Source of the DNA: an uncultured bacterium
Lineage (GTDB): Bacteria; Cloacimonadota; Cloacimonadia; Cloacimonadales; TCS61
Direction: 5' to 3'
Assembly (NCBI GenBank): GCA_965370415.1
Contig: CBDUTJ010000002.1
Span: 40,477 to 104,476 of the forward strand
DNA: 64,000 nt
Both the position numbers and the translations under genes were made by a program. The notes beneath the pieces were generated by a model that worked only from the letters and a program-made list of their open reading frames with translations, was not told the origin of the DNA and made no database searches. This document shows, piece by piece, positions 1 to 64,000 of this stretch. Position 1 is the stretch's first letter, and each line of letters opens with the position of its first letter.

Positions 1-2
1 CA

Positions 3-2015
3 CCGGATGCAGATTTTACAGCGGACATAACAAACGGAGAGGTCCCTTTAACGGTTAATTTTACAGACCTTTCTGCCCAAGGTTCGGGAGTAATAGATGA
101 ATGGTATTGGGAATTCGGGGATGGTAATAATTCTTCTCTGCAAGATCCATCTAATGAATTCCAGTTGCCGGGAATTTATACAGTTTCACTTACAGTTACA
201 GATGTTAATGATTCCACAGATACGGAAACAAAGGTGGATTACATCATTGTACATGCTCTGCCTTATAGTGGTCCTGTCTGGCATATATCTACAACCGGTT
301 CGGATGTATGGGGAAACGGATCAACGCAATATCCATTTGCCACTATACAGCATGGAATTAATACAACTTCCAATACAGATACTGTGCTTGTACAGATTGG
401 AACTTATGTGGAAAATATTAATTTTAATGGAAAACTGATTACAGTTGGTTCTTTATTCTTAACCACCCAGGATACAAGCTATATTTCTACAACAATAATT
501 GATGGTAACAGCAGTGGTAGTGTTATAACCTTTGATAATGGAGAGGACTCTACTGCAGTTCTATGTGGATTTACTATTACAAATGGTTCTGCTACTAATG
601 GTGGTGGAATTTACTGTGCTCATTCCAGTCCGAGTTTAGATAATATAACAATAACAGGTAATTCTGTTGATTATGGTGGTGGTGGGATTTACTGTGGTGC
701 TTCCAATCCGAGTTTAGATAATATAACAATATCAGGTAATTCTGCTTCTAATACTGGTGGTGGAATTTATTGTGAATTTTCCAGTCCGAGTTTAGAGAAT
801 GTAACAATAACAGGTAATTCTACTGATTATGGTGGGGGGATTTCCTGTTATGGATCCAATCCGAGTTTAGAGAATGTAACTATATCAGATAATTCTGCTG
901 TTAACGTACCTGGTGGGATTTACTGTTATGATTCCAGTCCGAGTTTAATAAATTCTATTCTTTGGAATAACTCGCCACAAGAGATCTATATTAATTCCGG
1001 TTCTGTTACAGCATCATATTCGGATATTCAGGGCGGTTTTACGGGAACTGGCAATATTGATAGCGATCCGTTATTTGCAGATCCTGGTAATGGAGATTAC
1101 CATTTAACCTGGGCTAATTTCCCAGTCCCGGATGCTACAATGTCTCCCTGCATAGATGCCGGAGATCCGGCTTCACCTTTAGACCCGGATGCTACAATTG
1201 CAGATATGGGAGCTTACTATTTTGATAGATCTCCAGGAGCTCCTGTAATTACGGCTGTTACGGATGTGCCGGATGATCAGGGAAGATATGTTCAGGTTAT
1301 ATGGAACAGAAGTCCTTATGATGCACCCGGTTCACCTGTTATTATAGAATCATATTCAGTGTGGAGATATGATGATATATTTGGTGATAGGGGAATATTT
1401 GAAATATATGAGGATCCCCGGGAAATATTTGAAAAAGCAGCAAAGGACAATGACAAGAATTATTACTGGCAGAGAGATGATGAAATATTAACATTCATAA
1501 CTCAACTTCCGGCAATGGGATTTGCTCAATATTCTGTTGTTGCTCCAACTCTTATAGATTCGAGTGTTGTTTCAATTAATTATTCTGTTTTCAAAGTTTT
1601 TGCTCATACGGATGTAACTTTAATCTATTATCCTTCGCTTCCCGATTCTGGTTATTCGATAGATAACATTGCCCCGGATGAAACACGTGCTTACATTGCC
1701 CAAAATGGAAGTAATATCGGTCTTAGTTGGGATGAAGTGGAATATGGAACTTTCCAGGGGAATTCCTATCCGGAAGTAAATGGTATCTGGTACAAGATCT
1801 ATGCCGGAGACTCACCTGATTTTATTTGTGATGAAGCTCATCTAATAGAAACAGTTACAGATCTGAATTATGATTATCCTCTAACAGGAGAAGAAAAGAA
1901 GTTCTTTAAGGTCGTGGTTAGCGATCAGCCGGAAGCCGGTCGAGCTAGCAACCAATCTACTCCCCTTGGTAAGGGGAGAAAGCCCCGATTTATCGGGGTA
2001 GAGGGGTTTAAATAA
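3..2015 (+). CDS. Secreted PKD + right-handed parallel beta-helix (PbH1) repeat protein; 5' end lies outside the window
   Basis: The frame is open from base 3; track ORF 165..2015 is only the first in-window start. It reads as a PKD domain (VPLTVNFTDLS..WEFGDGNNS..YTVSLTVTD), then a QYPFATIQHGI..TITNG block and five ~23-aa GGGIYC..SSPSL.NVTI.GNS turns. A cap (SPCIDAGDP..PLDPD..DMGAYYF) and an FN3-like C-terminal domain follow. The last 27 codons read into hairpin array A. Confidence 0.85.
   Translation, partial: PDADFTADITNGEVPLTVNFTDLSAQGSGVIDEWYWEFGDGNNSSLQDPSNEFQLPGIYTVSLTVTDVNDSTDTETKVDYIIVHALPYSGPVWHISTTGSDVWGNGSTQYPFATIQHGINTTSNTDTVLVQIGTYVENINFNGKLITVGSLFLTTQDTSYISTTIIDGNSSGSVITFDNGEDSTAVLCGFTITNGSATNGGGIYCAHSSPSLDNITITGNSVDYGGGGIYCGASNPSLDNITISGNSASNTGGGIYCEFSSPSLENVTITGNSTDYGGGISCYGSNPSLENVTISDNSAVNVPGGIYCYDSSPSLINSILWNNSPQEIYINSGSVTASYSDIQGGFTGTGNIDSDPLFADPGNGDYHLTWANFPVPDATMSPCIDAGDPASPLDPDATIADMGAYYFDRSPGAPVITAVTDVPDDQGRYVQVIWNRSPYDAPGSPVIIESYSVWRYDDIFGDRGIFEIYEDPREIFEKAAKDNDKNYYWQRDDEILTFITQLPAMGFAQYSVVAPTLIDSSVVSINYSVFKVFAHTDVTLIYYPSLPDSGYSIDNIAPDETRAYIAQNGSNIGLSWDEVEYGTFQGNSYPEVNGIWYKIYAGDSPDFICDEAHLIETVTDLNYDYPLTGEEKKFFKVVVSDQPEAGRASNQSTPLGKGRKPRFIGVEGFK
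598..955 (+). repeat. Tandem 69-75-nt coding repeats (PbH1 beta-helix turns)
   Basis: Five consecutive units of GGTGGTGGAATTTACTGT..CCAGTCCGAGTTTAGA.AATGTAACAATA.CAGGTAATTCT. Confidence 0.85.
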
Positions 2016-2211
2016 TATTTTCTAAAACAGAAGTTCAAAAAGGAGATTTGAATTAGGTAAGGACAGCTCCTGCCTGCCTATACATCCTGGTTACCAAGCC
2101 CCAGCTTGGTAACTGGTTTCTCATTCCCAAGCTGGGGCTTGGGAACGAGTATAGCTATTATTATGACCGAGACGGTCATTCTTACTGTTTCATTCAATCG
2201 AGACGATTGAA
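1929..2211. repeat. GC-rich mosaic hairpin array A
   Basis: Seven short perfect stem-loops; see findings for hand-counted coordinates. Confidence 0.7.
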
Positions 2212-2279
2212 CGAACTTCTATTTTTTACGGATAGGTGGAAACTACGAAGTATAAATATTGTTGAAGTAAAAAAATAAT

Positions 2280-2388
2280 TTGACACTCAAAAACAAAAAA
2301 CACTTACTTGTTTTGTTCATTGAAGTGTTATTGAAATTTATTACGTTAAGGAGAATTAATGTGTAGATAAACTTTTTCCGGAGGAGTT
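2280..2388 (+). promoter_or_regulatory. Conserved TTGACA box + 7-bp hairpin + SD/mini-ORF leader, copy A (upstream of the 2389 gene)
   Basis: TTGACA at 2280-2285. AACACTT (2299-2305) pairs with AAGTGTT (2323-2329). AAGGAG at 2348-2353. Mini-ORF ATG TGT AGA TAA at 2359-2370. Colinear with copy B at equal spacing. Confidence 0.55.
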
Positions 2389-5300
2389 ATGAAAAAACTA
2401 TTTTTTATTTTTATATTTTTTCTTTTATCTTCTTTTCTGTATTCTACAATTATTAATGTACCAGCAGACTATACAACAATACAAGCCGGGATAGATGCAG
2501 CAGCTGATTCAGACACTGTTCTTGTGCATACCGGAACTTATGTTGAGAACATTAACTTTATTGGAAAACTCATTACAGTTGGTTCTTTATTTTTAACAAC
2601 CCAGAATACATCTTATATTTCTTCAACCATTATCGATGGGAATAGCAGTGGTAGTGTAGTTACTTTTGAAAGTGGAGAGGATTCTACTGCTATTTTATAC
2701 GGTTTCACTATTACAAATGGTTTAGCATCAGGAATTTATCCGGAAAATTATGGTGGTGGGATTCACTGTAATAGTTCCAGTCCAAGTTTAGAGAATTTAA
2801 AAATCTTAGAAAATTCTGCTGATAATGGTGCAGGGATTGGCTGTTTAAATAACTCCAACCCAAATATTTCAAATGCTCTTATTGTTCAAAATACAGCAAT
2901 AAATAATGGAGGGGCAATTTACTGCGGATCATCTAATCCTGATATAAGAAACATCACCTCAAGTAATAACCTCGCATTGGGGGGCGGAGCAATCTTTGCT
3001 GTAAATTCTAATCCTCTCCTAAAAAACAGTATTCTCTGGAATGACACTGCTCCAGAAATTTCCGTTCAAAGCGGTCAAATTGATGTAAGTTATACTAATG
3101 TTCAGGGAAGTTGGCCAGGTACTGGAAATCTTAATGTTGATCCAAACTTCTTAGATAACACAAATTACAAATTGTCCATTTTGACTCCTGATGGAACTGC
3201 CCAAAATCCATGTGTGGATGCGGGTGATCCTGATGATCCTGTTGGCAGCGAACCAATGCCAAATGGTGATCGAATAAATATGGGAGCTTATGGGGGTACT
3301 TCACAAGCTGCTTTTTCTGCTCAGATCGCCAATCCAAATATTCCGTCAGGTACTACTATATACCTACCTGATTATATTTACATTTTCAATATCTCTCCAA
3401 TTGTTCCGTTTGATGGTTACCTTCAAATTGAACCGAGAACTGTTATAATTCTCAACGGTAGCCTTTCATTTAATGTATATGGACAAATAAACGTTGGAGC
3501 TGCTCGTAGTGATACTGTATTCATTACATCCGATATCTCTGCTTACGGTGGTACAAACATAACAGATTCATGGCAGGGATTTATTTTTGGTGCTGATGCC
3601 TTAGATGGCTCCACGTTTAATAATATTATTATCGAAAATGCTGAAAATGGTGTATATTTAGGTTTTGTTACTGCATCTTTGAACAACACAAAAATCATAT
3701 ATGAAGAAAGCAGCTCAAGACCCAGTCCTGGAACCGGTATTATTATTGGTGAGGGTTCAAACACACTTATAACAGGATGCGAAATTTCTGGTTACACAAT
3801 AGGAATAGATGTCTATAATGAAAGCATAAGAGAGCTAACTACACCGGTTCTAACTAATAATAGAGTACGAAGCAGTCCTCAAAGTTCAAGAGAAGATATG
3901 TATGGAATTCGTTTATCGGGTTTTGTTGAAGCTCATATAGATAGTTGTGAGATCGAAGATTACAATTATGGAATTTATTATATAGGGAATGGAACTGCTA
4001 CAAGGGATACTCCAACCTTGACTAATAACCGAGTTCGCAGCAGCCCCCAAAGCTCAAGAAACGATTCTCTTTTCATAGGAATATACCTGGAAAATCTGAT
4101 AAATGTTGAAATTGATAGTTGTGAAGTCTACGAATATCTTACCGGTATTGAAATTTGTAATGATCCTTCCACCGGGACACTTTCTACACCTGTTCTTACA
4201 AATAACAGGGTCAGAAATAGTCCTCAAAGCTCAAGACAGGAAGCAGTTGGATTAAAAATTTCAGGTTATGTGGCTGCAACTGTAGACAATTGTGATATTG
4301 AGGATTATGATCATGGGATTCAATACATTGGTACAGGTGATACTTTCCCAGTTAGAGAAACTCCGGTTTTAACAAATAACCGTGTTCGTAGTAGTCCGCA
4401 AAGTTCCCGAACTTCTTTATTGAATGGAATTTTTATTGATTCATTAACAACGATCATAATTGATGATTGTGATATCGAAGATTACGAAACCGCTATTGAA
4501 ATTTGTAATTCAAATACAGGTAGAGAACACAGTACTCCTGTTCTCACAAATAATCGAGTTAGAAACAGTCCTCAGAGTTCAAGAAACATTTTTGTTGGAT
4601 TAAGATTGTCTGGAGATGTAAATGGAACGGTCGAGTATAATGAATTTGTTGATTGTGACTCTGCAATTGTAATTATTGGGATCGATACTGCAGCATTAAT
4701 CCAATATAATCTTATATACCTTACTGATATTTTGGTAAATAGCGTGGCAATTTATGCCTATGAAAGCGGTGATCTAACTATAAATGACAATACTGTTTAT
4801 CAGTATGAATATGGAATAATATCAGATGATGCATTTATTAATTTCTTCAATAATATTTTCTGGAATGATAGTCCAACAGTAGAACCTGTAACTATTGATC
4901 CATATTTTTTAACAGGTATATATAACGATATTTCCCGACCAGGTGGAGTACTGTATCCGGGAACAGGTAATATAAATTCAAATCCAATGTTTGTTGATGT
5001 GGTAGCAGAAGATTTTAATATTGAATGGAATTCACCTTGTATCGATAGTGGAGATCCTACTACTCCTTTTGATCCTGATGGAACATTTAATGATATTGGA
5101 TTATACTACTTTGACCAGCCTGACTATCTTAACATACCCCAAAATCTATATATGGATATCGATGAGGGTTCCATTAATTTAAGCTGGGATTTGGTTTCAG
5201 GAGCTATTGGATATAATATCTATACATCTTCTAATCCATATTCCGGATGGAGTTTGTATGATTTCAATGTAAGAGCTTTATCCTGGAGCGAGATTGTTTC

Positions 5301-5400
5301 TGGTGAAAAGAGGTTTTATTTTGTTAAAGCTTATAATAGCACAAATTCAGATGCACTTTTGAAATCACATAAGAGGAAAGATTATTTGAATTTGGAATAA
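2389..5400 (+). CDS. Secreted beta-helix repeat protein with five TPVLTNNRVRSSPQSSR-containing repeats and an FN3-like C-terminus
   Basis: GGAGG Shine-Dalgarno sequence before the ATG and a hydrophobic signal peptide (MKKLFFIFIFFLLSSFLYS). The N-terminal block is about 85 percent identical by eye to the 17925 gene. PbH1 turns, the cap motif PCIDSGDP..PFDPDG and the C-terminal motif YNIYTSSNPY..KRFYFVKA are present. Confidence 0.9.
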   Translation: MKKLFFIFIFFLLSSFLYSTIINVPADYTTIQAGIDAAADSDTVLVHTGTYVENINFIGKLITVGSLFLTTQNTSYISSTIIDGNSSGSVVTFESGEDSTAILYGFTITNGLASGIYPENYGGGIHCNSSSPSLENLKILENSADNGAGIGCLNNSNPNISNALIVQNTAINNGGAIYCGSSNPDIRNITSSNNLALGGGAIFAVNSNPLLKNSILWNDTAPEISVQSGQIDVSYTNVQGSWPGTGNLNVDPNFLDNTNYKLSILTPDGTAQNPCVDAGDPDDPVGSEPMPNGDRINMGAYGGTSQAAFSAQIANPNIPSGTTIYLPDYIYIFNISPIVPFDGYLQIEPRTVIILNGSLSFNVYGQINVGAARSDTVFITSDISAYGGTNITDSWQGFIFGADALDGSTFNNIIIENAENGVYLGFVTASLNNTKIIYEESSSRPSPGTGIIIGEGSNTLITGCEISGYTIGIDVYNESIRELTTPVLTNNRVRSSPQSSREDMYGIRLSGFVEAHIDSCEIEDYNYGIYYIGNGTATRDTPTLTNNRVRSSPQSSRNDSLFIGIYLENLINVEIDSCEVYEYLTGIEICNDPSTGTLSTPVLTNNRVRNSPQSSRQEAVGLKISGYVAATVDNCDIEDYDHGIQYIGTGDTFPVRETPVLTNNRVRSSPQSSRTSLLNGIFIDSLTTIIIDDCDIEDYETAIEICNSNTGREHSTPVLTNNRVRNSPQSSRNIFVGLRLSGDVNGTVEYNEFVDCDSAIVIIGIDTAALIQYNLIYLTDILVNSVAIYAYESGDLTINDNTVYQYEYGIISDDAFINFFNNIFWNDSPTVEPVTIDPYFLTGIYNDISRPGGVLYPGTGNINSNPMFVDVVAEDFNIEWNSPCIDSGDPTTPFDPDGTFNDIGLYYFDQPDYLNIPQNLYMDIDEGSINLSWDLVSGAIGYNIYTSSNPYSGWSLYDFNVRALSWSEIVSGEKRFYFVKAYNSTNSDALLKSHKRKDYLNLE
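2749..3045 (+). repeat. Diverged tandem PbH1 coding repeats
   Basis: GGGIHC.., GAGIGC.., GGAIYC.. and GGAIFA.. turns. Confidence 0.6.
3841..4584 (+). repeat. Five ~168-177-nt coding repeats, each starting with TP(V/T)LTNNRVR(S/N)SPQSSR
   Basis: Motif copies at 3841-3891, 4009-4059, 4186-4236, 4360-4410 and 4534-4584. Confidence 0.85.
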
Positions 5401-5441
5401 ATAATTCTTTCAGCTGAATCTCCAGGGATAATTTATTATCT

Positions 5442-5473
5442 AGAAGCGAAAATTCAAATTTTCGCTTCTTTTT
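5442..5473 (+). terminator. Rho-independent terminator after the 2389..5400 gene
   Basis: 12-bp stem AGAAGCGAAAAT / ATTTTCGCTTCT with loop TCAA, followed by TTTT. Confidence 0.8.
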
Positions 5474-5670
5474 ATCAATAACTCATTTTAACCCAGATAA
5501 TGCAATAGTATTTCGCGGATAGCACTATATTATTCTGTCTGAGTGAGTTGCAAAATTGTCCCTGAATATCTTCAGATATGCACTAAAATTTTCCAACTCA
5601 TCAACCTAAAAGAATCTAGCACTCTACATCAAAATCCTACTGCACAATCTGGGTTTAACCAACAAAACAT

Positions 5671-5676
5671 TTGACA
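5671..5676 (+). promoter_or_regulatory. Candidate -35 box (TTGACA) upstream of the cyclase-STAND gene
   Basis: AACATTTGACATTC resembles the AATTTGACA context of the other candidate promoters. No clear -10 box. Confidence 0.3.
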
Positions 5677-5734
5677 TTCAAAGTTGATCTCTATTTATCA
5701 AATCAAAGTTAATTCTATTATTTTGAGAGGTAGA

Positions 5735-8700
5735 ATGAAAAACCTGGTTCCTGTATTAATTTTAGAGAATTTTCAAAAGAAAAAATTGCATGGATCTTTG
5801 TCAGCTGTTACTATGTTCATTGATATTTCCGGATTCACAGCAATGACGCAATCGCTCATGAAAAACGACAAGGAAGGTGCAGAGATCCTGACAGAAATCA
5901 TTAATAAAATTTTCACTCCCTCCATCGATAAAATCTATCAAAATAACGGTTTTGTTTCAACTTTTGCAGGTGATGCTTTTACCTCGATTTTCCCTATTGA
6001 TAGAAGCTCGCCTGATAATGCCGTATTTTCCGCTATTGAAATTCAGAATATTTTTAAAAAAATCGGAAAGCAAAATACAAAATTCGGAACATACAACTTA
6101 AAAGTTAAAATCGGTCTTTCCATTGGGAAAGTTGAATGGCGAATTGTAACTTCCAATGAAAAGAATAGTTATTTTTTTCGTGGTAAAGTAATAGACAATG
6201 CTGCCAGAAGTGAAAGCCGATGTAAGGCAGGTGAGATTATTATTGATAATTCTCTAAAAAAAGCTACCGGTTTTCCTGTTCTAAAGAAATCAGCTAATTT
6301 TTTTCTGGTAAATCCATTTCCAAAAAAGATCCATACCCAAATTAAAAAGCAATCGGAAACAAATTATGATTTGAATCCGTTCATTTCCAAATCTATCTTA
6401 ACATTATCTTCAAAAGGAGAATTCAGGAGTGTGATCTCATGTTTTATATCTTTTGAGGAAAAGGAAGAATTTCATAAAGGCTTGGCAGAAATCATTTCTC
6501 TTGCTGAAGATTATGGAGGTTATTTCAATAAAATTGATTTTAGTGATAAAGGTGGTGTAGTTCTGGTTTTGTTTGGTGCTCCCATTACTAAAGAGCAGAT
6601 GGAAATCCGTGCCTGCAGTTTTACCTTATCAGTTATGGAGATTGAAAATTTTATTTGTAGAATTGGTTTAAGCTATGGAGTTGCTTTCGCAGGATTTGTT
6701 GGAAGTAAAAAGCGCGAGGAATATACTTCTCTTGGAATGTCGGTTAATCTTGCTTCAAGACTTATGATGAAAGCTCGATGGAAGGAGATTTTCATTGATA
6801 GTTTTATTTTTGAAAAAGTGAAAGAGAATTTTGATGTTTCATTTATAGGTAATTTCAAGTTAAAAGGATTTACACAAAAAATTTCAACCTATAAATTGAA
6901 TAAAAAAATTAAACTCGTGAAAACAGCAGGTTTTGAAGGAAAACTTTTTGGTAGAGAAACAGAATTGAAAAAAATCAAAAGCCTGATAAACAAAATAAAT
7001 ACAAATAAACTCAGTGGTATCATTTATAATGAAGGTGCTGCAGGAATTGGAAAAAGCAGACTGATTCATGAAATAAAACAATCATATCCTTCAAATGAAT
7101 ATCACTGGATTTATATGCCCTGTGATGCAATTTTGAGAAAAAGTTTTAATCCGGTAAAATCCTTTTTATCTAATTTCTTTATCCAGTCAGAACAAAACAC
7201 CCCGGAAATTAATAAAATCAACTTCGAGGAAAAAATCAGTACGCTTTCTTTTCTCACACAAGATAAAAAAATACAAAAAGAACTCAACAGGACAAAATCC
7301 TTTCTGGGAGCGTTAATAAGTCTTTTTTGGGAAGATTCTTTATACAGCCAATTGGACCCAAAATCGAGGTATTTGAACACCCTGTATGCTTTAACGAACT
7401 TGGTAAAACTTCTTTCTTTGAAAAAACATGTAATTATTGAATTTGAAGATGCAAACTGGATAGATAATGATACATTAAGTTTTATGGAAATCTTAACACC
7501 AAACATAGAGAATTTTCCGATAGTAATAATTGCTTCCTGTCGTTTTAATGATGATGAATCATCTTTCAGTTTAAATTTACAGGATGTAAAGGAAAGCAGG
7601 ATAACACTCCGTCCTCTTGATAAAAATCCTGCAAAACTCTTGATTGAAGAGAGCTTAAACAAAGATGCACTGATACCCCAGGAAATACCGGATATAACTT
7701 TCAACATGGTTTGGAAAAAGAGTCAGGGAAATCCGTTTTTCATTGAACAGATCATTTTATATTTGAAAGAAAAAAACATCCTGGCTGATGATCTTTCCAT
7801 AACCGGGAAAGATTTTGAAATACCTGCAAATATAAATTCGATAATCGTTGCAAGGATCGATAAATTGAATCCTGAATTAAAAGATTTCACAAAAACAGCT
7901 TCAGTTCTTGGAAATAATTTCACTAAAAAAATATTAAGTTCAATGTTAAAGAACGTGGAAATTGATAAATATATTAAAGACGGAGAAAAAGAGAATATCT
8001 GGTTTTCTGAAAACAAGATCAACCATGTTTTCAAAAATGTTTTTATCAGGGAAAGTATTTACGAGCTGATATTGAAAAAAGATTTACGAAACTTTCATAA
8101 GCTTGCTGCTAAATCGATCGAGAATATTTATAAAAGTGGAATTGAAAATTATTATGCTGATCTCGCTTATAATTATGATAAAGCAGAAATATTCAAAAAA
8201 GCTATCTATTACTTAGAAAAAGCTGGAGATCATGAAAAAAATCTATATCATAATTTGGTTGCAATTGAATACTACGAAAGATTAATTAATATAATAAATT
8301 CTCAAAAAGACATAAATAATAAATTAAAATTTAAAATAATTCTCAATAAAATAGAGTTGCTGCTTTTGGTTGGTGATACCGAACCTGCAAAAGTAGAAAT
8401 AGGAAAATTGAATCCTGAATCAATAAAAAAAATCGAGCAAAGAGACAGGTATTTCTATTTATCTGCACGCAGATTTATGGTGATGGAAAACTTCATCGAG
8501 TTGAAAAAATATATTCAGCAAATTATTAAAAAATTAAAAACAGATTATTATAAATATTTTGTAGAGATCTATCTTCTGGAAGCTTTGAGATACTTAAATG
8601 AAGCTGAAGAATTTGAAAGCCGAGCTTACAAATTACTGAATATTTTGAAATCAAAAAACGAACTATTTTTTGAAGGTAGACTCTCAAACACAATGGGAAT

Positions 8701-9553
8701 TTTTTATTTAAAAAAAGCACAATATAGTAACGCAATGACGTATTTCCAAAGAAATTATGAAATTGTTAAAAAGGGAAAAAATAAAACTTTGATCCAGGCT
8801 GCTATTCATAACATTGGAATTGTGCATTCTCGTCTTGGAGATAGGAAAAAAGCAATGGAATTTTATCAAAAGGCTCTCAATATCGCAGAGGAAATCGGAA
8901 GTAAATATGCTGCCAGTAAATTGCTGTCAGATATTGCAATGGTACATACTTCAGAAGGAAATGTAGAGAAAGCTATCGACCATTATAAAAAGGGATTAGA
9001 TCTTGCCAGAACTATTGGGAATAAAACTCAGGAGGGTTTGATTTTATATAATCTTGGAGATGCCTATTACCGTTTGGAAAAATTTACACAAGCACTTGAT
9101 TATCTTTATTGTTCAAAAAATATGTGTGAAAAAATACAGGACCTGGTTGGGATTACTTTTGCGAATGATATAATTGGAGATATTCTTTTTAGAATGAATA
9201 AGTTTAAAAAAGCAAAGGAAATGTACACTAATAATCTGAAACTTCAAAAAAAACTGAATGACATTGAGGGTATTGCGCATACTTACGGAAACCTGGGTAA
9301 TTGTGCAAAAGCTGCCAAACAATTTAATGAAGCAGAAAAATATTTTGTAGAACAACAGAAAACCTTAGCTGAAGTTGGTGATAAAGAAGGAGAAGGAAAA
9401 GCTTTCTTCAATTGGGCAATGCTGGAAATAGAAAGAAAAAATCCTGCTGAAGCAAAACAAAAGTTAAGAAAGGCATTAGCATTGTTTGAAGCCTCTTCGT
9501 TCCAGATTGGAATAAATTTAGCAAAAGGACAAATAGAGTTATTGAAGAAATAA
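5735..9553 (+). CDS. Tandem class III nucleotidyl cyclase domains + P-loop STAND/AAA NTPase + TPR repeat protein
   Basis: CHD 1 has FIDISGFT and AGDAF; CHD 2 has CFISFEE and DKGG..LFGAP plus YTSLGMSVNLASRL. A P-loop GAAGIGKS follows, with many TPR-like repeats at the C-terminus. ATG 5735 (MKNLVPVLILENF) is preferred over the track TTG at 5684. Confidence 0.8.
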   Translation: MKNLVPVLILENFQKKKLHGSLSAVTMFIDISGFTAMTQSLMKNDKEGAEILTEIINKIFTPSIDKIYQNNGFVSTFAGDAFTSIFPIDRSSPDNAVFSAIEIQNIFKKIGKQNTKFGTYNLKVKIGLSIGKVEWRIVTSNEKNSYFFRGKVIDNAARSESRCKAGEIIIDNSLKKATGFPVLKKSANFFLVNPFPKKIHTQIKKQSETNYDLNPFISKSILTLSSKGEFRSVISCFISFEEKEEFHKGLAEIISLAEDYGGYFNKIDFSDKGGVVLVLFGAPITKEQMEIRACSFTLSVMEIENFICRIGLSYGVAFAGFVGSKKREEYTSLGMSVNLASRLMMKARWKEIFIDSFIFEKVKENFDVSFIGNFKLKGFTQKISTYKLNKKIKLVKTAGFEGKLFGRETELKKIKSLINKINTNKLSGIIYNEGAAGIGKSRLIHEIKQSYPSNEYHWIYMPCDAILRKSFNPVKSFLSNFFIQSEQNTPEINKINFEEKISTLSFLTQDKKIQKELNRTKSFLGALISLFWEDSLYSQLDPKSRYLNTLYALTNLVKLLSLKKHVIIEFEDANWIDNDTLSFMEILTPNIENFPIVIIASCRFNDDESSFSLNLQDVKESRITLRPLDKNPAKLLIEESLNKDALIPQEIPDITFNMVWKKSQGNPFFIEQIILYLKEKNILADDLSITGKDFEIPANINSIIVARIDKLNPELKDFTKTASVLGNNFTKKILSSMLKNVEIDKYIKDGEKENIWFSENKINHVFKNVFIRESIYELILKKDLRNFHKLAAKSIENIYKSGIENYYADLAYNYDKAEIFKKAIYYLEKAGDHEKNLYHNLVAIEYYERLINIINSQKDINNKLKFKIILNKIELLLLVGDTEPAKVEIGKLNPESIKKIEQRDRYFYLSARRFMVMENFIELKKYIQQIIKKLKTDYYKYFVEIYLLEALRYLNEAEEFESRAYKLLNILKSKNELFFEGRLSNTMGIFYLKKAQYSNAMTYFQRNYEIVKKGKNKTLIQAAIHNIGIVHSRLGDRKKAMEFYQKALNIAEEIGSKYAASKLLSDIAMVHTSEGNVEKAIDHYKKGLDLARTIGNKTQEGLILYNLGDAYYRLEKFTQALDYLYCSKNMCEKIQDLVGITFANDIIGDILFRMNKFKKAKEMYTNNLKLQKKLNDIEGIAHTYGNLGNCAKAAKQFNEAEKYFVEQQKTLAEVGDKEGEGKAFFNWAMLEIERKNPAEAKQKLRKALALFEASSFQIGINLAKGQIELLKK

Positions 9554-9636
9554 AAAATAAATTTCAAGTATCTTTCATAACTTAAGTGAAAATTACATGA
9601 AAAATTAATTCACTGCAGTTATTTGAATGCTACTTA

Positions 9637-9669
9637 ATAAAAAACAAAGCCCCGCTTTGCAGGGCTTTG
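9637..9669 (-). terminator. Rho-independent terminator for the S8 protease gene
   Basis: Stem CAAAGCCC / GGGCTTTG (9645-9669). On the minus strand it is followed by a T-run, seen as an A-run at 9637-9644 on the plus strand. Confidence 0.75.
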
Positions 9670-9679
9670 TCAACAGTAT

Positions 9680-9716
9680 GAGTCACACCAATATGTTGAT
9701 GTGACTCTATTTTATT
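9680..9716 (+). terminator. Rho-independent terminator for the cyclase-STAND gene
   Basis: Stem GAGTCACA / TGTGACTC (9680-9707), followed by TATTTTATT. Confidence 0.65.
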
Positions 9717-9720
9717 GATT

Positions 9721-12700
9721 TTACCTTCTCCTGAACCTTTGGTTTTTTTTCGTGTTGATATTATCAGAAGCTGTGCAGGTTCTCTCAGCAGTTACCTGAT
9801 AGAAATATTTTATACCCGTAGCAATTTCAGAATAGCTTTCAGTAGAAGATGTAAATATATCTGCTCCAGCAAAATCATACGGATCTGTTGAACGATAGAT
9901 CTTATATTGATCTACTGTGATAGGATATGTCCAGTTTAGTTCTACCTCATTAGTTCCTGCATTATATTGAATTGTCAGATCATCAATTACAGGAAAAGGA
10001 TTCCAGGTAATCGCATCAGGTCCCCAGACGTTGTTCCCTTCCTCTAATTCTGTGATATCTTCATAAGTATCAACCTGAATATAGGAGTTCCATGATTCTA
10101 CAACATCATTGACAACATCAAAATCAACAACTATAAAATCTCCTGCAGGAATTCCAGAAGTTATATATTCAGATTGATCACCAGTTTCAAAAGGAGCTGG
10201 AGGAGAACCAGGATTATGGTAAAGGTCAAGATAGAATCCGGTACCACCCGAAATACTGACATTACCATTGTTATAAACTGTTACTGATGCTGTAATCATA
10301 TCACAAACATAAGGATTCGTATCTGTCCATATAACATTTGTAATATCCAGGTCAGGGTTATAACCATCCCAGTGGATAAGATCGTGAAGATCATATTCGT
10401 AGTCAGGACCAGCGAAGTCACCGGTTGCACTTATCAATGTAATCGTACCCTGATCAATAGTTTTAGCTACGTTAAAATCACTGGATGATGCATCCGGGAA
10501 GTTGGCACCGGTTATTGTCACGTCATCGAAATTATCGATAAGTAAAAGGGTAGCAAAACCCACAAAACCATTTTGGAAAATGGAATAATTAAAGGGGTAT
10601 GTTGGGTCAACAATTCCGCCATCCCAAACAAAGACACCATTTTCTGTCATGTATTCAAATAAACCATATTCCGCACCAATCGTACCTCCCGAGTAAACAT
10701 TAAAGTAGTAATTTCCTGATGTAAGGTGGGTAATGGTGGCTAAGTTGCCAGGAGCACCCAGCACTTCCAGCGTTCCACCGTTGTACACATTTAAACTTTT
10801 TGCAGCACCAATTTCAAGTGTGCTATTGGCTTCCATGTATAATACACCTCCACTATTGACAGTTACGTTACCACTGACGGAGATTGTATTATCATTTGAA
10901 TAAAGAGCTCCGGGATTAATTGTCAGGTCGTTTCCAACAGTTACCGGGCCAAATAAATCCAGATGATCAGCTGAAGACACTTTATCTAATGTAAGGTTAT
11001 AGAATGTTTCTCCCGGGGTAATACTTACATCACCTGTACCGTCAAAAATAACAGTATTTGTAGAAGGCACAAATCCACCGGAGCCTACATTATTTGTCCA
11101 GTTTCCACCAACATAGAGATCATCATTAGTAAAATTACAACTTAGTATTCCACTATTTATGGAAAGGTCATTCTGAACATGGATTTCCTGCATTAAAGCA
11201 GCAAAAATACCAGGGTTACGGTTTATAACTAAATCATAAAAGTAATTGCCGTTCGAACAGTAAACTGCATTATCAGCACCACCACCTATGATCTCTACAA
11301 TACCTCCTGTTGGCTGGAATGTTCCGGTGTAAACTCCATAAAAAGCTCCACCTGTTCTGATGGTGCCTCCACTGATATTTGTGGTCGCAGTAGAAGCGAA
11401 ATAAGTGCTGTTATTGGTTATTTCAAAAAGTCCATCACTTAAGTTGAAAGTACCTTGGAGAAACCTCCATGCCCTATCTCTAGCAGATTCGTCATTTATA
11501 AAGCTACCACCATTTATTGTCAATGTGCCTGTAGTTGCAAGTTCAAATTCTCCATGAACTAGTACATCTCCATCACCCACATCCAGAAGGCCATTCAGAG
11601 TGAAATCGGTATCGATTTCAAAATTACCTCCTCTTGACCTGGAATCCTTCGAGTTCTTTGGATTCTTGGTTATACTAATGTCATTTTGATTTTCTCTATT
11701 TCCATTTGCAGAGAACAGATTTGTGTTTCCTCCATCCACAGGACCATCATAAACATAAACTGTACTGGTTGGATCATCAGTGAAATTACCATGAACAATC
11801 ATTGAATTATTCATAAACTCCATGGTATTACCTGCCTGTAAGTCAAAATTTCCATCAACTTGGATCAGTTGACTTGAGAGAGAATATAATCTAAATGGAT
11901 TTACGGAAATAATATTTATATTTCCGAAAACAGACCCGGCAGCATCAACCTGAATACCTGTAATACCCGGACCACTAAAATTAATGGTGTTCCCGGTTGT
12001 GGCAGTCATCAAACCTCCAACGTCTACCCATAACCAGGAAGAAAGATTCACAACTCCAGCCGTTAAGTTTCCGAATGAACCACTTCGGAAAGCAAGATTG
12101 TCATAAGCTGCATTTCCAACATTCAGAATATCTGCTGGATTGGTCACATTTAGTGTGCCGTAAACATCTACATCATTAGCAACATCAACTGTATATCCAT
12201 TCAGTGTCAGTGCCCCTGAAGTTATATCAAGGTTGTTTGAAACAGAAAAGGAAGAATTCGCAGTTACGGTTGCACCTGTTTTATCGATATTCAAATCATA
12301 AAATGCAGTTGGTCCGATAATGTCTGAAGCAGAACTTCCATCAAATGTGACAGAACCACCGGTGGGAGAAAAGATTTCATTATAATCGCTAAAACTTCCA
12401 GCTAAGAATATCTCTCCTCCGGATACATTTTCTGTTGTTCCTGTATAGAAACGGATATTTTGTTCACTATTTAGTTCACTGCCGGAAATCATAGTTAAGG
12501 AACCACCAGAAGAGAAATATGGTCCATTACCCGTAACATTTACAGTTCCTCCGGAATCGATAATGAGTTCACCATAAACATTGGAATATAATGTGTTTAT
12601 TGTATATGAATTGATATCAAGAAGACCATACAAATTAGTAGAGTAGTTTACCTCCAGATCATAGGAACAGCCAGAAAGAGCAGCATTAGCTCCGGAGTCC

Positions 12701-15700
12701 ACATAAAAATTATAAAAATAACTATCAGGATCATCGATATCAACATTATTATTAACTACATGCCCATCAACATATATGTGTGTCGTTCCACCTGTTCCGT
12801 TGAATTGACTTCCATTGTAAAGATGAATACTCTCAACATAATAATTCCCATCCGTTTGATTGAAAGTGCTGCCTGAATAATGAATTGCACTTCCATGCAT
12901 TCCAGTTAAAGTTCCTAAATGAATTGTTCCGGAAAGATCAACAATCGAACCTGAATATAAATAAAAATCGTCGCTAATTTCCAATATACCGTCAACTGTC
13001 AACTCTCCGTAGTTTAATACATCATCACCAACATTAACGGTATTTCCATTAAGATTAAATGTCCCAGCATCGATCAATAAATCACCGTTAATATCCAATT
13101 CACTGGTTGCATTAACCGTATATGATCGAGTAAGTTCAATCACAGATCCATCTCTGTCCTGGATTATTCTTTTCTTATTTTTCGAATCTACTTCTATCCT
13201 ATCAGTTGCCGCTTTATTTATGTTAACATTATAGAAGTTACTGCCTGCACCCATACTCATAATTGCATCTGTAGAACCATATAGTTCAATTGTTCCACCT
13301 GTTGGATTAAAATCAGTACGAGTTCCTGTGAACCCATAAGCAGTTCTTATCGTTCCACCTGTGATACTTTCTGTAAGTGTATTTGATGAAGATAAACTAA
13401 TTCCGCAAGAGGTAATATCAAGAATACCACCACTCATTTCAATAGATGCATCTTCCTGGTATGGCCATACACAAAAAGAACCTGCAACTGTCATTGTACC
13501 TCCGAAAATATGTAGGTCACCTTTAAGGTCAACATAAGTACCGGTACCGGAGTTAGTAAGATCGATCGTTCCTCCGGAATTTAAATAAAAGCCGCCCTGT
13601 ATTGCATTATCTAAAAGGTCATTAGCTGTAAAACTTCCTGATAAAACATCCACAGCGCCGGCTGTCCAGTCGTAGGCTGCACAAACAACATTTGTTCCAT
13701 CCATAAGTAATGCATCGGATGATTTATCTACTTCAAGCTCGTTAAATGTTTCACTGGAGCAGTATTGATGACCGCTACTTCCATTAAATATAACTCTGCC
13801 TGTACCCTCTACAAATCCTGAAGCTCCAATATAGTTAGTCCAGTTTCCACCTACATAAACCGGGTCAACTCCGGGATTAAAAAATCCCTGATTGATTGTA
13901 ACATTACCCATAGCTGTAAGACCACCATTAGCAATGGTCATTCCTGTTGATGAGCTAAAAACAACGTTATTAAATATGCCGTCATTTGTACTGTATTTAT
14001 TCATGGATTGGGAGTTTCCATCAAAAATTACCGAACCTGTATTGGCGCTTAGTGTAAAGTCAAATGTACCATAGTAGTTAAAATAGCCTCTCATTATAAT
14101 GTCATTGTCTGACCGACTGTTAAAAATACCGTCGGAAGAAATAAAAGTTAAAGCGTTTATGACCAGGTCTTCAGTACAAAGATTACTAACTTGTGCCATA
14201 GCTCCTCCTGATTTGTAAACCCTTAGATTATTAAAACTACAGTTGTCACTGTAACATCTTATCCAACTACTGGAAGATCCTTCAAAATCAACAAATCCAA
14301 GCGTTGGGTTGACATTAGCTCCACTATTAAAATTCCAGTCTCCATATACGTTAATATAAGAACTATAAGCTGTAACATTAAGGGATGAACCGGAATTCCA
14401 TGCAACATCTCCCATTATATTTATATTGGCATCATCCTGCAACATACCAATCTCTCCAGAGATATACATATCTCCATTTACAACTAGAGTCATGCCATTT
14501 ATACTGAGGGTGGCACCTGAATCAAGATCCAGGTTATCACAAACAGCAGAGCCAGAGCTGATAACCGGTGAATATGGAGTACCAGCAGGAATGGTAACAT
14601 CGACAGTTGAAGTTGGTACAGCTACATCATCCCAGTTTAACGGATTGTTCCAGTCATCACTAATGGTACCTATCCATAATCCTGGCGTTCCTAGTACTCT
14701 AAGTGTGTAATCCTCTGTTTCGCCATAAGAACTTGTACCGCAGGGATTCTGACTGTATGAGTAAACCATACGGACTCTCATAGTAGTATATCCTAAGGTG
14801 GCAGTTGAAGGAATACTGATAGTTGTTGAATATGGTGCCGAGCTAATTCCGAGAATGTAATCTTCACCGGTATCGGTAAAATCGCCATCATGGTTCCAAT
14901 CAACCCATGCATATACATCATCTCCTGTGTAAGCGTTCCCGAGGGTAGCAGTTATGGTATAGTTACTACCTTTTGAAACCTCGGTTACCATGCCGGTATA
15001 GTTTGCATAACCTCCGGGGGCTAGGTCAGAAGTATTATCAATATCACCCATTGTAACATTCTGGATATATTCCCATTCATTAGTTGCTCTTGCATCGCAA
15101 TAAGTTTCTATTGGAGGAGTGGTCAGTCCGGTAACAATCAAGGCATAAGCCTGTTGGCCACCAGATAAGCTGCCATCATGGTCAACGCGTAATGTATAAT
15201 ATCCTGCTGACGGGCTTTGGATATTTACAACTTCAACATTGTCCCGCCAATTCTCAGCTGAATGTGTAGCAGCAGCGGACGGGCTGTAGGGATTTAGTTT
15301 CCAGGCATAATAAGTAGCTGCTGCTTCATCATAAATTTTCAGGTCTAGTTCATTTACAAGCATCGAAGTTGTAGGGTTTAACTGAGGGCTTAATGGTGTG
15401 GCTGCTGGGTCTGTCCAGCACAATGTTACATTAATATCCGTAGTACCATCACAGTAATATGTATAGTCAATTGTTTGTCCGTTTTCCAGGATGCCTTCAA
15501 CAATCAATCCTCCTTCAGTATTATCCATGATTATTAAATCAGCAGCACCGGTTGCATTTAATAAACCCCATCCGAACATATAATCCGGGCCATCTGCGGG
15601 ACCTGCTTCATTGGCAGTGTTAATTACCAGTCCTTTAATGGCTGCCGCACTCATTGTTCCTCCCCTTAGATCTTCATAATAATCTTGTAAAACTGCCAAA

Positions 15701-16866
15701 GTTCCTGTAACATTTGGGGCTGACATTGAGGTGCCTGGAAGAGTCATATAAGATGAATTGCCGGAATTACTGCAGGAATAAAGATTCCATCCATTTGCAA
15801 CGATATCCGGTTTAATACGTCCATCATCCGTTGGACCCCAACTACTGAAACTGGTCATAACGACATCTGATGGAGAAGTCCACCCTCCTGTAATATCATT
15901 TACCGCACCAACTGTAAGTATATTTTTAGCAACACCTTGTTGTCCAATACAGTCATAACCATCGGTTCCACCATCAGGATCTCGTGATGCTGTGCTCCAA
16001 ACCCATGAGGTTCCATTCCAGACTAAATGATTTCCGGAATAATCATCATTACGATCATTTCCTGATGACTTTACTATTAGATAATGAGGTGCATTATTTG
16101 CAATCTGATCCCAGTCTTCTGAAGATCCATCATAAAATCCAAAAAGATAATCTTCAGTTGTACTAATAGATATATTACCATACCAATACCAATAACCATT
16201 ACTGCTATTGTAAACCCATCCCCGACTCCATCCATATGAGTGGTTTGATAAAGTTAATCCGTTAGCTGCTGCCGTTGACATCTCAGTTTCAGCATCTGTC
16301 CATTCATATGCATTTAGAAGCGCTTCTGGTGCCATACCATGAGCATTAGGTGACTGTCCTTCAGCGATGATTGTACCTGCAACATGGGTGGAGTGATAAT
16401 GTGTAGACCCTGGAGAATCCATTTGGGTTACACGAGTACCTCCTCCATTATCAAATTCCTGGTGAGTAGTTAAAACACCACCGCCATCCCACTCGCCTAT
16501 TAAATAGCCATCCCCTGAAAGATTCAATCCTGAAGAACCACCAACCCATAGGTCATCGGTATTGGTTGTGCGTGCTGCATTCAGGTTAGTGGTTTGATAA
16601 TATTGCGGCATACCGTAGATGTCAATGTATTGAATTTCTCTAACCCCCTGATCAGTTTCTTCCCTGATCATCCAGCCTTTTTCTTTTGCCACTCGTTCAA
16701 CTTCAGCTCTTTTAATTAGAAATTTATGATGAAATTCATCAGCTAGTTTTAACAGTTTTTCTTTATTTACATTTGTTTCTTGGTCCTGGCCTCGGTTTTG
16801 TGCATTTACTATTGTGATCATACTTATAAATAATAATACAATAAATATAAAAATTACTTTTTTCAT
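9721..16866 (-). CDS. Giant secreted S8 subtilisin-like peptidase with GEVED-like, long beta-helical/adhesin, CARDB-like and FN3-like domains
   Basis: AGGAGG before the ATG and a signal peptide. S8 triad contexts are present: EWDGGGV (Asp), HSTHVAGTI (His) and GTSMSAPNVTGT (Ser). YGETEDYTLRV is GEVED-like. About 1400 aa of G/N/T/S-rich repeats follow. The C-terminus reads YKIYRSTDPY..KYFYQVTA plus a basic tail. Confidence 0.9.
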   Translation of the reverse strand: MKKVIFIFIVLLFISMITIVNAQNRGQDQETNVNKEKLLKLADEFHHKFLIKRAEVERVAKEKGWMIREETDQGVREIQYIDIYGMPQYYQTTNLNAARTTNTDDLWVGGSSGLNLSGDGYLIGEWDGGGVLTTHQEFDNGGGTRVTQMDSPGSTHYHSTHVAGTIIAEGQSPNAHGMAPEALLNAYEWTDAETEMSTAAANGLTLSNHSYGWSRGWVYNSSNGYWYWYGNISISTTEDYLFGFYDGSSEDWDQIANNAPHYLIVKSSGNDRNDDYSGNHLVWNGTSWVWSTASRDPDGGTDGYDCIGQQGVAKNILTVGAVNDITGGWTSPSDVVMTSFSSWGPTDDGRIKPDIVANGWNLYSCSNSGNSSYMTLPGTSMSAPNVTGTLAVLQDYYEDLRGGTMSAAAIKGLVINTANEAGPADGPDYMFGWGLLNATGAADLIIMDNTEGGLIVEGILENGQTIDYTYYCDGTTDINVTLCWTDPAATPLSPQLNPTTSMLVNELDLKIYDEAAATYYAWKLNPYSPSAAATHSAENWRDNVEVVNIQSPSAGYYTLRVDHDGSLSGGQQAYALIVTGLTTPPIETYCDARATNEWEYIQNVTMGDIDNTSDLAPGGYANYTGMVTEVSKGSNYTITATLGNAYTGDDVYAWVDWNHDGDFTDTGEDYILGISSAPYSTTISIPSTATLGYTTMRVRMVYSYSQNPCGTSSYGETEDYTLRVLGTPGLWIGTISDDWNNPLNWDDVAVPTSTVDVTIPAGTPYSPVISSGSAVCDNLDLDSGATLSINGMTLVVNGDMYISGEIGMLQDDANINIMGDVAWNSGSSLNVTAYSSYINVYGDWNFNSGANVNPTLGFVDFEGSSSSWIRCYSDNCSFNNLRVYKSGGAMAQVSNLCTEDLVINALTFISSDGIFNSRSDNDIIMRGYFNYYGTFDFTLSANTGSVIFDGNSQSMNKYSTNDGIFNNVVFSSSTGMTIANGGLTAMGNVTINQGFFNPGVDPVYVGGNWTNYIGASGFVEGTGRVIFNGSSGHQYCSSETFNELEVDKSSDALLMDGTNVVCAAYDWTAGAVDVLSGSFTANDLLDNAIQGGFYLNSGGTIDLTNSGTGTYVDLKGDLHIFGGTMTVAGSFCVWPYQEDASIEMSGGILDITSCGISLSSSNTLTESITGGTIRTAYGFTGTRTDFNPTGGTIELYGSTDAIMSMGAGSNFYNVNINKAATDRIEVDSKNKKRIIQDRDGSVIELTRSYTVNATSELDINGDLLIDAGTFNLNGNTVNVGDDVLNYGELTVDGILEISDDFYLYSGSIVDLSGTIHLGTLTGMHGSAIHYSGSTFNQTDGNYYVESIHLYNGSQFNGTGGTTHIYVDGHVVNNNVDIDDPDSYFYNFYVDSGANAALSGCSYDLEVNYSTNLYGLLDINSYTINTLYSNVYGELIIDSGGTVNVTGNGPYFSSGGSLTMISGSELNSEQNIRFYTGTTENVSGGEIFLAGSFSDYNEIFSPTGGSVTFDGSSASDIIGPTAFYDLNIDKTGATVTANSSFSVSNNLDITSGALTLNGYTVDVANDVDVYGTLNVTNPADILNVGNAAYDNLAFRSGSFGNLTAGVVNLSSWLWVDVGGLMTATTGNTINFSGPGITGIQVDAAGSVFGNINIISVNPFRLYSLSSQLIQVDGNFDLQAGNTMEFMNNSMIVHGNFTDDPTSTVYVYDGPVDGGNTNLFSANGNRENQNDISITKNPKNSKDSRSRGGNFEIDTDFTLNGLLDVGDGDVLVHGEFELATTGTLTINGGSFINDESARDRAWRFLQGTFNLSDGLFEITNNSTYFASTATTNISGGTIRTGGAFYGVYTGTFQPTGGIVEIIGGGADNAVYCSNGNYFYDLVINRNPGIFAALMQEIHVQNDLSINSGILSCNFTNDDLYVGGNWTNNVGSGGFVPSTNTVIFDGTGDVSITPGETFYNLTLDKVSSADHLDLFGPVTVGNDLTINPGALYSNDNTISVSGNVTVNSGGVLYMEANSTLEIGAAKSLNVYNGGTLEVLGAPGNLATITHLTSGNYYFNVYSGGTIGAEYGLFEYMTENGVFVWDGGIVDPTYPFNYSIFQNGFVGFATLLLIDNFDDVTITGANFPDASSSDFNVAKTIDQGTITLISATGDFAGPDYEYDLHDLIHWDGYNPDLDITNVIWTDTNPYVCDMITASVTVYNNGNVSISGGTGFYLDLYHNPGSPPAPFETGDQSEYITSGIPAGDFIVVDFDVVNDVVESWNSYIQVDTYEDITELEEGNNVWGPDAITWNPFPVIDDLTIQYNAGTNEVELNWTYPITVDQYKIYRSTDPYDFAGADIFTSSTESYSEIATGIKYFYQVTAERTCTASDNINTKKNQRFRRR

Positions 16867-16977
16867 AAGATCCTCCTAATTAAATCTTTTTACATAAACA
16901 ATTTCTTTGGTATTTTTCCATTAAAAATTCACATCCAACCTAAGATTTTTCAGTTTTCATAATAGTTATCATATTTT

Positions 16978-17050
16978 TTAGTTTTTCCACATTTAATTTT
17001 CCTGGTTCTACATGCTTTTCATAACCATACTTTCGAAAGTTTATTGTCAA
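16978..17050 (-). promoter_or_regulatory. Diverged partial copy of the same leader upstream of the S8 protease gene
   Basis: The minus strand reads TTGACAATAAACTTTCGAAAGT (TTGACA is the reverse complement of 17045-17050). It continues CCAGGAAAATTAAATGTGGAAAAACTAA, with mini-ORF ATG TGG AAA AAC TAA at 16992..16978. Confidence 0.4.
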
Positions 17051-17203
17051 TTGACTCTGCATTTCGACATTAAAAACAACTACCATCATTTCTTCCAAAG
17101 AACAATTTGTACAAAATTATTAAATAATGTCAAATTAATTTTTTTTTGATGATCCATACATCGGTTTTGTAGAAGATACATCCGGTTCATTCGCCGAACA
17201 TAC

Positions 17204-17775
17204 TCTCCTCATGAGGAGATCGTTCCTCTCGTTCTCATCCGGCGACTGCCGGATGAGAATGAAGGTTATATGCAAAACTCCTCTTTTGCGCTCTAACTCA
17301 CCCTGCTGCCTGCACCGCCGTAGTTTTATCGAAGGCGTGTCCCTCTCTTTAACGCTTTGCTCAAATAGAGGGGGTTGAAATTCGTAAAGCGACCAGCTTG
17401 GTCGCTCTCTCGACCTGGCAGGTCGAGTTACATTGAAACACCTTCCGAAGCTTTCTTTCAATTTTTCTGATGAAAGAAGATTCGGAAGGTTAAATGAGTT
17501 TGCATATTTTGAGCTAGAACTTTCCGAATCTCAGTAGGGAGAAATACGTTTTTGGAAGCTTCGGAAAGAATGAGGGCAACAAAAGGTCGAGTTACAAAAA
17601 AGTTTATAGCAAGACTTGACTCGCAACGACCTGTCCGGGCATAATAAAATGAAGACTGAAGTGTGAGTCGAGAATTGATGAATAAAGAATCCTGAACACC
17701 GAACCCTGAACCCCTGGCATGTCGTATGGTATGCTTTTCAACGTTTATTTACCTCATCCAAGCAGCAAAGCTGCT
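17204..17775. repeat. GC-rich mosaic hairpin array B (largest)
   Basis: At least eight perfect stem-loops or palindromes plus a 13-nt direct repeat. Shares modules with arrays A, C and D. Confidence 0.7.
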
Positions 17776-17815
17776 CACCTTCTCTCGGACAAAAAAGTAA
17801 CATAAGAAAAACAAT

Positions 17816-17924
17816 TTGACATATAAAAACAATAAACACTTTCTTGTTTAGTTAATTAAAGTGTTAATTAAATTCATTTTGCCAGGGAGAATTGATATGT
17901 AAACAAACCAAACCAGGAGGAATT
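17816..17924 (+). promoter_or_regulatory. Conserved TTGACA box + hairpin + SD/mini-ORF leader, copy B (upstream of the 17925 gene)
   Basis: TTGACA at 17816-17821. AACACTT (17835-17841) pairs with AAGTGTT (17859-17865). GGGAGA at 17885-17890. ATG TAA at 17897-17902. Confidence 0.55.
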
Positions 17925-19709
17925 ATGTTGAACCTTGTGAAATCCCGTCTGTCAGGGAAAACCTTATTTTTTATTTTTATTTTTTTATATTCATTTCTGT
18001 ATGCCACAATTATTAATGTGCCAACACCTTATGCAACAATACAAGCCGGCATTGACGCTGCTGCCAATGGTGACATTGTTCTTGTACAACCCGGAACTTA
18101 TGTGGAAAACATTAACTACAATGGAAAACTCATTACAGTTGCTTCATTATTTTTAACAACCCAGGATACAAGCTATGTTTCTTCAACCATTATCGATGGG
18201 AACAGTAGTGGCAGTGTTGTTACTTTTGAAAGTGGTGAGGATATTACTGCTATTTTATGTGGCTTTACAATTACTAATGGTCTAGGTGGTGGAATAAATC
18301 CAAATTTTTATGGAGGTGGGATTTTTTGTAATAGTTCCAGTCCGAACCTACAAAATGTAACAATAACAAATAATAGTACTACTTATAATGGTGGTGGAAT
18401 TTACTGTCATACTTCCAGTCCTAATTTAGAGAATGTCATAATATCATTTAATTCTGCTAATTCTCAGGGTGGTGGGATTTACAGTCATTATTACAGTCCG
18501 AGTCTACAGAATGTAACAATATCAGGTAATTCTGCTTCTCAGAATGGTGGTGGAATTTACTGTCAAGGTTCCAGTCCGAGTTTAATGAATGTAACAATAT
18601 CAGGTAATACTTCCAATTATCCTGGTGGTGGTATTTATTGTTATGGTTCCAGTCCGAGTTTAATCAATTCTATTATGTGGAATAACTCACCACAGGAGAT
18701 CTATATTTGGTTGTCCGGTTCAGTAACAGCAACATATTCAGATATAGAAGGCAGTTGGACAGGAACAGGTAATATTGATAGCGACCCATTATTTGTAAAT
18801 CCCAGTAGTGGAAATTACCATTTACAAGCAACTTCTCCCTGTATAGATGCTGGAGATCCGGCATCACCCTTAGACCCGGATGGCACAAATGCAGATATGG
18901 GAGCGTATTACTTTAACCAATATAATGGACCAATCTGGCACATATCCAAAACCGGTTCTGACGAATCAGGAGTTGGTACGGAACAATATCCATTTTACAC
19001 TATACAGCATGGAATTGATTTTTCGACTGATGCAGATACTGTGCTTGTACATCTTGGAACTTATGTAGAAAATATTAATTATATTGGAAAAAACATTACC
19101 ATTGGTTCTTTATTTTTAACAACCCAGGATACATCTTATATTTCATCAACTATTATTGATGGGAACAGTAGTAGCAGTGTTGTAACTTTTGAAAGTGGAG
19201 AAGATTCAACAGCAATTTTATCTGGTTTCACTATTACGAATGGATCTAGTGGCAATGGAGGAGGAATTCACTGTGAAAATTCTTCCAATCCAAGCCTTAA
19301 TAATTTATCTGTTGAAAATAATATTTCTACCGGTCATGGTGGTGGTATCTACTGCTGGAATTCTAATCCGGGTTTAGAGAACATAACCATATCAGATAAT
19401 TCTGCTGATTCTAAGGGTGGTGGGATTTATTGTTATGTTTCCAGTCTAAGTTTAAATAATGTAACAATATCAGGTAATGTTTGTTTCGAAAGTGGTGGTG
19501 GAATTTACTGTGAAAGTTTTTCATTCCTAAGTTTAAATAATGTAATAATTACGAGTAATTTTTCATATAATGAAGGAGGTGGAATTTATTGTCTGTATGC
19601 CGCTGTGAGTTTGGAGAATGCAACCATATCAGGCAATTCTGGCACCACAGGTTATAATATTTACTGTGGATATGGGTCCAATGCATATTTAAAAAATTTC
19701 ATTTTATGA
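17925..19709 (+). CDS. Secreted double beta-helix-module paralog, terminated by an in-frame TGA at a conserved Trp position (likely disrupted gene)
   Basis: AGGAGG before ATG 17925, which is preferred over the track TTG at 17892. Signal peptide, then two consecutive cap-block + PbH1 modules. The ORF stops at TGA 19707-19709, yet family homology continues in the same frame. Confidence 0.8.
   Translation: MLNLVKSRLSGKTLFFIFIFLYSFLYATIINVPTPYATIQAGIDAAANGDIVLVQPGTYVENINYNGKLITVASLFLTTQDTSYVSSTIIDGNSSGSVVTFESGEDITAILCGFTITNGLGGGINPNFYGGGIFCNSSSPNLQNVTITNNSTTYNGGGIYCHTSSPNLENVIISFNSANSQGGGIYSHYYSPSLQNVTISGNSASQNGGGIYCQGSSPSLMNVTISGNTSNYPGGGIYCYGSSPSLINSIMWNNSPQEIYIWLSGSVTATYSDIEGSWTGTGNIDSDPLFVNPSSGNYHLQATSPCIDAGDPASPLDPDGTNADMGAYYFNQYNGPIWHISKTGSDESGVGTEQYPFYTIQHGIDFSTDADTVLVHLGTYVENINYIGKNITIGSLFLTTQDTSYISSTIIDGNSSSSVVTFESGEDSTAILSGFTITNGSSGNGGGIHCENSSNPSLNNLSVENNISTGHGGGIYCWNSNPGLENITISDNSADSKGGGIYCYVSSLSLNNVTISGNVCFESGGGIYCESFSFLSLNNVIITSNFSYNEGGGIYCLYAAVSLENATISGNSGTTGYNIYCGYGSNAYLKNFIL
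18312..18669 (+). repeat. Tandem PbH1 coding repeats
   Basis: Five GGGI(F/Y)C..SSP(N/S)L.NVTI.(G/N)NS turns with near-identical nucleotide cores. Confidence 0.85.
19258..19706 (+). repeat. Tandem PbH1 coding repeats (second module)
   Basis: Six turns. The last runs into TGA 19707. Confidence 0.8.
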
Positions 19710-20564
19710 CCAAATTCTTATAATGGGATTTATGGTTCTGTTACAGCAACATTTTCGGATATTGGAGGTGGTTATACAGAAACAGGTAATATTGATAGCG
19801 ATCCATTATTTGTGAATCCGGCAATCGGAGATTACCATTTACAACCAACCTCTCCGTGCATCGATGCAGGAGATCCTACTTCACCATTAGATCCTGATGG
19901 TACGATAACAGATATGGGAGCTTATTCTTTCCCTCAACCCATACATGCAGATTTTACAACGGACATTAGCAATGGCTATGTTCCCTTAACTGTTAGTTTT
20001 ACAGACCTTTCTGCGCAAGGTTCTGGAGTAATTGATGAGTGGTATTGGGATTTTGGTGATGGTAATAATTCTTCATTGCAGAATCCTTCCAATGAATACT
20101 TATTAACTGGATATTACACAATTTCACTTGCGGTAACCAATATTAACGATTCCACAGATACTGAAACTAAAACGGATTATATAACTGTTTACAGTAGTGA
20201 TCCACCAGCACCACCAACAGATGTAGAAGTAGATATTATTTACCCGGATGCAATAATCTCTTGGAGTGCTGTAGATACGACTATTATTGGTGATCCTGCT
20301 TTAATTGACGGATATGTTGTTCGATATAATGAGACTGGTTATTCAGGAGATGAATATTTTTATTTCTTAGCCTTTACAATAGAAACAATTTATATACATG
20401 AATTTGTTGCTCAATATAGTACCCAAATGTTCTATCACGTTATCGCTATTGCTGCTTTAAGCAGAGAAGAAACAAAATACCTGTTAAGCTTAAATAATTC
20501 ACATACTAAAATGAAATGGGAAGATGTTAAAGAGAAATTGAAGATAAGAAATTTTTCAAAATAG
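19710..20564 (+). pseudogene. Downstream continuation of the 17925 gene (beta-helix cap, PKD, FN3-like), separated from it only by the TGA
   Basis: Same frame as 17925..19709. GSVTATFSDIGGGYTETGNIDSDPLFVNP begins at about 19735, upstream of the track start at 19812. PKD domain spans about 19947-20189. A family C-terminal tag, DKKFFKIVVSDQP-stop, sits in another frame at 20543-20584. Confidence 0.7.
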
Positions 20565-20588
20565 TTGTTAGCGATCAACCGTAAATCT

Positions 20589-20759
20589 GCAAGACTTGAC
20601 TCGTCTCAAAATTTTTGGGATGAGTCGAGAACTGTTATAAAAGAGTATTGTTCTCATCCCATCCGGCAGCTACTGGATTTGGGTAAGTCTAATATATTAC
20701 CTTCCCAAGCGGAAGCTTAGGAAGGAAAATTTAGATGTGTAGGGTTAGCTCTCCGAGCT
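20589..20759. repeat. GC-rich mosaic hairpin array C
   Basis: Shares the modules GCAAGACTTGACTCG..TGAGTCGAGAA, TTCTCATCC..CCGGC and CCTTCC..GGAAGG with array B. Confidence 0.65.
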
Positions 20760-20856
20760 GTCCAATTATCATATGTTTAAAAATTCCTTATAATCCAATC
20801 AACTTAAAGACCCCGAATAATTTCAAACAGGCAATTAGGATTGCGATCCGTTATTT

Positions 20857-22611
20857 GTGGATTTTAATAATAGTGATTACAATCTACAATCAACTTCCCC
20901 GTGTATAGATGCCGGTGATCCTGTATCACCGTTAGACCCGGATGGCACGTTAGTAGAAATGGGGGCTTGTTTTTTTCCTCAGTTTATTATTTCAGATTTT
21001 GCAGTGGACACAACAATTGGATATGTTCCTTTAACGGTTAATTTTACTGACCTTTCTACGCCGGGTACAGGTGTAATTGATGAATGGTATTGGGACTTTG
21101 GTGATGGAAATAATTCTTCTTCGCAGAATCCAACTCATGAATATCCTTTATTGGGATATTATACAGTTTCACTTACAGTAACTAATGATCTTGATTCAAC
21201 AAGTATGGAAACAAAGGTAGATTACATTAAGGTAACTCCTCCTGCTTATGATGGTACTGTATGGCATGTCTCAACAACCGGTTGGGATGCATTTGGAAAC
21301 GGATCAATTCAATATCCATTTGCTACCATTCAACATGGAATTAATACTTCTTCCAATACAGACACTGTGCTGGTGCAGCCCGGAACTTATGTGGAGAATA
21401 TCAATTATAATGGGAAACTCATAACCATTGGCTCTTTATTTTTAACAACCCAGGATACTTCTTATATTTCACAAACAATAATTGATGGAGATACTTTAGG
21501 AAGTGTCATAACATTTGAAAATAGTGAAGATTCAACAGCAGTTTTATGTGGTTTAACAATAACGAATGGTTTGAATGAATATGGTGGAGGGATTTTTTGT
21601 AGTTATTCTAGTCCAGGTTTGAAGTACCTGTCAATAACTAATAATTTAGCTAAATATGGTTGTGGAATTTATTTTTATAATTCCAGCCCGAGTCTACAGA
21701 ATGTAACAATATCAGGTAATTCTGCTTCCGGGATTGAAGGATTTGGTGGTGGTATTTACTGTACTTATAGTTCCAACCCGAGTTTACAGAATGTAACAAT
21801 ATCAGGTAATTCTGCTGTTTATGGTGGAGGGATATATTGTTCTGGAAATTCCAACCCGATTCTACAGAATGTAACAATATCAGGTAATACGGCTTATGTT
21901 GATGGGGGCGGGATTTACTGTGAAAATTATTCCAGTCCAAATTTATACAATGTAACAATATCAGGTAATTCTTCCCAAATTGGTGGTGGAATTTATTGTT
22001 ATGGTAGTGGTTCCAATCCAAGTTTAATTAATTCCATTATGTGGAATGACTCACCCGAAGAGATCTATATAGTTCAAGGTTCTGTTATTACAGCAACCTA
22101 TTCGGATATTGAAGGTGGATGGGCCGGGACTGGTAATATTGATAGTGCCCCGTTATTTGTAAATCCCGGTAACGGAGATTACCACCTGCAGCCAGGATCA
22201 CCATGTATAGATGCCGGAGATCCTGCATCGCCACTAGATCCGGATAGCACAATAGTGGATATGGGAGCTTATTATTTTCACCAGATAATACCTCCTGATC
22301 CACCACAAAATATAACGATCGAAATCATCGGAACGGATGTTCACATCAGTTGGGATGTAGTAACGGGTGCAAATTCGTATAAGGTTTATTCTTCAGATGA
22401 TCCATACACAGGTTTTATAGAAGAAACCTCCGGTTCATTTGCTGGAGAAAGTTGGAGCACTTCAATAATGGAAGTGAAGAAATTCTATTATGTAAAAGCA
22501 AGCACAGAAACAACCAGGTCTAAATATTCTGATTCACAAGATGCTTATCAGCCGGATAGAAAATCGAGAAGATACGATTTGGATAAATTCATAAATAGAA
22601 AGAGAAAATAG
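20857..22611 (+). CDS. 5'-truncated beta-helix paralog (cap remnant, PKD, beta-helix, FN3-like); possible pseudogene or silent cassette
   Basis: The ORF opens with GTG in the middle of the family cap motif. There is no Shine-Dalgarno sequence and no signal peptide. Homology continues upstream through TAG 20836-20838. Otherwise the domains are intact, with six PbH1 turns. Confidence 0.65.
   Translation: MDFNNSDYNLQSTSPCIDAGDPVSPLDPDGTLVEMGACFFPQFIISDFAVDTTIGYVPLTVNFTDLSTPGTGVIDEWYWDFGDGNNSSSQNPTHEYPLLGYYTVSLTVTNDLDSTSMETKVDYIKVTPPAYDGTVWHVSTTGWDAFGNGSIQYPFATIQHGINTSSNTDTVLVQPGTYVENINYNGKLITIGSLFLTTQDTSYISQTIIDGDTLGSVITFENSEDSTAVLCGLTITNGLNEYGGGIFCSYSSPGLKYLSITNNLAKYGCGIYFYNSSPSLQNVTISGNSASGIEGFGGGIYCTYSSNPSLQNVTISGNSAVYGGGIYCSGNSNPILQNVTISGNTAYVDGGGIYCENYSSPNLYNVTISGNSSQIGGGIYCYGSGSNPSLINSIMWNDSPEEIYIVQGSVITATYSDIEGGWAGTGNIDSAPLFVNPGNGDYHLQPGSPCIDAGDPASPLDPDSTIVDMGAYYFHQIIPPDPPQNITIEIIGTDVHISWDVVTGANSYKVYSSDDPYTGFIEETSGSFAGESWSTSIMEVKKFYYVKASTETTRSKYSDSQDAYQPDRKSRRYDLDKFINRKRK
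21583..22035 (+). repeat. Tandem PbH1 coding repeats
   Basis: Six turns. The unit AGTCTACAGAATGTAACAATATCAGGTAATTCTGCT recurs almost verbatim. Confidence 0.85.
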
Positions 22612-22614
22612 TGG

Positions 22615-22978
22615 GGACAGAAAATTGTTCTGTCCGAGATAGGGATGATTCTCCCTGTTGAAATTTACAGCAAAGCTGTATTTCACGGGGTAAACCGGGC
22701 AGTCAGAAAAAGTTTTCAGAATGAAGCAAAAGCTTCAGATTCATTTCTTTCCCATCCTGCAGTTGCCGGATTAAGAAGGAGATTTAAAAGATCTTGTGAC
22801 TTATTTACTCCCCTTTATAAGGGGAGAACTCCGCACCTATTTAGAAGAATTTATTTGAAACAAATAAATAGGTGCTGGACAGAGGGGTTATATTCTTTCT
22901 CCTAAAAATGTTGTGCAAGATTAAAACAATACCTTCCGAAGCAGACAGTGTCCGGCTTTTAACGGAAGTTTCAGAAGG
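22615..22978. repeat. GC-rich mosaic hairpin array D
   Basis: Nine stem-loops. Shares modules with arrays A (ACTCCCCTT..TAAGGGGAGAA), B and C. Confidence 0.65.
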
Positions 22979-22993
22979 AGATAATGTTTATAA

Positions 22994-23746
22994 TTATCTG
23001 TTCCTTTTCGTAGCTATTATCTTCTCAGCTTTTTCCAGATCTTGTGGTGTGTCTATGCCAATTCCTTCATAATCTGTTTCTATCATTTTTATCCTGATAC
23101 CATTTTCCAGCAGGCGGAGTTGTTCCAGTTTTTCTATCTGTTCCAATTTTCCATGCTGCATTTCTACAAAACGGAAAAGCATTTCCCGTCTAAAAGCATA
23201 TATTCCAATATGTCTGAAATAATCAGGTTTTCGTTCTAACTCATTATCCTGTTTAAAAGGAATTATCGAACGAGAAAAATAAAGAGCATAATTGTTTTTA
23301 TCACACACTACTTTCACAGAATTTGGATCATCAAAGCTCTTCTTCATCCGATGCATCAAAGAAGCCACACGAACAGCAGGGTCATCAAAAGCAGCTATCA
23401 GTTTTGTAAGTGGTTCTCTGGAAATGAATGGTTCATCACCTTGAACATTTATCATTACATCAGCATCACTGCAAGAAGGTAATTTCCGGCAGACTTCCGC
23501 AATACGGTCAGTGCCGCTTTCGTGTTTTTTACTGGTGAGAACTACTTTCCCACCAAAGCTTTCGACAGCTTCAAAGATACGCTGGTCATCTGTTCCCACC
23601 ACAACTTCAGCAAATAAACCACTACTTAGCACCCGCTCATAAACATGCTGAATGATACATTTTGTGCCAAGTTTCGCCAGAGGTTTTCCAGGGAATCTGG
23701 TTGATTCGTACCTGGCAGGAATTATAGCAATCGCTTTCATTATCAA
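22994..23746 (-). CDS. kdsB: 3-deoxy-manno-octulosonate cytidylyltransferase (CMP-KDO synthetase)
   Basis: AIIPARYESTRFPGKPLA and a typical KdsB length of 250 aa. Confidence 0.9.
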   Translation of the reverse strand: MIMKAIAIIPARYESTRFPGKPLAKLGTKCIIQHVYERVLSSGLFAEVVVGTDDQRIFEAVESFGGKVVLTSKKHESGTDRIAEVCRKLPSCSDADVMINVQGDEPFISREPLTKLIAAFDDPAVRVASLMHRMKKSFDDPNSVKVVCDKNNYALYFSRSIIPFKQDNELERKPDYFRHIGIYAFRREMLFRFVEMQHGKLEQIEKLEQLRLLENGIRIKMIETDYEGIGIDTPQDLEKAEKIIATKRNR

Positions 23747-23767
23747 ACCTCTCTACCCCGCATCTAT

Positions 23768-24547
23768 TTATTTTTTAATTACCATTTCCATGAATACTTT
23801 GTAACTTCGAAGATTGTCGTGCAGCTCCGAAGAGATAAAACACCTTTTGATTTTCATTTTTATAAGCTTCTTTGTGGTTTCCAAAGCTAATGATTTTTCC
23901 ATCTCTTCATCTATGCTTATCAGTGCAGATTGTACATCTTTTTCCAGGTATTTTGCAATTTCCAGCCGGGCAATTTCTGCTGCACTTTCCCAGGCATTAA
24001 TCAGGTTGGAAGAGCTGCCTGATGCATAACTGATAATATGTGCATTTTCTACAGCAATCTTATCCCTTTCATACCAGTCTGGAAAATTAATTACAAATCT
24101 TTTCTTATATTTTTCAGCAACATTATCATTTTGAAGGGAAAAGAGAGCGAGGTAATAATCAAAAAAGAACTCCTCATCGACCACCTGCAAAGATTCATAG
24201 ATTCTGCGAGTAGTTTCCGGAGAGGCACTTACATTCAAGTAAAATTCTGCTTTTCCGTCACGCAATAGATCTTCAGTAGTAGTGGAAGCAAATTTTTCGA
24301 TGGAATAGGAAGCTTCATTCCTGCTTTTTATAACCGCTGCCATTTGTCTGGCTGCATCTTTCATTTCATCTTCATCGAAGCTTTTCCTGGCTACCCCGAT
24401 GACATAATCTCCAGCAGGAAGTTCGTATACCCAGCCGGGCAAGGACGGATATTCTATTTTATGGATCATTTTTACTTCTTCAAATTCTATTTGCGAAGCG
24501 CATCCCAACAAGATAAGTAACGCAATTACCAACAACGATCTATTCAT
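23768..24547 (-). CDS. Hypothetical lipoprotein
   Basis: Signal peptide with lipobox LLILLGCAS. The stop overlaps the mnmG end region in an operon-like arrangement. No family recognised. Confidence 0.6.
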   Translation of the reverse strand: MNRSLLVIALLILLGCASQIEFEEVKMIHKIEYPSLPGWVYELPAGDYVIGVARKSFDEDEMKDAARQMAAVIKSRNEASYSIEKFASTTTEDLLRDGKAEFYLNVSASPETTRRIYESLQVVDEEFFFDYYLALFSLQNDNVAEKYKKRFVINFPDWYERDKIAVENAHIISYASGSSSNLINAWESAAEIARLEIAKYLEKDVQSALISIDEEMEKSLALETTKKLIKMKIKRCFISSELHDNLRSYKVFMEMVIKK

Positions 24548-26400
24548 TTCCTCTCTCCATTTTTCCTGGATATTTTATTTTTCTTCAAATACACCATCAG
24601 AGATGTTACATCTGTATGATTCACACCTGAAATCCTGGAAGCTTGTCCCAGTGATGTCGGTTTTATTTTATTCAATTTTTCCCTGGCTTCATAGGCAATA
24701 GAGTCGATTTTCATATAATCGATATCTGTAGGGATGTGTGCATGCTCCATTTTCTCGAATTTGTCTATCTCTGCCAACTGGCGTTTTAGATATCCTTCAT
24801 ATTTTATTTCCAGAGTAATTCTGTTTTTTATATCTTCCGTAACATCTTTCGGAATTTTATAACCATAATTTTGCAGATCATTAAAATTTATCTCCGGTCT
24901 TTTTAAAATATTCACCAATTTTGTCGGCTCTTTCAAACCTTTCACTTTTTTTGTTTTATGTATTTTAAGGAAGTGTAATTCCCGGTCGTGGATTTGTTTC
25001 ATCTTTTGGAATTTCTGCCAACGCACATCATCTACCAAACCAAGTTTATAGCCCAGCGGCATCAATCTTTCATCAGCATTATCCTGCCGTAAATAGAGTC
25101 TGTATTCTGCGCGAGAAGTAAAAAGGCGATAAGGTTCTGTGGTGCCTTTTGTAACCAGGTCATCCAACAAAACACCAAGATAGGATCGGGAACGATCGAA
25201 AATAACAGGCTCTTTTTTAGCGAGAGAAAGCACAGCATTGATCCCGGCAGCCAACCCTTGAGCTCCTGCTTCTTCATAGCCGGAAGTTCCATTGATCTGT
25301 CCTGCCAGGTAGAGTCCTGAAATGCCTTTTGTCTCCATAGTTGCTTTGATATTATCAGGTGGAATATAATCGTATTCGATAGCGTAACCATAACGGATTA
25401 TGGTAGCTTTCTCCAAGCCGGGAATTGAATGCACAAGCTTTGCCTGCACATCGGGTGGCAGGCTGTTTGAAATACCATTTGCATACGCTTCAAAAGTTTC
25501 AGCACCCTCCGGTTCGATAAAAACATGATGTCGATCTTTTGTATGAAATTTAACAACTTTATCTTCGATAGAAGGACAGTAGCGAGGTCCAATCCCGCTG
25601 ATATATCCTCCATAAAGCGCAGATCTATTGAGGTTTGAACGAATGATCTCGTGAGTTTTCGGCGTGGTAAAAGTGAGATAACAACTCACATCGTTTTTCA
25701 GTTTAATATCGCGGTAAAAAGAGAATCCCTGTGGATCTTCATCACCGGGTTGCTCTTCTACTTTGTTCATGTTCACCGTTCGCAGATCGATTCGAGGTGG
25801 AGTTCCTGTTTTAAATCTTTCCAGCTTCAAGCCTGCTTTCAAGAGTGATTCGGAAAGCTTTACCGACGCTGGTTCACCTGCTCTGCCGGAACTGTAACTT
25901 ACATTGCCAACATGCACTTTACCACGCAGAAAAGTCCCATTTGCCAGGATAACTCTGGGCGCAAAATAAGATTCACCCAATTTGGAACGCACCCCGATAA
26001 CGCTCTTTCCATCTTTGGAAAGAAGAATATCATCAATGGTGGCTTCTTTGATATCCAGGTTGCTTTGACTTTCCAGTGTATGATGCATTACAACACCGTA
26101 ATAAGAGCGGTCATTTTGCGAACGTGGTGCCCATACTGCAGGTCCCTTTTTCTTATTCAGCATCCTGAATTGAATACCCGAAATATCTGCAGCTCTACCG
26201 ATCTCACCACCGATAGCATCCAGTTCTCTGGCCAAATGACCCTTAGCAGGTCCACCTACCGAAGGATTACAACTCATCCTGCCGATCGTCTCGATCTTAA
26301 TGACAAAAATAAGTGTTTTTGCGCCCATTCTGGCTGAAGCTAAAGCTGCTTCAATACCGGCATGTCCGGCACCAACAATTATTATATCATATTTAATCAT
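24544..26400 (-). CDS. mnmG: tRNA uridine 5-carboxymethylaminomethyl modification enzyme MnmG (GidA)
   Basis: MIKYDIIIVGAGHAGIEAA FAD motif and full-length similarity to GidA. ATG 26400 is preferred over the track TTG at 26421. Confidence 0.93.
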   Translation of the reverse strand: MIKYDIIIVGAGHAGIEAALASARMGAKTLIFVIKIETIGRMSCNPSVGGPAKGHLARELDAIGGEIGRAADISGIQFRMLNKKKGPAVWAPRSQNDRSYYGVVMHHTLESQSNLDIKEATIDDILLSKDGKSVIGVRSKLGESYFAPRVILANGTFLRGKVHVGNVSYSSGRAGEPASVKLSESLLKAGLKLERFKTGTPPRIDLRTVNMNKVEEQPGDEDPQGFSFYRDIKLKNDVSCYLTFTTPKTHEIIRSNLNRSALYGGYISGIGPRYCPSIEDKVVKFHTKDRHHVFIEPEGAETFEAYANGISNSLPPDVQAKLVHSIPGLEKATIIRYGYAIEYDYIPPDNIKATMETKGISGLYLAGQINGTSGYEEAGAQGLAAGINAVLSLAKKEPVIFDRSRSYLGVLLDDLVTKGTTEPYRLFTSRAEYRLYLRQDNADERLMPLGYKLGLVDDVRWQKFQKMKQIHDRELHFLKIHKTKKVKGLKEPTKLVNILKRPEINFNDLQNYGYKIPKDVTEDIKNRITLEIKYEGYLKRQLAEIDKFEKMEHAHIPTDIDYMKIDSIAYEAREKLNKIKPTSLGQASRISGVNHTDVTSLMVYLKKNKISRKNGERK

Positions 26401-26529
26401 AATTTCGATTACTAAATCCAATTTATTCTATCCGATGTCAAGTAGTTAGAAAATTCCCTACTTTTTAATTTGACAAAGTAGTAGATAATAAAAGTTTAGA
26501 AAAAAATTTCTTATTATTGGAGTTAATTT

Positions 26530-28053
26530 GTGACGAAAAAGGTAAAAACAGCGATTTCTCCTACGCGGGAAGAGAATTACCCTCTGTGGTATCAGCAGGT
26601 GATAAAAGCTGCCGATATGGCAGAGAATAGCGAAGTTCGTGGTTGTATGGTTATCAAGCCCTGGGGATACACGATCTGGGAAAATATTCAAAAAAATCTC
26701 GATGTGATGTTCAAGGATACAGGACACGAAAATGCTTATTTCCCTTTATTTATCCCTAAAAGTTTCTTCGAAAAAGAAGCTGAACACGTGGAAGGCTTTG
26801 CCAAAGAATGCGCTGTAGTTACTCATTCCAGACTGGAAGACGATGGGAAAGGCGGATTGAAACCTGCAGGGAAATTAACAGAAGAATTGATTGTGCGTCC
26901 TACCAGTGAAACTATTATCGGTGCATCATTTAGCAAGTGGGTGAATTCTTATCGCGATTTACCCCTTCTGATAAATCAATGGGCAAATGTAGTTCGCTGG
27001 GAAATGAGAACACGGCTTTTCCTGCGAACAACTGAATTCCTCTGGCAAGAAGGGCATACAGTTCACGAAACCAAGAAAGACGCATTGGAAGAAACTTTCA
27101 AGATGTTGAATGTTTATGCAGAGTTCGCAGAAAAATTCCTCGCTATGCCGGTAATAAAAGGTGAAAAAACCGAATGTGAAAGATTCCCAGGCGCTGTAAG
27201 CACCTTCTCCATTGAAGCAATGATGCAGGATAAAAAAGCTCTTCAATCTGGCACATCACATTTCTTAGGATTGAACTTTGCCAGAGCTTCAAATATAAAA
27301 TTCCAGAATAAAGAAGGATGTGAAGAATATGCATGGACTACCTCCTGGGGTGTTTCCACCAGGCTTATCGGTGCACTTATCATGGCACATAGCGATGATA
27401 ACGGATTAGTTCTTCCTCCCAAGATCGCACCGTTACATGTGATTATTGTTCCTATTTACCGTGATAAAAATGAACACAAAGAAGTGATGGGTTTTATCGA
27501 TCAGTTTACAGAAAGAATAAAACCGCTTCGTTTCGATGATAATAAAATCCGCGTAAAAGTGGATGATCGTGATATGCGGGGTGGAGAAAAACTGTGGGAA
27601 TGGATTAAGAAAGGTGTTCCCATTCGTTTGGAGGTCGGTCCACGTGATATCGAAAGCAATTCTGTCTTTTTGGGAAGAAGAGATAAACAGCCCAACGAAA
27701 AGCAAAGTATGAACACCGATGAATTCCTGAATAATATCACATCGATACTGGATGAAATTCAAAATAACATATTTAAAAAAGCTTTAAATTTCCAAAAAGA
27801 AAACACCATAAAAATAGATGATAAGGATAAATTCTACAATTTCTTTACTCCCAAAAATAAGAAAAATCCCGAGATCCATGGGGGGTTCGTAAACAGTCAT
27901 TGGTGCGGTAGTACAGAATGTGAAGAAAAAATTAAGAACGATTTGAAAGTAACCATTCGCTGCATTCCTCTGGATGTAAAGAATGAAAAAGGAAAGTGTA
28001 TTTACTGTGAAAAGGATAGCGATAAACGAGTTTTATTTGCAAAGGCTTATTGA
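26530..28053 (+). CDS. proS: Prolyl-tRNA synthetase (archaeal/eukaryote-like type)
   Basis: NYPLWYQQVIKAADM..RGCMVIKPWGY, class II motifs and a C-terminal Zn-like CGSTECE..C..C. GTG start. Confidence 0.92.
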   Translation: MTKKVKTAISPTREENYPLWYQQVIKAADMAENSEVRGCMVIKPWGYTIWENIQKNLDVMFKDTGHENAYFPLFIPKSFFEKEAEHVEGFAKECAVVTHSRLEDDGKGGLKPAGKLTEELIVRPTSETIIGASFSKWVNSYRDLPLLINQWANVVRWEMRTRLFLRTTEFLWQEGHTVHETKKDALEETFKMLNVYAEFAEKFLAMPVIKGEKTECERFPGAVSTFSIEAMMQDKKALQSGTSHFLGLNFARASNIKFQNKEGCEEYAWTTSWGVSTRLIGALIMAHSDDNGLVLPPKIAPLHVIIVPIYRDKNEHKEVMGFIDQFTERIKPLRFDDNKIRVKVDDRDMRGGEKLWEWIKKGVPIRLEVGPRDIESNSVFLGRRDKQPNEKQSMNTDEFLNNITSILDEIQNNIFKKALNFQKENTIKIDDKDKFYNFFTPKNKKNPEIHGGFVNSHWCGSTECEEKIKNDLKVTIRCIPLDVKNEKGKCIYCEKDSDKRVLFAKAY

Positions 28054-28838
28054 TGAAATTCTGGATTGAAGAGGGAACTACCATCTACCTTTACCAGCTT
28101 CTGAAGGGAGCTAAAGCAATAGAAAACTACAGAGATATCGAGCATAAAGTAAGCCGTGGATTCGTCTCTGTGAACGACGAATATGTTTATAAATCCCGGA
28201 TGGAAATAAAAATCGGGGATGTGGTACGATATCAGAAACATCACATCATTGTGGCAGATAGAAATCTGCGGGACAAACAAGAAGAGACAACCACAGAACT
28301 TGTGCGACATGGCAAAGTGAACAAATGGGAAACGAAACCGCTGCATATCGAGCAGGAATTAAATTCTGATATTGTGGAGATATCCAAACAACTTCATGAA
28401 AAAATCCAGCAGAGAAAATATTCTCTTTCTCTTGCCGAATCCTGTACAGGTGGAATGATCCAGCAGGTTATCACATCACATCCAGGAGCTTCCGCTTATT
28501 TTCTGGGAGGTGTAGTAGCCTACGCCAACCAAATCAAGCAATACATCCTGAATGTTTCAGAAAAGACACTGGAAAAACATGGTTCTGTCAGCAAAGAAAC
28601 CGTCATTGCGATGGTAAAAGGGATTCAGACTATGTTCCAATCTAATTGTGCCTGCGCCATCACCGGTATTGCCGGACCAGATGGTGGAACTAAAGAAAAA
28701 CCAGTAGGAACAGTTCATATAGCAGTGTACAGTAAAAAAAAAGTGATCCATCATAAATACATTTTTTCAGGTAACAGGGAGATCATCCGAAAAAAAGCAG
28801 CAGTTAATGCTTTGAAAATGCTGGTGGAAAATTTATAA
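28050..28838 (+). CDS. YbcJ-type S4-like RNA-binding domain fused to a CinA C-terminal / PncC-like nicotinamide-nucleotide amidase domain
   Basis: The N-terminus reads IYLYQLLKGAKAI..VSRGFVSVNDEYVYKSRMEIKIGDVV (S4-like). The C-terminus reads LSLAESCTGGMIQQ..GGVVAY..ITGIAGPDGG..KPVGTVHIAV (CinA-C). The start overlaps the proS stop (ATGA). Confidence 0.75.
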   Translation: MMKFWIEEGTTIYLYQLLKGAKAIENYRDIEHKVSRGFVSVNDEYVYKSRMEIKIGDVVRYQKHHIIVADRNLRDKQEETTTELVRHGKVNKWETKPLHIEQELNSDIVEISKQLHEKIQQRKYSLSLAESCTGGMIQQVITSHPGASAYFLGGVVAYANQIKQYILNVSEKTLEKHGSVSKETVIAMVKGIQTMFQSNCACAITGIAGPDGGTKEKPVGTVHIAVYSKKKVIHHKYIFSGNREIIRKKAAVNALKMLVENL

Positions 28839-28897
28839 TACTTGTCAAAATATCATTATCTTTAATAAGTTTGTTTGCAAATAATATGGAGAATTAA

Positions 28898-31800
28898 ATG
28901 TCGAGTAAGTTTTTAGTACTTATTATTGTTTTGCTACCTGTTTTTTTAGGTGCGGAAACATTTCAGGTTCTAAGCCAGAATGAAGATGAGCTTATTGTTA
29001 AATTCACTTTGCCCGAATTCGAACTGCAAAATATTAAGAGCAAAAATGGAAGTTATCATCAAATTGTTTGTGAAGGTGCTATAACATTAACGCGGGCAGG
29101 ATATCCTCAGCTTCCTTTTTTTACAGAGATCGTGGGACTTCCGGTGGATGGAAATATCGATATCCAGATTATAGAGAAACAACAGCAATCAGATAAGAAT
29201 ATAAACATATATCCGGTTGAAAAACTTATCGAAAATGATAAAAACGTGCACTACAAATTCTATAAAAATAAAAAAGCATACAATTCATCTAAGAATTATC
29301 CTGCTAAATTATTGGAAAAAGGAAAAAAGGCCTTCCTGAGAGATAGAAATTTTACCGGTTTCCGCGTAAACCCGTTCCAATATAAAGCTGCTTCAAAAGA
29401 GTTGTTAATCACAAAAGAAATTACATTTCGCATAATCATCTATGGTAATAAAACCGCCAGTAGAAATTATCTTACCAGCAGTAATTTCATCGATAAAATA
29501 GGAGATTCATTTTTCCTGAATAATGAATTTTCACGCAAGTGGCGGAAAGAAAAAGAAAAAGCAAATTATTACCCTCCTCGTGAGAGTGATCTTGTAAATG
29601 AAATCCAATTCATTGTAGATAAGGAAGGCATATATAAAATCTCCTATGAATATTTAATTGAGACACTGGCAGACCCGGAATTTCCATATGAATTTGAAAT
29701 GGCTTTCGATTGGGATGAGATCGACCCGCATTACCTGGAGCTTTCTGATGAGAACGGACCAGTTCCCATTCACTTTGTAGGAGAAAATGACAATTCTTTC
29801 GATCCCGGAGATTACTTTGAATTCTTTGGAGAAAAGCATTATGGTGAAAATAGTTATTATGATGATTACACTTCAGAAAATGTGTATTCACTTTCTTTAA
29901 CAAGCTATCCCGGCAGCAGGATGGCAGTAGAGAATGGTGGACTGGGCAATATTAATGCGAATCAATTTACCATCCCGGAATCGTATCAGCATATAGTTCA
30001 TTTTGAAGAGCAGAATTCTATCGATTATTTAGGAGCACAATACACTCATAATTCAACAGATTTTTACAGGGAAGACATCTGGTTCTGGGATAAAATATAC
30101 GCTCCCAGTTTAGAGTTGTTCCCATTCGAATTGCAATTTCCGCATCAAACTTCGATCAAACCTTTTACCTCCAGAATTTGCTTGTTCAGTTCCACTTTCA
30201 ACAAGGATAATTATACTCAGATCAATCACAGCGCCCAGGTGAATATAAACTCCTCACTCATCGATCAACAGGAATGGTATGGGCAAACAGAAGTTATTTT
30301 TGAGAATATCGATAATCCTCTTCCAAATGATTATCTGGCTCATGGCAATAATAACCTTTATATTAACCTGCCCGGACTGCCAAATATACTATACGAAACC
30401 GTAATGCTCGATTATTTCGAAGTTACATACTGGCGCGAATACAAAACCGATACGGATTATATCAGGTTCACTAAACCGCAAAATAAACCACTGGGACTCT
30501 TCCAATTTGAAATTGATAATTTTTCTAACGAACAGATCTCTGTTTATAAAATTGGAACCAGCTATATAGAAAATGTTCAAATAAAACCATTTTCTATGGC
30601 TGGAGGTGCACCTTTCCAGGCAGCTTTTCAGGACAGCTTATTTTCTCACACTACCGAATATATTGCTTTAACAGAAGATCAAAAACTGCTTCCTAAAACG
30701 ATCAGACCAAATATTCCATCTAATTTGATGGATCCCTTCAATGCCATAAATTATATAATAATTACTGTGCAGGAATTTGTTGAGAACGAAGCAGTACTGC
30801 AACTTGAACAAACCTGGGAAAGTCAGGGAAACTCTGTGATGATAGTTAGCCTGCAGGATATTTTTGATGAATTCAATCATGGCATACGATCTGCTGATGC
30901 AATAAAAGAATTCCTGAGTTATGCTTATAATAATTGGTCGTATCCTGAGTTGTCACATGTGCTATTATTAGGTGATGGTATCACAGATGAGCGGGATAAC
31001 AGCCCTAACAGACCATATAATCTTATTCCTTTCAGAAATGTATGGGCTCATGAAAGGGGAGCAATAGCCAGTGATAACTGGATGGCATGCATTGTGGGAG
31101 ATGATTCTGTTGCCGATATCAGTATCAGCAGAATAAGTATCTGGGAAGAAGAACAGATTGCCGATGTGGTGGAAAAAACAGTTTATTATATAGAAAACCC
31201 AAACTTTGAAGACCTCTGGCATAGTCATGTTACGCTGGCAGCAGGTGGTAATCCCAGTGATGGGTCAGACTTTGCCAAACAAAGCGAACGGATCAGGAAT
31301 GCCTGGATCCCTCAAGATTATAATGTATCACGGGTTTACTGCAATACTGAAGGAATGCCTGGGTCCTATGCTGGAAATACCACAACTTTGATCAGTAATA
31401 TTAATGACGGTACGATATACCTGCAATTTATGGGACATGGTGGTGGTCAAGTTTGGGCTGATTACAATTTATTGAACCAGGCAGATATAACCACCTTCAA
31501 CAATGAGAATTACCCGTTTGTTGCCAGTTTATCCTGTTATGCTTCTGCTTTCAATAATCCGCAGAGTTCATGTATTGGCCAAGAATTAATTCTTATACCA
31601 GGAAAAGGAGCGATCGCTCATGTAGGTTTTACAGGTTATGGTTATAAAACGGCTGATGAATATTTTGGTAAATGCCTTACGGAAGGAATTTTCGATAAAC
31701 AGATAGGAACTATAGGCGAGATAATTGATTTTACAAAAGCCAAAATTTATGCTGCTTATTATAATGACCCTCAAGAGAATGCCCTTATTCATGGCTGTGC

Positions 31801-33907
31801 TCTTTTGGGTGACCCAATGATACACCTTATCTTACCGCAGGATCGCAAACAGGTAAATTTGAATAAATATAACTTCACCGAAGGCGATACACTTGTTATG
31901 ACTTCGGATGTAGGTCCTTATATTGAAGAGGGGAAATTTGTTATTTTTGATGATGATGATGCACAACTTCCCTTAGATGAATACTATCCAATTGTTTTCC
32001 CAGCAATTAACGATACATTAACTTCATCCGACTTTATTATTCCAGCCAGTTTGAATACTATCTATTCCCGGAAAGTTAAGGTTTTTGCATATGGAGATGA
32101 CAGGGAAATTACCGGAATGACAAATTACGCTGTAGGTCAGGCTGCAGTGGTAAACTTGCAGATCACTCCCCCACAACCCACCGAAAATGATTCCATATAT
32201 ATCAGTGCAGATTTTTTCGACGAGGATGGCATCGATAGCATTCTTTGTCGTATCGATTATGATATTCAAATGATCAATGTAGAAAATTCAAGATATCAAT
32301 TATCTCAGGCAATCCCACCTCATAATACGGGTACCAATATCAGTTTTCATTTCAGAATATTTGATGCAATAGGCGATTCCACAATAACAAGTCCACAGAT
32401 AATTACCATAGCCGGACCAGATCTTATGTTACAACATTTTGAACTTACAGAATATAATTTCCTGCCTGCTGTGAAAGTTCTGGTTCAAAATTCAGGATCA
32501 ATACCTTCCCTTACCTGTAATTTGAAATTATTCGATAATACTGCAACACCGCATATTCCCACTTTAATGGCTACGAAACAGATCGAACCTTTGGAAGTAC
32601 TTGAATCACGTTGGGAATATATTGAATTGCCATTATTAAATTCATTGATACAATTCAAAACTGTTGTTAATGAAAATGGAGAATCTTTTTCCGAATTGAA
32701 TATTTTAAATAACACTATCCATTCTGATTTGTACGAAATCAATATGTTCGAAGCAGGTACAATGACCGTGATTGCCCAAAGCCTGGATGGTAATCTGGAG
32801 TGTGAATTCCCTGCTGATTTACTATCATCTAATACTGTCTTCTATATCAATTCCAGTAATTTTGAAGAACCTCTCAACCAGCCGGATATTAACACAATCT
32901 GCTTGAATGACAGCATCTTTTCTGCCATTTATGAAATTGGAGTTTTAAATCAAAGTCTGCTGGCAGACTCGCTGGGTCATTTTCCAGATAACAAAAAAAT
33001 AACTCTGACATTTTATTACAGTAACGTAGATTCTCTTACTCAGATCATGGAACTGGAAAACAATTTCTTTGTTTATCGCTGGGAAGATACTTATCGGAAA
33101 TGGGTTTACAGCGGTGGTGAAATGGACCATGAGAATAACACCGTAATCTATGAAACAAACAGGATCGGAACATATACCATCCTGCAGAATAATGACCAGA
33201 CTGCACCTTACATAGAAGCAAATGTAGAAGGACAGGAATTTACCCAGGGACAGGCTACAACCCAGGGACAGGAATTTACCCATGGCGGTTATATTTCCAG
33301 GAATGGAACAATCTCATTCCTGCTTTTAGATTCTAACGGAATTGATGTATTTAATAGAAATATATATATCTATTTATCGGATGGAGTAAATATCAATGAA
33401 ATTGAGCGTAGTGAATATGCGATTACACTGGGAATAGGAAACCTGATTCAGGTTCCCATGAAATACCAACTGGATAATCTGGAAAAGGGAACTTATTATC
33501 TTACATTGGATTGTTACGATGTTAACGGAAATCCGCGTAGCATGGGTATTGAATTTGATGTAAGCACTCAATTTGACATCATCAATGTAGCAAACTATCC
33601 CAACCCGGTTAAAACCATCACAACTAGTTATGAGAATTCTGCCAGGACCAGATTCACTTATGTGCTTACTGATGATGCGGACAAGGTAACATTGAAGATA
33701 TACACTGTAAGCGGTAGATTAATACAGACTTTTAAGGATCTCCCAACCTCTGTAGGTTACCATGAATATCCACGCAGCGTTCTGGGCTGGGATTGCCGGG
33801 ATAAAGATGGTTACTTCTTGGCTAATGGAGTTTATTTCTATCGAATCGTTGCCAAAAAGGGTAGTAAAAAAGTAGAAATAATACAGAAAATGGCTATTTT
33901 AAAGTAG
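28898..33907 (+). CDS. porU: Peptidase C25 (gingipain-like) family protein, PorU-like T9SS C-terminal signal peptidase candidate, with T9SS-type C-terminal sorting domain
   Basis: Signal peptide present. The C25 His/Cys context is FMGHGGGQVW...VASLSCYASAF. The C-terminus NYPNPV..LKIYTVSGRLI..WDCRDKDG..ANGVYFYRIVA..KMAILK matches the T9SS/FlgD-Ig-like CTD pattern. A PorV-like gene follows directly, as in Bacteroidota. Confidence 0.7.
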   Translation: MSSKFLVLIIVLLPVFLGAETFQVLSQNEDELIVKFTLPEFELQNIKSKNGSYHQIVCEGAITLTRAGYPQLPFFTEIVGLPVDGNIDIQIIEKQQQSDKNINIYPVEKLIENDKNVHYKFYKNKKAYNSSKNYPAKLLEKGKKAFLRDRNFTGFRVNPFQYKAASKELLITKEITFRIIIYGNKTASRNYLTSSNFIDKIGDSFFLNNEFSRKWRKEKEKANYYPPRESDLVNEIQFIVDKEGIYKISYEYLIETLADPEFPYEFEMAFDWDEIDPHYLELSDENGPVPIHFVGENDNSFDPGDYFEFFGEKHYGENSYYDDYTSENVYSLSLTSYPGSRMAVENGGLGNINANQFTIPESYQHIVHFEEQNSIDYLGAQYTHNSTDFYREDIWFWDKIYAPSLELFPFELQFPHQTSIKPFTSRICLFSSTFNKDNYTQINHSAQVNINSSLIDQQEWYGQTEVIFENIDNPLPNDYLAHGNNNLYINLPGLPNILYETVMLDYFEVTYWREYKTDTDYIRFTKPQNKPLGLFQFEIDNFSNEQISVYKIGTSYIENVQIKPFSMAGGAPFQAAFQDSLFSHTTEYIALTEDQKLLPKTIRPNIPSNLMDPFNAINYIIITVQEFVENEAVLQLEQTWESQGNSVMIVSLQDIFDEFNHGIRSADAIKEFLSYAYNNWSYPELSHVLLLGDGITDERDNSPNRPYNLIPFRNVWAHERGAIASDNWMACIVGDDSVADISISRISIWEEEQIADVVEKTVYYIENPNFEDLWHSHVTLAAGGNPSDGSDFAKQSERIRNAWIPQDYNVSRVYCNTEGMPGSYAGNTTTLISNINDGTIYLQFMGHGGGQVWADYNLLNQADITTFNNENYPFVASLSCYASAFNNPQSSCIGQELILIPGKGAIAHVGFTGYGYKTADEYFGKCLTEGIFDKQIGTIGEIIDFTKAKIYAAYYNDPQENALIHGCALLGDPMIHLILPQDRKQVNLNKYNFTEGDTLVMTSDVGPYIEEGKFVIFDDDDAQLPLDEYYPIVFPAINDTLTSSDFIIPASLNTIYSRKVKVFAYGDDREITGMTNYAVGQAAVVNLQITPPQPTENDSIYISADFFDEDGIDSILCRIDYDIQMINVENSRYQLSQAIPPHNTGTNISFHFRIFDAIGDSTITSPQIITIAGPDLMLQHFELTEYNFLPAVKVLVQNSGSIPSLTCNLKLFDNTATPHIPTLMATKQIEPLEVLESRWEYIELPLLNSLIQFKTVVNENGESFSELNILNNTIHSDLYEINMFEAGTMTVIAQSLDGNLECEFPADLLSSNTVFYINSSNFEEPLNQPDINTICLNDSIFSAIYEIGVLNQSLLADSLGHFPDNKKITLTFYYSNVDSLTQIMELENNFFVYRWEDTYRKWVYSGGEMDHENNTVIYETNRIGTYTILQNNDQTAPYIEANVEGQEFTQGQATTQGQEFTHGGYISRNGTISFLLLDSNGIDVFNRNIYIYLSDGVNINEIERSEYAITLGIGNLIQVPMKYQLDNLEKGTYYLTLDCYDVNGNPRSMGIEFDVSTQFDIINVANYPNPVKTITTSYENSARTRFTYVLTDDADKVTLKIYTVSGRLIQTFKDLPTSVGYHEYPRSVLGWDCRDKDGYFLANGVYFYRIVAKKGSKKVEIIQKMAILK

Positions 33908-33913
33908 GTTTAT

Positions 33914-34930
33914 ATGATCAAGAAAATAATTTTGATAACCTGTTTGATCATCTCATCGGTCTATGCATTTGCCGACAGGTATGCAGGTGATTTCATGGTG
34001 ATAGGAGCAGGTGTTCGTTCTTCCGGAATGGGAGGAGCGTTTTCTGCCATTGCAGATGATGGTTCTGCAATATATTGGAATGCATCGGGAATAGCACAAA
34101 TGAGAAAATCGGAAATTGGTGTGATGAGAGCATTTTTATACAAAGATCTGGCAACTTATGACAACTTTACATATTGCCAGCCACTGCCAAATGAAGTTAC
34201 TATCGGTTTCAATTGGACTCGACTTTCTATCGATGATATTCCCGTTTTCCTGGAAGAGCACCTGGTTTATAATGTAGATTACCGCTCATCTTATCACGAA
34301 TATAATCTATCGGCAATTCCGGATGGAAAAATATCCAGTACAGACGATCTTTATCAATTTGCTTTTGCCAAACATGCGCAATATAATTTGAATCTGGGTT
34401 GGCTCTTTTTCGAGATCCCTTTTGATATCTACCTGGGTGGTAACATCAAATATATTAAAAGAAAAATTGATACAAGTATTGGAAATGGAACAGGTTTTGA
34501 TTTTTCCTTTATTTCCAGAACAAAACTTTCTGTACTTTTCGAACAGGATTGGCTGGGAGATTTTTCCTTTGGGGTTAACTTCCAGGATGTAGGTGGTACT
34601 TCCATTACCTGGAATGTAGAAGATGATAATTCAGATCATACTGACGAGGTTATGATGAACAGCAAGCTGGGAATGGCTTTTCACCAACCGTTGGATTTCA
34701 TAAATTCTTCATTCGTGCTCTCAAGAGATATTGATTATATTTATGATATTATATATCATTATGGATTTGAATATAGTTACAAAGAACTGCTTGGTTTCAG
34801 GTTGGGATATAACGATACAGATTTTTCTACCGGACTTAGTTTGAAACTATACGATTTTACTTTAGATTATGCATTCATCACCAGTGTGCTTGCCAATACA
34901 AATCGTATTGGATTAAGATTTAATTTCTAA
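33914..34930 (+). CDS. porV: PorV/PorQ-family outer-membrane beta-barrel protein
   Basis: Signal peptide, then the motif GDFMVIGAGVRSSGMGGAFSA. Alternating beta-strand pattern ending in an aromatic residue (RFNF). It lies 7 nt downstream of the porU-like gene. Confidence 0.6.
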   Translation: MIKKIILITCLIISSVYAFADRYAGDFMVIGAGVRSSGMGGAFSAIADDGSAIYWNASGIAQMRKSEIGVMRAFLYKDLATYDNFTYCQPLPNEVTIGFNWTRLSIDDIPVFLEEHLVYNVDYRSSYHEYNLSAIPDGKISSTDDLYQFAFAKHAQYNLNLGWLFFEIPFDIYLGGNIKYIKRKIDTSIGNGTGFDFSFISRTKLSVLFEQDWLGDFSFGVNFQDVGGTSITWNVEDDNSDHTDEVMMNSKLGMAFHQPLDFINSSFVLSRDIDYIYDIIYHYGFEYSYKELLGFRLGYNDTDFSTGLSLKLYDFTLDYAFITSVLANTNRIGLRFNF

Positions 34931-34941
34931 GCGAGGAAATT

Positions 34942-35745
34942 ATGAAAAAGATATTTTTACTACCGATAATTGTGATCTTACTTATGAGTTGTACAGGAAA
35001 AGAAAGTCTGGGTGTGGATTCTACTCCTCCCGAACCTCCGGAATTAATACCTCACCTGGGTGATACAGGCGATGATGGTGATGAGTTTATATTTGGAGCA
35101 AATTATTACAATACGAATGATCCGGAGCTTGAAAATAACGGTATCGATGCTGTTCCCGGAGGTAACCAGATGCAGATCCAATGGCTCAATATTACAGATT
35201 CCGATATCGATTACCTGGAAATTTTCAGATTCAGTGCAACAGATTATTTTAATGATAGTTTGCATTTTATTGAAAAAATAGATTCGGTTGATTACGATAA
35301 TCAATCTATCTATCAGGATGTGACTGCACCTGTAGATTATAATCTATTCTACTTTATAAAAGCAGTAGATGAAGCTGGTAATTCCACACCTTCCGATACT
35401 GTGGGATATAAACTGATACATAAACCTTCTCTTATACAACCCTCATATGGTGAATCTTTCCCAAATGTTTATAATATAACGTTCAAATGGTTTGGCGATA
35501 CCGGTTTATTGTATCGTTTACTAGTTTTTGATATAGACCGGAACCCTCTCTGGCAATGGACGCCACTTGATTTCGACTCGCTTGAAACACAATATCTGGG
35601 ACCTGCAATCATTCCACCGGATACTTTAATCTGGCGTGTGGATGTATTCGGGCAATCCGGGGTTCTACATACAATCGAAGGAAATGATTATTACATCGAT
35701 TCAGGAGCAGAATCAGAGGAAAGATATATATATATTACTGAATAA
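34942..35745 (+). CDS. Lipoprotein with FN3-like domain
   Basis: Lipobox LLMSCTG. FN3-like segment MQIQWLNI..YLEIFRFS..LFYFIKAVDEAGN. Confidence 0.6.
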   Translation: MKKIFLLPIIVILLMSCTGKESLGVDSTPPEPPELIPHLGDTGDDGDEFIFGANYYNTNDPELENNGIDAVPGGNQMQIQWLNITDSDIDYLEIFRFSATDYFNDSLHFIEKIDSVDYDNQSIYQDVTAPVDYNLFYFIKAVDEAGNSTPSDTVGYKLIHKPSLIQPSYGESFPNVYNITFKWFGDTGLLYRLLVFDIDRNPLWQWTPLDFDSLETQYLGPAIIPPDTLIWRVDVFGQSGVLHTIEGNDYYIDSGAESEERYIYITE

Positions 35746-35801
35746 GGAATTCCTTGACTCAGTAATATCAAATAAATATTTGGAAAATTCAAGGAGCATA
35801 A

Positions 35802-36287
35802 ATGAAAAAAATAATACTATTACTAATTTTTCTAATGTTCTCTTCGATTATGTTAGCTCAGATCGAAGGAGTAACTTCCGCTTATAATCCGGCATCTATA
35901 TATCTTTATTCTGGTACTCTGGCTGGTACAGAGCAGTTGAAAATAAAGACTTATATCTGGGGTCAGGTAAAAAAACCAGGACTATATATTGTACCCGATA
36001 ATACAGATCTTCTTACACTTATATCTTCTGCCGGAGGACCTACAGAGAACGCCAAGCTTTCTAAAATAAGAATTATTCGAACAACAGAAGAGGGTGATAA
36101 GGTTATCTGGGTAAATATGAAAAAATATTTAGAAACAGGGGATCCCGAATTGATTCCAGTCTTAAAACCAGGTGATACCGTTGTTGTATCCGGTTCTACT
36201 TATTACGCTTTTACAAAAGCGGTGGACTGGTTAGCACAAATTGCTATTATTTTAAGTGTGTATGTAGCAATATCAAATATTAACTGA
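35802..36287 (+). CDS. Small polysaccharide-export (SLBB-domain, Wza-like) protein
   Basis: Signal peptide and GQVKKPGLYIVPDNTDLLTLISSAGG..LKPGDTVVV (SLBB-type). Confidence 0.65.
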   Translation: MKKIILLLIFLMFSSIMLAQIEGVTSAYNPASIYLYSGTLAGTEQLKIKTYIWGQVKKPGLYIVPDNTDLLTLISSAGGPTENAKLSKIRIIRTTEEGDKVIWVNMKKYLETGDPELIPVLKPGDTVVVSGSTYYAFTKAVDWLAQIAIILSVYVAISNIN

Positions 36288-36297
36288 TCGAGGAATT

Positions 36298-38580
36298 ATG
36301 CAGAGTCAATTTAATCAATTTAACGAAAATGTAGAAGAACAGGAAATTCAATTAAAAGATTATATAAACATAATAATTCGTTACAAATGGCTGGTTGCTT
36401 TTATCTTCCTGGCTGTATTCATAGCTTTCAGCATTTACACTGCAAAAGCATCCAGAATTTACAAAGCCACTTCAAAAGTACTTTTGGAAGACAGGATGGC
36501 AAGTGATCTTCTTTTTTCCTCATTCAGCAACAAAGCCTCATCAATAAATAACAATATTCAAATATTAACAAGTTATCCGGTAATGAAAATCGCTTATCAG
36601 ATACTGAGAAAGAAACCCAATTTTACTTCTCTACCTATCAGTAAAATTGAAAGTAATCCGGAGGGTTATCTAAAAGAAGGGTTGTCTATTGATACGGAAC
36701 GCGAAACCGATATATTGATCATCAATTTTGAATCTACCAGCCCCCTGGAAGCAAAAGAAGTAGCCAATGCAGCTGCTTACGCTCTTATCCAGCAAGATAC
36801 GGATTATGCTCGTATCGAGTTCAGGAATACTCGAGAATTCCTGGCAAATCAGTTGGAAGAAAATGATCGCCGGCTGCGTAATTCGGAAGAAGAATTGCGA
36901 ACATATAAGATCGAGCATGGTATTTCAATGCTCTCGGAAGAAACCCAGGAACTAATTAAACAATCTTCAGAGCTTTCTGCCATGCTTTCCGCAGCAGAAA
37001 CAGAACTGGAAGTAGCAAATAAGCACCTAAAATTCCTGCAAGGTGAACTCTGCGTTCAAGATACATTACTTTCCGATATTAATTTCGTTCTCTCTTCACC
37101 ACTTCTGGATCAATTGAAAAAAGAGATCGTAGAAAATCAAACACAATATGTGAATTTCCTTACCAGATCAGATTACTCTCCAGATCATCCTGAACTGAAA
37201 TCTTTGAATAAGTCCATTGAAAGCGCCAAAGTAAGATTGAATGAAGAGATACAGAAGATCATCTCGGTCAAGTCCGGTTCTTCAGATCCCCTGATCTATC
37301 GTTCCAATCTTATTGAACAAATTTCCACAGCTCAGATCGATCAGAATTTAAAAGAGTCAAAAGTGGTAAGTCTGCAAAAAGCTGTTGAAAATTATAACAG
37401 GAAAATGTCTATACTTCCTGATACAGAGGTTGAACTTGCCCGTTTGGAACGTAGTTATCTGATCAATGAAAAAATATACACTATGCTTATCGAAAAATTT
37501 GAAGATGCAAAGATCGCTGAAAGATCGAAAATAGGTAATGTTCGCATTGTAGAAGAAGCACGAGTACCTGTAAAACCCATTAAGCCAAATAAGAAAATGA
37601 ACCTGATGATCTCAATTGTTCTTGGTCTTGGATTAGGTATTGGAGCGGCATTATTGCTTCATTCTCTGGATTCTAAGATAAGAACTTTCGATGATGTGAA
37701 AAAGAACGTAGCCTTACCACTTCTTGGCACTATTCCATATATTCATATCTATGATTCCGATCTCGATCAAATCGAGAATATGATACGCAGAAGTAAAGAT
37801 AAAGAGAAGGAAGAATTACTTACATTAAAACATCACATGGAAACAAAACTGATTACGGATTATTCACCAAAATCATCTGCTGCTGAAGCTTTTAGAATAT
37901 TGAGAACTAACATAATAGCCAGGAAGAAAAACACCGATTCATTATCAATCCTGATAACAAGTTCCGGACCAAGAGAAGGTAAATCTACAATTCATGCCAA
38001 CCTTGCAACTGCTCTGGCTCAAATGGATGCAAAAGTCATTCTTGTGGATGTTGATCTCAGACGTCCTATGGTTCACACAATATTCGATTTCGAAAAGGAA
38101 AATGGCATCAGTGATTTCCTGATTGATAAATCCAGCAATATTGAAAATCTCATTAAAAAGACCCCTGTTCATAACCTTGATATAATTTCCAGTGGCTATA
38201 TACCACCAAATCCATCTGAACTTCTTGCTTCTCCCAGAATGGATGAATTGCTTGTACTGCTTAAAAAAAGCTATGATTATGTATTATTGGATTCACCACC
38301 TGTAATTGCTGTTACAGATTCCATGGTAATGGCAAGGAAAGTGGATCTGTTAACTCTGGTTGTGCGTATTAATAGCGCTGATAAAAATGTGATAAGAAGA
38401 GCAAAGGAACTATTGGATAATATTGATGTTAAAATAGCTGGAGCAATCATAAACGGAATTAATCCACATAAATACTATAGCAGTTACGAATATAATTACT
38501 ACTATTATTACTATTATGGAAAAGAAGAAGATAAAAAGGCTTCAGCGAAGTTCTTCCGCAAAAATAAACCTGTTTCTTGA
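36298..38580 (+). CDS. Polysaccharide co-polymerase / tyrosine autokinase (Wzc-like)
   Basis: Wzz-like N-terminus with two TM segments and coiled coils. Walker A SSGPREGKST and DSPPV are present, plus the C-terminal Tyr cluster YYSSYEYNYYYYYYYG. Confidence 0.85.
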   Translation: MQSQFNQFNENVEEQEIQLKDYINIIIRYKWLVAFIFLAVFIAFSIYTAKASRIYKATSKVLLEDRMASDLLFSSFSNKASSINNNIQILTSYPVMKIAYQILRKKPNFTSLPISKIESNPEGYLKEGLSIDTERETDILIINFESTSPLEAKEVANAAAYALIQQDTDYARIEFRNTREFLANQLEENDRRLRNSEEELRTYKIEHGISMLSEETQELIKQSSELSAMLSAAETELEVANKHLKFLQGELCVQDTLLSDINFVLSSPLLDQLKKEIVENQTQYVNFLTRSDYSPDHPELKSLNKSIESAKVRLNEEIQKIISVKSGSSDPLIYRSNLIEQISTAQIDQNLKESKVVSLQKAVENYNRKMSILPDTEVELARLERSYLINEKIYTMLIEKFEDAKIAERSKIGNVRIVEEARVPVKPIKPNKKMNLMISIVLGLGLGIGAALLLHSLDSKIRTFDDVKKNVALPLLGTIPYIHIYDSDLDQIENMIRRSKDKEKEELLTLKHHMETKLITDYSPKSSAAEAFRILRTNIIARKKNTDSLSILITSSGPREGKSTIHANLATALAQMDAKVILVDVDLRRPMVHTIFDFEKENGISDFLIDKSSNIENLIKKTPVHNLDIISSGYIPPNPSELLASPRMDELLVLLKKSYDYVLLDSPPVIAVTDSMVMARKVDLLTLVVRINSADKNVIRRAKELLDNIDVKIAGAIINGINPHKYYSSYEYNYYYYYYYGKEEDKKASAKFFRKNKPVS

Positions 38581-39367
38581 TGTTCTTGGAAGACGTGGTG
38601 ACGGTTACCATAATATAAGGACAATCTTCTCTGAAATAGAGCTTTACGACAATTTAAATTTTATTTTGACAAAAAATAGTCCCATTAGGATTTTGACAGG
38701 CACAGACTTTATAAGTATAGAAGAAAATATTATTTATAGAGTTGCGGTCTTTATAAAAGATAAATATAAAGTGGAAGATGGAGTAGATATAGAGCTTGAA
38801 AAGAACATACCAATTGCAGCTGGATTGGGAGGTGGTAGTAGTAATGCTGCTTTCACCATTTCAGCACTCTCGGAACTATGGAATTTGAATTTAAGTGATT
38901 CGGAAATGCACAACATTGCCAGAAATTTGGGAAGTGATATTAATTTTTTTCTAAAAGGTGGATGTGCTCTGGGTGAGGGACGAGGTGATAAGATAATCCC
39001 ACTCGAACAAATAAATATTGATAATATTTTTCTGGTTAATCCTGGCTTTAGAATTTCCAGCAAAGAAGCCTATCAAGCAGTGCATATTTCTAATGAAAAT
39101 ACACAATGGCAAAAATTGATATCAACTCATGATGCTTCCTACTGCTACAATAAACTCGAAGAAGGCATCTGCAGGAAATATCCTGAAATTAAATTCATAA
39201 TAGAACATTTAGAAAATAATGGAGCAAAGAAAGCAATGCTGTCGGGTAGCGGTGCAACTATCATTGGCTTCTGTCCCGATAAAAAGATAGCAGATAATTT
39301 TACAAAATACTATTCCAAAAAAAGATATTGGAATTGCATTACAAAAACAAAAAGGAGTACAAAATGA
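38516..39367 (+). CDS. ispE: 4-diphosphocytidyl-2-C-methyl-D-erythritol kinase
   Basis: AKINLFLDVLGRRGDGYHNI and the GHMP motif PIAAGLGGGSSNAA. The annotated ATG overlaps the Wzc-like gene by 65 nt, so the start is uncertain. Confidence 0.88.
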   Translation: MEKKKIKRLQRSSSAKINLFLDVLGRRGDGYHNIRTIFSEIELYDNLNFILTKNSPIRILTGTDFISIEENIIYRVAVFIKDKYKVEDGVDIELEKNIPIAAGLGGGSSNAAFTISALSELWNLNLSDSEMHNIARNLGSDINFFLKGGCALGEGRGDKIIPLEQINIDNIFLVNPGFRISSKEAYQAVHISNENTQWQKLISTHDASYCYNKLEEGICRKYPEIKFIIEHLENNGAKKAMLSGSGATIIGFCPDKKIADNFTKYYSKKRYWNCITKTKRSTK

Positions 39368-39798
39368 ACATTACTGATGTAAAAGTTTTCCTGAGAGAAA
39401 GCAACCAATTAAAGGCTTTTGTTAATATCGTCATTGATGACGCATTTATTATCAGAAACATCAAGGTTATCGAAGGTGAAAATGGTCTTTTCGTAGCCAT
39501 GCCAAGCCGTCGAGTTAGTTCTGGTGAATATCGCGATATCGCTCATCCTATTAACACAGAAACCAGGAACATGGTAGAGCGCATTATCATTGAAAAATAC
39601 AAAGAAGTTTTACAAGATGCTTTATCTGCAGCTGAACACACTGAAGAAGAAAAGCCAGAGAAAAAGTCAGAGAAAAAGCCAGAGGAAAAACTAGAGGAAA
39701 AACTAGAGGAAAAATTAGAAGAAAAATCAGAGGAAAAACCTGAAGAAAAACTTGAGGAAAAACCAGAAGAAGAGCTTGAGGAAAAACCAGCTGAATAA
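39364..39798 (+). CDS. spoVG: SpoVG family protein with acidic EEKxE-repeat C-terminal tail
   Basis: MNITDVKVFLRE..LKAFVNIVIDDAFIIRNIKVIEGENGLFVAMPSRR. ATG 39364 overlaps the ispE stop (ATGA) and is preferred over the track start at 39328. Confidence 0.9.
   Translation: MNITDVKVFLRESNQLKAFVNIVIDDAFIIRNIKVIEGENGLFVAMPSRRVSSGEYRDIAHPINTETRNMVERIIIEKYKEVLQDALSAAEHTEEEKPEKKSEKKPEEKLEEKLEEKLEEKSEEKPEEKLEEKPEEELEEKPAE
39643..39795 (+). repeat. 15-nt (5-aa EEKxE) tandem coding repeats in the SpoVG tail
   Basis: GAGGAAAAACTAGAG-type units are repeated about ten times with variation. Confidence 0.8.
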
Positions 39799-39805
39799 TT
39801 AATCT

Positions 39806-40753
39806 ATGTTTTCTAGGCTTAAAATATTTACAGGCAACGCTAACATAGAATTAGCGAATGAAGTAGCAAAATATGCCGGCATCCCCCTGGGAGATGCTGA
39901 CGTATTTAAGTTCTCCAACGATAATATTTTCGTTAAGATCAATGAAAATGTCCGCGGAGCCGACACATTTATCTTACAGCCTACTTGTTATCCTGTGAAC
40001 GATAACCTGATGGAGCTGTTGATTATGATAGATGCACTTAAAAGAGCATCTGCCCGAAATATAAATTGTGTTATTCCTTCATTCGGTTATGCCAGATCCG
40101 ATAAAAAAGATCAACCCAGAGTACCCATTACGGCAAAACTTGTAGCTGATTTGCTTACTACAGCTGGTGCTAGCCGGGTTATAGCAATGGATCTGCACTC
40201 AGATCAAATTCAGGGATTTTTCAATATTCCGGTGGACCATCTATATTCTACACCTATTTTTGTACGTTATCTCACAGCCAATCACGATCTGTCAGACGCT
40301 GTTGTGGTTTCACCCGATACCGGCGGAACCGCTAGAGCCAGAGCATTAGCAAAAAGATTGAATTGTTCTCTGGCGATCGGAGATAAACGCAGATTAGGGA
40401 ATGATGACAAAGCAGAGGTCTTAAATATCATAGGTGATGTGGAAAACAAAACTGCCATCCTATACGATGATATTATCGATACAGGAGGTAGTTTAGCCAA
40501 AATGTCCAAAGCCCTGATGGATCGCGGAGCAAAAAAAGTTTATGCTGCTTGTGCGCATGGTGTTCTTTCTGGAAATGCCATTAAAAACCTGGAAGAATCT
40601 CCCATCGAGAAATTGTACATTACGAATTCTATTCCACTTTCACCGGAAAAGAAAAAATGTAAAAAGATTATCCAACTATCAATAGCTGAAATGCTGGCTA
40701 TAGCTATAAAAAAGATTCATATCGAGGAATCTCTTAGTAACTTATTCAGATAA
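39806..40753 (+). CDS. prs: Ribose-phosphate pyrophosphokinase
   Basis: LKIFTGNANIELANEVA and the PRPP-binding loop AILYDDIIDTGGSL. Confidence 0.93.
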   Translation: MFSRLKIFTGNANIELANEVAKYAGIPLGDADVFKFSNDNIFVKINENVRGADTFILQPTCYPVNDNLMELLIMIDALKRASARNINCVIPSFGYARSDKKDQPRVPITAKLVADLLTTAGASRVIAMDLHSDQIQGFFNIPVDHLYSTPIFVRYLTANHDLSDAVVVSPDTGGTARARALAKRLNCSLAIGDKRRLGNDDKAEVLNIIGDVENKTAILYDDIIDTGGSLAKMSKALMDRGAKKVYAACAHGVLSGNAIKNLEESPIEKLYITNSIPLSPEKKKCKKIIQLSIAEMLAIAIKKIHIEESLSNLFR

Positions 40754-40791
40754 AATACTTACCCACATAGTGGGATTTCAACGGAGGAATA

Positions 40792-41460
40792 ATGAACGTA
40801 AAAGTCGAAGCGAAATTACGTGAAATAGGAAAAAAATCTGTCCTGAAAAATTACCGAAATAAAGATCTTATACCAGGAATTATCTATGGAGAAGGGAATG
40901 AAGGATTGAAAATACTCATTCCAAAAATTCAATTTCTTAAAGATTATAAAGGAACCATAGGAAAAGTTTCTTTCTTCAACATTCATGTTGATGGAAAGGA
41001 ATTCAATACATTCATAAAAGAAAAGCAGATCCATCCTGTAAGCAGGGAATTTGTGCATATCGATTTTATGGAATTTCATAAAGGAAAAAAAATCACCCTT
41101 CAAATTCCTTTCAGATACATTGGAGAAGCTAAAGGTACTCAAGAAGGTGGTCTGGTGGAAATTCTTCACAGAGAATTAGAAATTTCTTGCCTACCAAAAG
41201 ACATTCCCGAAGAAATCAGCATTGATGTTTCTGAACTTGAAATAGGTGATTCTATCCATTTTGCTGATATTACCATACCCGAAAATATCGAAACTAATAT
41301 GTCAGAAATTACTACTCTTGTAGCTGTTCGTGCACCTAGAAAAGAAGAAGTTATAGAAGTAGAGGAAGAAGAGATAGAAGGTGAAGAAGCTGCAGAAGAA
41401 GGTGAAGAAACAAAAGAAGAAGCTACTGAAGAATCTTCTGATCAAGCTCCTGAAAAATGA
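40792..41460 (+). CDS. rplY: 50S ribosomal protein L25 / general stress protein Ctc, with acidic tail
   Basis: LRNKDLIPGIIYG..FIKEKQIHPVSREFVHIDF. The Ctc-type long form, ending in an E-rich tail. Confidence 0.88.
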   Translation: MNVKVEAKLREIGKKSVLKNYRNKDLIPGIIYGEGNEGLKILIPKIQFLKDYKGTIGKVSFFNIHVDGKEFNTFIKEKQIHPVSREFVHIDFMEFHKGKKITLQIPFRYIGEAKGTQEGGLVEILHRELEISCLPKDIPEEISIDVSELEIGDSIHFADITIPENIETNMSEITTLVAVRAPRKEEVIEVEEEEIEGEEAAEEGEETKEEATEESSDQAPEK

Positions 41461-42041
41461 AATTAGTTGTAGGACTTGGTAATCCTGGAGTAGAATATAA
41501 GTTCAACAGACATAATGCTGGATTTTTACTTCTGGATAAATATACTGCAAAAAGAGATATCAAATTTAAAAAGAAAATTAAATATGATATCACAATTGCA
41601 GACGAGATAATTTTTATCAAGCCCAAAACTTATATGAATAGAAGTGGTAATGCTGTCACATCGATCATCACAAAACACCGTGTTGATAACATCATGGTGA
41701 TAGTAGATGATATTAATCTTCCACTGGGTGAAATTAGATTAAGAAAAGAGGGCGGTTACGGTGGTCACAACGGCTTGAAGTCCATCGGAGCTGCTTTGGG
41801 TACAGATAAATTTAATCGATTTCGCATTGGTGTTGGTGCTCCGGAAACAGGGGAACTCTCTGAATATGTTCTTTCCGATTTTTCTTCACAGGAAGAGGAA
41901 ATTCTGGATGTTGTATTTGAATTTTATGAGATATTGCTGGAAAATTATCTAAGTAATGATTTCGATAGTATGGTCGAAAAATATAGCAAACTTAAAATAT
42001 CCTATTCTGAGAAAATCAAAAATTCTCAGGATCAAAAATAG
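41457..42041 (+). CDS. pth: Peptidyl-tRNA hydrolase
   Basis: MKLVVGLGNPGVEYKFNRHNAGF and GGHNGLKS. The start overlaps the rplY stop. Confidence 0.93.
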   Translation: MKLVVGLGNPGVEYKFNRHNAGFLLLDKYTAKRDIKFKKKIKYDITIADEIIFIKPKTYMNRSGNAVTSIITKHRVDNIMVIVDDINLPLGEIRLRKEGGYGGHNGLKSIGAALGTDKFNRFRIGVGAPETGELSEYVLSDFSSQEEEILDVVFEFYEILLENYLSNDFDSMVEKYSKLKISYSEKIKNSQDQK

Positions 42042-42080
42042 CTGGTTTTACCGGCTGCATAAAAGACCAAAGGAGGAAAA

Positions 42081-42365
42081 ATGCTGAAAAAGTATGAAAG
42101 CATGATCATTATCGCGCCTACACTTACCGAAGAAGACTCTAAACAAGAACTTGAAAAGATCAATTCTTTTATTAAAAAGAATGGTGGCGAAGTACTCAAT
42201 ACCGATGATTTGGGAAAGAAGCGTCTTGCTTATAAGATTAATGATTTCAATGAAGGTTATTACTTCGTGAACTATTTCAATTTTGATACTACTAAAGTAT
42301 CCAAATTGGAAAGAATTTACAAACTTAATGAAAATGTCATACGCTACAATATTCAAACTAAATAG
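42081..42365 (+). CDS. rpsF: 30S ribosomal protein S6
   Basis: YESMIIIAPTLTEED..LGKKRLAYKIN, in the rpsF-ssb-rpsR order. Confidence 0.92.
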   Translation: MLKKYESMIIIAPTLTEEDSKQELEKINSFIKKNGGEVLNTDDLGKKRLAYKINDFNEGYYFVNYFNFDTTKVSKLERIYKLNENVIRYNIQTK

Positions 42366-42380
42366 AACAGGAGAGATATA

Positions 42381-42815
42381 ATGGCAAGTGAATTAAGATT
42401 TCCCAAGATCAATACAATTATTATTAGCGGCAGGCTTACTCGTGACGTAGATTTACGATATCTGCCAAATGGCACACCAGTAGCAAAATTGCCTATTGCC
42501 TTCGATAGAAGTTATCAAAAAGATGGTGAGTGGCAACAGGAAACCAGTTATATTGACATAGTTGTCTGGAGCAAGCGTGGTGAACAATGTGCAGAATATT
42601 TACATAAGGGTAGTCCTGTTCTTTTAGAAGGATATCTCAAAACACGTTCCTATGTAGACAATAATAATCAAAATCGAAAAATCACCGAGATCATTGCCCA
42701 GAGAATATCTTTCCTAGAAAAATCTGATCTCAGTACAGAAAAAATTGAAGAACCTTCAAACACCGAAACAAAAGCACCGGCAGCAAATGTAACAGATGAC
42801 GATGTTCCATTTTAA
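42381..42815 (+). CDS. ssb: Single-stranded DNA-binding protein
   Basis: OB-fold NTIIISGRLTRDVDLRY and C-terminal acidic tip DDDVPF. Confidence 0.92.
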   Translation: MASELRFPKINTIIISGRLTRDVDLRYLPNGTPVAKLPIAFDRSYQKDGEWQQETSYIDIVVWSKRGEQCAEYLHKGSPVLLEGYLKTRSYVDNNNQNRKITEIIAQRISFLEKSDLSTEKIEEPSNTETKAPAANVTDDDVPF

Positions 42816-42836
42816 AGAATTCATAGGAGAAAAATA

Positions 42837-43190
42837 ATGGAAGAAAAAATAGAAAAAAAAGAACAAGTTGAATCTAAACCAAGCCAGAAAACTGTTTCTC
42901 CAGATATCAAGAAACGTCCTTACAAACAATCTTCATCCAGACCGTCTAAACCAAGTTATGCAAGGAAAAATTTCTTTTATAAAAAGAAGGTTTGTTATTT
43001 CTGCAAGAACAAAGATGCTGTAATCGATTATAAAGATGTGTCTTTGATGAAAAGGTTCATTTCAGAAAGTGGCAAGATATCTCCCCGTAGATTCACAGGA
43101 ACTTGTGCTAAACACCAGAGAAAATTAGCAACAGAGATAAAAAAAGCACGTCAGATGGCTCTTATTCATTTTACAGATAAACATAAATAA
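42837..43190 (+). CDS. rpsR: 30S ribosomal protein S18 (with ~40-aa basic N-terminal extension)
   Basis: [53 protein letters not shown]. Confidence 0.9.
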
Positions 43191-43194
43191 TATA

Positions 43195-44064
43195 GTGTTC
43201 CTTACAGCAATTCTGGCGGCAATAATTGCTACCATATCTCCTTTTTGGGGATTGATCTTTATATTAGCATCTGGTGGAAAATACCAGGAAAGAAGATATA
43301 TTTTCTTCGCTGTTTTTTCCGGTATTGTTGTAATTCTCAGTATAATTTCCATCATTGATATCATCACGCTATCTGATCTTATTGTGGGCGTTGCTGTAAC
43401 TTCTTTTTTGTTTTTCTGGAGTTTGTTCAAATCATTTAATTACATTCGAAGCATGATAATAGCCTTTTTCTTTAGCATTGCCTATTCAGTTGTACGGCAA
43501 TTGATCTTCGGAAAAGCTTTTATTGAGAATGTGAATAAGGCAATCGAACAATATAAGGAATTTATTACTTCCGCTTTCCAGAATTCTGTGGAGCAAATGA
43601 ATTTAGCCTTGGAGATCACGGAAAACTTTAAAGAAATTTTTACAACATTTTATGCAGGTATCTGGGTTTTAACGGTTGTTCTGGCACTATATTTCGGTTC
43701 GCTACTTTTCTCCAGGAAAAACACTATGAAATGGAAACATAGAACAATTAGAATGCCATTTTATTTGATCTATTTTCTGATAGTCGGTTTGGTATTATTT
43801 CTTATGCCCGGAACAAAAAACATAGGTATAAATAGTTTATTGATGATATCACCATTATTCCTCATCCAGGGAATATCCATCCTGGACTATTATTGGGGAA
43901 ATTTCTTTAAAAAATCAAAATTTTTACTTTTTTTATTGATTCTTTCTATGGTGATAAATTATTTTATTTTAACTCTGGTAGCCCTTATGGGTTTACTGGA
44001 TATTTGGTTTAATTTTAGAAAAATTAACATAATGGAGGAGATGAATGAAAGTAATCTTAGCTAA
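43195..44064 (+). CDS. Multi-pass membrane protein (YybS/DUF2232-like by position and topology)
   Basis: Several hydrophobic segments. It lies between rpsR and rplI, as yybS does in other bacteria. GTG start. Confidence 0.6.
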   Translation: MFLTAILAAIIATISPFWGLIFILASGGKYQERRYIFFAVFSGIVVILSIISIIDIITLSDLIVGVAVTSFLFFWSLFKSFNYIRSMIIAFFFSIAYSVVRQLIFGKAFIENVNKAIEQYKEFITSAFQNSVEQMNLALEITENFKEIFTTFYAGIWVLTVVLALYFGSLLFSRKNTMKWKHRTIRMPFYLIYFLIVGLVLFLMPGTKNIGINSLLMISPLFLIQGISILDYYWGNFFKKSKFLLFLLILSMVINYFILTLVALMGLLDIWFNFRKINIMEEMNESNLS

Positions 44065-44503
44065 AGATATAAAGAAATTAGGTGAAGCAGGGAGTATTGT
44101 TAAAGTTGCCAATGGCTATGCTCGAAATTACCTGTTCCCGCAAAATATGGCCATTTCTGCTACTTCTAAAAATATCAATAAAATCGAAGATATCAAGAAG
44201 AAAGCAGAGGAAGAAAAACTGGCAATGCATAGTGAATATCTTGCTTTGGCTAACAAAATAACAAAAGTAAAACAGCTCACATTTTGCCGTAAAGCAGATG
44301 AAAACGACCATCTTTTCGGTTCTGTCTCCGAAAATGATATCATCAAAGCCCTGGCAGAAAAAGAAATTATTGTCCATAGAACTAACGTAATTATGGATAA
44401 GCATTTAAAAGAATTGGGAACGTTCGATGTTGAGATCGAATTTACTAGCGAGATCAAAGCGAATCTTAAGGTTAATGTGGAAAAGGAAACTAATTTAGAA
44501 TAA
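44045..44503 (+). CDS. rplI: 50S ribosomal protein L9
   Basis: MKVILAKDIKKLGEAGSIVKVANGYARNYLFPQ. Confidence 0.93.
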   Translation: MKVILAKDIKKLGEAGSIVKVANGYARNYLFPQNMAISATSKNINKIEDIKKKAEEEKLAMHSEYLALANKITKVKQLTFCRKADENDHLFGSVSENDIIKALAEKEIIVHRTNVIMDKHLKELGTFDVEIEFTSEIKANLKVNVEKETNLE

Positions 44504-44515
44504 AGGGAGGTACTC

Positions 44516-45064
44516 TTGAAAAAAATAATTAATATCCTCGGTTGGATAGTTCTCTTGTTGGCTTTTGCCGCTTTGGGACTTAATGCAGACAATAAGCTAT
44601 TTGGTTTTTTCTTATATCTTGTTATCTTTGCAATTATTTTCGGTCTTGTATATTGGTATATCAAGAAACATCATCGTAGAACGGAAATTGACCCCCAGAA
44701 GATGATTTTACTACATAAGATATTGGGGCTCATATTACTGCTGGTTGCAGTTTTTAGTCCGGCTATTGCCTTAGGTAAGATCCATCTTCCCTTCCTGCCG
44801 AATCTGTTAATTTTCATTGCTACTGCTGTGCTGATTGCCGCTGGAGTATTTGCAATTACTATGATCAATAGCGAGAAAACAAAGAAAATTCTTGGTTACA
44901 TTATTCTGGTTATTCTTTCTGCTGTTCCTGCACTTTTTGCCACCACTTACCTGGATCAGTATTTTCCAAATACGTATAATGCGTTGGGAACAGCATATTG
45001 GACAGTTGTATCTGTGGCTATTTTTTCTTGGTGGGGATTTTCTCTCTATTTTAAAAAAGAATAG
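44516..45064 (+). CDS. Hypothetical integral membrane protein
   Basis: About five hydrophobic helices. TTG start. No family recognised. Confidence 0.5.
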   Translation: MKKIINILGWIVLLLAFAALGLNADNKLFGFFLYLVIFAIIFGLVYWYIKKHHRRTEIDPQKMILLHKILGLILLLVAVFSPAIALGKIHLPFLPNLLIFIATAVLIAAGVFAITMINSEKTKKILGYIILVILSAVPALFATTYLDQYFPNTYNALGTAYWTVVSVAIFSWWGFSLYFKKE

Positions 45065-45097
45065 AATTATACCAGGTAAATAATAAGTTAATTTCCC

Positions 45098-45424
45098 ATG
45101 GATTTCATCCGAACCGGAAATGTTTTGCATAAACTTGTTCACACTATTGCTGGTGAAGAATATAAAGATTTTGTATCCATAGTTTTTGGCTGGAAAAGAA
45201 TAGTCGGTGAATTGCTGGCAGAAAGAGCAACAATTCACAAAATTGAAAAAAACGTGCTTTTTGTTTCCGTGTCGAACAACGTTTGGATGCAGGAGCTTGT
45301 CCTGAGAAAATTCCAGCTTATGTCGGACATACAATCAGTTCTTGGTATAGAATTAAAAGATATTGTATTCTTTTTAAAAGATGGCAATATTAAACGAAAA
45401 AAACGTAGGAAGAAAAATGATTAA
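45098..45424 (+). CDS. DUF721 / DciA-like protein
   Basis: The pattern FGWKRIVGELLAERATIHKIEKNVLFVSVSNNVWMQEL is typical of DUF721. Confidence 0.6.
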   Translation: MDFIRTGNVLHKLVHTIAGEEYKDFVSIVFGWKRIVGELLAERATIHKIEKNVLFVSVSNNVWMQELVLRKFQLMSDIQSVLGIELKDIVFFLKDGNIKRKKRRKKND

Positions 45425-46073
45425 AATAGCTCCTTCCCTGCTTTCAGCAGATTTTACAAACCTGGAAAGCGAAATTTCTAAAGTTCAGGATGCAGGTGCC
45501 GATATTCTGCATCTCGATATTATGGATGGACATTTTGTTCCCAATCTCACTTTTGGATTACCTATAATCAAACAAATTCAATCTGTGGCAAAAATCCCCG
45601 TAGATGTTCACTTGATGGTAACTAATCCTCAGAACTACCTTGAGATTCTGGGTGATTGGAAGATCGATTATGTTTCTTTTCACCAGGAAACTGTTTTTCA
45701 TCTTCACCGACAGGTTCATGTACTTAAAGAAAAGAACGTAAAAGCAGGCATCGCATTGAATCCTGCTACCCCTGTAGAAACTATTTACGATCTGATCCCG
45801 GATCTGGATTTTGTGCTGATAATGAGCGTAAATCCTGGATTCGGAGGGCAGAAATTCCTGACATCTGCATATGAAAAGATAAGAAAACTGCGCAAGATAG
45901 CCGATGAAAAAAATCCCGCCCTGCTTATTGAAGTAGACGGTGGAATAAATAATATTATAGCCCCTAAACTTATAGAAGCTGGCGCTGATATTTTAGTTGC
46001 GGGATCTTACATTTTCGGACAAACTGATTATCAAAAACAGATTAAGAGCTTAAAAACAGTGAATGAGAAATAA
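45417..46073 (+). CDS. rpe: Ribulose-phosphate 3-epimerase
   Basis: MIKIAPSLLSADF..LHLDIMDGHFVPNLTFG. ATG 45417 is preferred over the track start at 45381. Confidence 0.92.
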   Translation: MIKIAPSLLSADFTNLESEISKVQDAGADILHLDIMDGHFVPNLTFGLPIIKQIQSVAKIPVDVHLMVTNPQNYLEILGDWKIDYVSFHQETVFHLHRQVHVLKEKNVKAGIALNPATPVETIYDLIPDLDFVLIMSVNPGFGGQKFLTSAYEKIRKLRKIADEKNPALLIEVDGGINNIIAPKLIEAGADILVAGSYIFGQTDYQKQIKSLKTVNEK

Positions 46074-47395
46074 TGTTTAATAATCTTACCGAACGATTCG
46101 ACGCGATCTTCAAAAAACTCAAAGGAAAGGGAAAACTCACAGAGCAGAACATTAAGGATTCTATGCGTGAAGTTCGCCGTGCACTGCTGGAGGCTGACGT
46201 AAATTTCAAGATCGTAAAGAATTTCATTGATGAGGTCAGTAAAAAAGCAGTAGGAACAGAAGTTATGAAAAGCATTACTCCCGGTCATCAGGTTGTAAAA
46301 ATCGTCCATAACCAATTAACAGCATTAATGGGAACTGACAACTTCAAAGTAAAACTGCCTGATAACCGTATGAACAAGATAATGCTGGTGGGTTTGCAAG
46401 GTTCCGGTAAAACAACTACTTGTGCAAAACTTGCAAGTAATTTCCGCAAAAAGAGTTTGAATATAACACTGGTTGCCTGCGACATTTATCGTCCGGCAGC
46501 CATTCATCAGCTTAATGTGTTGGGAAAGCAATTAGATATCCCCGTGATTTCAGATGAAAAACAGAAAAATGTTTTGAAAATTGCCAGGATGGCAGTAAAA
46601 GATACAGAAAATTCTGAAACGAATCTACTGGTTTTTGATACGGCTGGACGATTGCACATCGACGAAAAAATGATGAAAGAACTCAGAGATCTGAAAAAAT
46701 TTCTGAATCCCGATTATATCTTTTTCGTTGCTGATGCAATGACCGGACAGGACGCCGTTAATGTAGCAAAAGAATTTAATGACCAACTTGAGTTTGATGG
46801 AGTAATTCTAACCAAAATGGATAGTGATGCTCGTGGTGGAGCAGCTCTTTCTATTAAAGCAGTTACAGATAAACCCATTATCTACGTGGGAACTGGTGAG
46901 AAAATTTCCGATCTTGAAGAATTCTATCCCGATCGTATGGCAAACAGAATATTGGGAATGGGCGATGTTCTAAGCCTGATAGAAAAAGCCGAAGCTGCTA
47001 TCGATTCCGAAGAAGCTGAAAAGCTGATGAAGAAACTGAAAAAGAACCAGTTCACCTTTAGTGATTTCCTTTCCCAGCTTCAACAACTGCAAAAAATGGG
47101 ACCCTTAGATCAGATCGTAGGAATGTTGCCGAGCATAAATACATCTGCGTTGAAAGGTATGCAGGTAGATGAAAAAGATTTGAAACACATAGAAGCTATC
47201 ATCTATTCAATGACGCCACAGGAAAGAGAACAGCCCTCTGTAATAAATGGCAGCCGGCGACATCGCATAGCTCAGGGAAGCGGTACTTCCATACAACAGG
47301 TAAACAGATTACTCAAACAGTTTGAGCAAATGAAAAAAATGATGAAAAAATTTAATGACCCCAAATCTATGAAAGAAGGGTTGTTAACTTTTTAA
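46073..47395 (+). CDS. ffh: Signal recognition particle protein Ffh
   Basis: N-terminus FNNLTERFDAIFKKLKG. G domain with GLQGSGKTTT and DTAGR. Met-rich M domain. Confidence 0.95.
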   Translation: MFNNLTERFDAIFKKLKGKGKLTEQNIKDSMREVRRALLEADVNFKIVKNFIDEVSKKAVGTEVMKSITPGHQVVKIVHNQLTALMGTDNFKVKLPDNRMNKIMLVGLQGSGKTTTCAKLASNFRKKSLNITLVACDIYRPAAIHQLNVLGKQLDIPVISDEKQKNVLKIARMAVKDTENSETNLLVFDTAGRLHIDEKMMKELRDLKKFLNPDYIFFVADAMTGQDAVNVAKEFNDQLEFDGVILTKMDSDARGGAALSIKAVTDKPIIYVGTGEKISDLEEFYPDRMANRILGMGDVLSLIEKAEAAIDSEEAEKLMKKLKKNQFTFSDFLSQLQQLQKMGPLDQIVGMLPSINTSALKGMQVDEKDLKHIEAIIYSMTPQEREQPSVINGSRRHRIAQGSGTSIQQVNRLLKQFEQMKKMMKKFNDPKSMKEGLLTF

Positions 47396-47544
47396 AGAAA
47401 GAGGATTAGATTTTAATATAACTTTTTGATTCTAAATGAGTTATTTGACTGAGCATCTTTCTAAAAAATGCTTGACGACAAAAGTGCAAAAAAAAATTAA
47501 TCCTTATTCTATGTAAGTATAATGGTAAATATAAAGGAGAAAAA

Positions 47545-48111
47545 ATGGTTAAGCTCAGGCTTAGAAGAATGGGTGCAATAGATAAACCATTCTATAGAAT
47601 TGTTGCTGTAGATTCACGCAAGAAAAGAGACGGTGCATACCTTGAATCTGTAGGATATTATGATCCTAAAACTGATCCTCTTACACTAAAAGTAAATATT
47701 GAAAGATCTTTATATTGGCTTGGTGTTGGTGCTCAACCCTCAGATACAGTAAAATCATTACTGAGAAAAGCTGGAGTAATGGAAAAATGGCATAAACTCA
47801 AATTCGAGGAAAAAACCGAAGAACCAAAAGAAAAAAAGAAAAAAACTACTAAGAAAGTAACTAAACCAGCAGCAAAAAAAACTACAAAACCAGCTGCAAA
47901 AAAAACTACAAAAACAGCTGCAAAAACAGCTAAAAAACCAGCTGTTAAAGTTGATCCGAATTTGACCAGATCTAAAACCGTAAATACTGAAAAAAAAACA
48001 GTTAAAAAAGAAACTGCTAAAAAAAATGAAAAACTTAAGAAAACCGTCGAGAAGAAAGTAGAGAAAAAAAAGGTAATCGAAAAGAAGGAAGTTAAACCTG
48101 ATAAAGCCTAA
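47545..48111 (+). CDS. rpsP: 30S ribosomal protein S16 with ~100-aa Lys/Ala/Thr-rich C-terminal extension
   Basis: [30 protein letters not shown], followed by a tail with [25 protein letters not shown] repeats. Confidence 0.92.
47806..48108 (+). repeat. Low-complexity Lys-rich coding repeats in the S16 tail
   Basis: AAAAAAACTACAAAACCAGC(A/T)GCA units coding KKTTKPAA. Confidence 0.75.
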
Positions 48112-48121
48112 GAAGTAGGAG

Positions 48122-48358
48122 TTGAAAATGAAAGAACTCATTGAATTTATTGTTAAAGCTCTAGTTGATGATCCTTCCTCAATTAATATTACTGAGGTGG
48201 TTGGAGACAAGATTACCATTTATGAATTAAGAGCTGCTAAAAATGATATTGGAAAAGTTATTGGGAAGCGCGGTAGAACTGCCGGTGCTATCAGAACTAT
48301 TCTTAATGCTGTTTCAGCCAGGCAGGGGAAAAGAGCGGTTTTAGAGATAATCGAATAG
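48122..48358 (+). CDS. KH-domain RNA-binding protein (YlqC/UPF0109-like)
   Basis: IGKVIGKRGRTAGAIRTIL, in the conserved rpsP-KH-rimM-trmD order. Confidence 0.85.
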   Translation: MKMKELIEFIVKALVDDPSSINITEVVGDKITIYELRAAKNDIGKVIGKRGRTAGAIRTILNAVSARQGKRAVLEIIE

Positions 48359-48853
48359 ATGGAGATCTCTGATCTTATTACGATAGGAAAGCTGGGTAAA
48401 ACCGTCGATAGCGATGGATATATCCCTTTCAAACCGAATAAGATCTTTCAATCATCTTTCCTGCAAAATGTTTTTTTGCTCTTTACAGATCATAGTGTGA
48501 GACTTGTGAAAATAGAAGATAATCTTAACGATAAAATGCTGAAGATCGATGACCTGGAAATTACTCGCGATGCAGCAAAAGATGGTAAAGTGTTGATTAT
48601 GTTACCCCAGGAAGATATTACAATGCTTTTGGATGAGCATAATATTCTGAATTATGCTGGTATGAAAGTTTATTTTGCAGATGATATCATCGGGAAGGTG
48701 AAGGAAACCTTCTTTAATAATGCACAAGATATTCTTATTGTGGAATTAATAAACGGTAATGAGATCATGATACCGGTGGTGGATTATTATATGGAACAGA
48801 TCGAAGGCAACACAATATACACAAAAAATATCGAAGGATTAATAAATTTATGA
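48359..48853 (+). CDS. rimM: 16S rRNA processing protein RimM
   Basis: LITIGKLGKTVDSDGYI and a PRC-barrel-like C-terminus. Operon position supports the call. Confidence 0.8.
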   Translation: MEISDLITIGKLGKTVDSDGYIPFKPNKIFQSSFLQNVFLLFTDHSVRLVKIEDNLNDKMLKIDDLEITRDAAKDGKVLIMLPQEDITMLLDEHNILNYAGMKVYFADDIIGKVKETFFNNAQDILIVELINGNEIMIPVVDYYMEQIEGNTIYTKNIEGLINL

Positions 48854-49530
48854 ATATCGAAGTTCTTACGCTTTTTCCAAAAATGTTTGAAAACTTCCTT
48901 CAGGAAAGTATGCTCGGGATAGCTACCAGAGAAAAAGCGTTATCGGTGAATCTAACAGACATTCGTGATTTCGCCCATGATAAACACCGCACAGTGGATG
49001 ATACTCCTTACGGTGGTGGTGCCGGCATGGTAATGAAACCGGAACCTCTTTATGAAGCAATCTCAAGTGTAAAAAAAGAACGGGATATTCCTATAATTTA
49101 TTTTACTCCGCAGGGTAAACTTCTTACCCAGAAGATCGTGACTAAATATAGTAAAATGGAAAACCTGATTTTGCTTTGCGGACACTACAAAGAGATCGAT
49201 CAGAGAATTCGAGACAAGTTTGTTACCGAGGAACTTTCGATAGGTGACTATGTTCTTTCCGGTGGTGAAATACCTGCCATGGTAATGATCGATGCTATTG
49301 CCCGGCTTCAGGAAGGAGTGTTGGGAGATATTGATTCTGCAATGACCGATTCACATCAGAAGGGTATTCTTGGATGTCCTCATTATACCAGACCACCCGA
49401 ATTCAAAGGTATGAAAGTACCCGAAGTTCTTCTTTCCGGAAATCATAAAAAAATAGATGAATGGCGTCAGCAAAAAGCTTTGGAAATCACCATGAAAAAC
49501 CGTCCGGATCTATTGAAAGATGATAAATGA
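48850..49530 (+). CDS. trmD: tRNA (guanine37-N1)-methyltransferase
   Basis: IEVLTLFPKMFENF..DDTPYGGGAGMVM..LSIGDYVLSGGE. Confidence 0.94.
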   Translation: MNIEVLTLFPKMFENFLQESMLGIATREKALSVNLTDIRDFAHDKHRTVDDTPYGGGAGMVMKPEPLYEAISSVKKERDIPIIYFTPQGKLLTQKIVTKYSKMENLILLCGHYKEIDQRIRDKFVTEELSIGDYVLSGGEIPAMVMIDAIARLQEGVLGDIDSAMTDSHQKGILGCPHYTRPPEFKGMKVPEVLLSGNHKKIDEWRQQKALEITMKNRPDLLKDDK

Positions 49531-50068
49531 CCTTTATGCAGGATTGGTGCATCATCCGGTTTATAACAAATTCGGAGAAGTAGTAACAACTTCTATCACC
49601 AATCTTGATATCCACGATATATCGAGAAGCTGTTATACTTTTGGCGTTAAGAAATTTTTCGTAATCACTCCCCTACCTACCCAGAAAGAATTATTGGAAA
49701 AAATCCTGAAATTCTGGCAAAGTGAGATTGCAAGCTGTTATAATCAAGATAGAGTAAATGCTTTATCAATAATTGAATATGCAAAAGACATTGAGTCTGC
49801 AAAGGAAATGATAAATTCACAGGGAGGAAACTGTCTTACCATTACAACAACTGCTACGGAATTAAAAAACCAATTGAGCTATGATGAATTTGTAAGATTG
49901 GAAAAACCTGTTTTCCTGTTATTTGGAACGGGGAACGGGTTAACGAGAGATGTTCATGAAAAAGCTGATTTCGTTCTGAAGCCTATCCATGGGAATAGAA
50001 ATTATAATCATCTCTCAGTACGAAGCGCTGTAGCTATTGTTTTAGACAGGATCACTTCCGAAAAATAA
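49520..50068 (+). CDS. Predicted RNA methyltransferase-like protein (Methyltrn_RNA_4-like, from recollection)
   Basis: [32 protein letters not shown]. It sits between trmD and rplS, as this family does in other genomes. Confidence 0.5.
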
Positions 50069-50078
50069 AGGAGGTTCT

Positions 50079-50426
50079 ATGGACATAGTTCATGAAATCG
50101 GAAAAGAACAACTGAGGACTGATCTTCCTGAGTTCAGAGTTGGTGACACCATTAAGGTTCATTATAAGATCAAAGAAGGTTCAAAAGAAAGAATTCAGCT
50201 ATTCCAGGGAATCGTTATCCAGAAACGTGGAGCACAGATTTCCAAAACCTTTACCGTTCGCAAAGTAAGTAACGGTGTGGGTGTTGAACGAATTTTCCCG
50301 CTTCATTCTCCTAATATCCAGAAGATTGAAGTAGTAAGATTTGGACGTGTACGCAGAGCCAAGCTCTTCTATCTTAGAAAAGCAAAAGGTAAAGCGGCAC
50401 GTGTAAAAGAAAAAAGAAGATACTAA
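50079..50426 (+). CDS. rplS: 50S ribosomal protein L19
   Basis: [31 protein letters not shown]. Confidence 0.95.
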
Positions 50427-50431
50427 AAATA

Positions 50432-50462
50432 AAAAAGGAGCTCGATCGAGCTCCTTTTTTTA
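50432..50462. terminator. Bidirectional terminator between rplS and the convergent histidine kinase gene
   Basis: Perfect 18-nt palindrome GGAGCTCGATCGAGCTCC (50438-50455), flanked by an A-run and a T-run. Confidence 0.85.
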
Positions 50463-52199
50463 TTGCACTAATTGCAGGGTTAGAATAAATATTGTTCCCT
50501 TTGGCTCATTATTTTCTACACGTATCGATCCATTAAAGCTTTCAATTGTTTTTTTCACAATATAGAGCCCCAGACCGGTGTGCCCTTTTTCACCGTATTT
50601 AAAACTCTCGTAAAATATCTTATCTTTGATCTTATCGGGTATTCCTTTTCCATTATCTGCTACTCGAATATCGCAAGAATTATCATATATTTTTATTGAA
50701 ATGTCGATCACATCTGCTTCTGCATGTATCAGAGCATTGTTGAATAAATTATCGAAAACAGAATCGATAGCATCGTTAGCCAGGACTTTTGCTTTACCTA
50801 AGATATTAATTTTCAAAGTGGGAAAGCTTAATGCAATTCTCTTTAGAATACTGTTTAAATCTCTTACTTTTAATGTCTTATCCGAGGTTAAGAATTCCTC
50901 AAATTGTTTCATTCTACGGATTAACAAAGAACCTTTTTGAATTTGTTTATCTGCTTCTTCAAGCATTTGATTTTCATGATTTTGCTTATAGATATTCAAT
51001 GCACTTTGAATGACTGCAAAGTTATTTGCTATATCGTGTCTTAATATTCTATTTACTAATTTAATATGTTTTTGATGATTGATCAGTTCTTCCTGTGCTT
51101 TTTTCCTTTCGGTTATATCCATCATACTGATCAGAATATGACTAAAAGATTCATTACTTGCCGGGATGGATAATTTGAGCAGAACATCAACCCGCTCACC
51201 TTGCAGGTTTTGAGTGATCTCTTCGGCTTCGAACGTTCTTTTACCTTCTGCTATGGCGATCAATTCTTCTTTGAAAGTATGCAATGACTCCGCAACAAAT
51301 ATACAATCGAGCGAAGCAAGCAATTCTTCTTTGCTTTGTGCTCCATACATTTTGAGTGTTTCATTGTTCACATTCAGAATCTTTATTAATTTCACAGCCT
51401 GCTCAACAAATTCCGGGTGCTTTTCCAGATAAGATCGAAAATCTGCTACTCCCTGTGCTTTAATTGCATCGATAGCTGCTTTCAGTTCTGTAAAATCCTC
51501 TTCCCAAATAGAAACATTTGCAGTTTCGAAAATCGTACGATAACGGGCTTCATTATCATATAATAACACAGTGGATGATTTTAGCTTTTTTTTAGCTTTT
51601 GTTTTTTCGATCATTTCTTGTTTCAGCTTGGTTGCACGTTCTTTTATCATTCCTTCCAGGTGCTTTTTTAATTCTTCTTCAGCTTTCTTACGTTTAGTAA
51701 TATCCCTTACAGTTACCTCTAACAATGTTTTGTGTTCTAACGTAAGCTTGGTAAATAATACAGTAGCAGGAAATTCTTTATCATTAATCCTTTTGTGTGT
51801 CCATTCAAAAAAATGCGAGCCGGTTTTCATTGCCTTTTTTATCATTTTTCTGATTTTTACGGAAGAAAGCTGTCCATCTGGCTGGTATTTTGGAGATAAT
51901 TCACAGGGTTTTTTAGAAATAAATTCCTTCTCATCTTTTGCATTGAATATTTGAATTGCGGAACGATTTCCTGCAGTAAATATACAGGTTGACGGTGTAA
52001 GAATCATCATAGCATTTTTAGAAGAATCAAAATGAATGCGGTATTTTTTTTCACCCTCTTTAAATTTTTTCTCAACCTTGATACGATTAATTTTTTCTAA
52101 TAATAATTGTTCATTTTCTTTTGTTAATACAACGTTTTGTTTTTGCAATTTCTGAAATTCCTCAAGTATTTTTTCTCTGGTTATATCTTTAGCATACAT
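50460..52199 (-). CDS. Multi-PAS sensor histidine kinase
   Basis: Repeated PAS-end motifs DITKRKKAEEEL and DITERKKAQEEL. H-box RILRHDIANN. HATPase region DNGKGIP..GHTGLGLYIVK. Confidence 0.85.
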   Translation of the reverse strand: MYAKDITREKILEEFQKLQKQNVVLTKENEQLLLEKINRIKVEKKFKEGEKKYRIHFDSSKNAMMILTPSTCIFTAGNRSAIQIFNAKDEKEFISKKPCELSPKYQPDGQLSSVKIRKMIKKAMKTGSHFFEWTHKRINDKEFPATVLFTKLTLEHKTLLEVTVRDITKRKKAEEELKKHLEGMIKERATKLKQEMIEKTKAKKKLKSSTVLLYDNEARYRTIFETANVSIWEEDFTELKAAIDAIKAQGVADFRSYLEKHPEFVEQAVKLIKILNVNNETLKMYGAQSKEELLASLDCIFVAESLHTFKEELIAIAEGKRTFEAEEITQNLQGERVDVLLKLSIPASNESFSHILISMMDITERKKAQEELINHQKHIKLVNRILRHDIANNFAVIQSALNIYKQNHENQMLEEADKQIQKGSLLIRRMKQFEEFLTSDKTLKVRDLNSILKRIALSFPTLKINILGKAKVLANDAIDSVFDNLFNNALIHAEADVIDISIKIYDNSCDIRVADNGKGIPDKIKDKIFYESFKYGEKGHTGLGLYIVKKTIESFNGSIRVENNEPKGTIFILTLQLVQ

Positions 52200-52545
52200 G
52201 TGATCTCCTTATAGAAATCGTCTCTGAAGAATACTTTATGAGTTTATAATACTTGTTCAAATCGATTAAATTTATAACTTCCTTTCTTAATTTTGAATTT
52301 CGGAACTGATGCTGAAATATTGTTGTAGCTGTTTCAAAACTCAGAAAAACATTAGCTACATTTTGTACAGACAGGGAAAGGCATTCCTCAATAACAGGAA
52401 ATGAATTTTGCCAGCGGTCGGACGCTTCTATACCTAAAATGAAAAGCTCCTGATGAAGTTTTATCATATTCCTGAAAGTCGACCTGCATTTTACCAATGC
52501 TTCGGACGTTATAAACTGATGTGTTCTACTATCCCAAAGCCACAT
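52189..52545 (-). CDS. Hypothetical protein between the two kinase genes
   Basis: 118-aa ORF, co-directional, overlapping the downstream kinase start by 11 nt. No motif recognised. Confidence 0.4.
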   Translation of the reverse strand: MWLWDSRTHQFITSEALVKCRSTFRNMIKLHQELFILGIEASDRWQNSFPVIEECLSLSVQNVANVFLSFETATTIFQHQFRNSKLRKEVINLIDLNKYYKLIKYSSETISIRRSHVC

Positions 52546-52587
52546 TTTACTTCCTTATATTTTTTTAGGAATATTTAAAAAACAATT

Positions 52588-54195
52588 TTATGATGTTTCA
52601 AATTCTATGGATAAAACAGCTCCTTTTTTAAATTGATATTTTAAAGTCCCTTTCAATTGATTTACCAGTGAGCTAACCAATTCTAAACCAAGAGTAGTTG
52701 GATCTTTCAGATCTATCACTTCAAGTGGCAATCCTTTCCCATTGTCTTTAACCACCAACAAATAACCATTAGTTCCTTTCTTGGTTATAGAAACTTTTAT
52801 CTTTCCTTCTCTACAATTTGAAAATGCATGCTTAATAGAATTCGTTACTAACTCATTTATAATAAGCCCGCAGGGAATGGCAACGTTCATATTAAATATA
52901 ATATCTTTGATATTAACATCGATTTCAATCTGTGACGGTAGAATATGATATGAAATCAATAAATGAGTTGTCAGACTTTTAATGTATTCTCCAAAATCTA
53001 TACTGGAAAAATCTTTGGTTCTATATAATTTTTCATGTATCAAAGCCATGGAACGCACTCTGTTTTGACTATTTTGAAATAGTTCAAGAGACCTTTTATC
53101 TTTTATACTTTGAGATTGCAGCTTAAGTAAGCTGGTAATGATCTGCATATTATTTTTTACCCGATGATGTATCTCATTTAGCAGGATTTCCTTCTCCTGC
53201 AAAGATCTATTAATTTCGTCCTGTGCTAGTTTTTGTTCTGTAATATCCTGTGCAGTAATAATTGCCCCTTGTGGAAAAGGTGCTATTGTAGCATAATAAT
53301 ATCTGTCTTCTCTATATTTGATTTCGGGAAAAACTTTTATCTTTCCAGTTTCAATGCAATCCATCAATTCTTTGAACATATCTATTGAATATTTAGATGC
53401 AAAATCTTTGTACATTATATCGCCGGGTTTCGGTAGCCGGCTGCGATTGGTTTTTACAGCTTTGTTCACACGCATGATCTCACCTTTATTGTTTACCACA
53501 ATTGTTTCTATGGGATTGTATTCAAATAGTGCATTATTCAGGTCATCATGTTCTTGCAGGCTTTCCAGGTTTCTGTTCCGCTCGGTAACATCTAAAACCT
53601 GCCCGACTGTAGAAACAGTTCCGCTTGTGTTTTTCAGGATACTGACACTTATCTCCAATGTTCTTATCTCTCCTTTTTTAGTGATAATATCAAATTCATA
53701 ACGATTTGGTACTTTCTCACCAAGCTGTCTTTTTTTATATCTCTCTTCAATCATGGTCTTGCTTTTTTTTTCAAGAAACTTTCGGAAATCAAATCCGATC
53801 AGATCCCTCCGTGAATAACCTGACATCTTACAAAACTCATCATTTACATAGCTAAATTTATAGACATTATCAACAATGAAAATCCCTTCATGAGAATTTT
53901 CTACCACAGAACGAAATTTCTCTTCACTTTCTTTTACGGCTTCTTCAGCTTTTTTTCTCTCTGTAATATCTTCCACAACTGCAATTTTCAGAGCTGACAA
54001 TCCATCGAACTGAGGAAGATTATAATCTGAAAGAATAATATTGGGACTGAATTCTTTTAGTCTTTTTTGAAAGGATTCTTTGTCTTTAACGACTTCCAGT
54101 TCATAGTTGAATTTAGCTCTTAAAAACTCAGTTTTTATGAGTTCAATACCTGCTTTGTTATCTTCCAATAGTAGAATCTTTACCGTTTCACTCAT
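52588..54195 (-). CDS. Truncated-receiver + PAS + HisKA_2-type histidine kinase
   Basis: REC start KILLLEDN..IILSDYNLP. PAS ends at DITERKKAEE and DITEQKLAQDE. H-box EIHHRVKNNMQ. HATPase region KDNGKGLP. Confidence 0.85.
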   Translation of the reverse strand: MSETVKILLLEDNKAGIELIKTEFLRAKFNYELEVVKDKESFQKRLKEFSPNIILSDYNLPQFDGLSALKIAVVEDITERKKAEEAVKESEEKFRSVVENSHEGIFIVDNVYKFSYVNDEFCKMSGYSRRDLIGFDFRKFLEKKSKTMIEERYKKRQLGEKVPNRYEFDIITKKGEIRTLEISVSILKNTSGTVSTVGQVLDVTERNRNLESLQEHDDLNNALFEYNPIETIVVNNKGEIMRVNKAVKTNRSRLPKPGDIMYKDFASKYSIDMFKELMDCIETGKIKVFPEIKYREDRYYYATIAPFPQGAIITAQDITEQKLAQDEINRSLQEKEILLNEIHHRVKNNMQIITSLLKLQSQSIKDKRSLELFQNSQNRVRSMALIHEKLYRTKDFSSIDFGEYIKSLTTHLLISYHILPSQIEIDVNIKDIIFNMNVAIPCGLIINELVTNSIKHAFSNCREGKIKVSITKKGTNGYLLVVKDNGKGLPLEVIDLKDPTTLGLELVSSLVNQLKGTLKYQFKKGAVLSIEFETS

Positions 54196-54416
54196 AAATA
54201 CTCCAGTTCTATATAATATATAATATTAAAAGCAAATACTATACCATAATAAATAACTGAATTGTGAAAAAAGTGATGCGTTATATCTTCATAGAGAATA
54301 AGAAGTTATGTTCGAAAATAGATAATATATGTTTTTTTTTGCTAAATTTAACCAACAATAATACAATTTTTTTTGTGTCAGAAAAGGACAATTATGGGTA
54401 AGAAATGTCACACAAT

Positions 54417-54860
54417 TTAAAATTCCTTAAGTTTTCGCTGTAGTTCACGTATTTCATCTTTTTTCCGTAGAGTTTCCCGTTTGTCATAATTTTTTTTACC
54501 CCGAGCAATAGCCAGTTTTACTTTTGCCAGACCTTTATCATTGATATAAATTTCCTTTGGTACAAGAGTCATTCCTTTTTCTTCGATATTTTGTCGGATC
54601 TTTCGAATTTCTCTTTTATTTAGAAGAAGCTTACGTTTTCGTTCCGGGTCATGATCAAAAGCACCACAATGTTCATAAGAGCTGATATGAAGATTAACAA
54701 GCCACACTTCTTCATCCTCCATCTTACCATAGCTATCTTTAAAGCTGAGCTTCCCAGCTCGAATAGATTTTATTTCAGTACCTTTTAATACGATCCCTGC
54801 TTCAAAATCCTGAATAAAAAAGAAATTACGCGCTGCTTTTCTATTTCTGAAAATCTTCAT
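54417..54860 (-). CDS. smpB: SsrA-binding protein SmpB
   Basis: NRKAARNFFFIQDFEAGIVLKGTEIKSIRAG. Confidence 0.94.
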   Translation of the reverse strand: MKIFRNRKAARNFFFIQDFEAGIVLKGTEIKSIRAGKLSFKDSYGKMEDEEVWLVNLHISSYEHCGAFDHDPERKRKLLLNKREIRKIRQNIEEKGMTLVPKEIYINDKGLAKVKLAIARGKKNYDKRETLRKKDEIRELQRKLKEF

Positions 54861-55020
54861 CTCTGCTCCTAAAGTTAATGTCTTGGATACTGTCTAAATG
54901 TCAATTTGTTTTAAGATATTGTTTACCAGAAAATAGCATACAAAAGAATTGACAAAAAATACAGTAATCCGATAAGGAGTGTGTTTTGAAGTTTGTTATT
55001 ATGCTGACTATGAGGTAAAT

Positions 55021-56097
55021 ATGCATATAATCTATTCTTGCCTGAGTGTTTTTATACTTGCCATCCTATCAGTTTATAGCATTACTCCGCTCATAATTCA
55101 ATTAGCAAATAAGACCAACTTCATGGATAACCCCGGAGCAAGGAAAATCCATAAGAAAGCAACACCACTACTGGGAGGACTGGCTGTCTTTATTGGTTTT
55201 CTTATTTTGACCTTATACATAATTTTTATGAATTTGCACTCCTTTAATCTTCCTATCTTAGGTTATCTGGCTGGTGCTTCTATTATAGTAGTAGTAGGAA
55301 TAATTGATGACAGATATGGTATGAATCCTTTATTAAAATTAATCGGACAGGCTTTATCTTGTTTTATTTTCTTATACACGAATAACTTGTTATACATTTT
55401 TGGACCTATCTATATAACCCTTCCCTTGCTTTTTCTATGGATGGTAGGGCTTATGAACGCTTTAAATTTCCTGGATAATATGGATGGTATTATAACGGGA
55501 ATGTCTGGAATTTTAGCATTAGGATTCTACGCTTTTAGTTTTATCAGCAAAACCAATACTCTGGCTCCACAGGCAAATTTTATGTCACTTATGGCATTGA
55601 GTTTTGCTGGTGCAGCTTTTGGTTTTCTACCCTACAATTTCAATCCAGCTCGGATATTTCTGGGAGATGCAGGCAGCATGTTTATAGGATATTTCCTGTC
55701 TTCGATGGGCATTCTTGCTGGTCGATTGGCAGTTATCAAAATGCACAACAACCTTTATTATCTTCTTCCTGTACTGTTGCTAAGCTATGCTATCTTTGAC
55801 ATTTCGCTGGTAAGTTTCACCAGGAAACGAGATGGAAGAAAAATCAGCCAGGGAGGAAAGGATCATTCTACACATCGTATAGATACTGCCATGCAATCAC
55901 CTATTATTACAGCGCTGATTGTATACTTAATTAACATTGTAATAGTACTCGTTACAATCCTGGTTTTTAAAACGGGATCGGACAAAGTTCTAATAATTTC
56001 TACTGCTCTTTTTGCTTTAATATTCCTTTTCTTTGGAAAAAAATTAGACCAGATACCCATTATTATCCCCGAAAACCAAACAAAAGAAAGCCTATAA
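55021..56097 (+). CDS. Glycosyltransferase family 4 (MraY/WecA-like undecaprenyl-phosphate sugar-phosphate transferase)
   Basis: DNPGARKIHKK..PLLGG, NALNFLDNMDG and FLGDAGSMFIG, with about 10 TM segments. ATG 55021 is preferred over the track start at 54979. Confidence 0.85.
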   Translation: MHIIYSCLSVFILAILSVYSITPLIIQLANKTNFMDNPGARKIHKKATPLLGGLAVFIGFLILTLYIIFMNLHSFNLPILGYLAGASIIVVVGIIDDRYGMNPLLKLIGQALSCFIFLYTNNLLYIFGPIYITLPLLFLWMVGLMNALNFLDNMDGIITGMSGILALGFYAFSFISKTNTLAPQANFMSLMALSFAGAAFGFLPYNFNPARIFLGDAGSMFIGYFLSSMGILAGRLAVIKMHNNLYYLLPVLLLSYAIFDISLVSFTRKRDGRKISQGGKDHSTHRIDTAMQSPIITALIVYLINIVIVLVTILVFKTGSDKVLIISTALFALIFLFFGKKLDQIPIIIPENQTKESL

Positions 56098-56109
56098 AAA
56101 AGAGGCAAG

Positions 56110-57531
56110 TTGAATTTAAGAATTTATAGAAAGGTACTTTTTCAGATATCAGCTTTGATTTTTTTGATAATCCTTCTGGGATGTTCAATGAATGAAAAAT
56201 ATAATACTGCTTACAGATTATATATGAAAAGCAACTATGTTGTTGCTATTAAATTTTACGATGACTATTTACAAATATCTCCCAATGGCGCTTTGGCCAC
56301 AAAAGCAGAGCTGGAACGATCCGATTGTTATTACCAACTGGGTTACCAGGCATTTCACAAAGAAAACTGGCTTCTTGCTTCCAGGTTATTTTATCTGGCA
56401 AATTCGATAATAGCTGACGATAAACTGGATAATTGTTATCATAAACTGTCAGAAGAAAGCTTGAATATCGATGATATTAATACTGCTTTATATTATTATG
56501 ATTTTATTACAACCTACATGGCTGATTCCGAGTTGATACCAGAAATTTTATTTAATAGAATTAAGATATATATAGACTCCGATAAAAAGCTCGAAGCATT
56601 CAACGATTATCATTTGCTCTGGAGTAATTATCCCGAGAACAAATTTACCATCAGTATCCAACCATTGATAGACAACCTGATTCCCTATTACATGAACCAG
56701 GCGGTTGAGTTTAGAAGAAACACTGATTATGACAATGCTCTGGATATTCTTTTTAAACTCAACCAATATCCTACACAATTCAAAGATGAAATACTAATTG
56801 GAATAGGCGACCTTTATTTATTGAAGGCAGAGAGTTCTATTTCTAACAATAATTACAAACAGGCAAAGGAATTTTATTCAGAAGTGCTTGTATACGTTCC
56901 ACAGAAAGAAACTATAATTAATAAGAGAATGGACGAGATCTGTAATGAATTCCTTCAGGAAGGAAGCAGGCTTCTGGAAAATTATAAATTTGATGAAGCA
57001 ATTTCTGTCTTTGAAACATGTTACCAATTATTGCCTGAATATCGGAAATCAACAGATGCAATAGAAGAAGCAAGAAAGTTGAAACAAAGTTTTGCATTAG
57101 CATTCCAATATAAAAATAAAGCCGAAGCTTATGAAAACGATAAAGAATATGTTAAAGCTCTGAAATTTTATCGCAAATCGTATTCCTCTATGCAGATGAA
57201 AGAAGTTCAAAACAAGATCTACATGATGAGCAACACCATAAATGCTCAGAAAGATCCCAAAGAATTTGCGCTTGGCATAATTCAAAGTTTTAAAAAGGGC
57301 ATTATTATACAAGGTGTGAATGGTTTACAATCGGATTTGATAGATAAATATGGCGAGAACGTAAAATCATCCGGTTGGAAAGTATCCTATGCATTTGGAG
57401 AGTATAAATACGAAGTCAGATTTGACATATTAGCACCGGAAGAAAATTATTACTTCGTATGGAGAGTAAATCTACAAACCCGGAAGATCGTTCCTTTGAA
57501 TAAAATATCCGAGGAATTGCTTAAACAATGA
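56110..57531 (+). CDS. TPR-like lipoprotein
   Basis: Lipobox LLGCSMN, helical-repeat composition, TTG start. Confidence 0.55.
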   Translation: MNLRIYRKVLFQISALIFLIILLGCSMNEKYNTAYRLYMKSNYVVAIKFYDDYLQISPNGALATKAELERSDCYYQLGYQAFHKENWLLASRLFYLANSIIADDKLDNCYHKLSEESLNIDDINTALYYYDFITTYMADSELIPEILFNRIKIYIDSDKKLEAFNDYHLLWSNYPENKFTISIQPLIDNLIPYYMNQAVEFRRNTDYDNALDILFKLNQYPTQFKDEILIGIGDLYLLKAESSISNNNYKQAKEFYSEVLVYVPQKETIINKRMDEICNEFLQEGSRLLENYKFDEAISVFETCYQLLPEYRKSTDAIEEARKLKQSFALAFQYKNKAEAYENDKEYVKALKFYRKSYSSMQMKEVQNKIYMMSNTINAQKDPKEFALGIIQSFKKGIIIQGVNGLQSDLIDKYGENVKSSGWKVSYAFGEYKYEVRFDILAPEENYYFVWRVNLQTRKIVPLNKISEELLKQ

Positions 57532-58109
57532 AAAAGCAGAATATTACTTTGATAATTCTTCTTTCTTTATGTTGGCTTTCTGCTGAAGAATTTGATATAA
57601 AAAAATTCTCCGATCCCGATAAATACGGATGGGGTACCACGCAAAAATTCTATGAAGCTCGAACTGAACTCTACAACCGACAGAAACTACTTCAGATCTA
57701 TGAAATGAACAAACAGGTGATAACAAAGAACATCTTTAAATCTGCTATTGCTCCGGGATGGGGACATTTTTCCGCACAACAAAATACCAAAGGTACAATT
57801 TTGCTTGGTATCGAGATAGTACTTTTGGGTACAAGCTATTTTTTTTATGATCAGGCAATGTACAATTACGATAAATATAAGAAATCTACTTATATTGGCG
57901 ATATAAATCAGTATTATCAAGATGCCAAAGATCCTTATACTTATTCCCAGATATTCCTGGGATTGGGAATTGCAGTCTGGCTATATACGATTTATGATTC
58001 CATTGTCGCTTCAGAGGAATACAATAAAAAAATGTGGGATGATTTGCTGCAGAAATATCATCAGCAGAAATTACAGGTAACTCCTGCCGGAATTTCATTG
58101 AGGTTCTAA
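57528..58109 (+). CDS. Hypothetical membrane protein
   Basis: Signal peptide plus two TM segments. Start and stop overlap the neighbouring genes. Confidence 0.5.
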   Translation: MKKQNITLIILLSLCWLSAEEFDIKKFSDPDKYGWGTTQKFYEARTELYNRQKLLQIYEMNKQVITKNIFKSAIAPGWGHFSAQQNTKGTILLGIEIVLLGTSYFFYDQAMYNYDKYKKSTYIGDINQYYQDAKDPYTYSQIFLGLGIAVWLYTIYDSIVASEEYNKKMWDDLLQKYHQQKLQVTPAGISLRF

Positions 58110-58510
58110 TGTTCAAGATAACTATTGTTATAATATTATCGCTACTTCTTATTTCCTGTTCCTTAGAAAGGAATAATCCGCTCGATCCTTTAAGTAGTGG
58201 CGTTCAAGCACCAAACAAAGTTACAGGAATAAATATCTCTATTACTGAAGAAGACAATGTTGAAATTCAATGGGATGCTATAAACCCGGACTATATAGAT
58301 GGTTATTTTATTTATAGATCTCAAGCTTACGATGGCCTATATTCACAACTTGAAGATTATCACACTTCTCCAACCGACAGTTTATTTGAAGATCATGATG
58401 TTGTAAATATTCCTGAAAATCGCTATTATTACAAGATGTCTGCCTATAAGATAGTTGAAAATAAAAAACTGGAAGGTTACCGCTCTGAACCCAGAAGCTG
58501 GGGTTCTTAA
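58109..58510 (+). CDS. Small lipoprotein with FN3-like domain
   Basis: Lipobox LLISCSL. FN3-like VEIQWDAI..GYFIYRSQ..RYYYKMSAY. Confidence 0.55.
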   Translation: MFKITIVIILSLLLISCSLERNNPLDPLSSGVQAPNKVTGINISITEEDNVEIQWDAINPDYIDGYFIYRSQAYDGLYSQLEDYHTSPTDSLFEDHDVVNIPENRYYYKMSAYKIVENKKLEGYRSEPRSWGS

Positions 58511-58520
58511 CTATTAATAT

Positions 58521-60683
58521 ATGAACCTGCAGAAAGAACTCAATCCACAACAATATAAAGTTGTTACCACCACAGAAGGTCCGGTTCTTGTATTAGCAGG
58601 TGCCGGTAGCGGCAAAACACGTTCTGTTATCTATCGTACAGCTTACCTGATAAACAAAAAGAGGGTAAATCCATGGAACATTTTGGTAGTAACCTTCACC
58701 AATAAAGCCGCCAGAGAGCTGAAAGACCGTCTTGAAAATACATTTGGCATCTCTGCACGATCTTTGTGGATAGGAACGTTCCATTCCGTTTGTACCCGTA
58801 TTCTTAGATATGAAGAGAAGTCTCTTCCTTTTAATTCCAACTTCTCTATCTATGATGAACCAGATCAGAAATCCGTTATCAAGAAAATCTATAAAAAAAT
58901 TGATATCGATCCAAAGAAATTCCCCCCGGGAAAAGTGCGGGAAATTATCAGCCGCCAGAAGAACTCACTTATTTTACCGAAAGATTTCTTTGATTTCAAC
59001 GAAACAAATTACTTCTCTGAAACAGTATATAAATTATATAAAGCTTACCAGGATTTCCTGTCTGCCAATAATGCCCTGGATTTTGATGACCTGCTGATGT
59101 ACACTGCTATCCTTTTTCATGAAAATGAAAAAATTCGCAAAAAATACGAAAAGAAATTTCACTATGTAATGATAGACGAATACCAGGATACTAATTATGC
59201 TCAATTCAAGATCATCAATCTTATTGCGAAAAATCATCAGAATCTTTGCGTGGTAGGAGATGATGATCAGGCAATATATAGTTGGCGTGGTGCGGATATC
59301 AGGAATATTCTCAGTTTTGAAGCCGACTATAAAAACGTAGTTAAGATCAAATTGGAACAGAACTACCGTTCTCCCAAATCATTCCTCGATGCTGCAAATA
59401 GTTTGATCCGAAACAATTCAGAACGGCATGAGAAGGTTTTGTGGACCGATATTTCTTCGCCGGAAAAACCGGAACTTGTTAAATTGGAAAATGAGAATAA
59501 AGAGGCTGAATATGTTGCACAAGAGATTTCAAAATTGCAATCTCTGGGAAAAAACTTAAATGAATGTGTAGTTCTCTACCGCACAAATGCCCAGTCACGC
59601 GTATTCGAGAATGCTTTTTCTCTACAAAAGATAAGATACCAGATCGTTGGTGGTGTTAACTTCTACCAGCGAAAAGAGGTTAAAGACATCCTGGCTTATC
59701 TCAAAGTGCTGGTCAATCCCAAAGATGAAGAGAGCTTTCTTCGTATAATCAATGTCCCTTCTCGAGGTATCGGCAAGATGACCATCGATAAGATCAGTGC
59801 TTTCAAATTGGAAAACAACTACACATATTTCGATGCCATTCAGAAAAAAAATCCCTACCTCTCAGGGAAACAGGAAAGTTCAATCGCAGAGCTTGTTTCC
59901 AAACTGAAGAAATGGAAAGCAGATTCTGAAAAGATACCTGTTACTATTTTAACAAAGAACATAATTAAAGAATTTGACTTTATAGATTTTTACGAAAAAA
60001 GTAGAGATCCAAAAGATATTTCACGTTCCGAGAACATCAGAGAGTTCATAGCAGCAATCGAAGAGTTTTCGGAAAACTATGAGAACGAAACGGGAGAACA
60101 ACCTGTTCTAATTGATTTCCTGCAGCAGATCTCTCTGCAAACCGATCTTGATAATGTGGACGAAGATGAAGAAGCAGTTAAGCTGATGACCATGCACAAT
60201 GCAAAAGGGCTTGAATTTGATAATGTATATATTGTGGGAGTGGAAGATGGTTTGCTTCCTCATTCCAGATCGGTGGATACATTGCACAATCTGGAAGAAG
60301 AACGCAGGCTTTTATACGTGGCTATTACCCGCGCAAAAAAATCTGTGAAACTTTGTTATACCAAGCACCGCAGGTATTTCGATACTGTGCTAACTTCTCT
60401 TCCAAGCCGATTCCTGCTGGAGATAGATGAACAGTATATTAAGAAAGAAAATAATACTTTCATAGAATCCCAGGCACCTCGAACCAAAACCGGAAAATAC
60501 CAGAAAAGTATAGTACTGGAATCACAAAAATATTTTAATATTGGACAGAAAATAATACATGATAAATTTGGTGAAGGTGTGATCTTGGATGTTAGTGGAT
60601 CGGCAAATGATGCAAAATTGACGATCTCTTTTTCAAATGGTAAATTGAAAAAGATCATCGGAACTTTTGTAAAAACGATATAA
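58521..60683 (+). CDS. pcrA: ATP-dependent DNA helicase PcrA/UvrD
   Basis: LNPQQYKVV..VLAGAGSGKTRS, DEYQDTN, VTRAKK-like ITRAKKS and a C-terminal Tudor-like tail. Confidence 0.92.
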   Translation: MNLQKELNPQQYKVVTTTEGPVLVLAGAGSGKTRSVIYRTAYLINKKRVNPWNILVVTFTNKAARELKDRLENTFGISARSLWIGTFHSVCTRILRYEEKSLPFNSNFSIYDEPDQKSVIKKIYKKIDIDPKKFPPGKVREIISRQKNSLILPKDFFDFNETNYFSETVYKLYKAYQDFLSANNALDFDDLLMYTAILFHENEKIRKKYEKKFHYVMIDEYQDTNYAQFKIINLIAKNHQNLCVVGDDDQAIYSWRGADIRNILSFEADYKNVVKIKLEQNYRSPKSFLDAANSLIRNNSERHEKVLWTDISSPEKPELVKLENENKEAEYVAQEISKLQSLGKNLNECVVLYRTNAQSRVFENAFSLQKIRYQIVGGVNFYQRKEVKDILAYLKVLVNPKDEESFLRIINVPSRGIGKMTIDKISAFKLENNYTYFDAIQKKNPYLSGKQESSIAELVSKLKKWKADSEKIPVTILTKNIIKEFDFIDFYEKSRDPKDISRSENIREFIAAIEEFSENYENETGEQPVLIDFLQQISLQTDLDNVDEDEEAVKLMTMHNAKGLEFDNVYIVGVEDGLLPHSRSVDTLHNLEEERRLLYVAITRAKKSVKLCYTKHRRYFDTVLTSLPSRFLLEIDEQYIKKENNTFIESQAPRTKTGKYQKSIVLESQKYFNIGQKIIHDKFGEGVILDVSGSANDAKLTISFSNGKLKKIIGTFVKTI

Positions 60684-60703
60684 AAAAATAAATAGATAGA
60701 GAT

Positions 60704-61645
60704 ATGAAAAAATATATATTATTAGTTATTGTTCTACTGGCTGTTAATCTTTCTGCCACTAAATATGCCGGAGAGATTTTCAGGATGGGAGCAGGAGTAC
60801 GCAACTATGCCCTGGGTGGATGTGGCGTTTCCGATGAATATTCTTTTGCTCTTGCTTATTGGAATGCAGCGCTTCTATCCCGGATAGATGAGAACAAGTT
60901 TGAACTGATGCATGCTGAAGAATATTCCGGGCTACTTACCTACGATATGGCTTCTGCTATCTGGGGAATAGAGAATAAATTTTCAGTGGTAATCACACGT
61001 ATAGGTATCGATGATATTCCGCTTACGAAACTTGAAGATCCTGCCGATTCTCTCTCTTATGCAAATCGCCCCTATAAATATAAATCAGTAAATAACTCCG
61101 ATATTGTAATTTATTTTGGTTTGTCCCGAAAGATCGGAAAATATGCAATTGGCATCACACCCAAATTTGCCTATCGGTCTCTTGCCGAAGAAAGCGGATA
61201 CGGGTTTGGTGCAGATATTTCCACTTTCCTGGAATTAAACAGAAATTTATTCCTTGGTTTGAAGATACGTGATTTTTTCTCGACGCAAATACTTTGGGCA
61301 AATGGAACACACGAAATCGTAAATCCCGGATTTGATGCTGAGTTCAATTATAAGTTTATTTTCCCTGTCTTAAAAAGAAACTCCCGATTCTTCGCAGGAA
61401 CAGAATTCTATACCGAGAGCAGGGATACAGCCTCTCAATTTGCTCTGGGATTCCTTAGTATGGACTACCATCTCGGCTGTGAAATAAACATGCATAAAGC
61501 TGTCGATCTCTACATTGGATATGATGTTACAAATTTCACCGGTGGGCTTTCCATTAATCATCGCAATTGGAAGATAAACTATTCCTTTGAGCAGAATTCT
61601 GAACTGGAAAATTCACACCGGGTCTCTATCGGTTATAAAATATGA
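60704..61645 (+). CDS. Second PorV/PorQ-family outer-membrane beta-barrel protein
   Basis: Signal peptide, then GEIFRMGAGVRNYALGGCGVS (compare 33914 GDFMVIGAGVRSSGMGGAFSA). Beta-barrel-like end IGYKI. Confidence 0.55.
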   Translation: MKKYILLVIVLLAVNLSATKYAGEIFRMGAGVRNYALGGCGVSDEYSFALAYWNAALLSRIDENKFELMHAEEYSGLLTYDMASAIWGIENKFSVVITRIGIDDIPLTKLEDPADSLSYANRPYKYKSVNNSDIVIYFGLSRKIGKYAIGITPKFAYRSLAEESGYGFGADISTFLELNRNLFLGLKIRDFFSTQILWANGTHEIVNPGFDAEFNYKFIFPVLKRNSRFFAGTEFYTESRDTASQFALGFLSMDYHLGCEINMHKAVDLYIGYDVTNFTGGLSINHRNWKINYSFEQNSELENSHRVSIGYKI

Positions 61646-62793
61646 AGAAAATAGCTGTTCTGGGTATTACCGGTTCGATCGGTCTTTCCACCGTTGAAGT
61701 AATAAAAAAACATCCTGACGAATTCAAGATCGTTCTGGCATCTTCCAATAATAACTACCAGAAGCTTTTTGCGCTTGCAACAGAATTTAATATTCCTCAG
61801 GTTGTAATTACAAATCAAGATTTGAAAAATAGAATATCTGAATTTCCCGTCAATATTGAAGTGTTTTTTGGAGAAGATAAACTACAGAATATATTGGAAA
61901 CAATAGACTGCGATATCGTATTGAATGCTATTTCCGGTTCAGCAGGACTGCGTTCTTCATTAACTGTTATATCCCGTGGATTAGATCTGGCACTAGCCAA
62001 CAAAGAATCGCTGGTTATGGCTGGGCATCTTATTTCGGATCTATTACAAAACTCTACTGCCAGATTGATCCCAGTGGACAGTGAACACAGCGCTATTTTA
62101 CAGGCTCTGGGCTGCTCAACAATTGAAGAGGTAAGATCAATAATTCTCACAGCTTCAGGTGGACCATTCAGAGAACTTCCTCTGGAAGAATTTAAAAATA
62201 TTACCATTAAAGACACACTAAAACATCCCACCTGGGATATGGGCCCAAAGGTAACCATAGATTCTGCTACAATGATGAACAAGGGATTGGAAATTATCGA
62301 AGCACACTGGCTTTTTAAAAAACCCTATTCCCAGATAAAAACTGTGATCCATCCACAATCCATAATCCACTCTTTTGTAGAATTTGCAGATGGTTCTATC
62401 ATTGACCAGATGAGTTTTCCCAATATGCAGATACCTATACTTTTTGCTCTTTCCTATCCGCGTCATATCGAATCTTCAATTCCCAAAACAAACATTCTCG
62501 ATCTTCCCTCACTTACTTTCTTTGAAGTTGAAAAGAAACGTTATCCTCTCTTTTTCCTAGCTTGTGATGTAGGCAAAACGGGCGGAATTCTGCCTACTGC
62601 AATGAACGCAGCCAACGAAGCTGCTATCGATCTTTTCCTGAATGAGAAAATTAAATTTACTGATATCTATAAAATTATCGAAAAAGCTGTTCAAAACTTT
62701 GCTAATGTGCAAGATCCCGGCATGGACGAGATCATTGCTACTAACAAAGAGATCTATAAAAAGATTAAACAGGATTTTAAGAAAATAATATAA
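61642..62793 (+). CDS. dxr: 1-deoxy-D-xylulose 5-phosphate reductoisomerase
   Basis: KKIAVLGITGSIGLST, LANKESLV and IPVDSEHSAI. Confidence 0.95.
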   Translation: MKKIAVLGITGSIGLSTVEVIKKHPDEFKIVLASSNNNYQKLFALATEFNIPQVVITNQDLKNRISEFPVNIEVFFGEDKLQNILETIDCDIVLNAISGSAGLRSSLTVISRGLDLALANKESLVMAGHLISDLLQNSTARLIPVDSEHSAILQALGCSTIEEVRSIILTASGGPFRELPLEEFKNITIKDTLKHPTWDMGPKVTIDSATMMNKGLEIIEAHWLFKKPYSQIKTVIHPQSIIHSFVEFADGSIIDQMSFPNMQIPILFALSYPRHIESSIPKTNILDLPSLTFFEVEKKRYPLFFLACDVGKTGGILPTAMNAANEAAIDLFLNEKIKFTDIYKIIEKAVQNFANVQDPGMDEIIATNKEIYKKIKQDFKKII

Positions 62794-62854
62794 ATTAATT
62801 CAGCATCAGAGAAGAAAACAAGAAATCACTATAACTATATCTACAGGGTGAAGA

Positions 62855-64000
62855 ATGAAGAAAAAGCAATTAGCTCCACTGGTGATTCCTGCCTTATTAT
62901 GGGCTGTTGGAATAATGATCGGGAAGTATTGCCACGTTCCTATACCTGTAGCAATTTGGGGCTTCATCTTTGTTTTCCTTCTTTGTTTCATCAAGAAGCT
63001 ACGTCTATATTCTTTGCTTATTTCCATTGTATTTCTGGCTGTTATTCGCTTGAATTTTCAGATCATGCCACCATCGGACCACATCAGCTCAATCATTAAT
63101 AACTATCCGCACATAATTCAACCTGTAAAAGGCAAGATCGTTTCGGAAGTTATTAAGAAGAAATACAACTACAGTTTTACATTGGAATTGATCGAGATCG
63201 ACCAGAGAGCTGTGCGCGGCAGGATAAAATTCTATGCCGGGAAAGATAGTCTACGTTATGGTGATATTATTGAAACCGTTGCCGAGATCGCAGCAATTCC
63301 TAAAAGCTCCAACCCTGTTACTTTTAATTACGAAGAATACCTTGCTGCCAAAGGAATATTCGCACAGGGTTATGCAAAAACCATGGTTACAATACTGGAA
63401 AATAAAAGGGAACCTCTTAAAAGAATAAGCATCGAGATCAGGAAATTCATCAGGGACAGGATAGATAAACGTTTTAAAAAATATACCGGATTTATCAAAG
63501 CAATTATAATTGCCGATAAAAGTGAACTTGATGAGAAAAGAAATATTTTGAACAAAGCAGGTTTAAGTCACCTGCTGGCAGTTAGCGGTTTGCATGTGGG
63601 AATTTTATCACTTATCTTTTTTGCACTACTGAATATATTTATTCCTCACCGGAACATTTCCAGAATCATCCTGATGATCCTTCTTGTAATGTATGGAGAA
63701 ATATGTCTCTGGTCTCCTTCGGTTTCCCGTGCTGTTCTAATGATAAATTTGTACCTGCTTTCCTGCATGATACAAAGAAAAACCATTCCCAATAACATCC
63801 TTGCTACCAGCTTCATCATCATTACTGCTATCAATCCATTACAACTTTTTTCTATCGGTTTGCAGATGTCTTTTGTAGCCGTTATCGTATTACTGAACAT
63901 TCTACCGGGAATAAGATTATTAAAACTGAAACGAGATGAACTCGAACTGCTTTCAAATACAAAAAAGATACTGAACGGGATATTAACCTTGATGTTTTCA
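62855..64000 (+). CDS. comEC: ComEC/Rec2 competence membrane protein, 3' end outside the window
   Basis: Not in the ORF track because no stop is reached. My own translation from ATG 62855 gives MKKKQLAPLVIPALLWAVG..., and later AGLSHLLAVSGLHVGIL. The frame is open to base 64000. Confidence 0.8.
   Translation, partial: MKKKQLAPLVIPALLWAVGIMIGKYCHVPIPVAIWGFIFVFLLCFIKKLRLYSLLISIVFLAVIRLNFQIMPPSDHISSIINNYPHIIQPVKGKIVSEVIKKKYNYSFTLELIEIDQRAVRGRIKFYAGKDSLRYGDIIETVAEIAAIPKSSNPVTFNYEEYLAAKGIFAQGYAKTMVTILENKREPLKRISIEIRKFIRDRIDKRFKKYTGFIKAIIIADKSELDEKRNILNKAGLSHLLAVSGLHVGILSLIFFALLNIFIPHRNISRIILMILLVMYGEICLWSPSVSRAVLMINLYLLSCMIQRKTIPNNILATSFIIITAINPLQLFSIGLQMSFVAVIVLLNILPGIRLLKLKRDELELLSNTKKILNGILTLMFS

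What the first reader, a model, noticed from the sequence alone, without database searches (positions are those of the whole stretch)
17204..17775. Largest GC-rich mosaic hairpin array fills a ~1 kb non-coding gap between divergent secreted-protein genes
About 1 kb with no credible ORF lies between the S8 protease start (16866, minus) and the beta-helix gene start (17925, plus). Its core is visibly GC-richer than the AT-rich flanks and is a chain of perfectly paired short stem-loops. Hand-counted elements are: the 16-nt perfect palindrome TCTCCTCATGAGGAGA (17204-17219); the 12-bp stem TTCTCATCCGGC-GACT-GCCGGATGAGAA (17232-17259); GCGACCA-GCT-TGGTCGC (17389-17405); CTCGACCT-GGC-AGGTCGAG (17409-17427); a 51-nt two-tier hairpin ACCTTCCGAA...TTCGGAAGGT (17440-17490); CTTTCCGAA...TTCGGAAAG (17520-17568); and AGCAGC-AAA-GCTGCT (17761-17775). 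Several stems are sequence-related to stems in the other three arrays. The CTCATCCGGC family recurs at 20651 and 22751, and the CCTTCCGAAGC family at 20700 and 22932. GCAAGACTTGACTCG...TGAGTCGAGAAYTG occurs at 17609/17664 and at 20589/20621. The xAGC-AAA-GCTx type recurs at 22666 and 22722. Order and spacing differ between arrays, so this is a mosaic of hairpin modules, formally reminiscent of REP/BIME clusters. It is not a tandem repeat, CRISPR array or IS. None of the hairpins has a terminator U-tract. I cannot assign it to any named RNA family or mobile element. Nothing comparable occurs in the 41-kb housekeeping part of the window.
Basis: seen in the sequence. Interest (0 to 1): 0.68.

Follow-up and report, generated by a model that had tools for sequence, protein, structure and literature searches.

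The report
REP/BIME-like palindrome cluster beside gene remnant
The 0.6-kb GC-rich stretch is a real, far-above-chance cluster of short DNA palindromes that sits in the 3' flank of a deleted surface-protein gene copy in a Cloacimonadota genome, behaves like the REP/BIME repeat clusters of E. coli, and led to a two-hairpin repeat in the sister clusters that is shared by several bacterial phyla.

Summary
Every listed hairpin is exact. The core has 45-51% GC against 19-33% in the flanks. It holds 4 perfect short-loop stems where shuffles give 0.26. It matches no ORF, tRNA, tandem repeat, U-tract terminator or Rfam family.

New context: 17148-17195 is the 3' remnant of a paralogous beta-helix gene, and 17807-17925 is a promoter/5'UTR module shared by the paralogs. 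The array is therefore the old 3' flank of a lost gene copy, like the three sister arrays. The one orthologous region found (L006, about 80% identical) keeps both ends but carries different hairpin modules. This shows turnover by whole modules.

Inside the array, 17440-17490 and 17520-17568 are the same stem in opposite orientation, as in BIMEs.

One shared core, ACTCCCCTT..AAGGGGAG (sister arrays 1957-2012 and 22805-22893), belongs to a covarying two-hairpin element. It has at least 100 extragenic copies in Parelusimicrobium proximum, mostly as inverted doublets. It also occurs in Patescibacteria, Bacteroidales and other Cloacimonadota. It is absent from Rfam and from the papers searched.

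The stems at 17204-17775 themselves could not be shown to be dispersed, and no mobilising enzyme was found.

Verdict: a REP/BIME-like palindromic repeat cluster, a new variant of a known kind. Interest is moderate.

The parts
16867..17140 (-). Upstream (promoter/5'UTR) module of the S8 protease gene. It is AT-rich and is not part of the hairpin array.
   Evidence: It is 80% identical in L006. In L087 it occurs twice at 85-88% identity, upstream of a C25 and an S8 peptidase gene, without any adjoining array.
17148..17195 (+). 3' remnant of a paralogous PMP-repeat/beta-helix gene. It encodes DDPYIGFVEDTSGSFA.
   Evidence: 13 of 16 residues match residues 514-529 of the 20857-22611 protein, E 7e-8. 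The DNA repeat D8 is 83% identical. The L006 orthologue keeps 35 codons through to a stop: 30/35 identical, E 7e-19.
17204..17219 (.). 16-nt perfect palindrome TCTCCTCATGAGGAGA.
   Evidence: It is absent from L006, where the gene remnant continues instead.
17232..17259 (.). 12-bp perfect stem TTCTCATCCGGC-gact-GCCGGATGAGAA, followed by TGAAGGTTATAT.
   Evidence: Decayed relatives lie at 20651-20682 and 22753-22771.
17309..17339 (.). 31-nt hairpin-forming insert (CACCGCC..GGCGTG) between CACCCTGCTG and TCCCTCTCTT. The two flanking words are contiguous in L006.
   Evidence: Read. Shared 11-12-mers appear.
17341..17381 (.). CCCTCT..AGAGGG hairpin ending in AGAGGGGGTTGAAAT. Its orthologue in L006 is an intact 11-bp hairpin, TCCCTCTCTTC-aggc-GAAGAGAGGGA.
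17388..17427 (.). Two adjacent perfect hairpins: AGCGACCA-gct-TGGTCGCT and CTCGACCTG-g-CAGGTCGAG.
   Evidence: TCTCTCGACCTGGCAG is kept in L006, but there it abuts the promoter module directly. AGGTCGAGTTACA recurs at 17584-17596.
17440..17490 (.). Two-tier hairpin of the CCTTCCGAAGC family, with arms ACCTTCCGAAGC / GATTCGGAAGGT and one G.A mismatch.
   Evidence: The same arm occurs at 22931-22942, in L087 and in L128. It is a weak, non-significant match to model R1 (9.3 bits, E 1.2).
17520..17568 (.). The same CCTTCCGAAGC-family stem in the opposite orientation, with arms CTTTCCGAATC / GCTTCGGAAAG. The mismatch is now T.C, and the interior differs.
   Evidence: 17556-17566 is the reverse complement of 17443-17453.
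17609..17677 (+). Long-range stem GCAAGACTTGACTCG .. TGAGTCGAGAATTG. It has two G.T pairs on the + strand.
   Evidence: Both arms are identical at 20589-20603 and 20621-20631, with a shorter loop there.
17761..17775 (.). AGCAGC-aaa-GCTGCT hairpin.
   Evidence: CAGCAAAGCTG also occurs at 22668-22678.
17807..17925 (+). Promoter/5'UTR module of the beta-helix gene. It marks the end of the array.
   Evidence: It is 85% identical to 2271-2330, upstream of the 2389 gene, and is conserved in L006.
1957..2012 (+). Sister array 1 (1940-2270): a bona fide copy of the cross-phylum two-hairpin unit. It consists of H1 CTCCCCTT/AAGGGGAG, H2 CCCCGA/TCGGGG and the tail AGAGGGGTTTAAA. ORF 165-2015 reads through it.
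   Evidence: R1 scores 29.1 bits, E 1e-7. Sequence.
2090..2145 (.). Sister array 1: an inverted pair of one hairpin unit, GTTACCAAGC-ccca-GCTTGGTAAC and TTCCCAAGC-tggg-GCTTGGGAA.
   Evidence: 2127-2142 is the reverse complement of 2094-2109.
20565..20860 (.). Sister array 3, downstream of the 19812-20564 gene. It shares three module types with 17204-17775.
22805..22893 (+). Sister array 4 (22612-22993), between the convergent beta-helix gene and kdsB. It holds a second copy of the two-hairpin unit, with a long AT-rich H2 and the tail CAGAGGGGTTAT.
   Evidence: R1 scores 26.4 bits, E 8.5e-7. It is orthologous in L087 (97% over 97 nt) and in L128 (same H1 and tail, different H2).

Best explanation
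17204-17775 is a cluster of short GC-rich DNA palindromes of the REP/BIME kind, that is, repeat modules that accumulate outside genes. It lies in what used to be the 3' flank of a paralogous surface-protein gene. Only 48 nt of that gene survive, at 17148-17195.

Shown:
- The stems are real and far above chance.
- Module types are shared with the 3' flanks of three other genes of the same cluster.
- Units occur in both orientations.
- The orthologous region of a relative differs by gain or loss of whole hairpin modules, while the flanking promoter modules stay put.
- One module type of the sister arrays belongs to a covarying, Watson-Crick-only, extragenic, doublet-forming repeat family. It has at least 100 copies in an Elusimicrobia isolate and scattered copies in several other phyla.

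Inferred:
- The modules are DNA-level elements recognised as hairpins. They spread partly by an unidentified trans-acting enzyme and partly by duplication and recombination among the paralogous gene cassettes.
- They persist because intergenic 3' flanks tolerate them.
- At this particular site they now sit between two divergent promoters. They are most likely carried along neutrally there rather than serving these two genes.
- In the sister arrays, which are still behind intact genes, they could protect or punctuate mRNA 3' ends, as REPs do.
For: Stems and significance:
- The stems are exact and enriched.
- Both strands fold equally well, and the short stems have no G.U pairs.
- There is no coding similarity in any frame to 1.3 Mb of relatives plus the window.

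Position in the locus:
- A gene remnant lies at the 5' edge.
- A shared promoter module lies at the 3' edge.
- Arrays 1, 3 and 4 all start at or near a paralog's stop codon.

Repeat-like behaviour:
- Module sharing between arrays.
- Inverted unit pairs 17440-17490 / 17520-17568 and 2090-2113 / 2124-2145.
- L006 keeps CACCCTGCTG, TCCCTCTCTT and TCTCTCGACCTGGCAG but otherwise has different hairpins. The window has a 31-nt hairpin insert and about 380 nt of extra modules.
- L087's array next to kdsB joins a 68-nt piece of window array 1 (97% identical) to a 97-nt piece of array 4 (97%). The flanking 6.3 kb are 88.7% identical.

The ACTCCCCTT..AAGGGGAG unit:
- 94 genomic stretches match the pattern, where about 1 was expected.
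- Its architecture is conserved.
- Covariation: 5 of 14 pairs show double changes, 93.6% of cells are paired against 81.9% in shuffles, and there is 1 G.U in 644 cells.
- Model R1 gives 228 hits at E below 1e-3 in 759 kb.
- In P. proximum, 102 of 108 H1 hairpins are extragenic although 84% of the sequence is coding. They occupy 43% of convergent, 26% of tandem and 11% of divergent spacers. 36 of 49 occupied spacers hold 2 H1 hairpins, opposite in orientation wherever both could be oriented. One spacer holds 7, largely alternating.
- Copies in other Cloacimonadota sit next to unrelated genes.
Against: - For the stems inside 17204-17775, recurrence is shown only within this 23-kb gene cluster and its orthologues. 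Segmental duplication alone could explain their sharing.
- Model R1 does not significantly match anything inside 17204-17775 (best hit E 1.2). The tail motif alone is not enriched in the window.
- In Cloacimonadota the exact H1 pattern is low-copy: one site in each of the three Cloacimonadota MAGs that were hit.
- No RAYT or other Y1 transposase, integrase or IS lies in the window. None is recurrent next to 184 unit-flanking ORFs, and none was found by tblastn with recalled Y1 sequences.
- A paralog in relative L095 is followed by an ordinary U-tract terminator and no array.
- The site is a divergent spacer, which REPs usually avoid. This is explained only by invoking the lost gene.
Confidence: 0.6

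Rival explanations
1. A structured RNA. On this reading the array, like its sisters, is or was a long 3' UTR or a separate non-coding RNA of the + strand. Its stem-loops would stabilise, process or terminate the surface-protein mRNAs.
For: - The arrays begin at stop codons of + strand genes.
- The 17609-17677 stem and the 20658-20682 stem need G.T pairs that work only on the + strand.
- Two array pieces are better conserved in L087 than the neighbouring genes.
- The fold is far more stable than shuffles.
Against: - At 17204-17775 the upstream gene is gone and no promoter is evident. One 10/12 sigma-70-like match falls within chance expectation.
- The minus strand folds equally well.
- The short stems are perfect Watson-Crick palindromes, and units occur in both orientations.
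- The related dispersed family has 1 G.U in 644 pair cells.
- The orthologue L006 has different modules.
- Rfam gives nothing.
- True terminators in this genome carry U-tracts, and these stems do not.
Confidence: 0.15
2. Pseudogene and recombination debris. On this reading the stretch is what remains of a deleted paralog and its flank, and the palindromes are by-products with no identity of their own.
For: - A gene remnant lies at 17148-17195, and a longer one lies in L006.
- The cluster is rich in paralog duplications, truncations and rearrangements.
- Other assemblies break here.
Against: - The 580-nt core has no six-frame similarity to any paralog or to 1.3 Mb of related DNA.
- Decay would erode stems, yet 4 perfect stems occur where 0.26 are expected.
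- The core is GC-richer than either genes or spacers.
- The modules recur as discrete hairpins. One type recurs in unrelated loci and phyla.
Confidence: 0.12
3. A regulatory palindrome field. On this reading the palindromes are operators for dimeric DNA-binding proteins, or sites for gyrase or nucleoid proteins. They would control or insulate the divergent S8 protease and beta-helix promoters.
For: - The position is between two divergent promoters.
- There is a 16-nt perfect palindrome and several others.
- REP-type sequences are known to bind gyrase and IHF in E. coli (established knowledge, not tested here).
Against: - The promoter-proximal modules are conserved without the palindromes. L087 has the S8-type upstream module twice with no array, and L006 has different hairpins.
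- The same module types lie behind stop codons in arrays 1, 3 and 4, not at promoters.
Confidence: 0.06

Closest known systems
REP elements, REPIN doublets and BIME clusters of Enterobacteria and Pseudomonas (review of families: Di Nocera et al. 2013, PMC3733652)
   Same: - Short GC-rich palindromes located outside genes.
- Clusters with units in alternating orientation, joined by other short motifs.
- A preference for spacers that contain gene 3' ends, shown for the related family in P. proximum.
- Stems kept by compensatory change.
- Presence/absence differences between relatives.
   Different: - There is no consistent GTAG or CGTC tag. The position next to H2 reads GTAG, GAAG, GGAG or AGAG.
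- No RAYT gene was found.
- The array at 17204-17775 is built from at least six different stem types rather than one or two.
- Copy number in this genome is unknown.
- The related H1-H2-tail unit is nearly identical across phyla, whereas classical REPs are mostly species- or genus-specific.
MITEs / palindrome-associated transposable elements derived from IS families
   Same: The head-to-head doublets of the H1-H2-tail unit have inverted ends (AACCCTACCCC .. GGGGTAGGGTT). They are about 110 nt long, non-coding and dispersed. One Cloacimonadota doublet (L172) is flanked by a 13-nt direct repeat.
   Different: - No parent IS or transposase was seen next to any copy.
- Target duplications are not seen consistently.
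- Single units are common.
- The stems in 17204-17775 have no recognisable terminal repeats.
Mobile GC clusters of yeast mitochondrial DNA and Rickettsia palindromic elements (from established knowledge; not tested here)
   Same: GC-rich palindromic modules are embedded in AT-rich spacers. One copy (1957-2012) is read through by an ORF and adds a C-terminal tail to the protein, as Rickettsia palindromic elements do.
   Different: The sequences and hosts are unrelated. This is an analogy of behaviour only.

Membership tests
REP/BIME | Short (about 20-50 nt) GC-rich imperfect palindromes. | tested here: met
   Seven stems were verified. The enrichment is 4 stems against 0.26 expected.
REP/BIME | Extragenic location, mainly behind genes (tandem and convergent spacers). 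| tested here: met
   Arrays 1, 3 and 4 follow stop codons. 17204-17775 follows a 3' gene remnant. The related family in P. proximum occupies 43% of convergent, 26% of tandem and 11% of divergent spacers.
REP/BIME | Many dispersed copies of the same unit in one genome. | not testable with these tools
   Only 64 kb of the source genome is available. Copies of the 17204-17775 stems are confined to the four arrays and their orthologues. For the H1-H2-tail unit the feature is met in P. proximum. That unit is low-copy in the Cloacimonadota genomes.
REP/BIME | Clusters with units in alternating orientation. | tested here: met
   17440-17490 against 17520-17568, and 2090-2113 against 2124-2145. L120 holds 7 units, largely alternating.
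REP/BIME | A conserved unpaired GTAG or CGTC tag at one foot of the hairpin (PMC3733652). | tested here: inconclusive
   GTAG occurs in a subset of P. proximum units, but the position varies (GAAG, GGAG, AGAG) and part of it pairs within H2. No tag is evident on the stems of 17204-17775.
REP/BIME | A cognate RAYT (Y1 transposase) gene in the genome. | tested here: inconclusive
   None is found among the window ORFs scanned by Pfam. No ORF family recurs beside the units. tblastn with Y1 sequences recalled from memory gave nothing better than E 0.18. Whole genomes were not searched.
MITE | Terminal inverted repeats plus target-site duplication, and a related autonomous IS. | tested here: inconclusive
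   Doublets have inverted ends. There is one 13-nt flanking direct repeat, in L172. No IS was found. Nothing of this kind is seen at 17204-17775.
Intrinsic terminators | A GC-rich stem followed by a U-tract. | tested here: not met
   There are 0 terminator-like sites in 16700-18100. Genuine terminators of this genome do have U-tracts (5442-5469, 9644-9670, 50431-50460).
CRISPR array / tandem repeat | Regularly spaced direct repeats. | tested here: not met
   The direct-repeat and TRF scans are empty.
Integron attC array | attC sites behind promoterless cassettes, with an integrase nearby. | tested here: not met
   The genes here are large and carry their own conserved promoter module. No integrase lies in the window. 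attC models themselves were not run.
Any Rfam family | A score at or above the family's gathering threshold. | tested here: not met
   Window. Region at E up to 10. 18 loci with the H1 unit. A P. proximum array.
Pseudogene | Translated similarity to an intact gene. | tested here: not met
   This is met only for 17148-17195. For the 17195-17806 core, six-frame tblastn is negative.

The most novel reading that the evidence does not exclude
The H1-H2-tail unit consists of CTYCCCTT-loop-AAGGGRAG, a freely covarying second hairpin, then AGGG(G)TT. It could be an undescribed REPIN-like mobile palindrome whose almost invariant first hairpin and tail are shared by Elusimicrobiota, Patescibacteria, Bacteroidota, Cloacimonadota and others. 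That would imply a conserved, horizontally travelling partner protein, or a conserved host machine, that reads this exact hairpin. On this reading the Cloacimonadota arrays, including 17204-17775, are lineage-specific offshoots or graveyards of such elements. Their shared modules could also serve as recombination points that shuffle, truncate and delete the neighbouring surface-protein gene cassettes.
Probability: 0.3. Interest if true: 0.75.

Novelty: new variant of a known kind. Interest (0 to 1): 0.57.

Why it matters
REP-type repeats have been studied almost only in Proteobacteria, where each family is tied to one lineage and to its own RAYT transposase. This case differs in two ways. First, a REP/BIME-like mosaic sits in an uncultivated Cloacimonadota genome, tied to a rearranging surface-protein gene cluster. 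Second, it led to a two-hairpin repeat whose first stem and tail are nearly identical in several phyla, while its second stem varies by compensatory change. If the cross-phylum sharing reflects a common trans-acting partner, that partner is unknown. It is also directly approachable, because Parelusimicrobium proximum is a cultured isolate with a complete genome that carries at least 100 copies. For annotation, these arrays explain contig breaks, unannotated GC-rich spacers, and a spurious C-terminal extension of a predicted protein.

Tried and rejected
- Rfam at gathering score (window, 18 loci) and at permissive E-values (region, P. proximum array) gave only chance miRNA-like hits.
- Orthologous comparison through 80 metagenome loci found with the S8 N-terminus failed. 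The relatives are too distant, synteny is not kept, and no module is shared.
- Exact-protein look-ups returned mostly the same strain (L001-L005, L088). The useful relatives were L006, L087, L095 and L128.
- Homologues of the paralog C-terminal domain (L089-L096, L191-L193) showed no arrays. They showed ordinary terminators or out-of-frame T9SS tail remnants.
- Six-frame tblastn of all four arrays found no coding signal.
- I tested whether tail-like words in 17204-17775 (TGAAGGTTATAT, AGAGGGGGTTGAAAT, GGAAGGTTAAAT) mark degenerate H1-H2-tail units. The word is not enriched in the window (22 hits against 39 expected), and R1 scores only 9.3 bits there. This was rejected as evidence.
- A second covariance model for the Cloacimonadota subtype was not built, because the 10-sequence alignment was structurally inconsistent.
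- The search for a transposase found nothing by Pfam on window ORFs, by clustering of 184 ORFs beside units, or by tblastn with recalled IS200 TnpA and YafM. The weak hits lie inside large unrelated ORFs.
- Plasmid BLAST gave no match. Viral contigs gave one hit.
- Literature searches by taxon, by keyword and by sequence words found no description.
- CRISPR, tandem repeat, tRNA/tmRNA, integron and terminator readings were rejected.
Full report
SOURCE AND SETTING

Exact-sequence look-ups of ten window proteins place the window on a 120-kb contig of a Candidatus Cloacimonadota MAG. The left 23 kb hold a cluster of secreted-protein genes:
- Several paralogous PMP-repeat/beta-helix/PKD genes: 165-2015, 17925-19709, 19812-20564 and 20857-22611.
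- A 1003-aa protein with no Pfam match.
- A cyclase/TPR protein.
- A 2381-aa S8 protease on the minus strand.

From 23 kb onward the genes scanned by Pfam, up to about 58 kb, are housekeeping-type or without a family match, apart from a C25 peptidase at 28898-33907. None is a transposase or integrase.

- The core has 43-51% GC, against 19-33% in the flanks.
- 17195-17806 contains 4 perfect stems of at least 7 bp with short loops. Dinucleotide shuffles give 0.26, and 0 of 300 reach 4.
- The four arrays are 2.5% of the window but hold 12 of its 44 such hairpins.
- The whole stretch folds about 5 standard deviations better than shuffles, equally on both strands.
- The shared words are real. CCTTCCGAAGC with up to 1 mismatch gives 7 hits against 0.47 expected. 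GCAAGACTTGACTCG and TGAGTCGAGAA are exact in two arrays.
- There is no terminator-like site, tandem repeat, tRNA or Rfam family.
- An independent assembly carries the same 8 kb at 100% identity, so this is not an assembly artefact. Another assembly breaks on both sides of this stretch, on one side inside a repeated beta-helix gene.

- 17148-17195 encodes DDPYIGFVEDTSGSFA. This matches 13 of 16 residues at positions 514-529 of the 20857-22611 protein.
- In a relative about 80% identical (L006), the same remnant runs on for 35 codons to a stop (30/35 identical, E 7e-19).
- 17807-17925 is a promoter/5'UTR module 85% identical to the one upstream of the 2389 gene.
- 16867-17140 is the S8 upstream module. 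It is conserved in L006 and is present twice in L087.

The layout is therefore: paralog 3' end, hairpin array, promoter module, next paralog. This is the same layout as arrays 1 (1940-2270), 3 (20565-20860) and 4 (22612-22993). Here the upstream gene has simply been lost. The 580-nt core shows no similarity in any frame to the paralogs or to 1.3 Mb of related DNA.

THE ARRAY EVOLVES BY WHOLE MODULES

L006 keeps CACCCTGCTG, the TCCCTCTCTT hairpin (there an intact 11-bp stem) and TCTCTCGACCTGGCAG. Otherwise it differs:
- Between the first two words the window has a 31-nt insert that is itself a hairpin (17309-17339).
- After the third word the window has about 380 nt of further modules. In L006 that word abuts the promoter module directly.
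- L006 has about 240 nt of other hairpins instead.

Two more species of the genus, about 89% identical over 6 kb, carry the orthologue of array 4 next to kdsB:
- L087 joins a 68-nt piece of window array 1 (97% identical) to a 97-nt piece of array 4 (97%). This is better conserved than the neighbouring genes (88.7%).
- L128 keeps the same first hairpin and tail but has a different second hairpin.

Arrays are not obligatory. A full paralog in L095 is followed by a T9SS-tail remnant and an ordinary U-tract terminator.

INTERNAL GRAMMAR

- 17440-17490 and 17520-17568 are the same stem in opposite orientation. The single G.A mismatch of the first reappears as T.C in the second, and the arm sequences swap sides.
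- In array 1, 2090-2113 and 2124-2145 are likewise an inverted pair, with complementary loops ccca and tggg.

Alternating orientation of one unit, joined by other short motifs, is the defining look of BIMEs.

A SHARED CORE LEADS OUTSIDE THE PHYLUM

The pattern TACTCCCCTTNNNAAGGGGAGAA has 20 specified bases, so about one chance hit is expected in 596 Gb. It matched 94 stretches.

Where the matches lie:
- 60 stretches lie in the complete genome of Parelusimicrobium proximum, spread from 16 kb to 1808 kb.
- Others lie in another Elusimicrobia MAG, in several Patescibacteria (Peribacteria, Parcubacteria, Gracilibacteria), in Bacteroidales (Paludibacteraceae, Segatella copri), and in MAGs labelled Chloroflexi, Nitrospirae, Riflebacteria, cyanobacterial (Pelatocladus) and Acutalibacteraceae.
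- Three lie in Cloacimonadota MAGs.

Architecture and covariation:
- The matches share a larger architecture. H1 is CTYCCCTT-loop-AAGGGRAG. A second hairpin H2 has free sequence. The tail is AGGG(G)TT, usually followed by AAAT.
- On 46 aligned units, H1 has one pair that switches C-G to U-A in 15 sequences without a single mispair.
- Four of the six H2 pairs show double changes.
- 93.6% of cells pair, against 81.9% after shuffling and at most 62% after sliding.
- Only 1 of 644 cells is G.U. This points to a constraint that acts on DNA, or on both strands, rather than on one RNA.

Distribution:
- A covariance model (R1) finds 228 copies at E below 1e-3 in the 759 kb fetched.
- In the P. proximum blocks, 102 of 108 H1 hairpins are outside ORFs although 84% of the sequence is coding.
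- They occupy 15 of 35 convergent, 30 of 115 tandem and 4 of 37 divergent spacers.
- 36 of 49 occupied spacers hold two H1 hairpins, opposite in orientation wherever both could be oriented. One spacer holds seven, largely alternating.
- This is REP/REPIN/BIME behaviour as summarised by Di Nocera et al. 2013 (PMC3733652).
- No ORF family recurs beside the units. No Y1 transposase was detected. Rfam, plasmids and the literature searches gave nothing, and viral contigs gave one hit.

HOW THIS BEARS ON 17204-17775

- R1 matches the window significantly at 1957-2012 (29.1 bits) and at 22805 onward (26.4 bits). These lie in arrays 1 and 4, not inside the reported coordinates. The best hit there is 17452-17495, at 9.3 bits and E 1.2.
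- Tail-like words that follow three stems of the array are not statistically meaningful.
- The other stem families of the array were found only in this cluster and its orthologues.
- In other Cloacimonadota the H1-H2-tail unit sits in unrelated contexts. In L172 it lies between a PhoH/PIN gene and alanine racemase. In L122 it lies behind a glycosyltransferase gene. So at least that module type is not tied to the paralogs.

I therefore class 17204-17775 with its sister arrays as a REP/BIME-like palindrome cluster. I do not claim that its own stems are dispersed repeats.

MECHANISM

Shown:
- Palindromes far above chance.
- Module sharing between arrays.
- Inverted unit pairs.
- Module-wise turnover between relatives.
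- Position in gene 3' flanks.
- A related family that is dispersed, extragenic and covarying.

Inferred:
- The modules are hairpin-forming DNA elements. They spread partly through an unidentified enzyme and partly by duplication and recombination of the paralogous cassettes.
- They are tolerated in 3' flanks.
- At this site, stranded between two divergent promoters after loss of the upstream gene, they are probably neutral passengers.

Rivals:
- A + strand structured RNA. A few G.T pairs fit only that strand, and some pieces are well conserved. But there is no promoter, the symmetry is Watson-Crick, and the orthologue differs.
- Simple pseudogene debris.
- An operator or insulator field. But the promoters are conserved without it in L006 and L087.

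VERDICT

It is a new variant of a known kind. The most interesting product is the cross-phylum H1-H2-tail repeat, which deserves its own follow-up in the cultured P. proximum.

Noticed in passing
window 1916-2015: ORF 165-2015 runs past the family's usual C-terminus (..KKFFKVVVSDQP, as in the 19812-20564 protein) straight through the H1-H2-tail repeat. This adds EAGRASNQSTPLGKGRKPRFIGVEGFK to the predicted protein. The tail is repeat-encoded, in the manner of Rickettsia palindromic elements, or it is an annotation artefact.
   Followed up: partly
window 2271-2389 and 17807-17925; L006 4750-4865: A module of about 120 nt (AATTTGACA.. to the start codon) is 85% identical between paralogs and is conserved in the relative. 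The paralogs were apparently duplicated together with their promoter and 5' UTR.
   Followed up: partly
L087 6544-6883 and 12900-13272 (match window 16828-17196): In a related species the S8-type upstream module, together with the paralog 3' remnant, occurs twice. One copy lies in front of a C25 peptidase gene and one in front of an S8 gene. The whole beta-helix gene block of the window is absent there.
   Followed up: partly
window 22859-22889 and 23746-23776; L128 5648-5671: A 31-nt inverted repeat (81% complementary) brackets kdsB. The second arm overlaps the kdsB ribosome-binding region. It resembles the second-hairpin arm plus tail (..TAAATAGGTGCTGGACAGAGGGGTT) of the repeat in array 4.
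   Followed up: no
L095 9440-9530; L193 515-700; window 22560-22611: The paralogs end with ..DKFINRKRK and a stop. In L095 and L193 the DNA just behind the stop still encodes, in another frame, the end of a T9SS C-terminal sorting domain (..YFYKMEAGDYQKVKKIILLK). In the window this tail is gone and array 4 sits in its place.
   Followed up: partly
L100 6000-6125 and about 25 other P. proximum loci: A second repeat, TTTTGATTGTGTTCTACGAACACTACAACRTATCAAAATT, is itself a nested hairpin and directly follows many H1 hairpins. P. proximum spacers are therefore mosaics of several module types.
   Followed up: no
L172 3300-3460: A tail-to-tail pair of units is flanked on both sides by the 13-nt direct repeat CATTGGAACGAGA. 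This may be a target duplication or a local duplication.
   Followed up: no
L106, L117, L127, L155, L156, L177, L189 (bin.101, RUG334), L151 (Riflebacteria): This sub-family shares the Cloacimonadota arrangement: TA-H1-GAA, then H2, then CAGAGAGGTTT. Several copies (L155, L177, L189) also share about 50 nt of upstream sequence, which suggests a longer repeated element in those genomes.
   Followed up: no
L002 start and L003 end (window about 16930 and 19200): In a second sample's assembly the contigs stop on either side of this stretch, about 65 nt upstream of the S8 start and inside a beta-helix gene. The repeats of this gene cluster probably break short-read assemblies.
   Followed up: no
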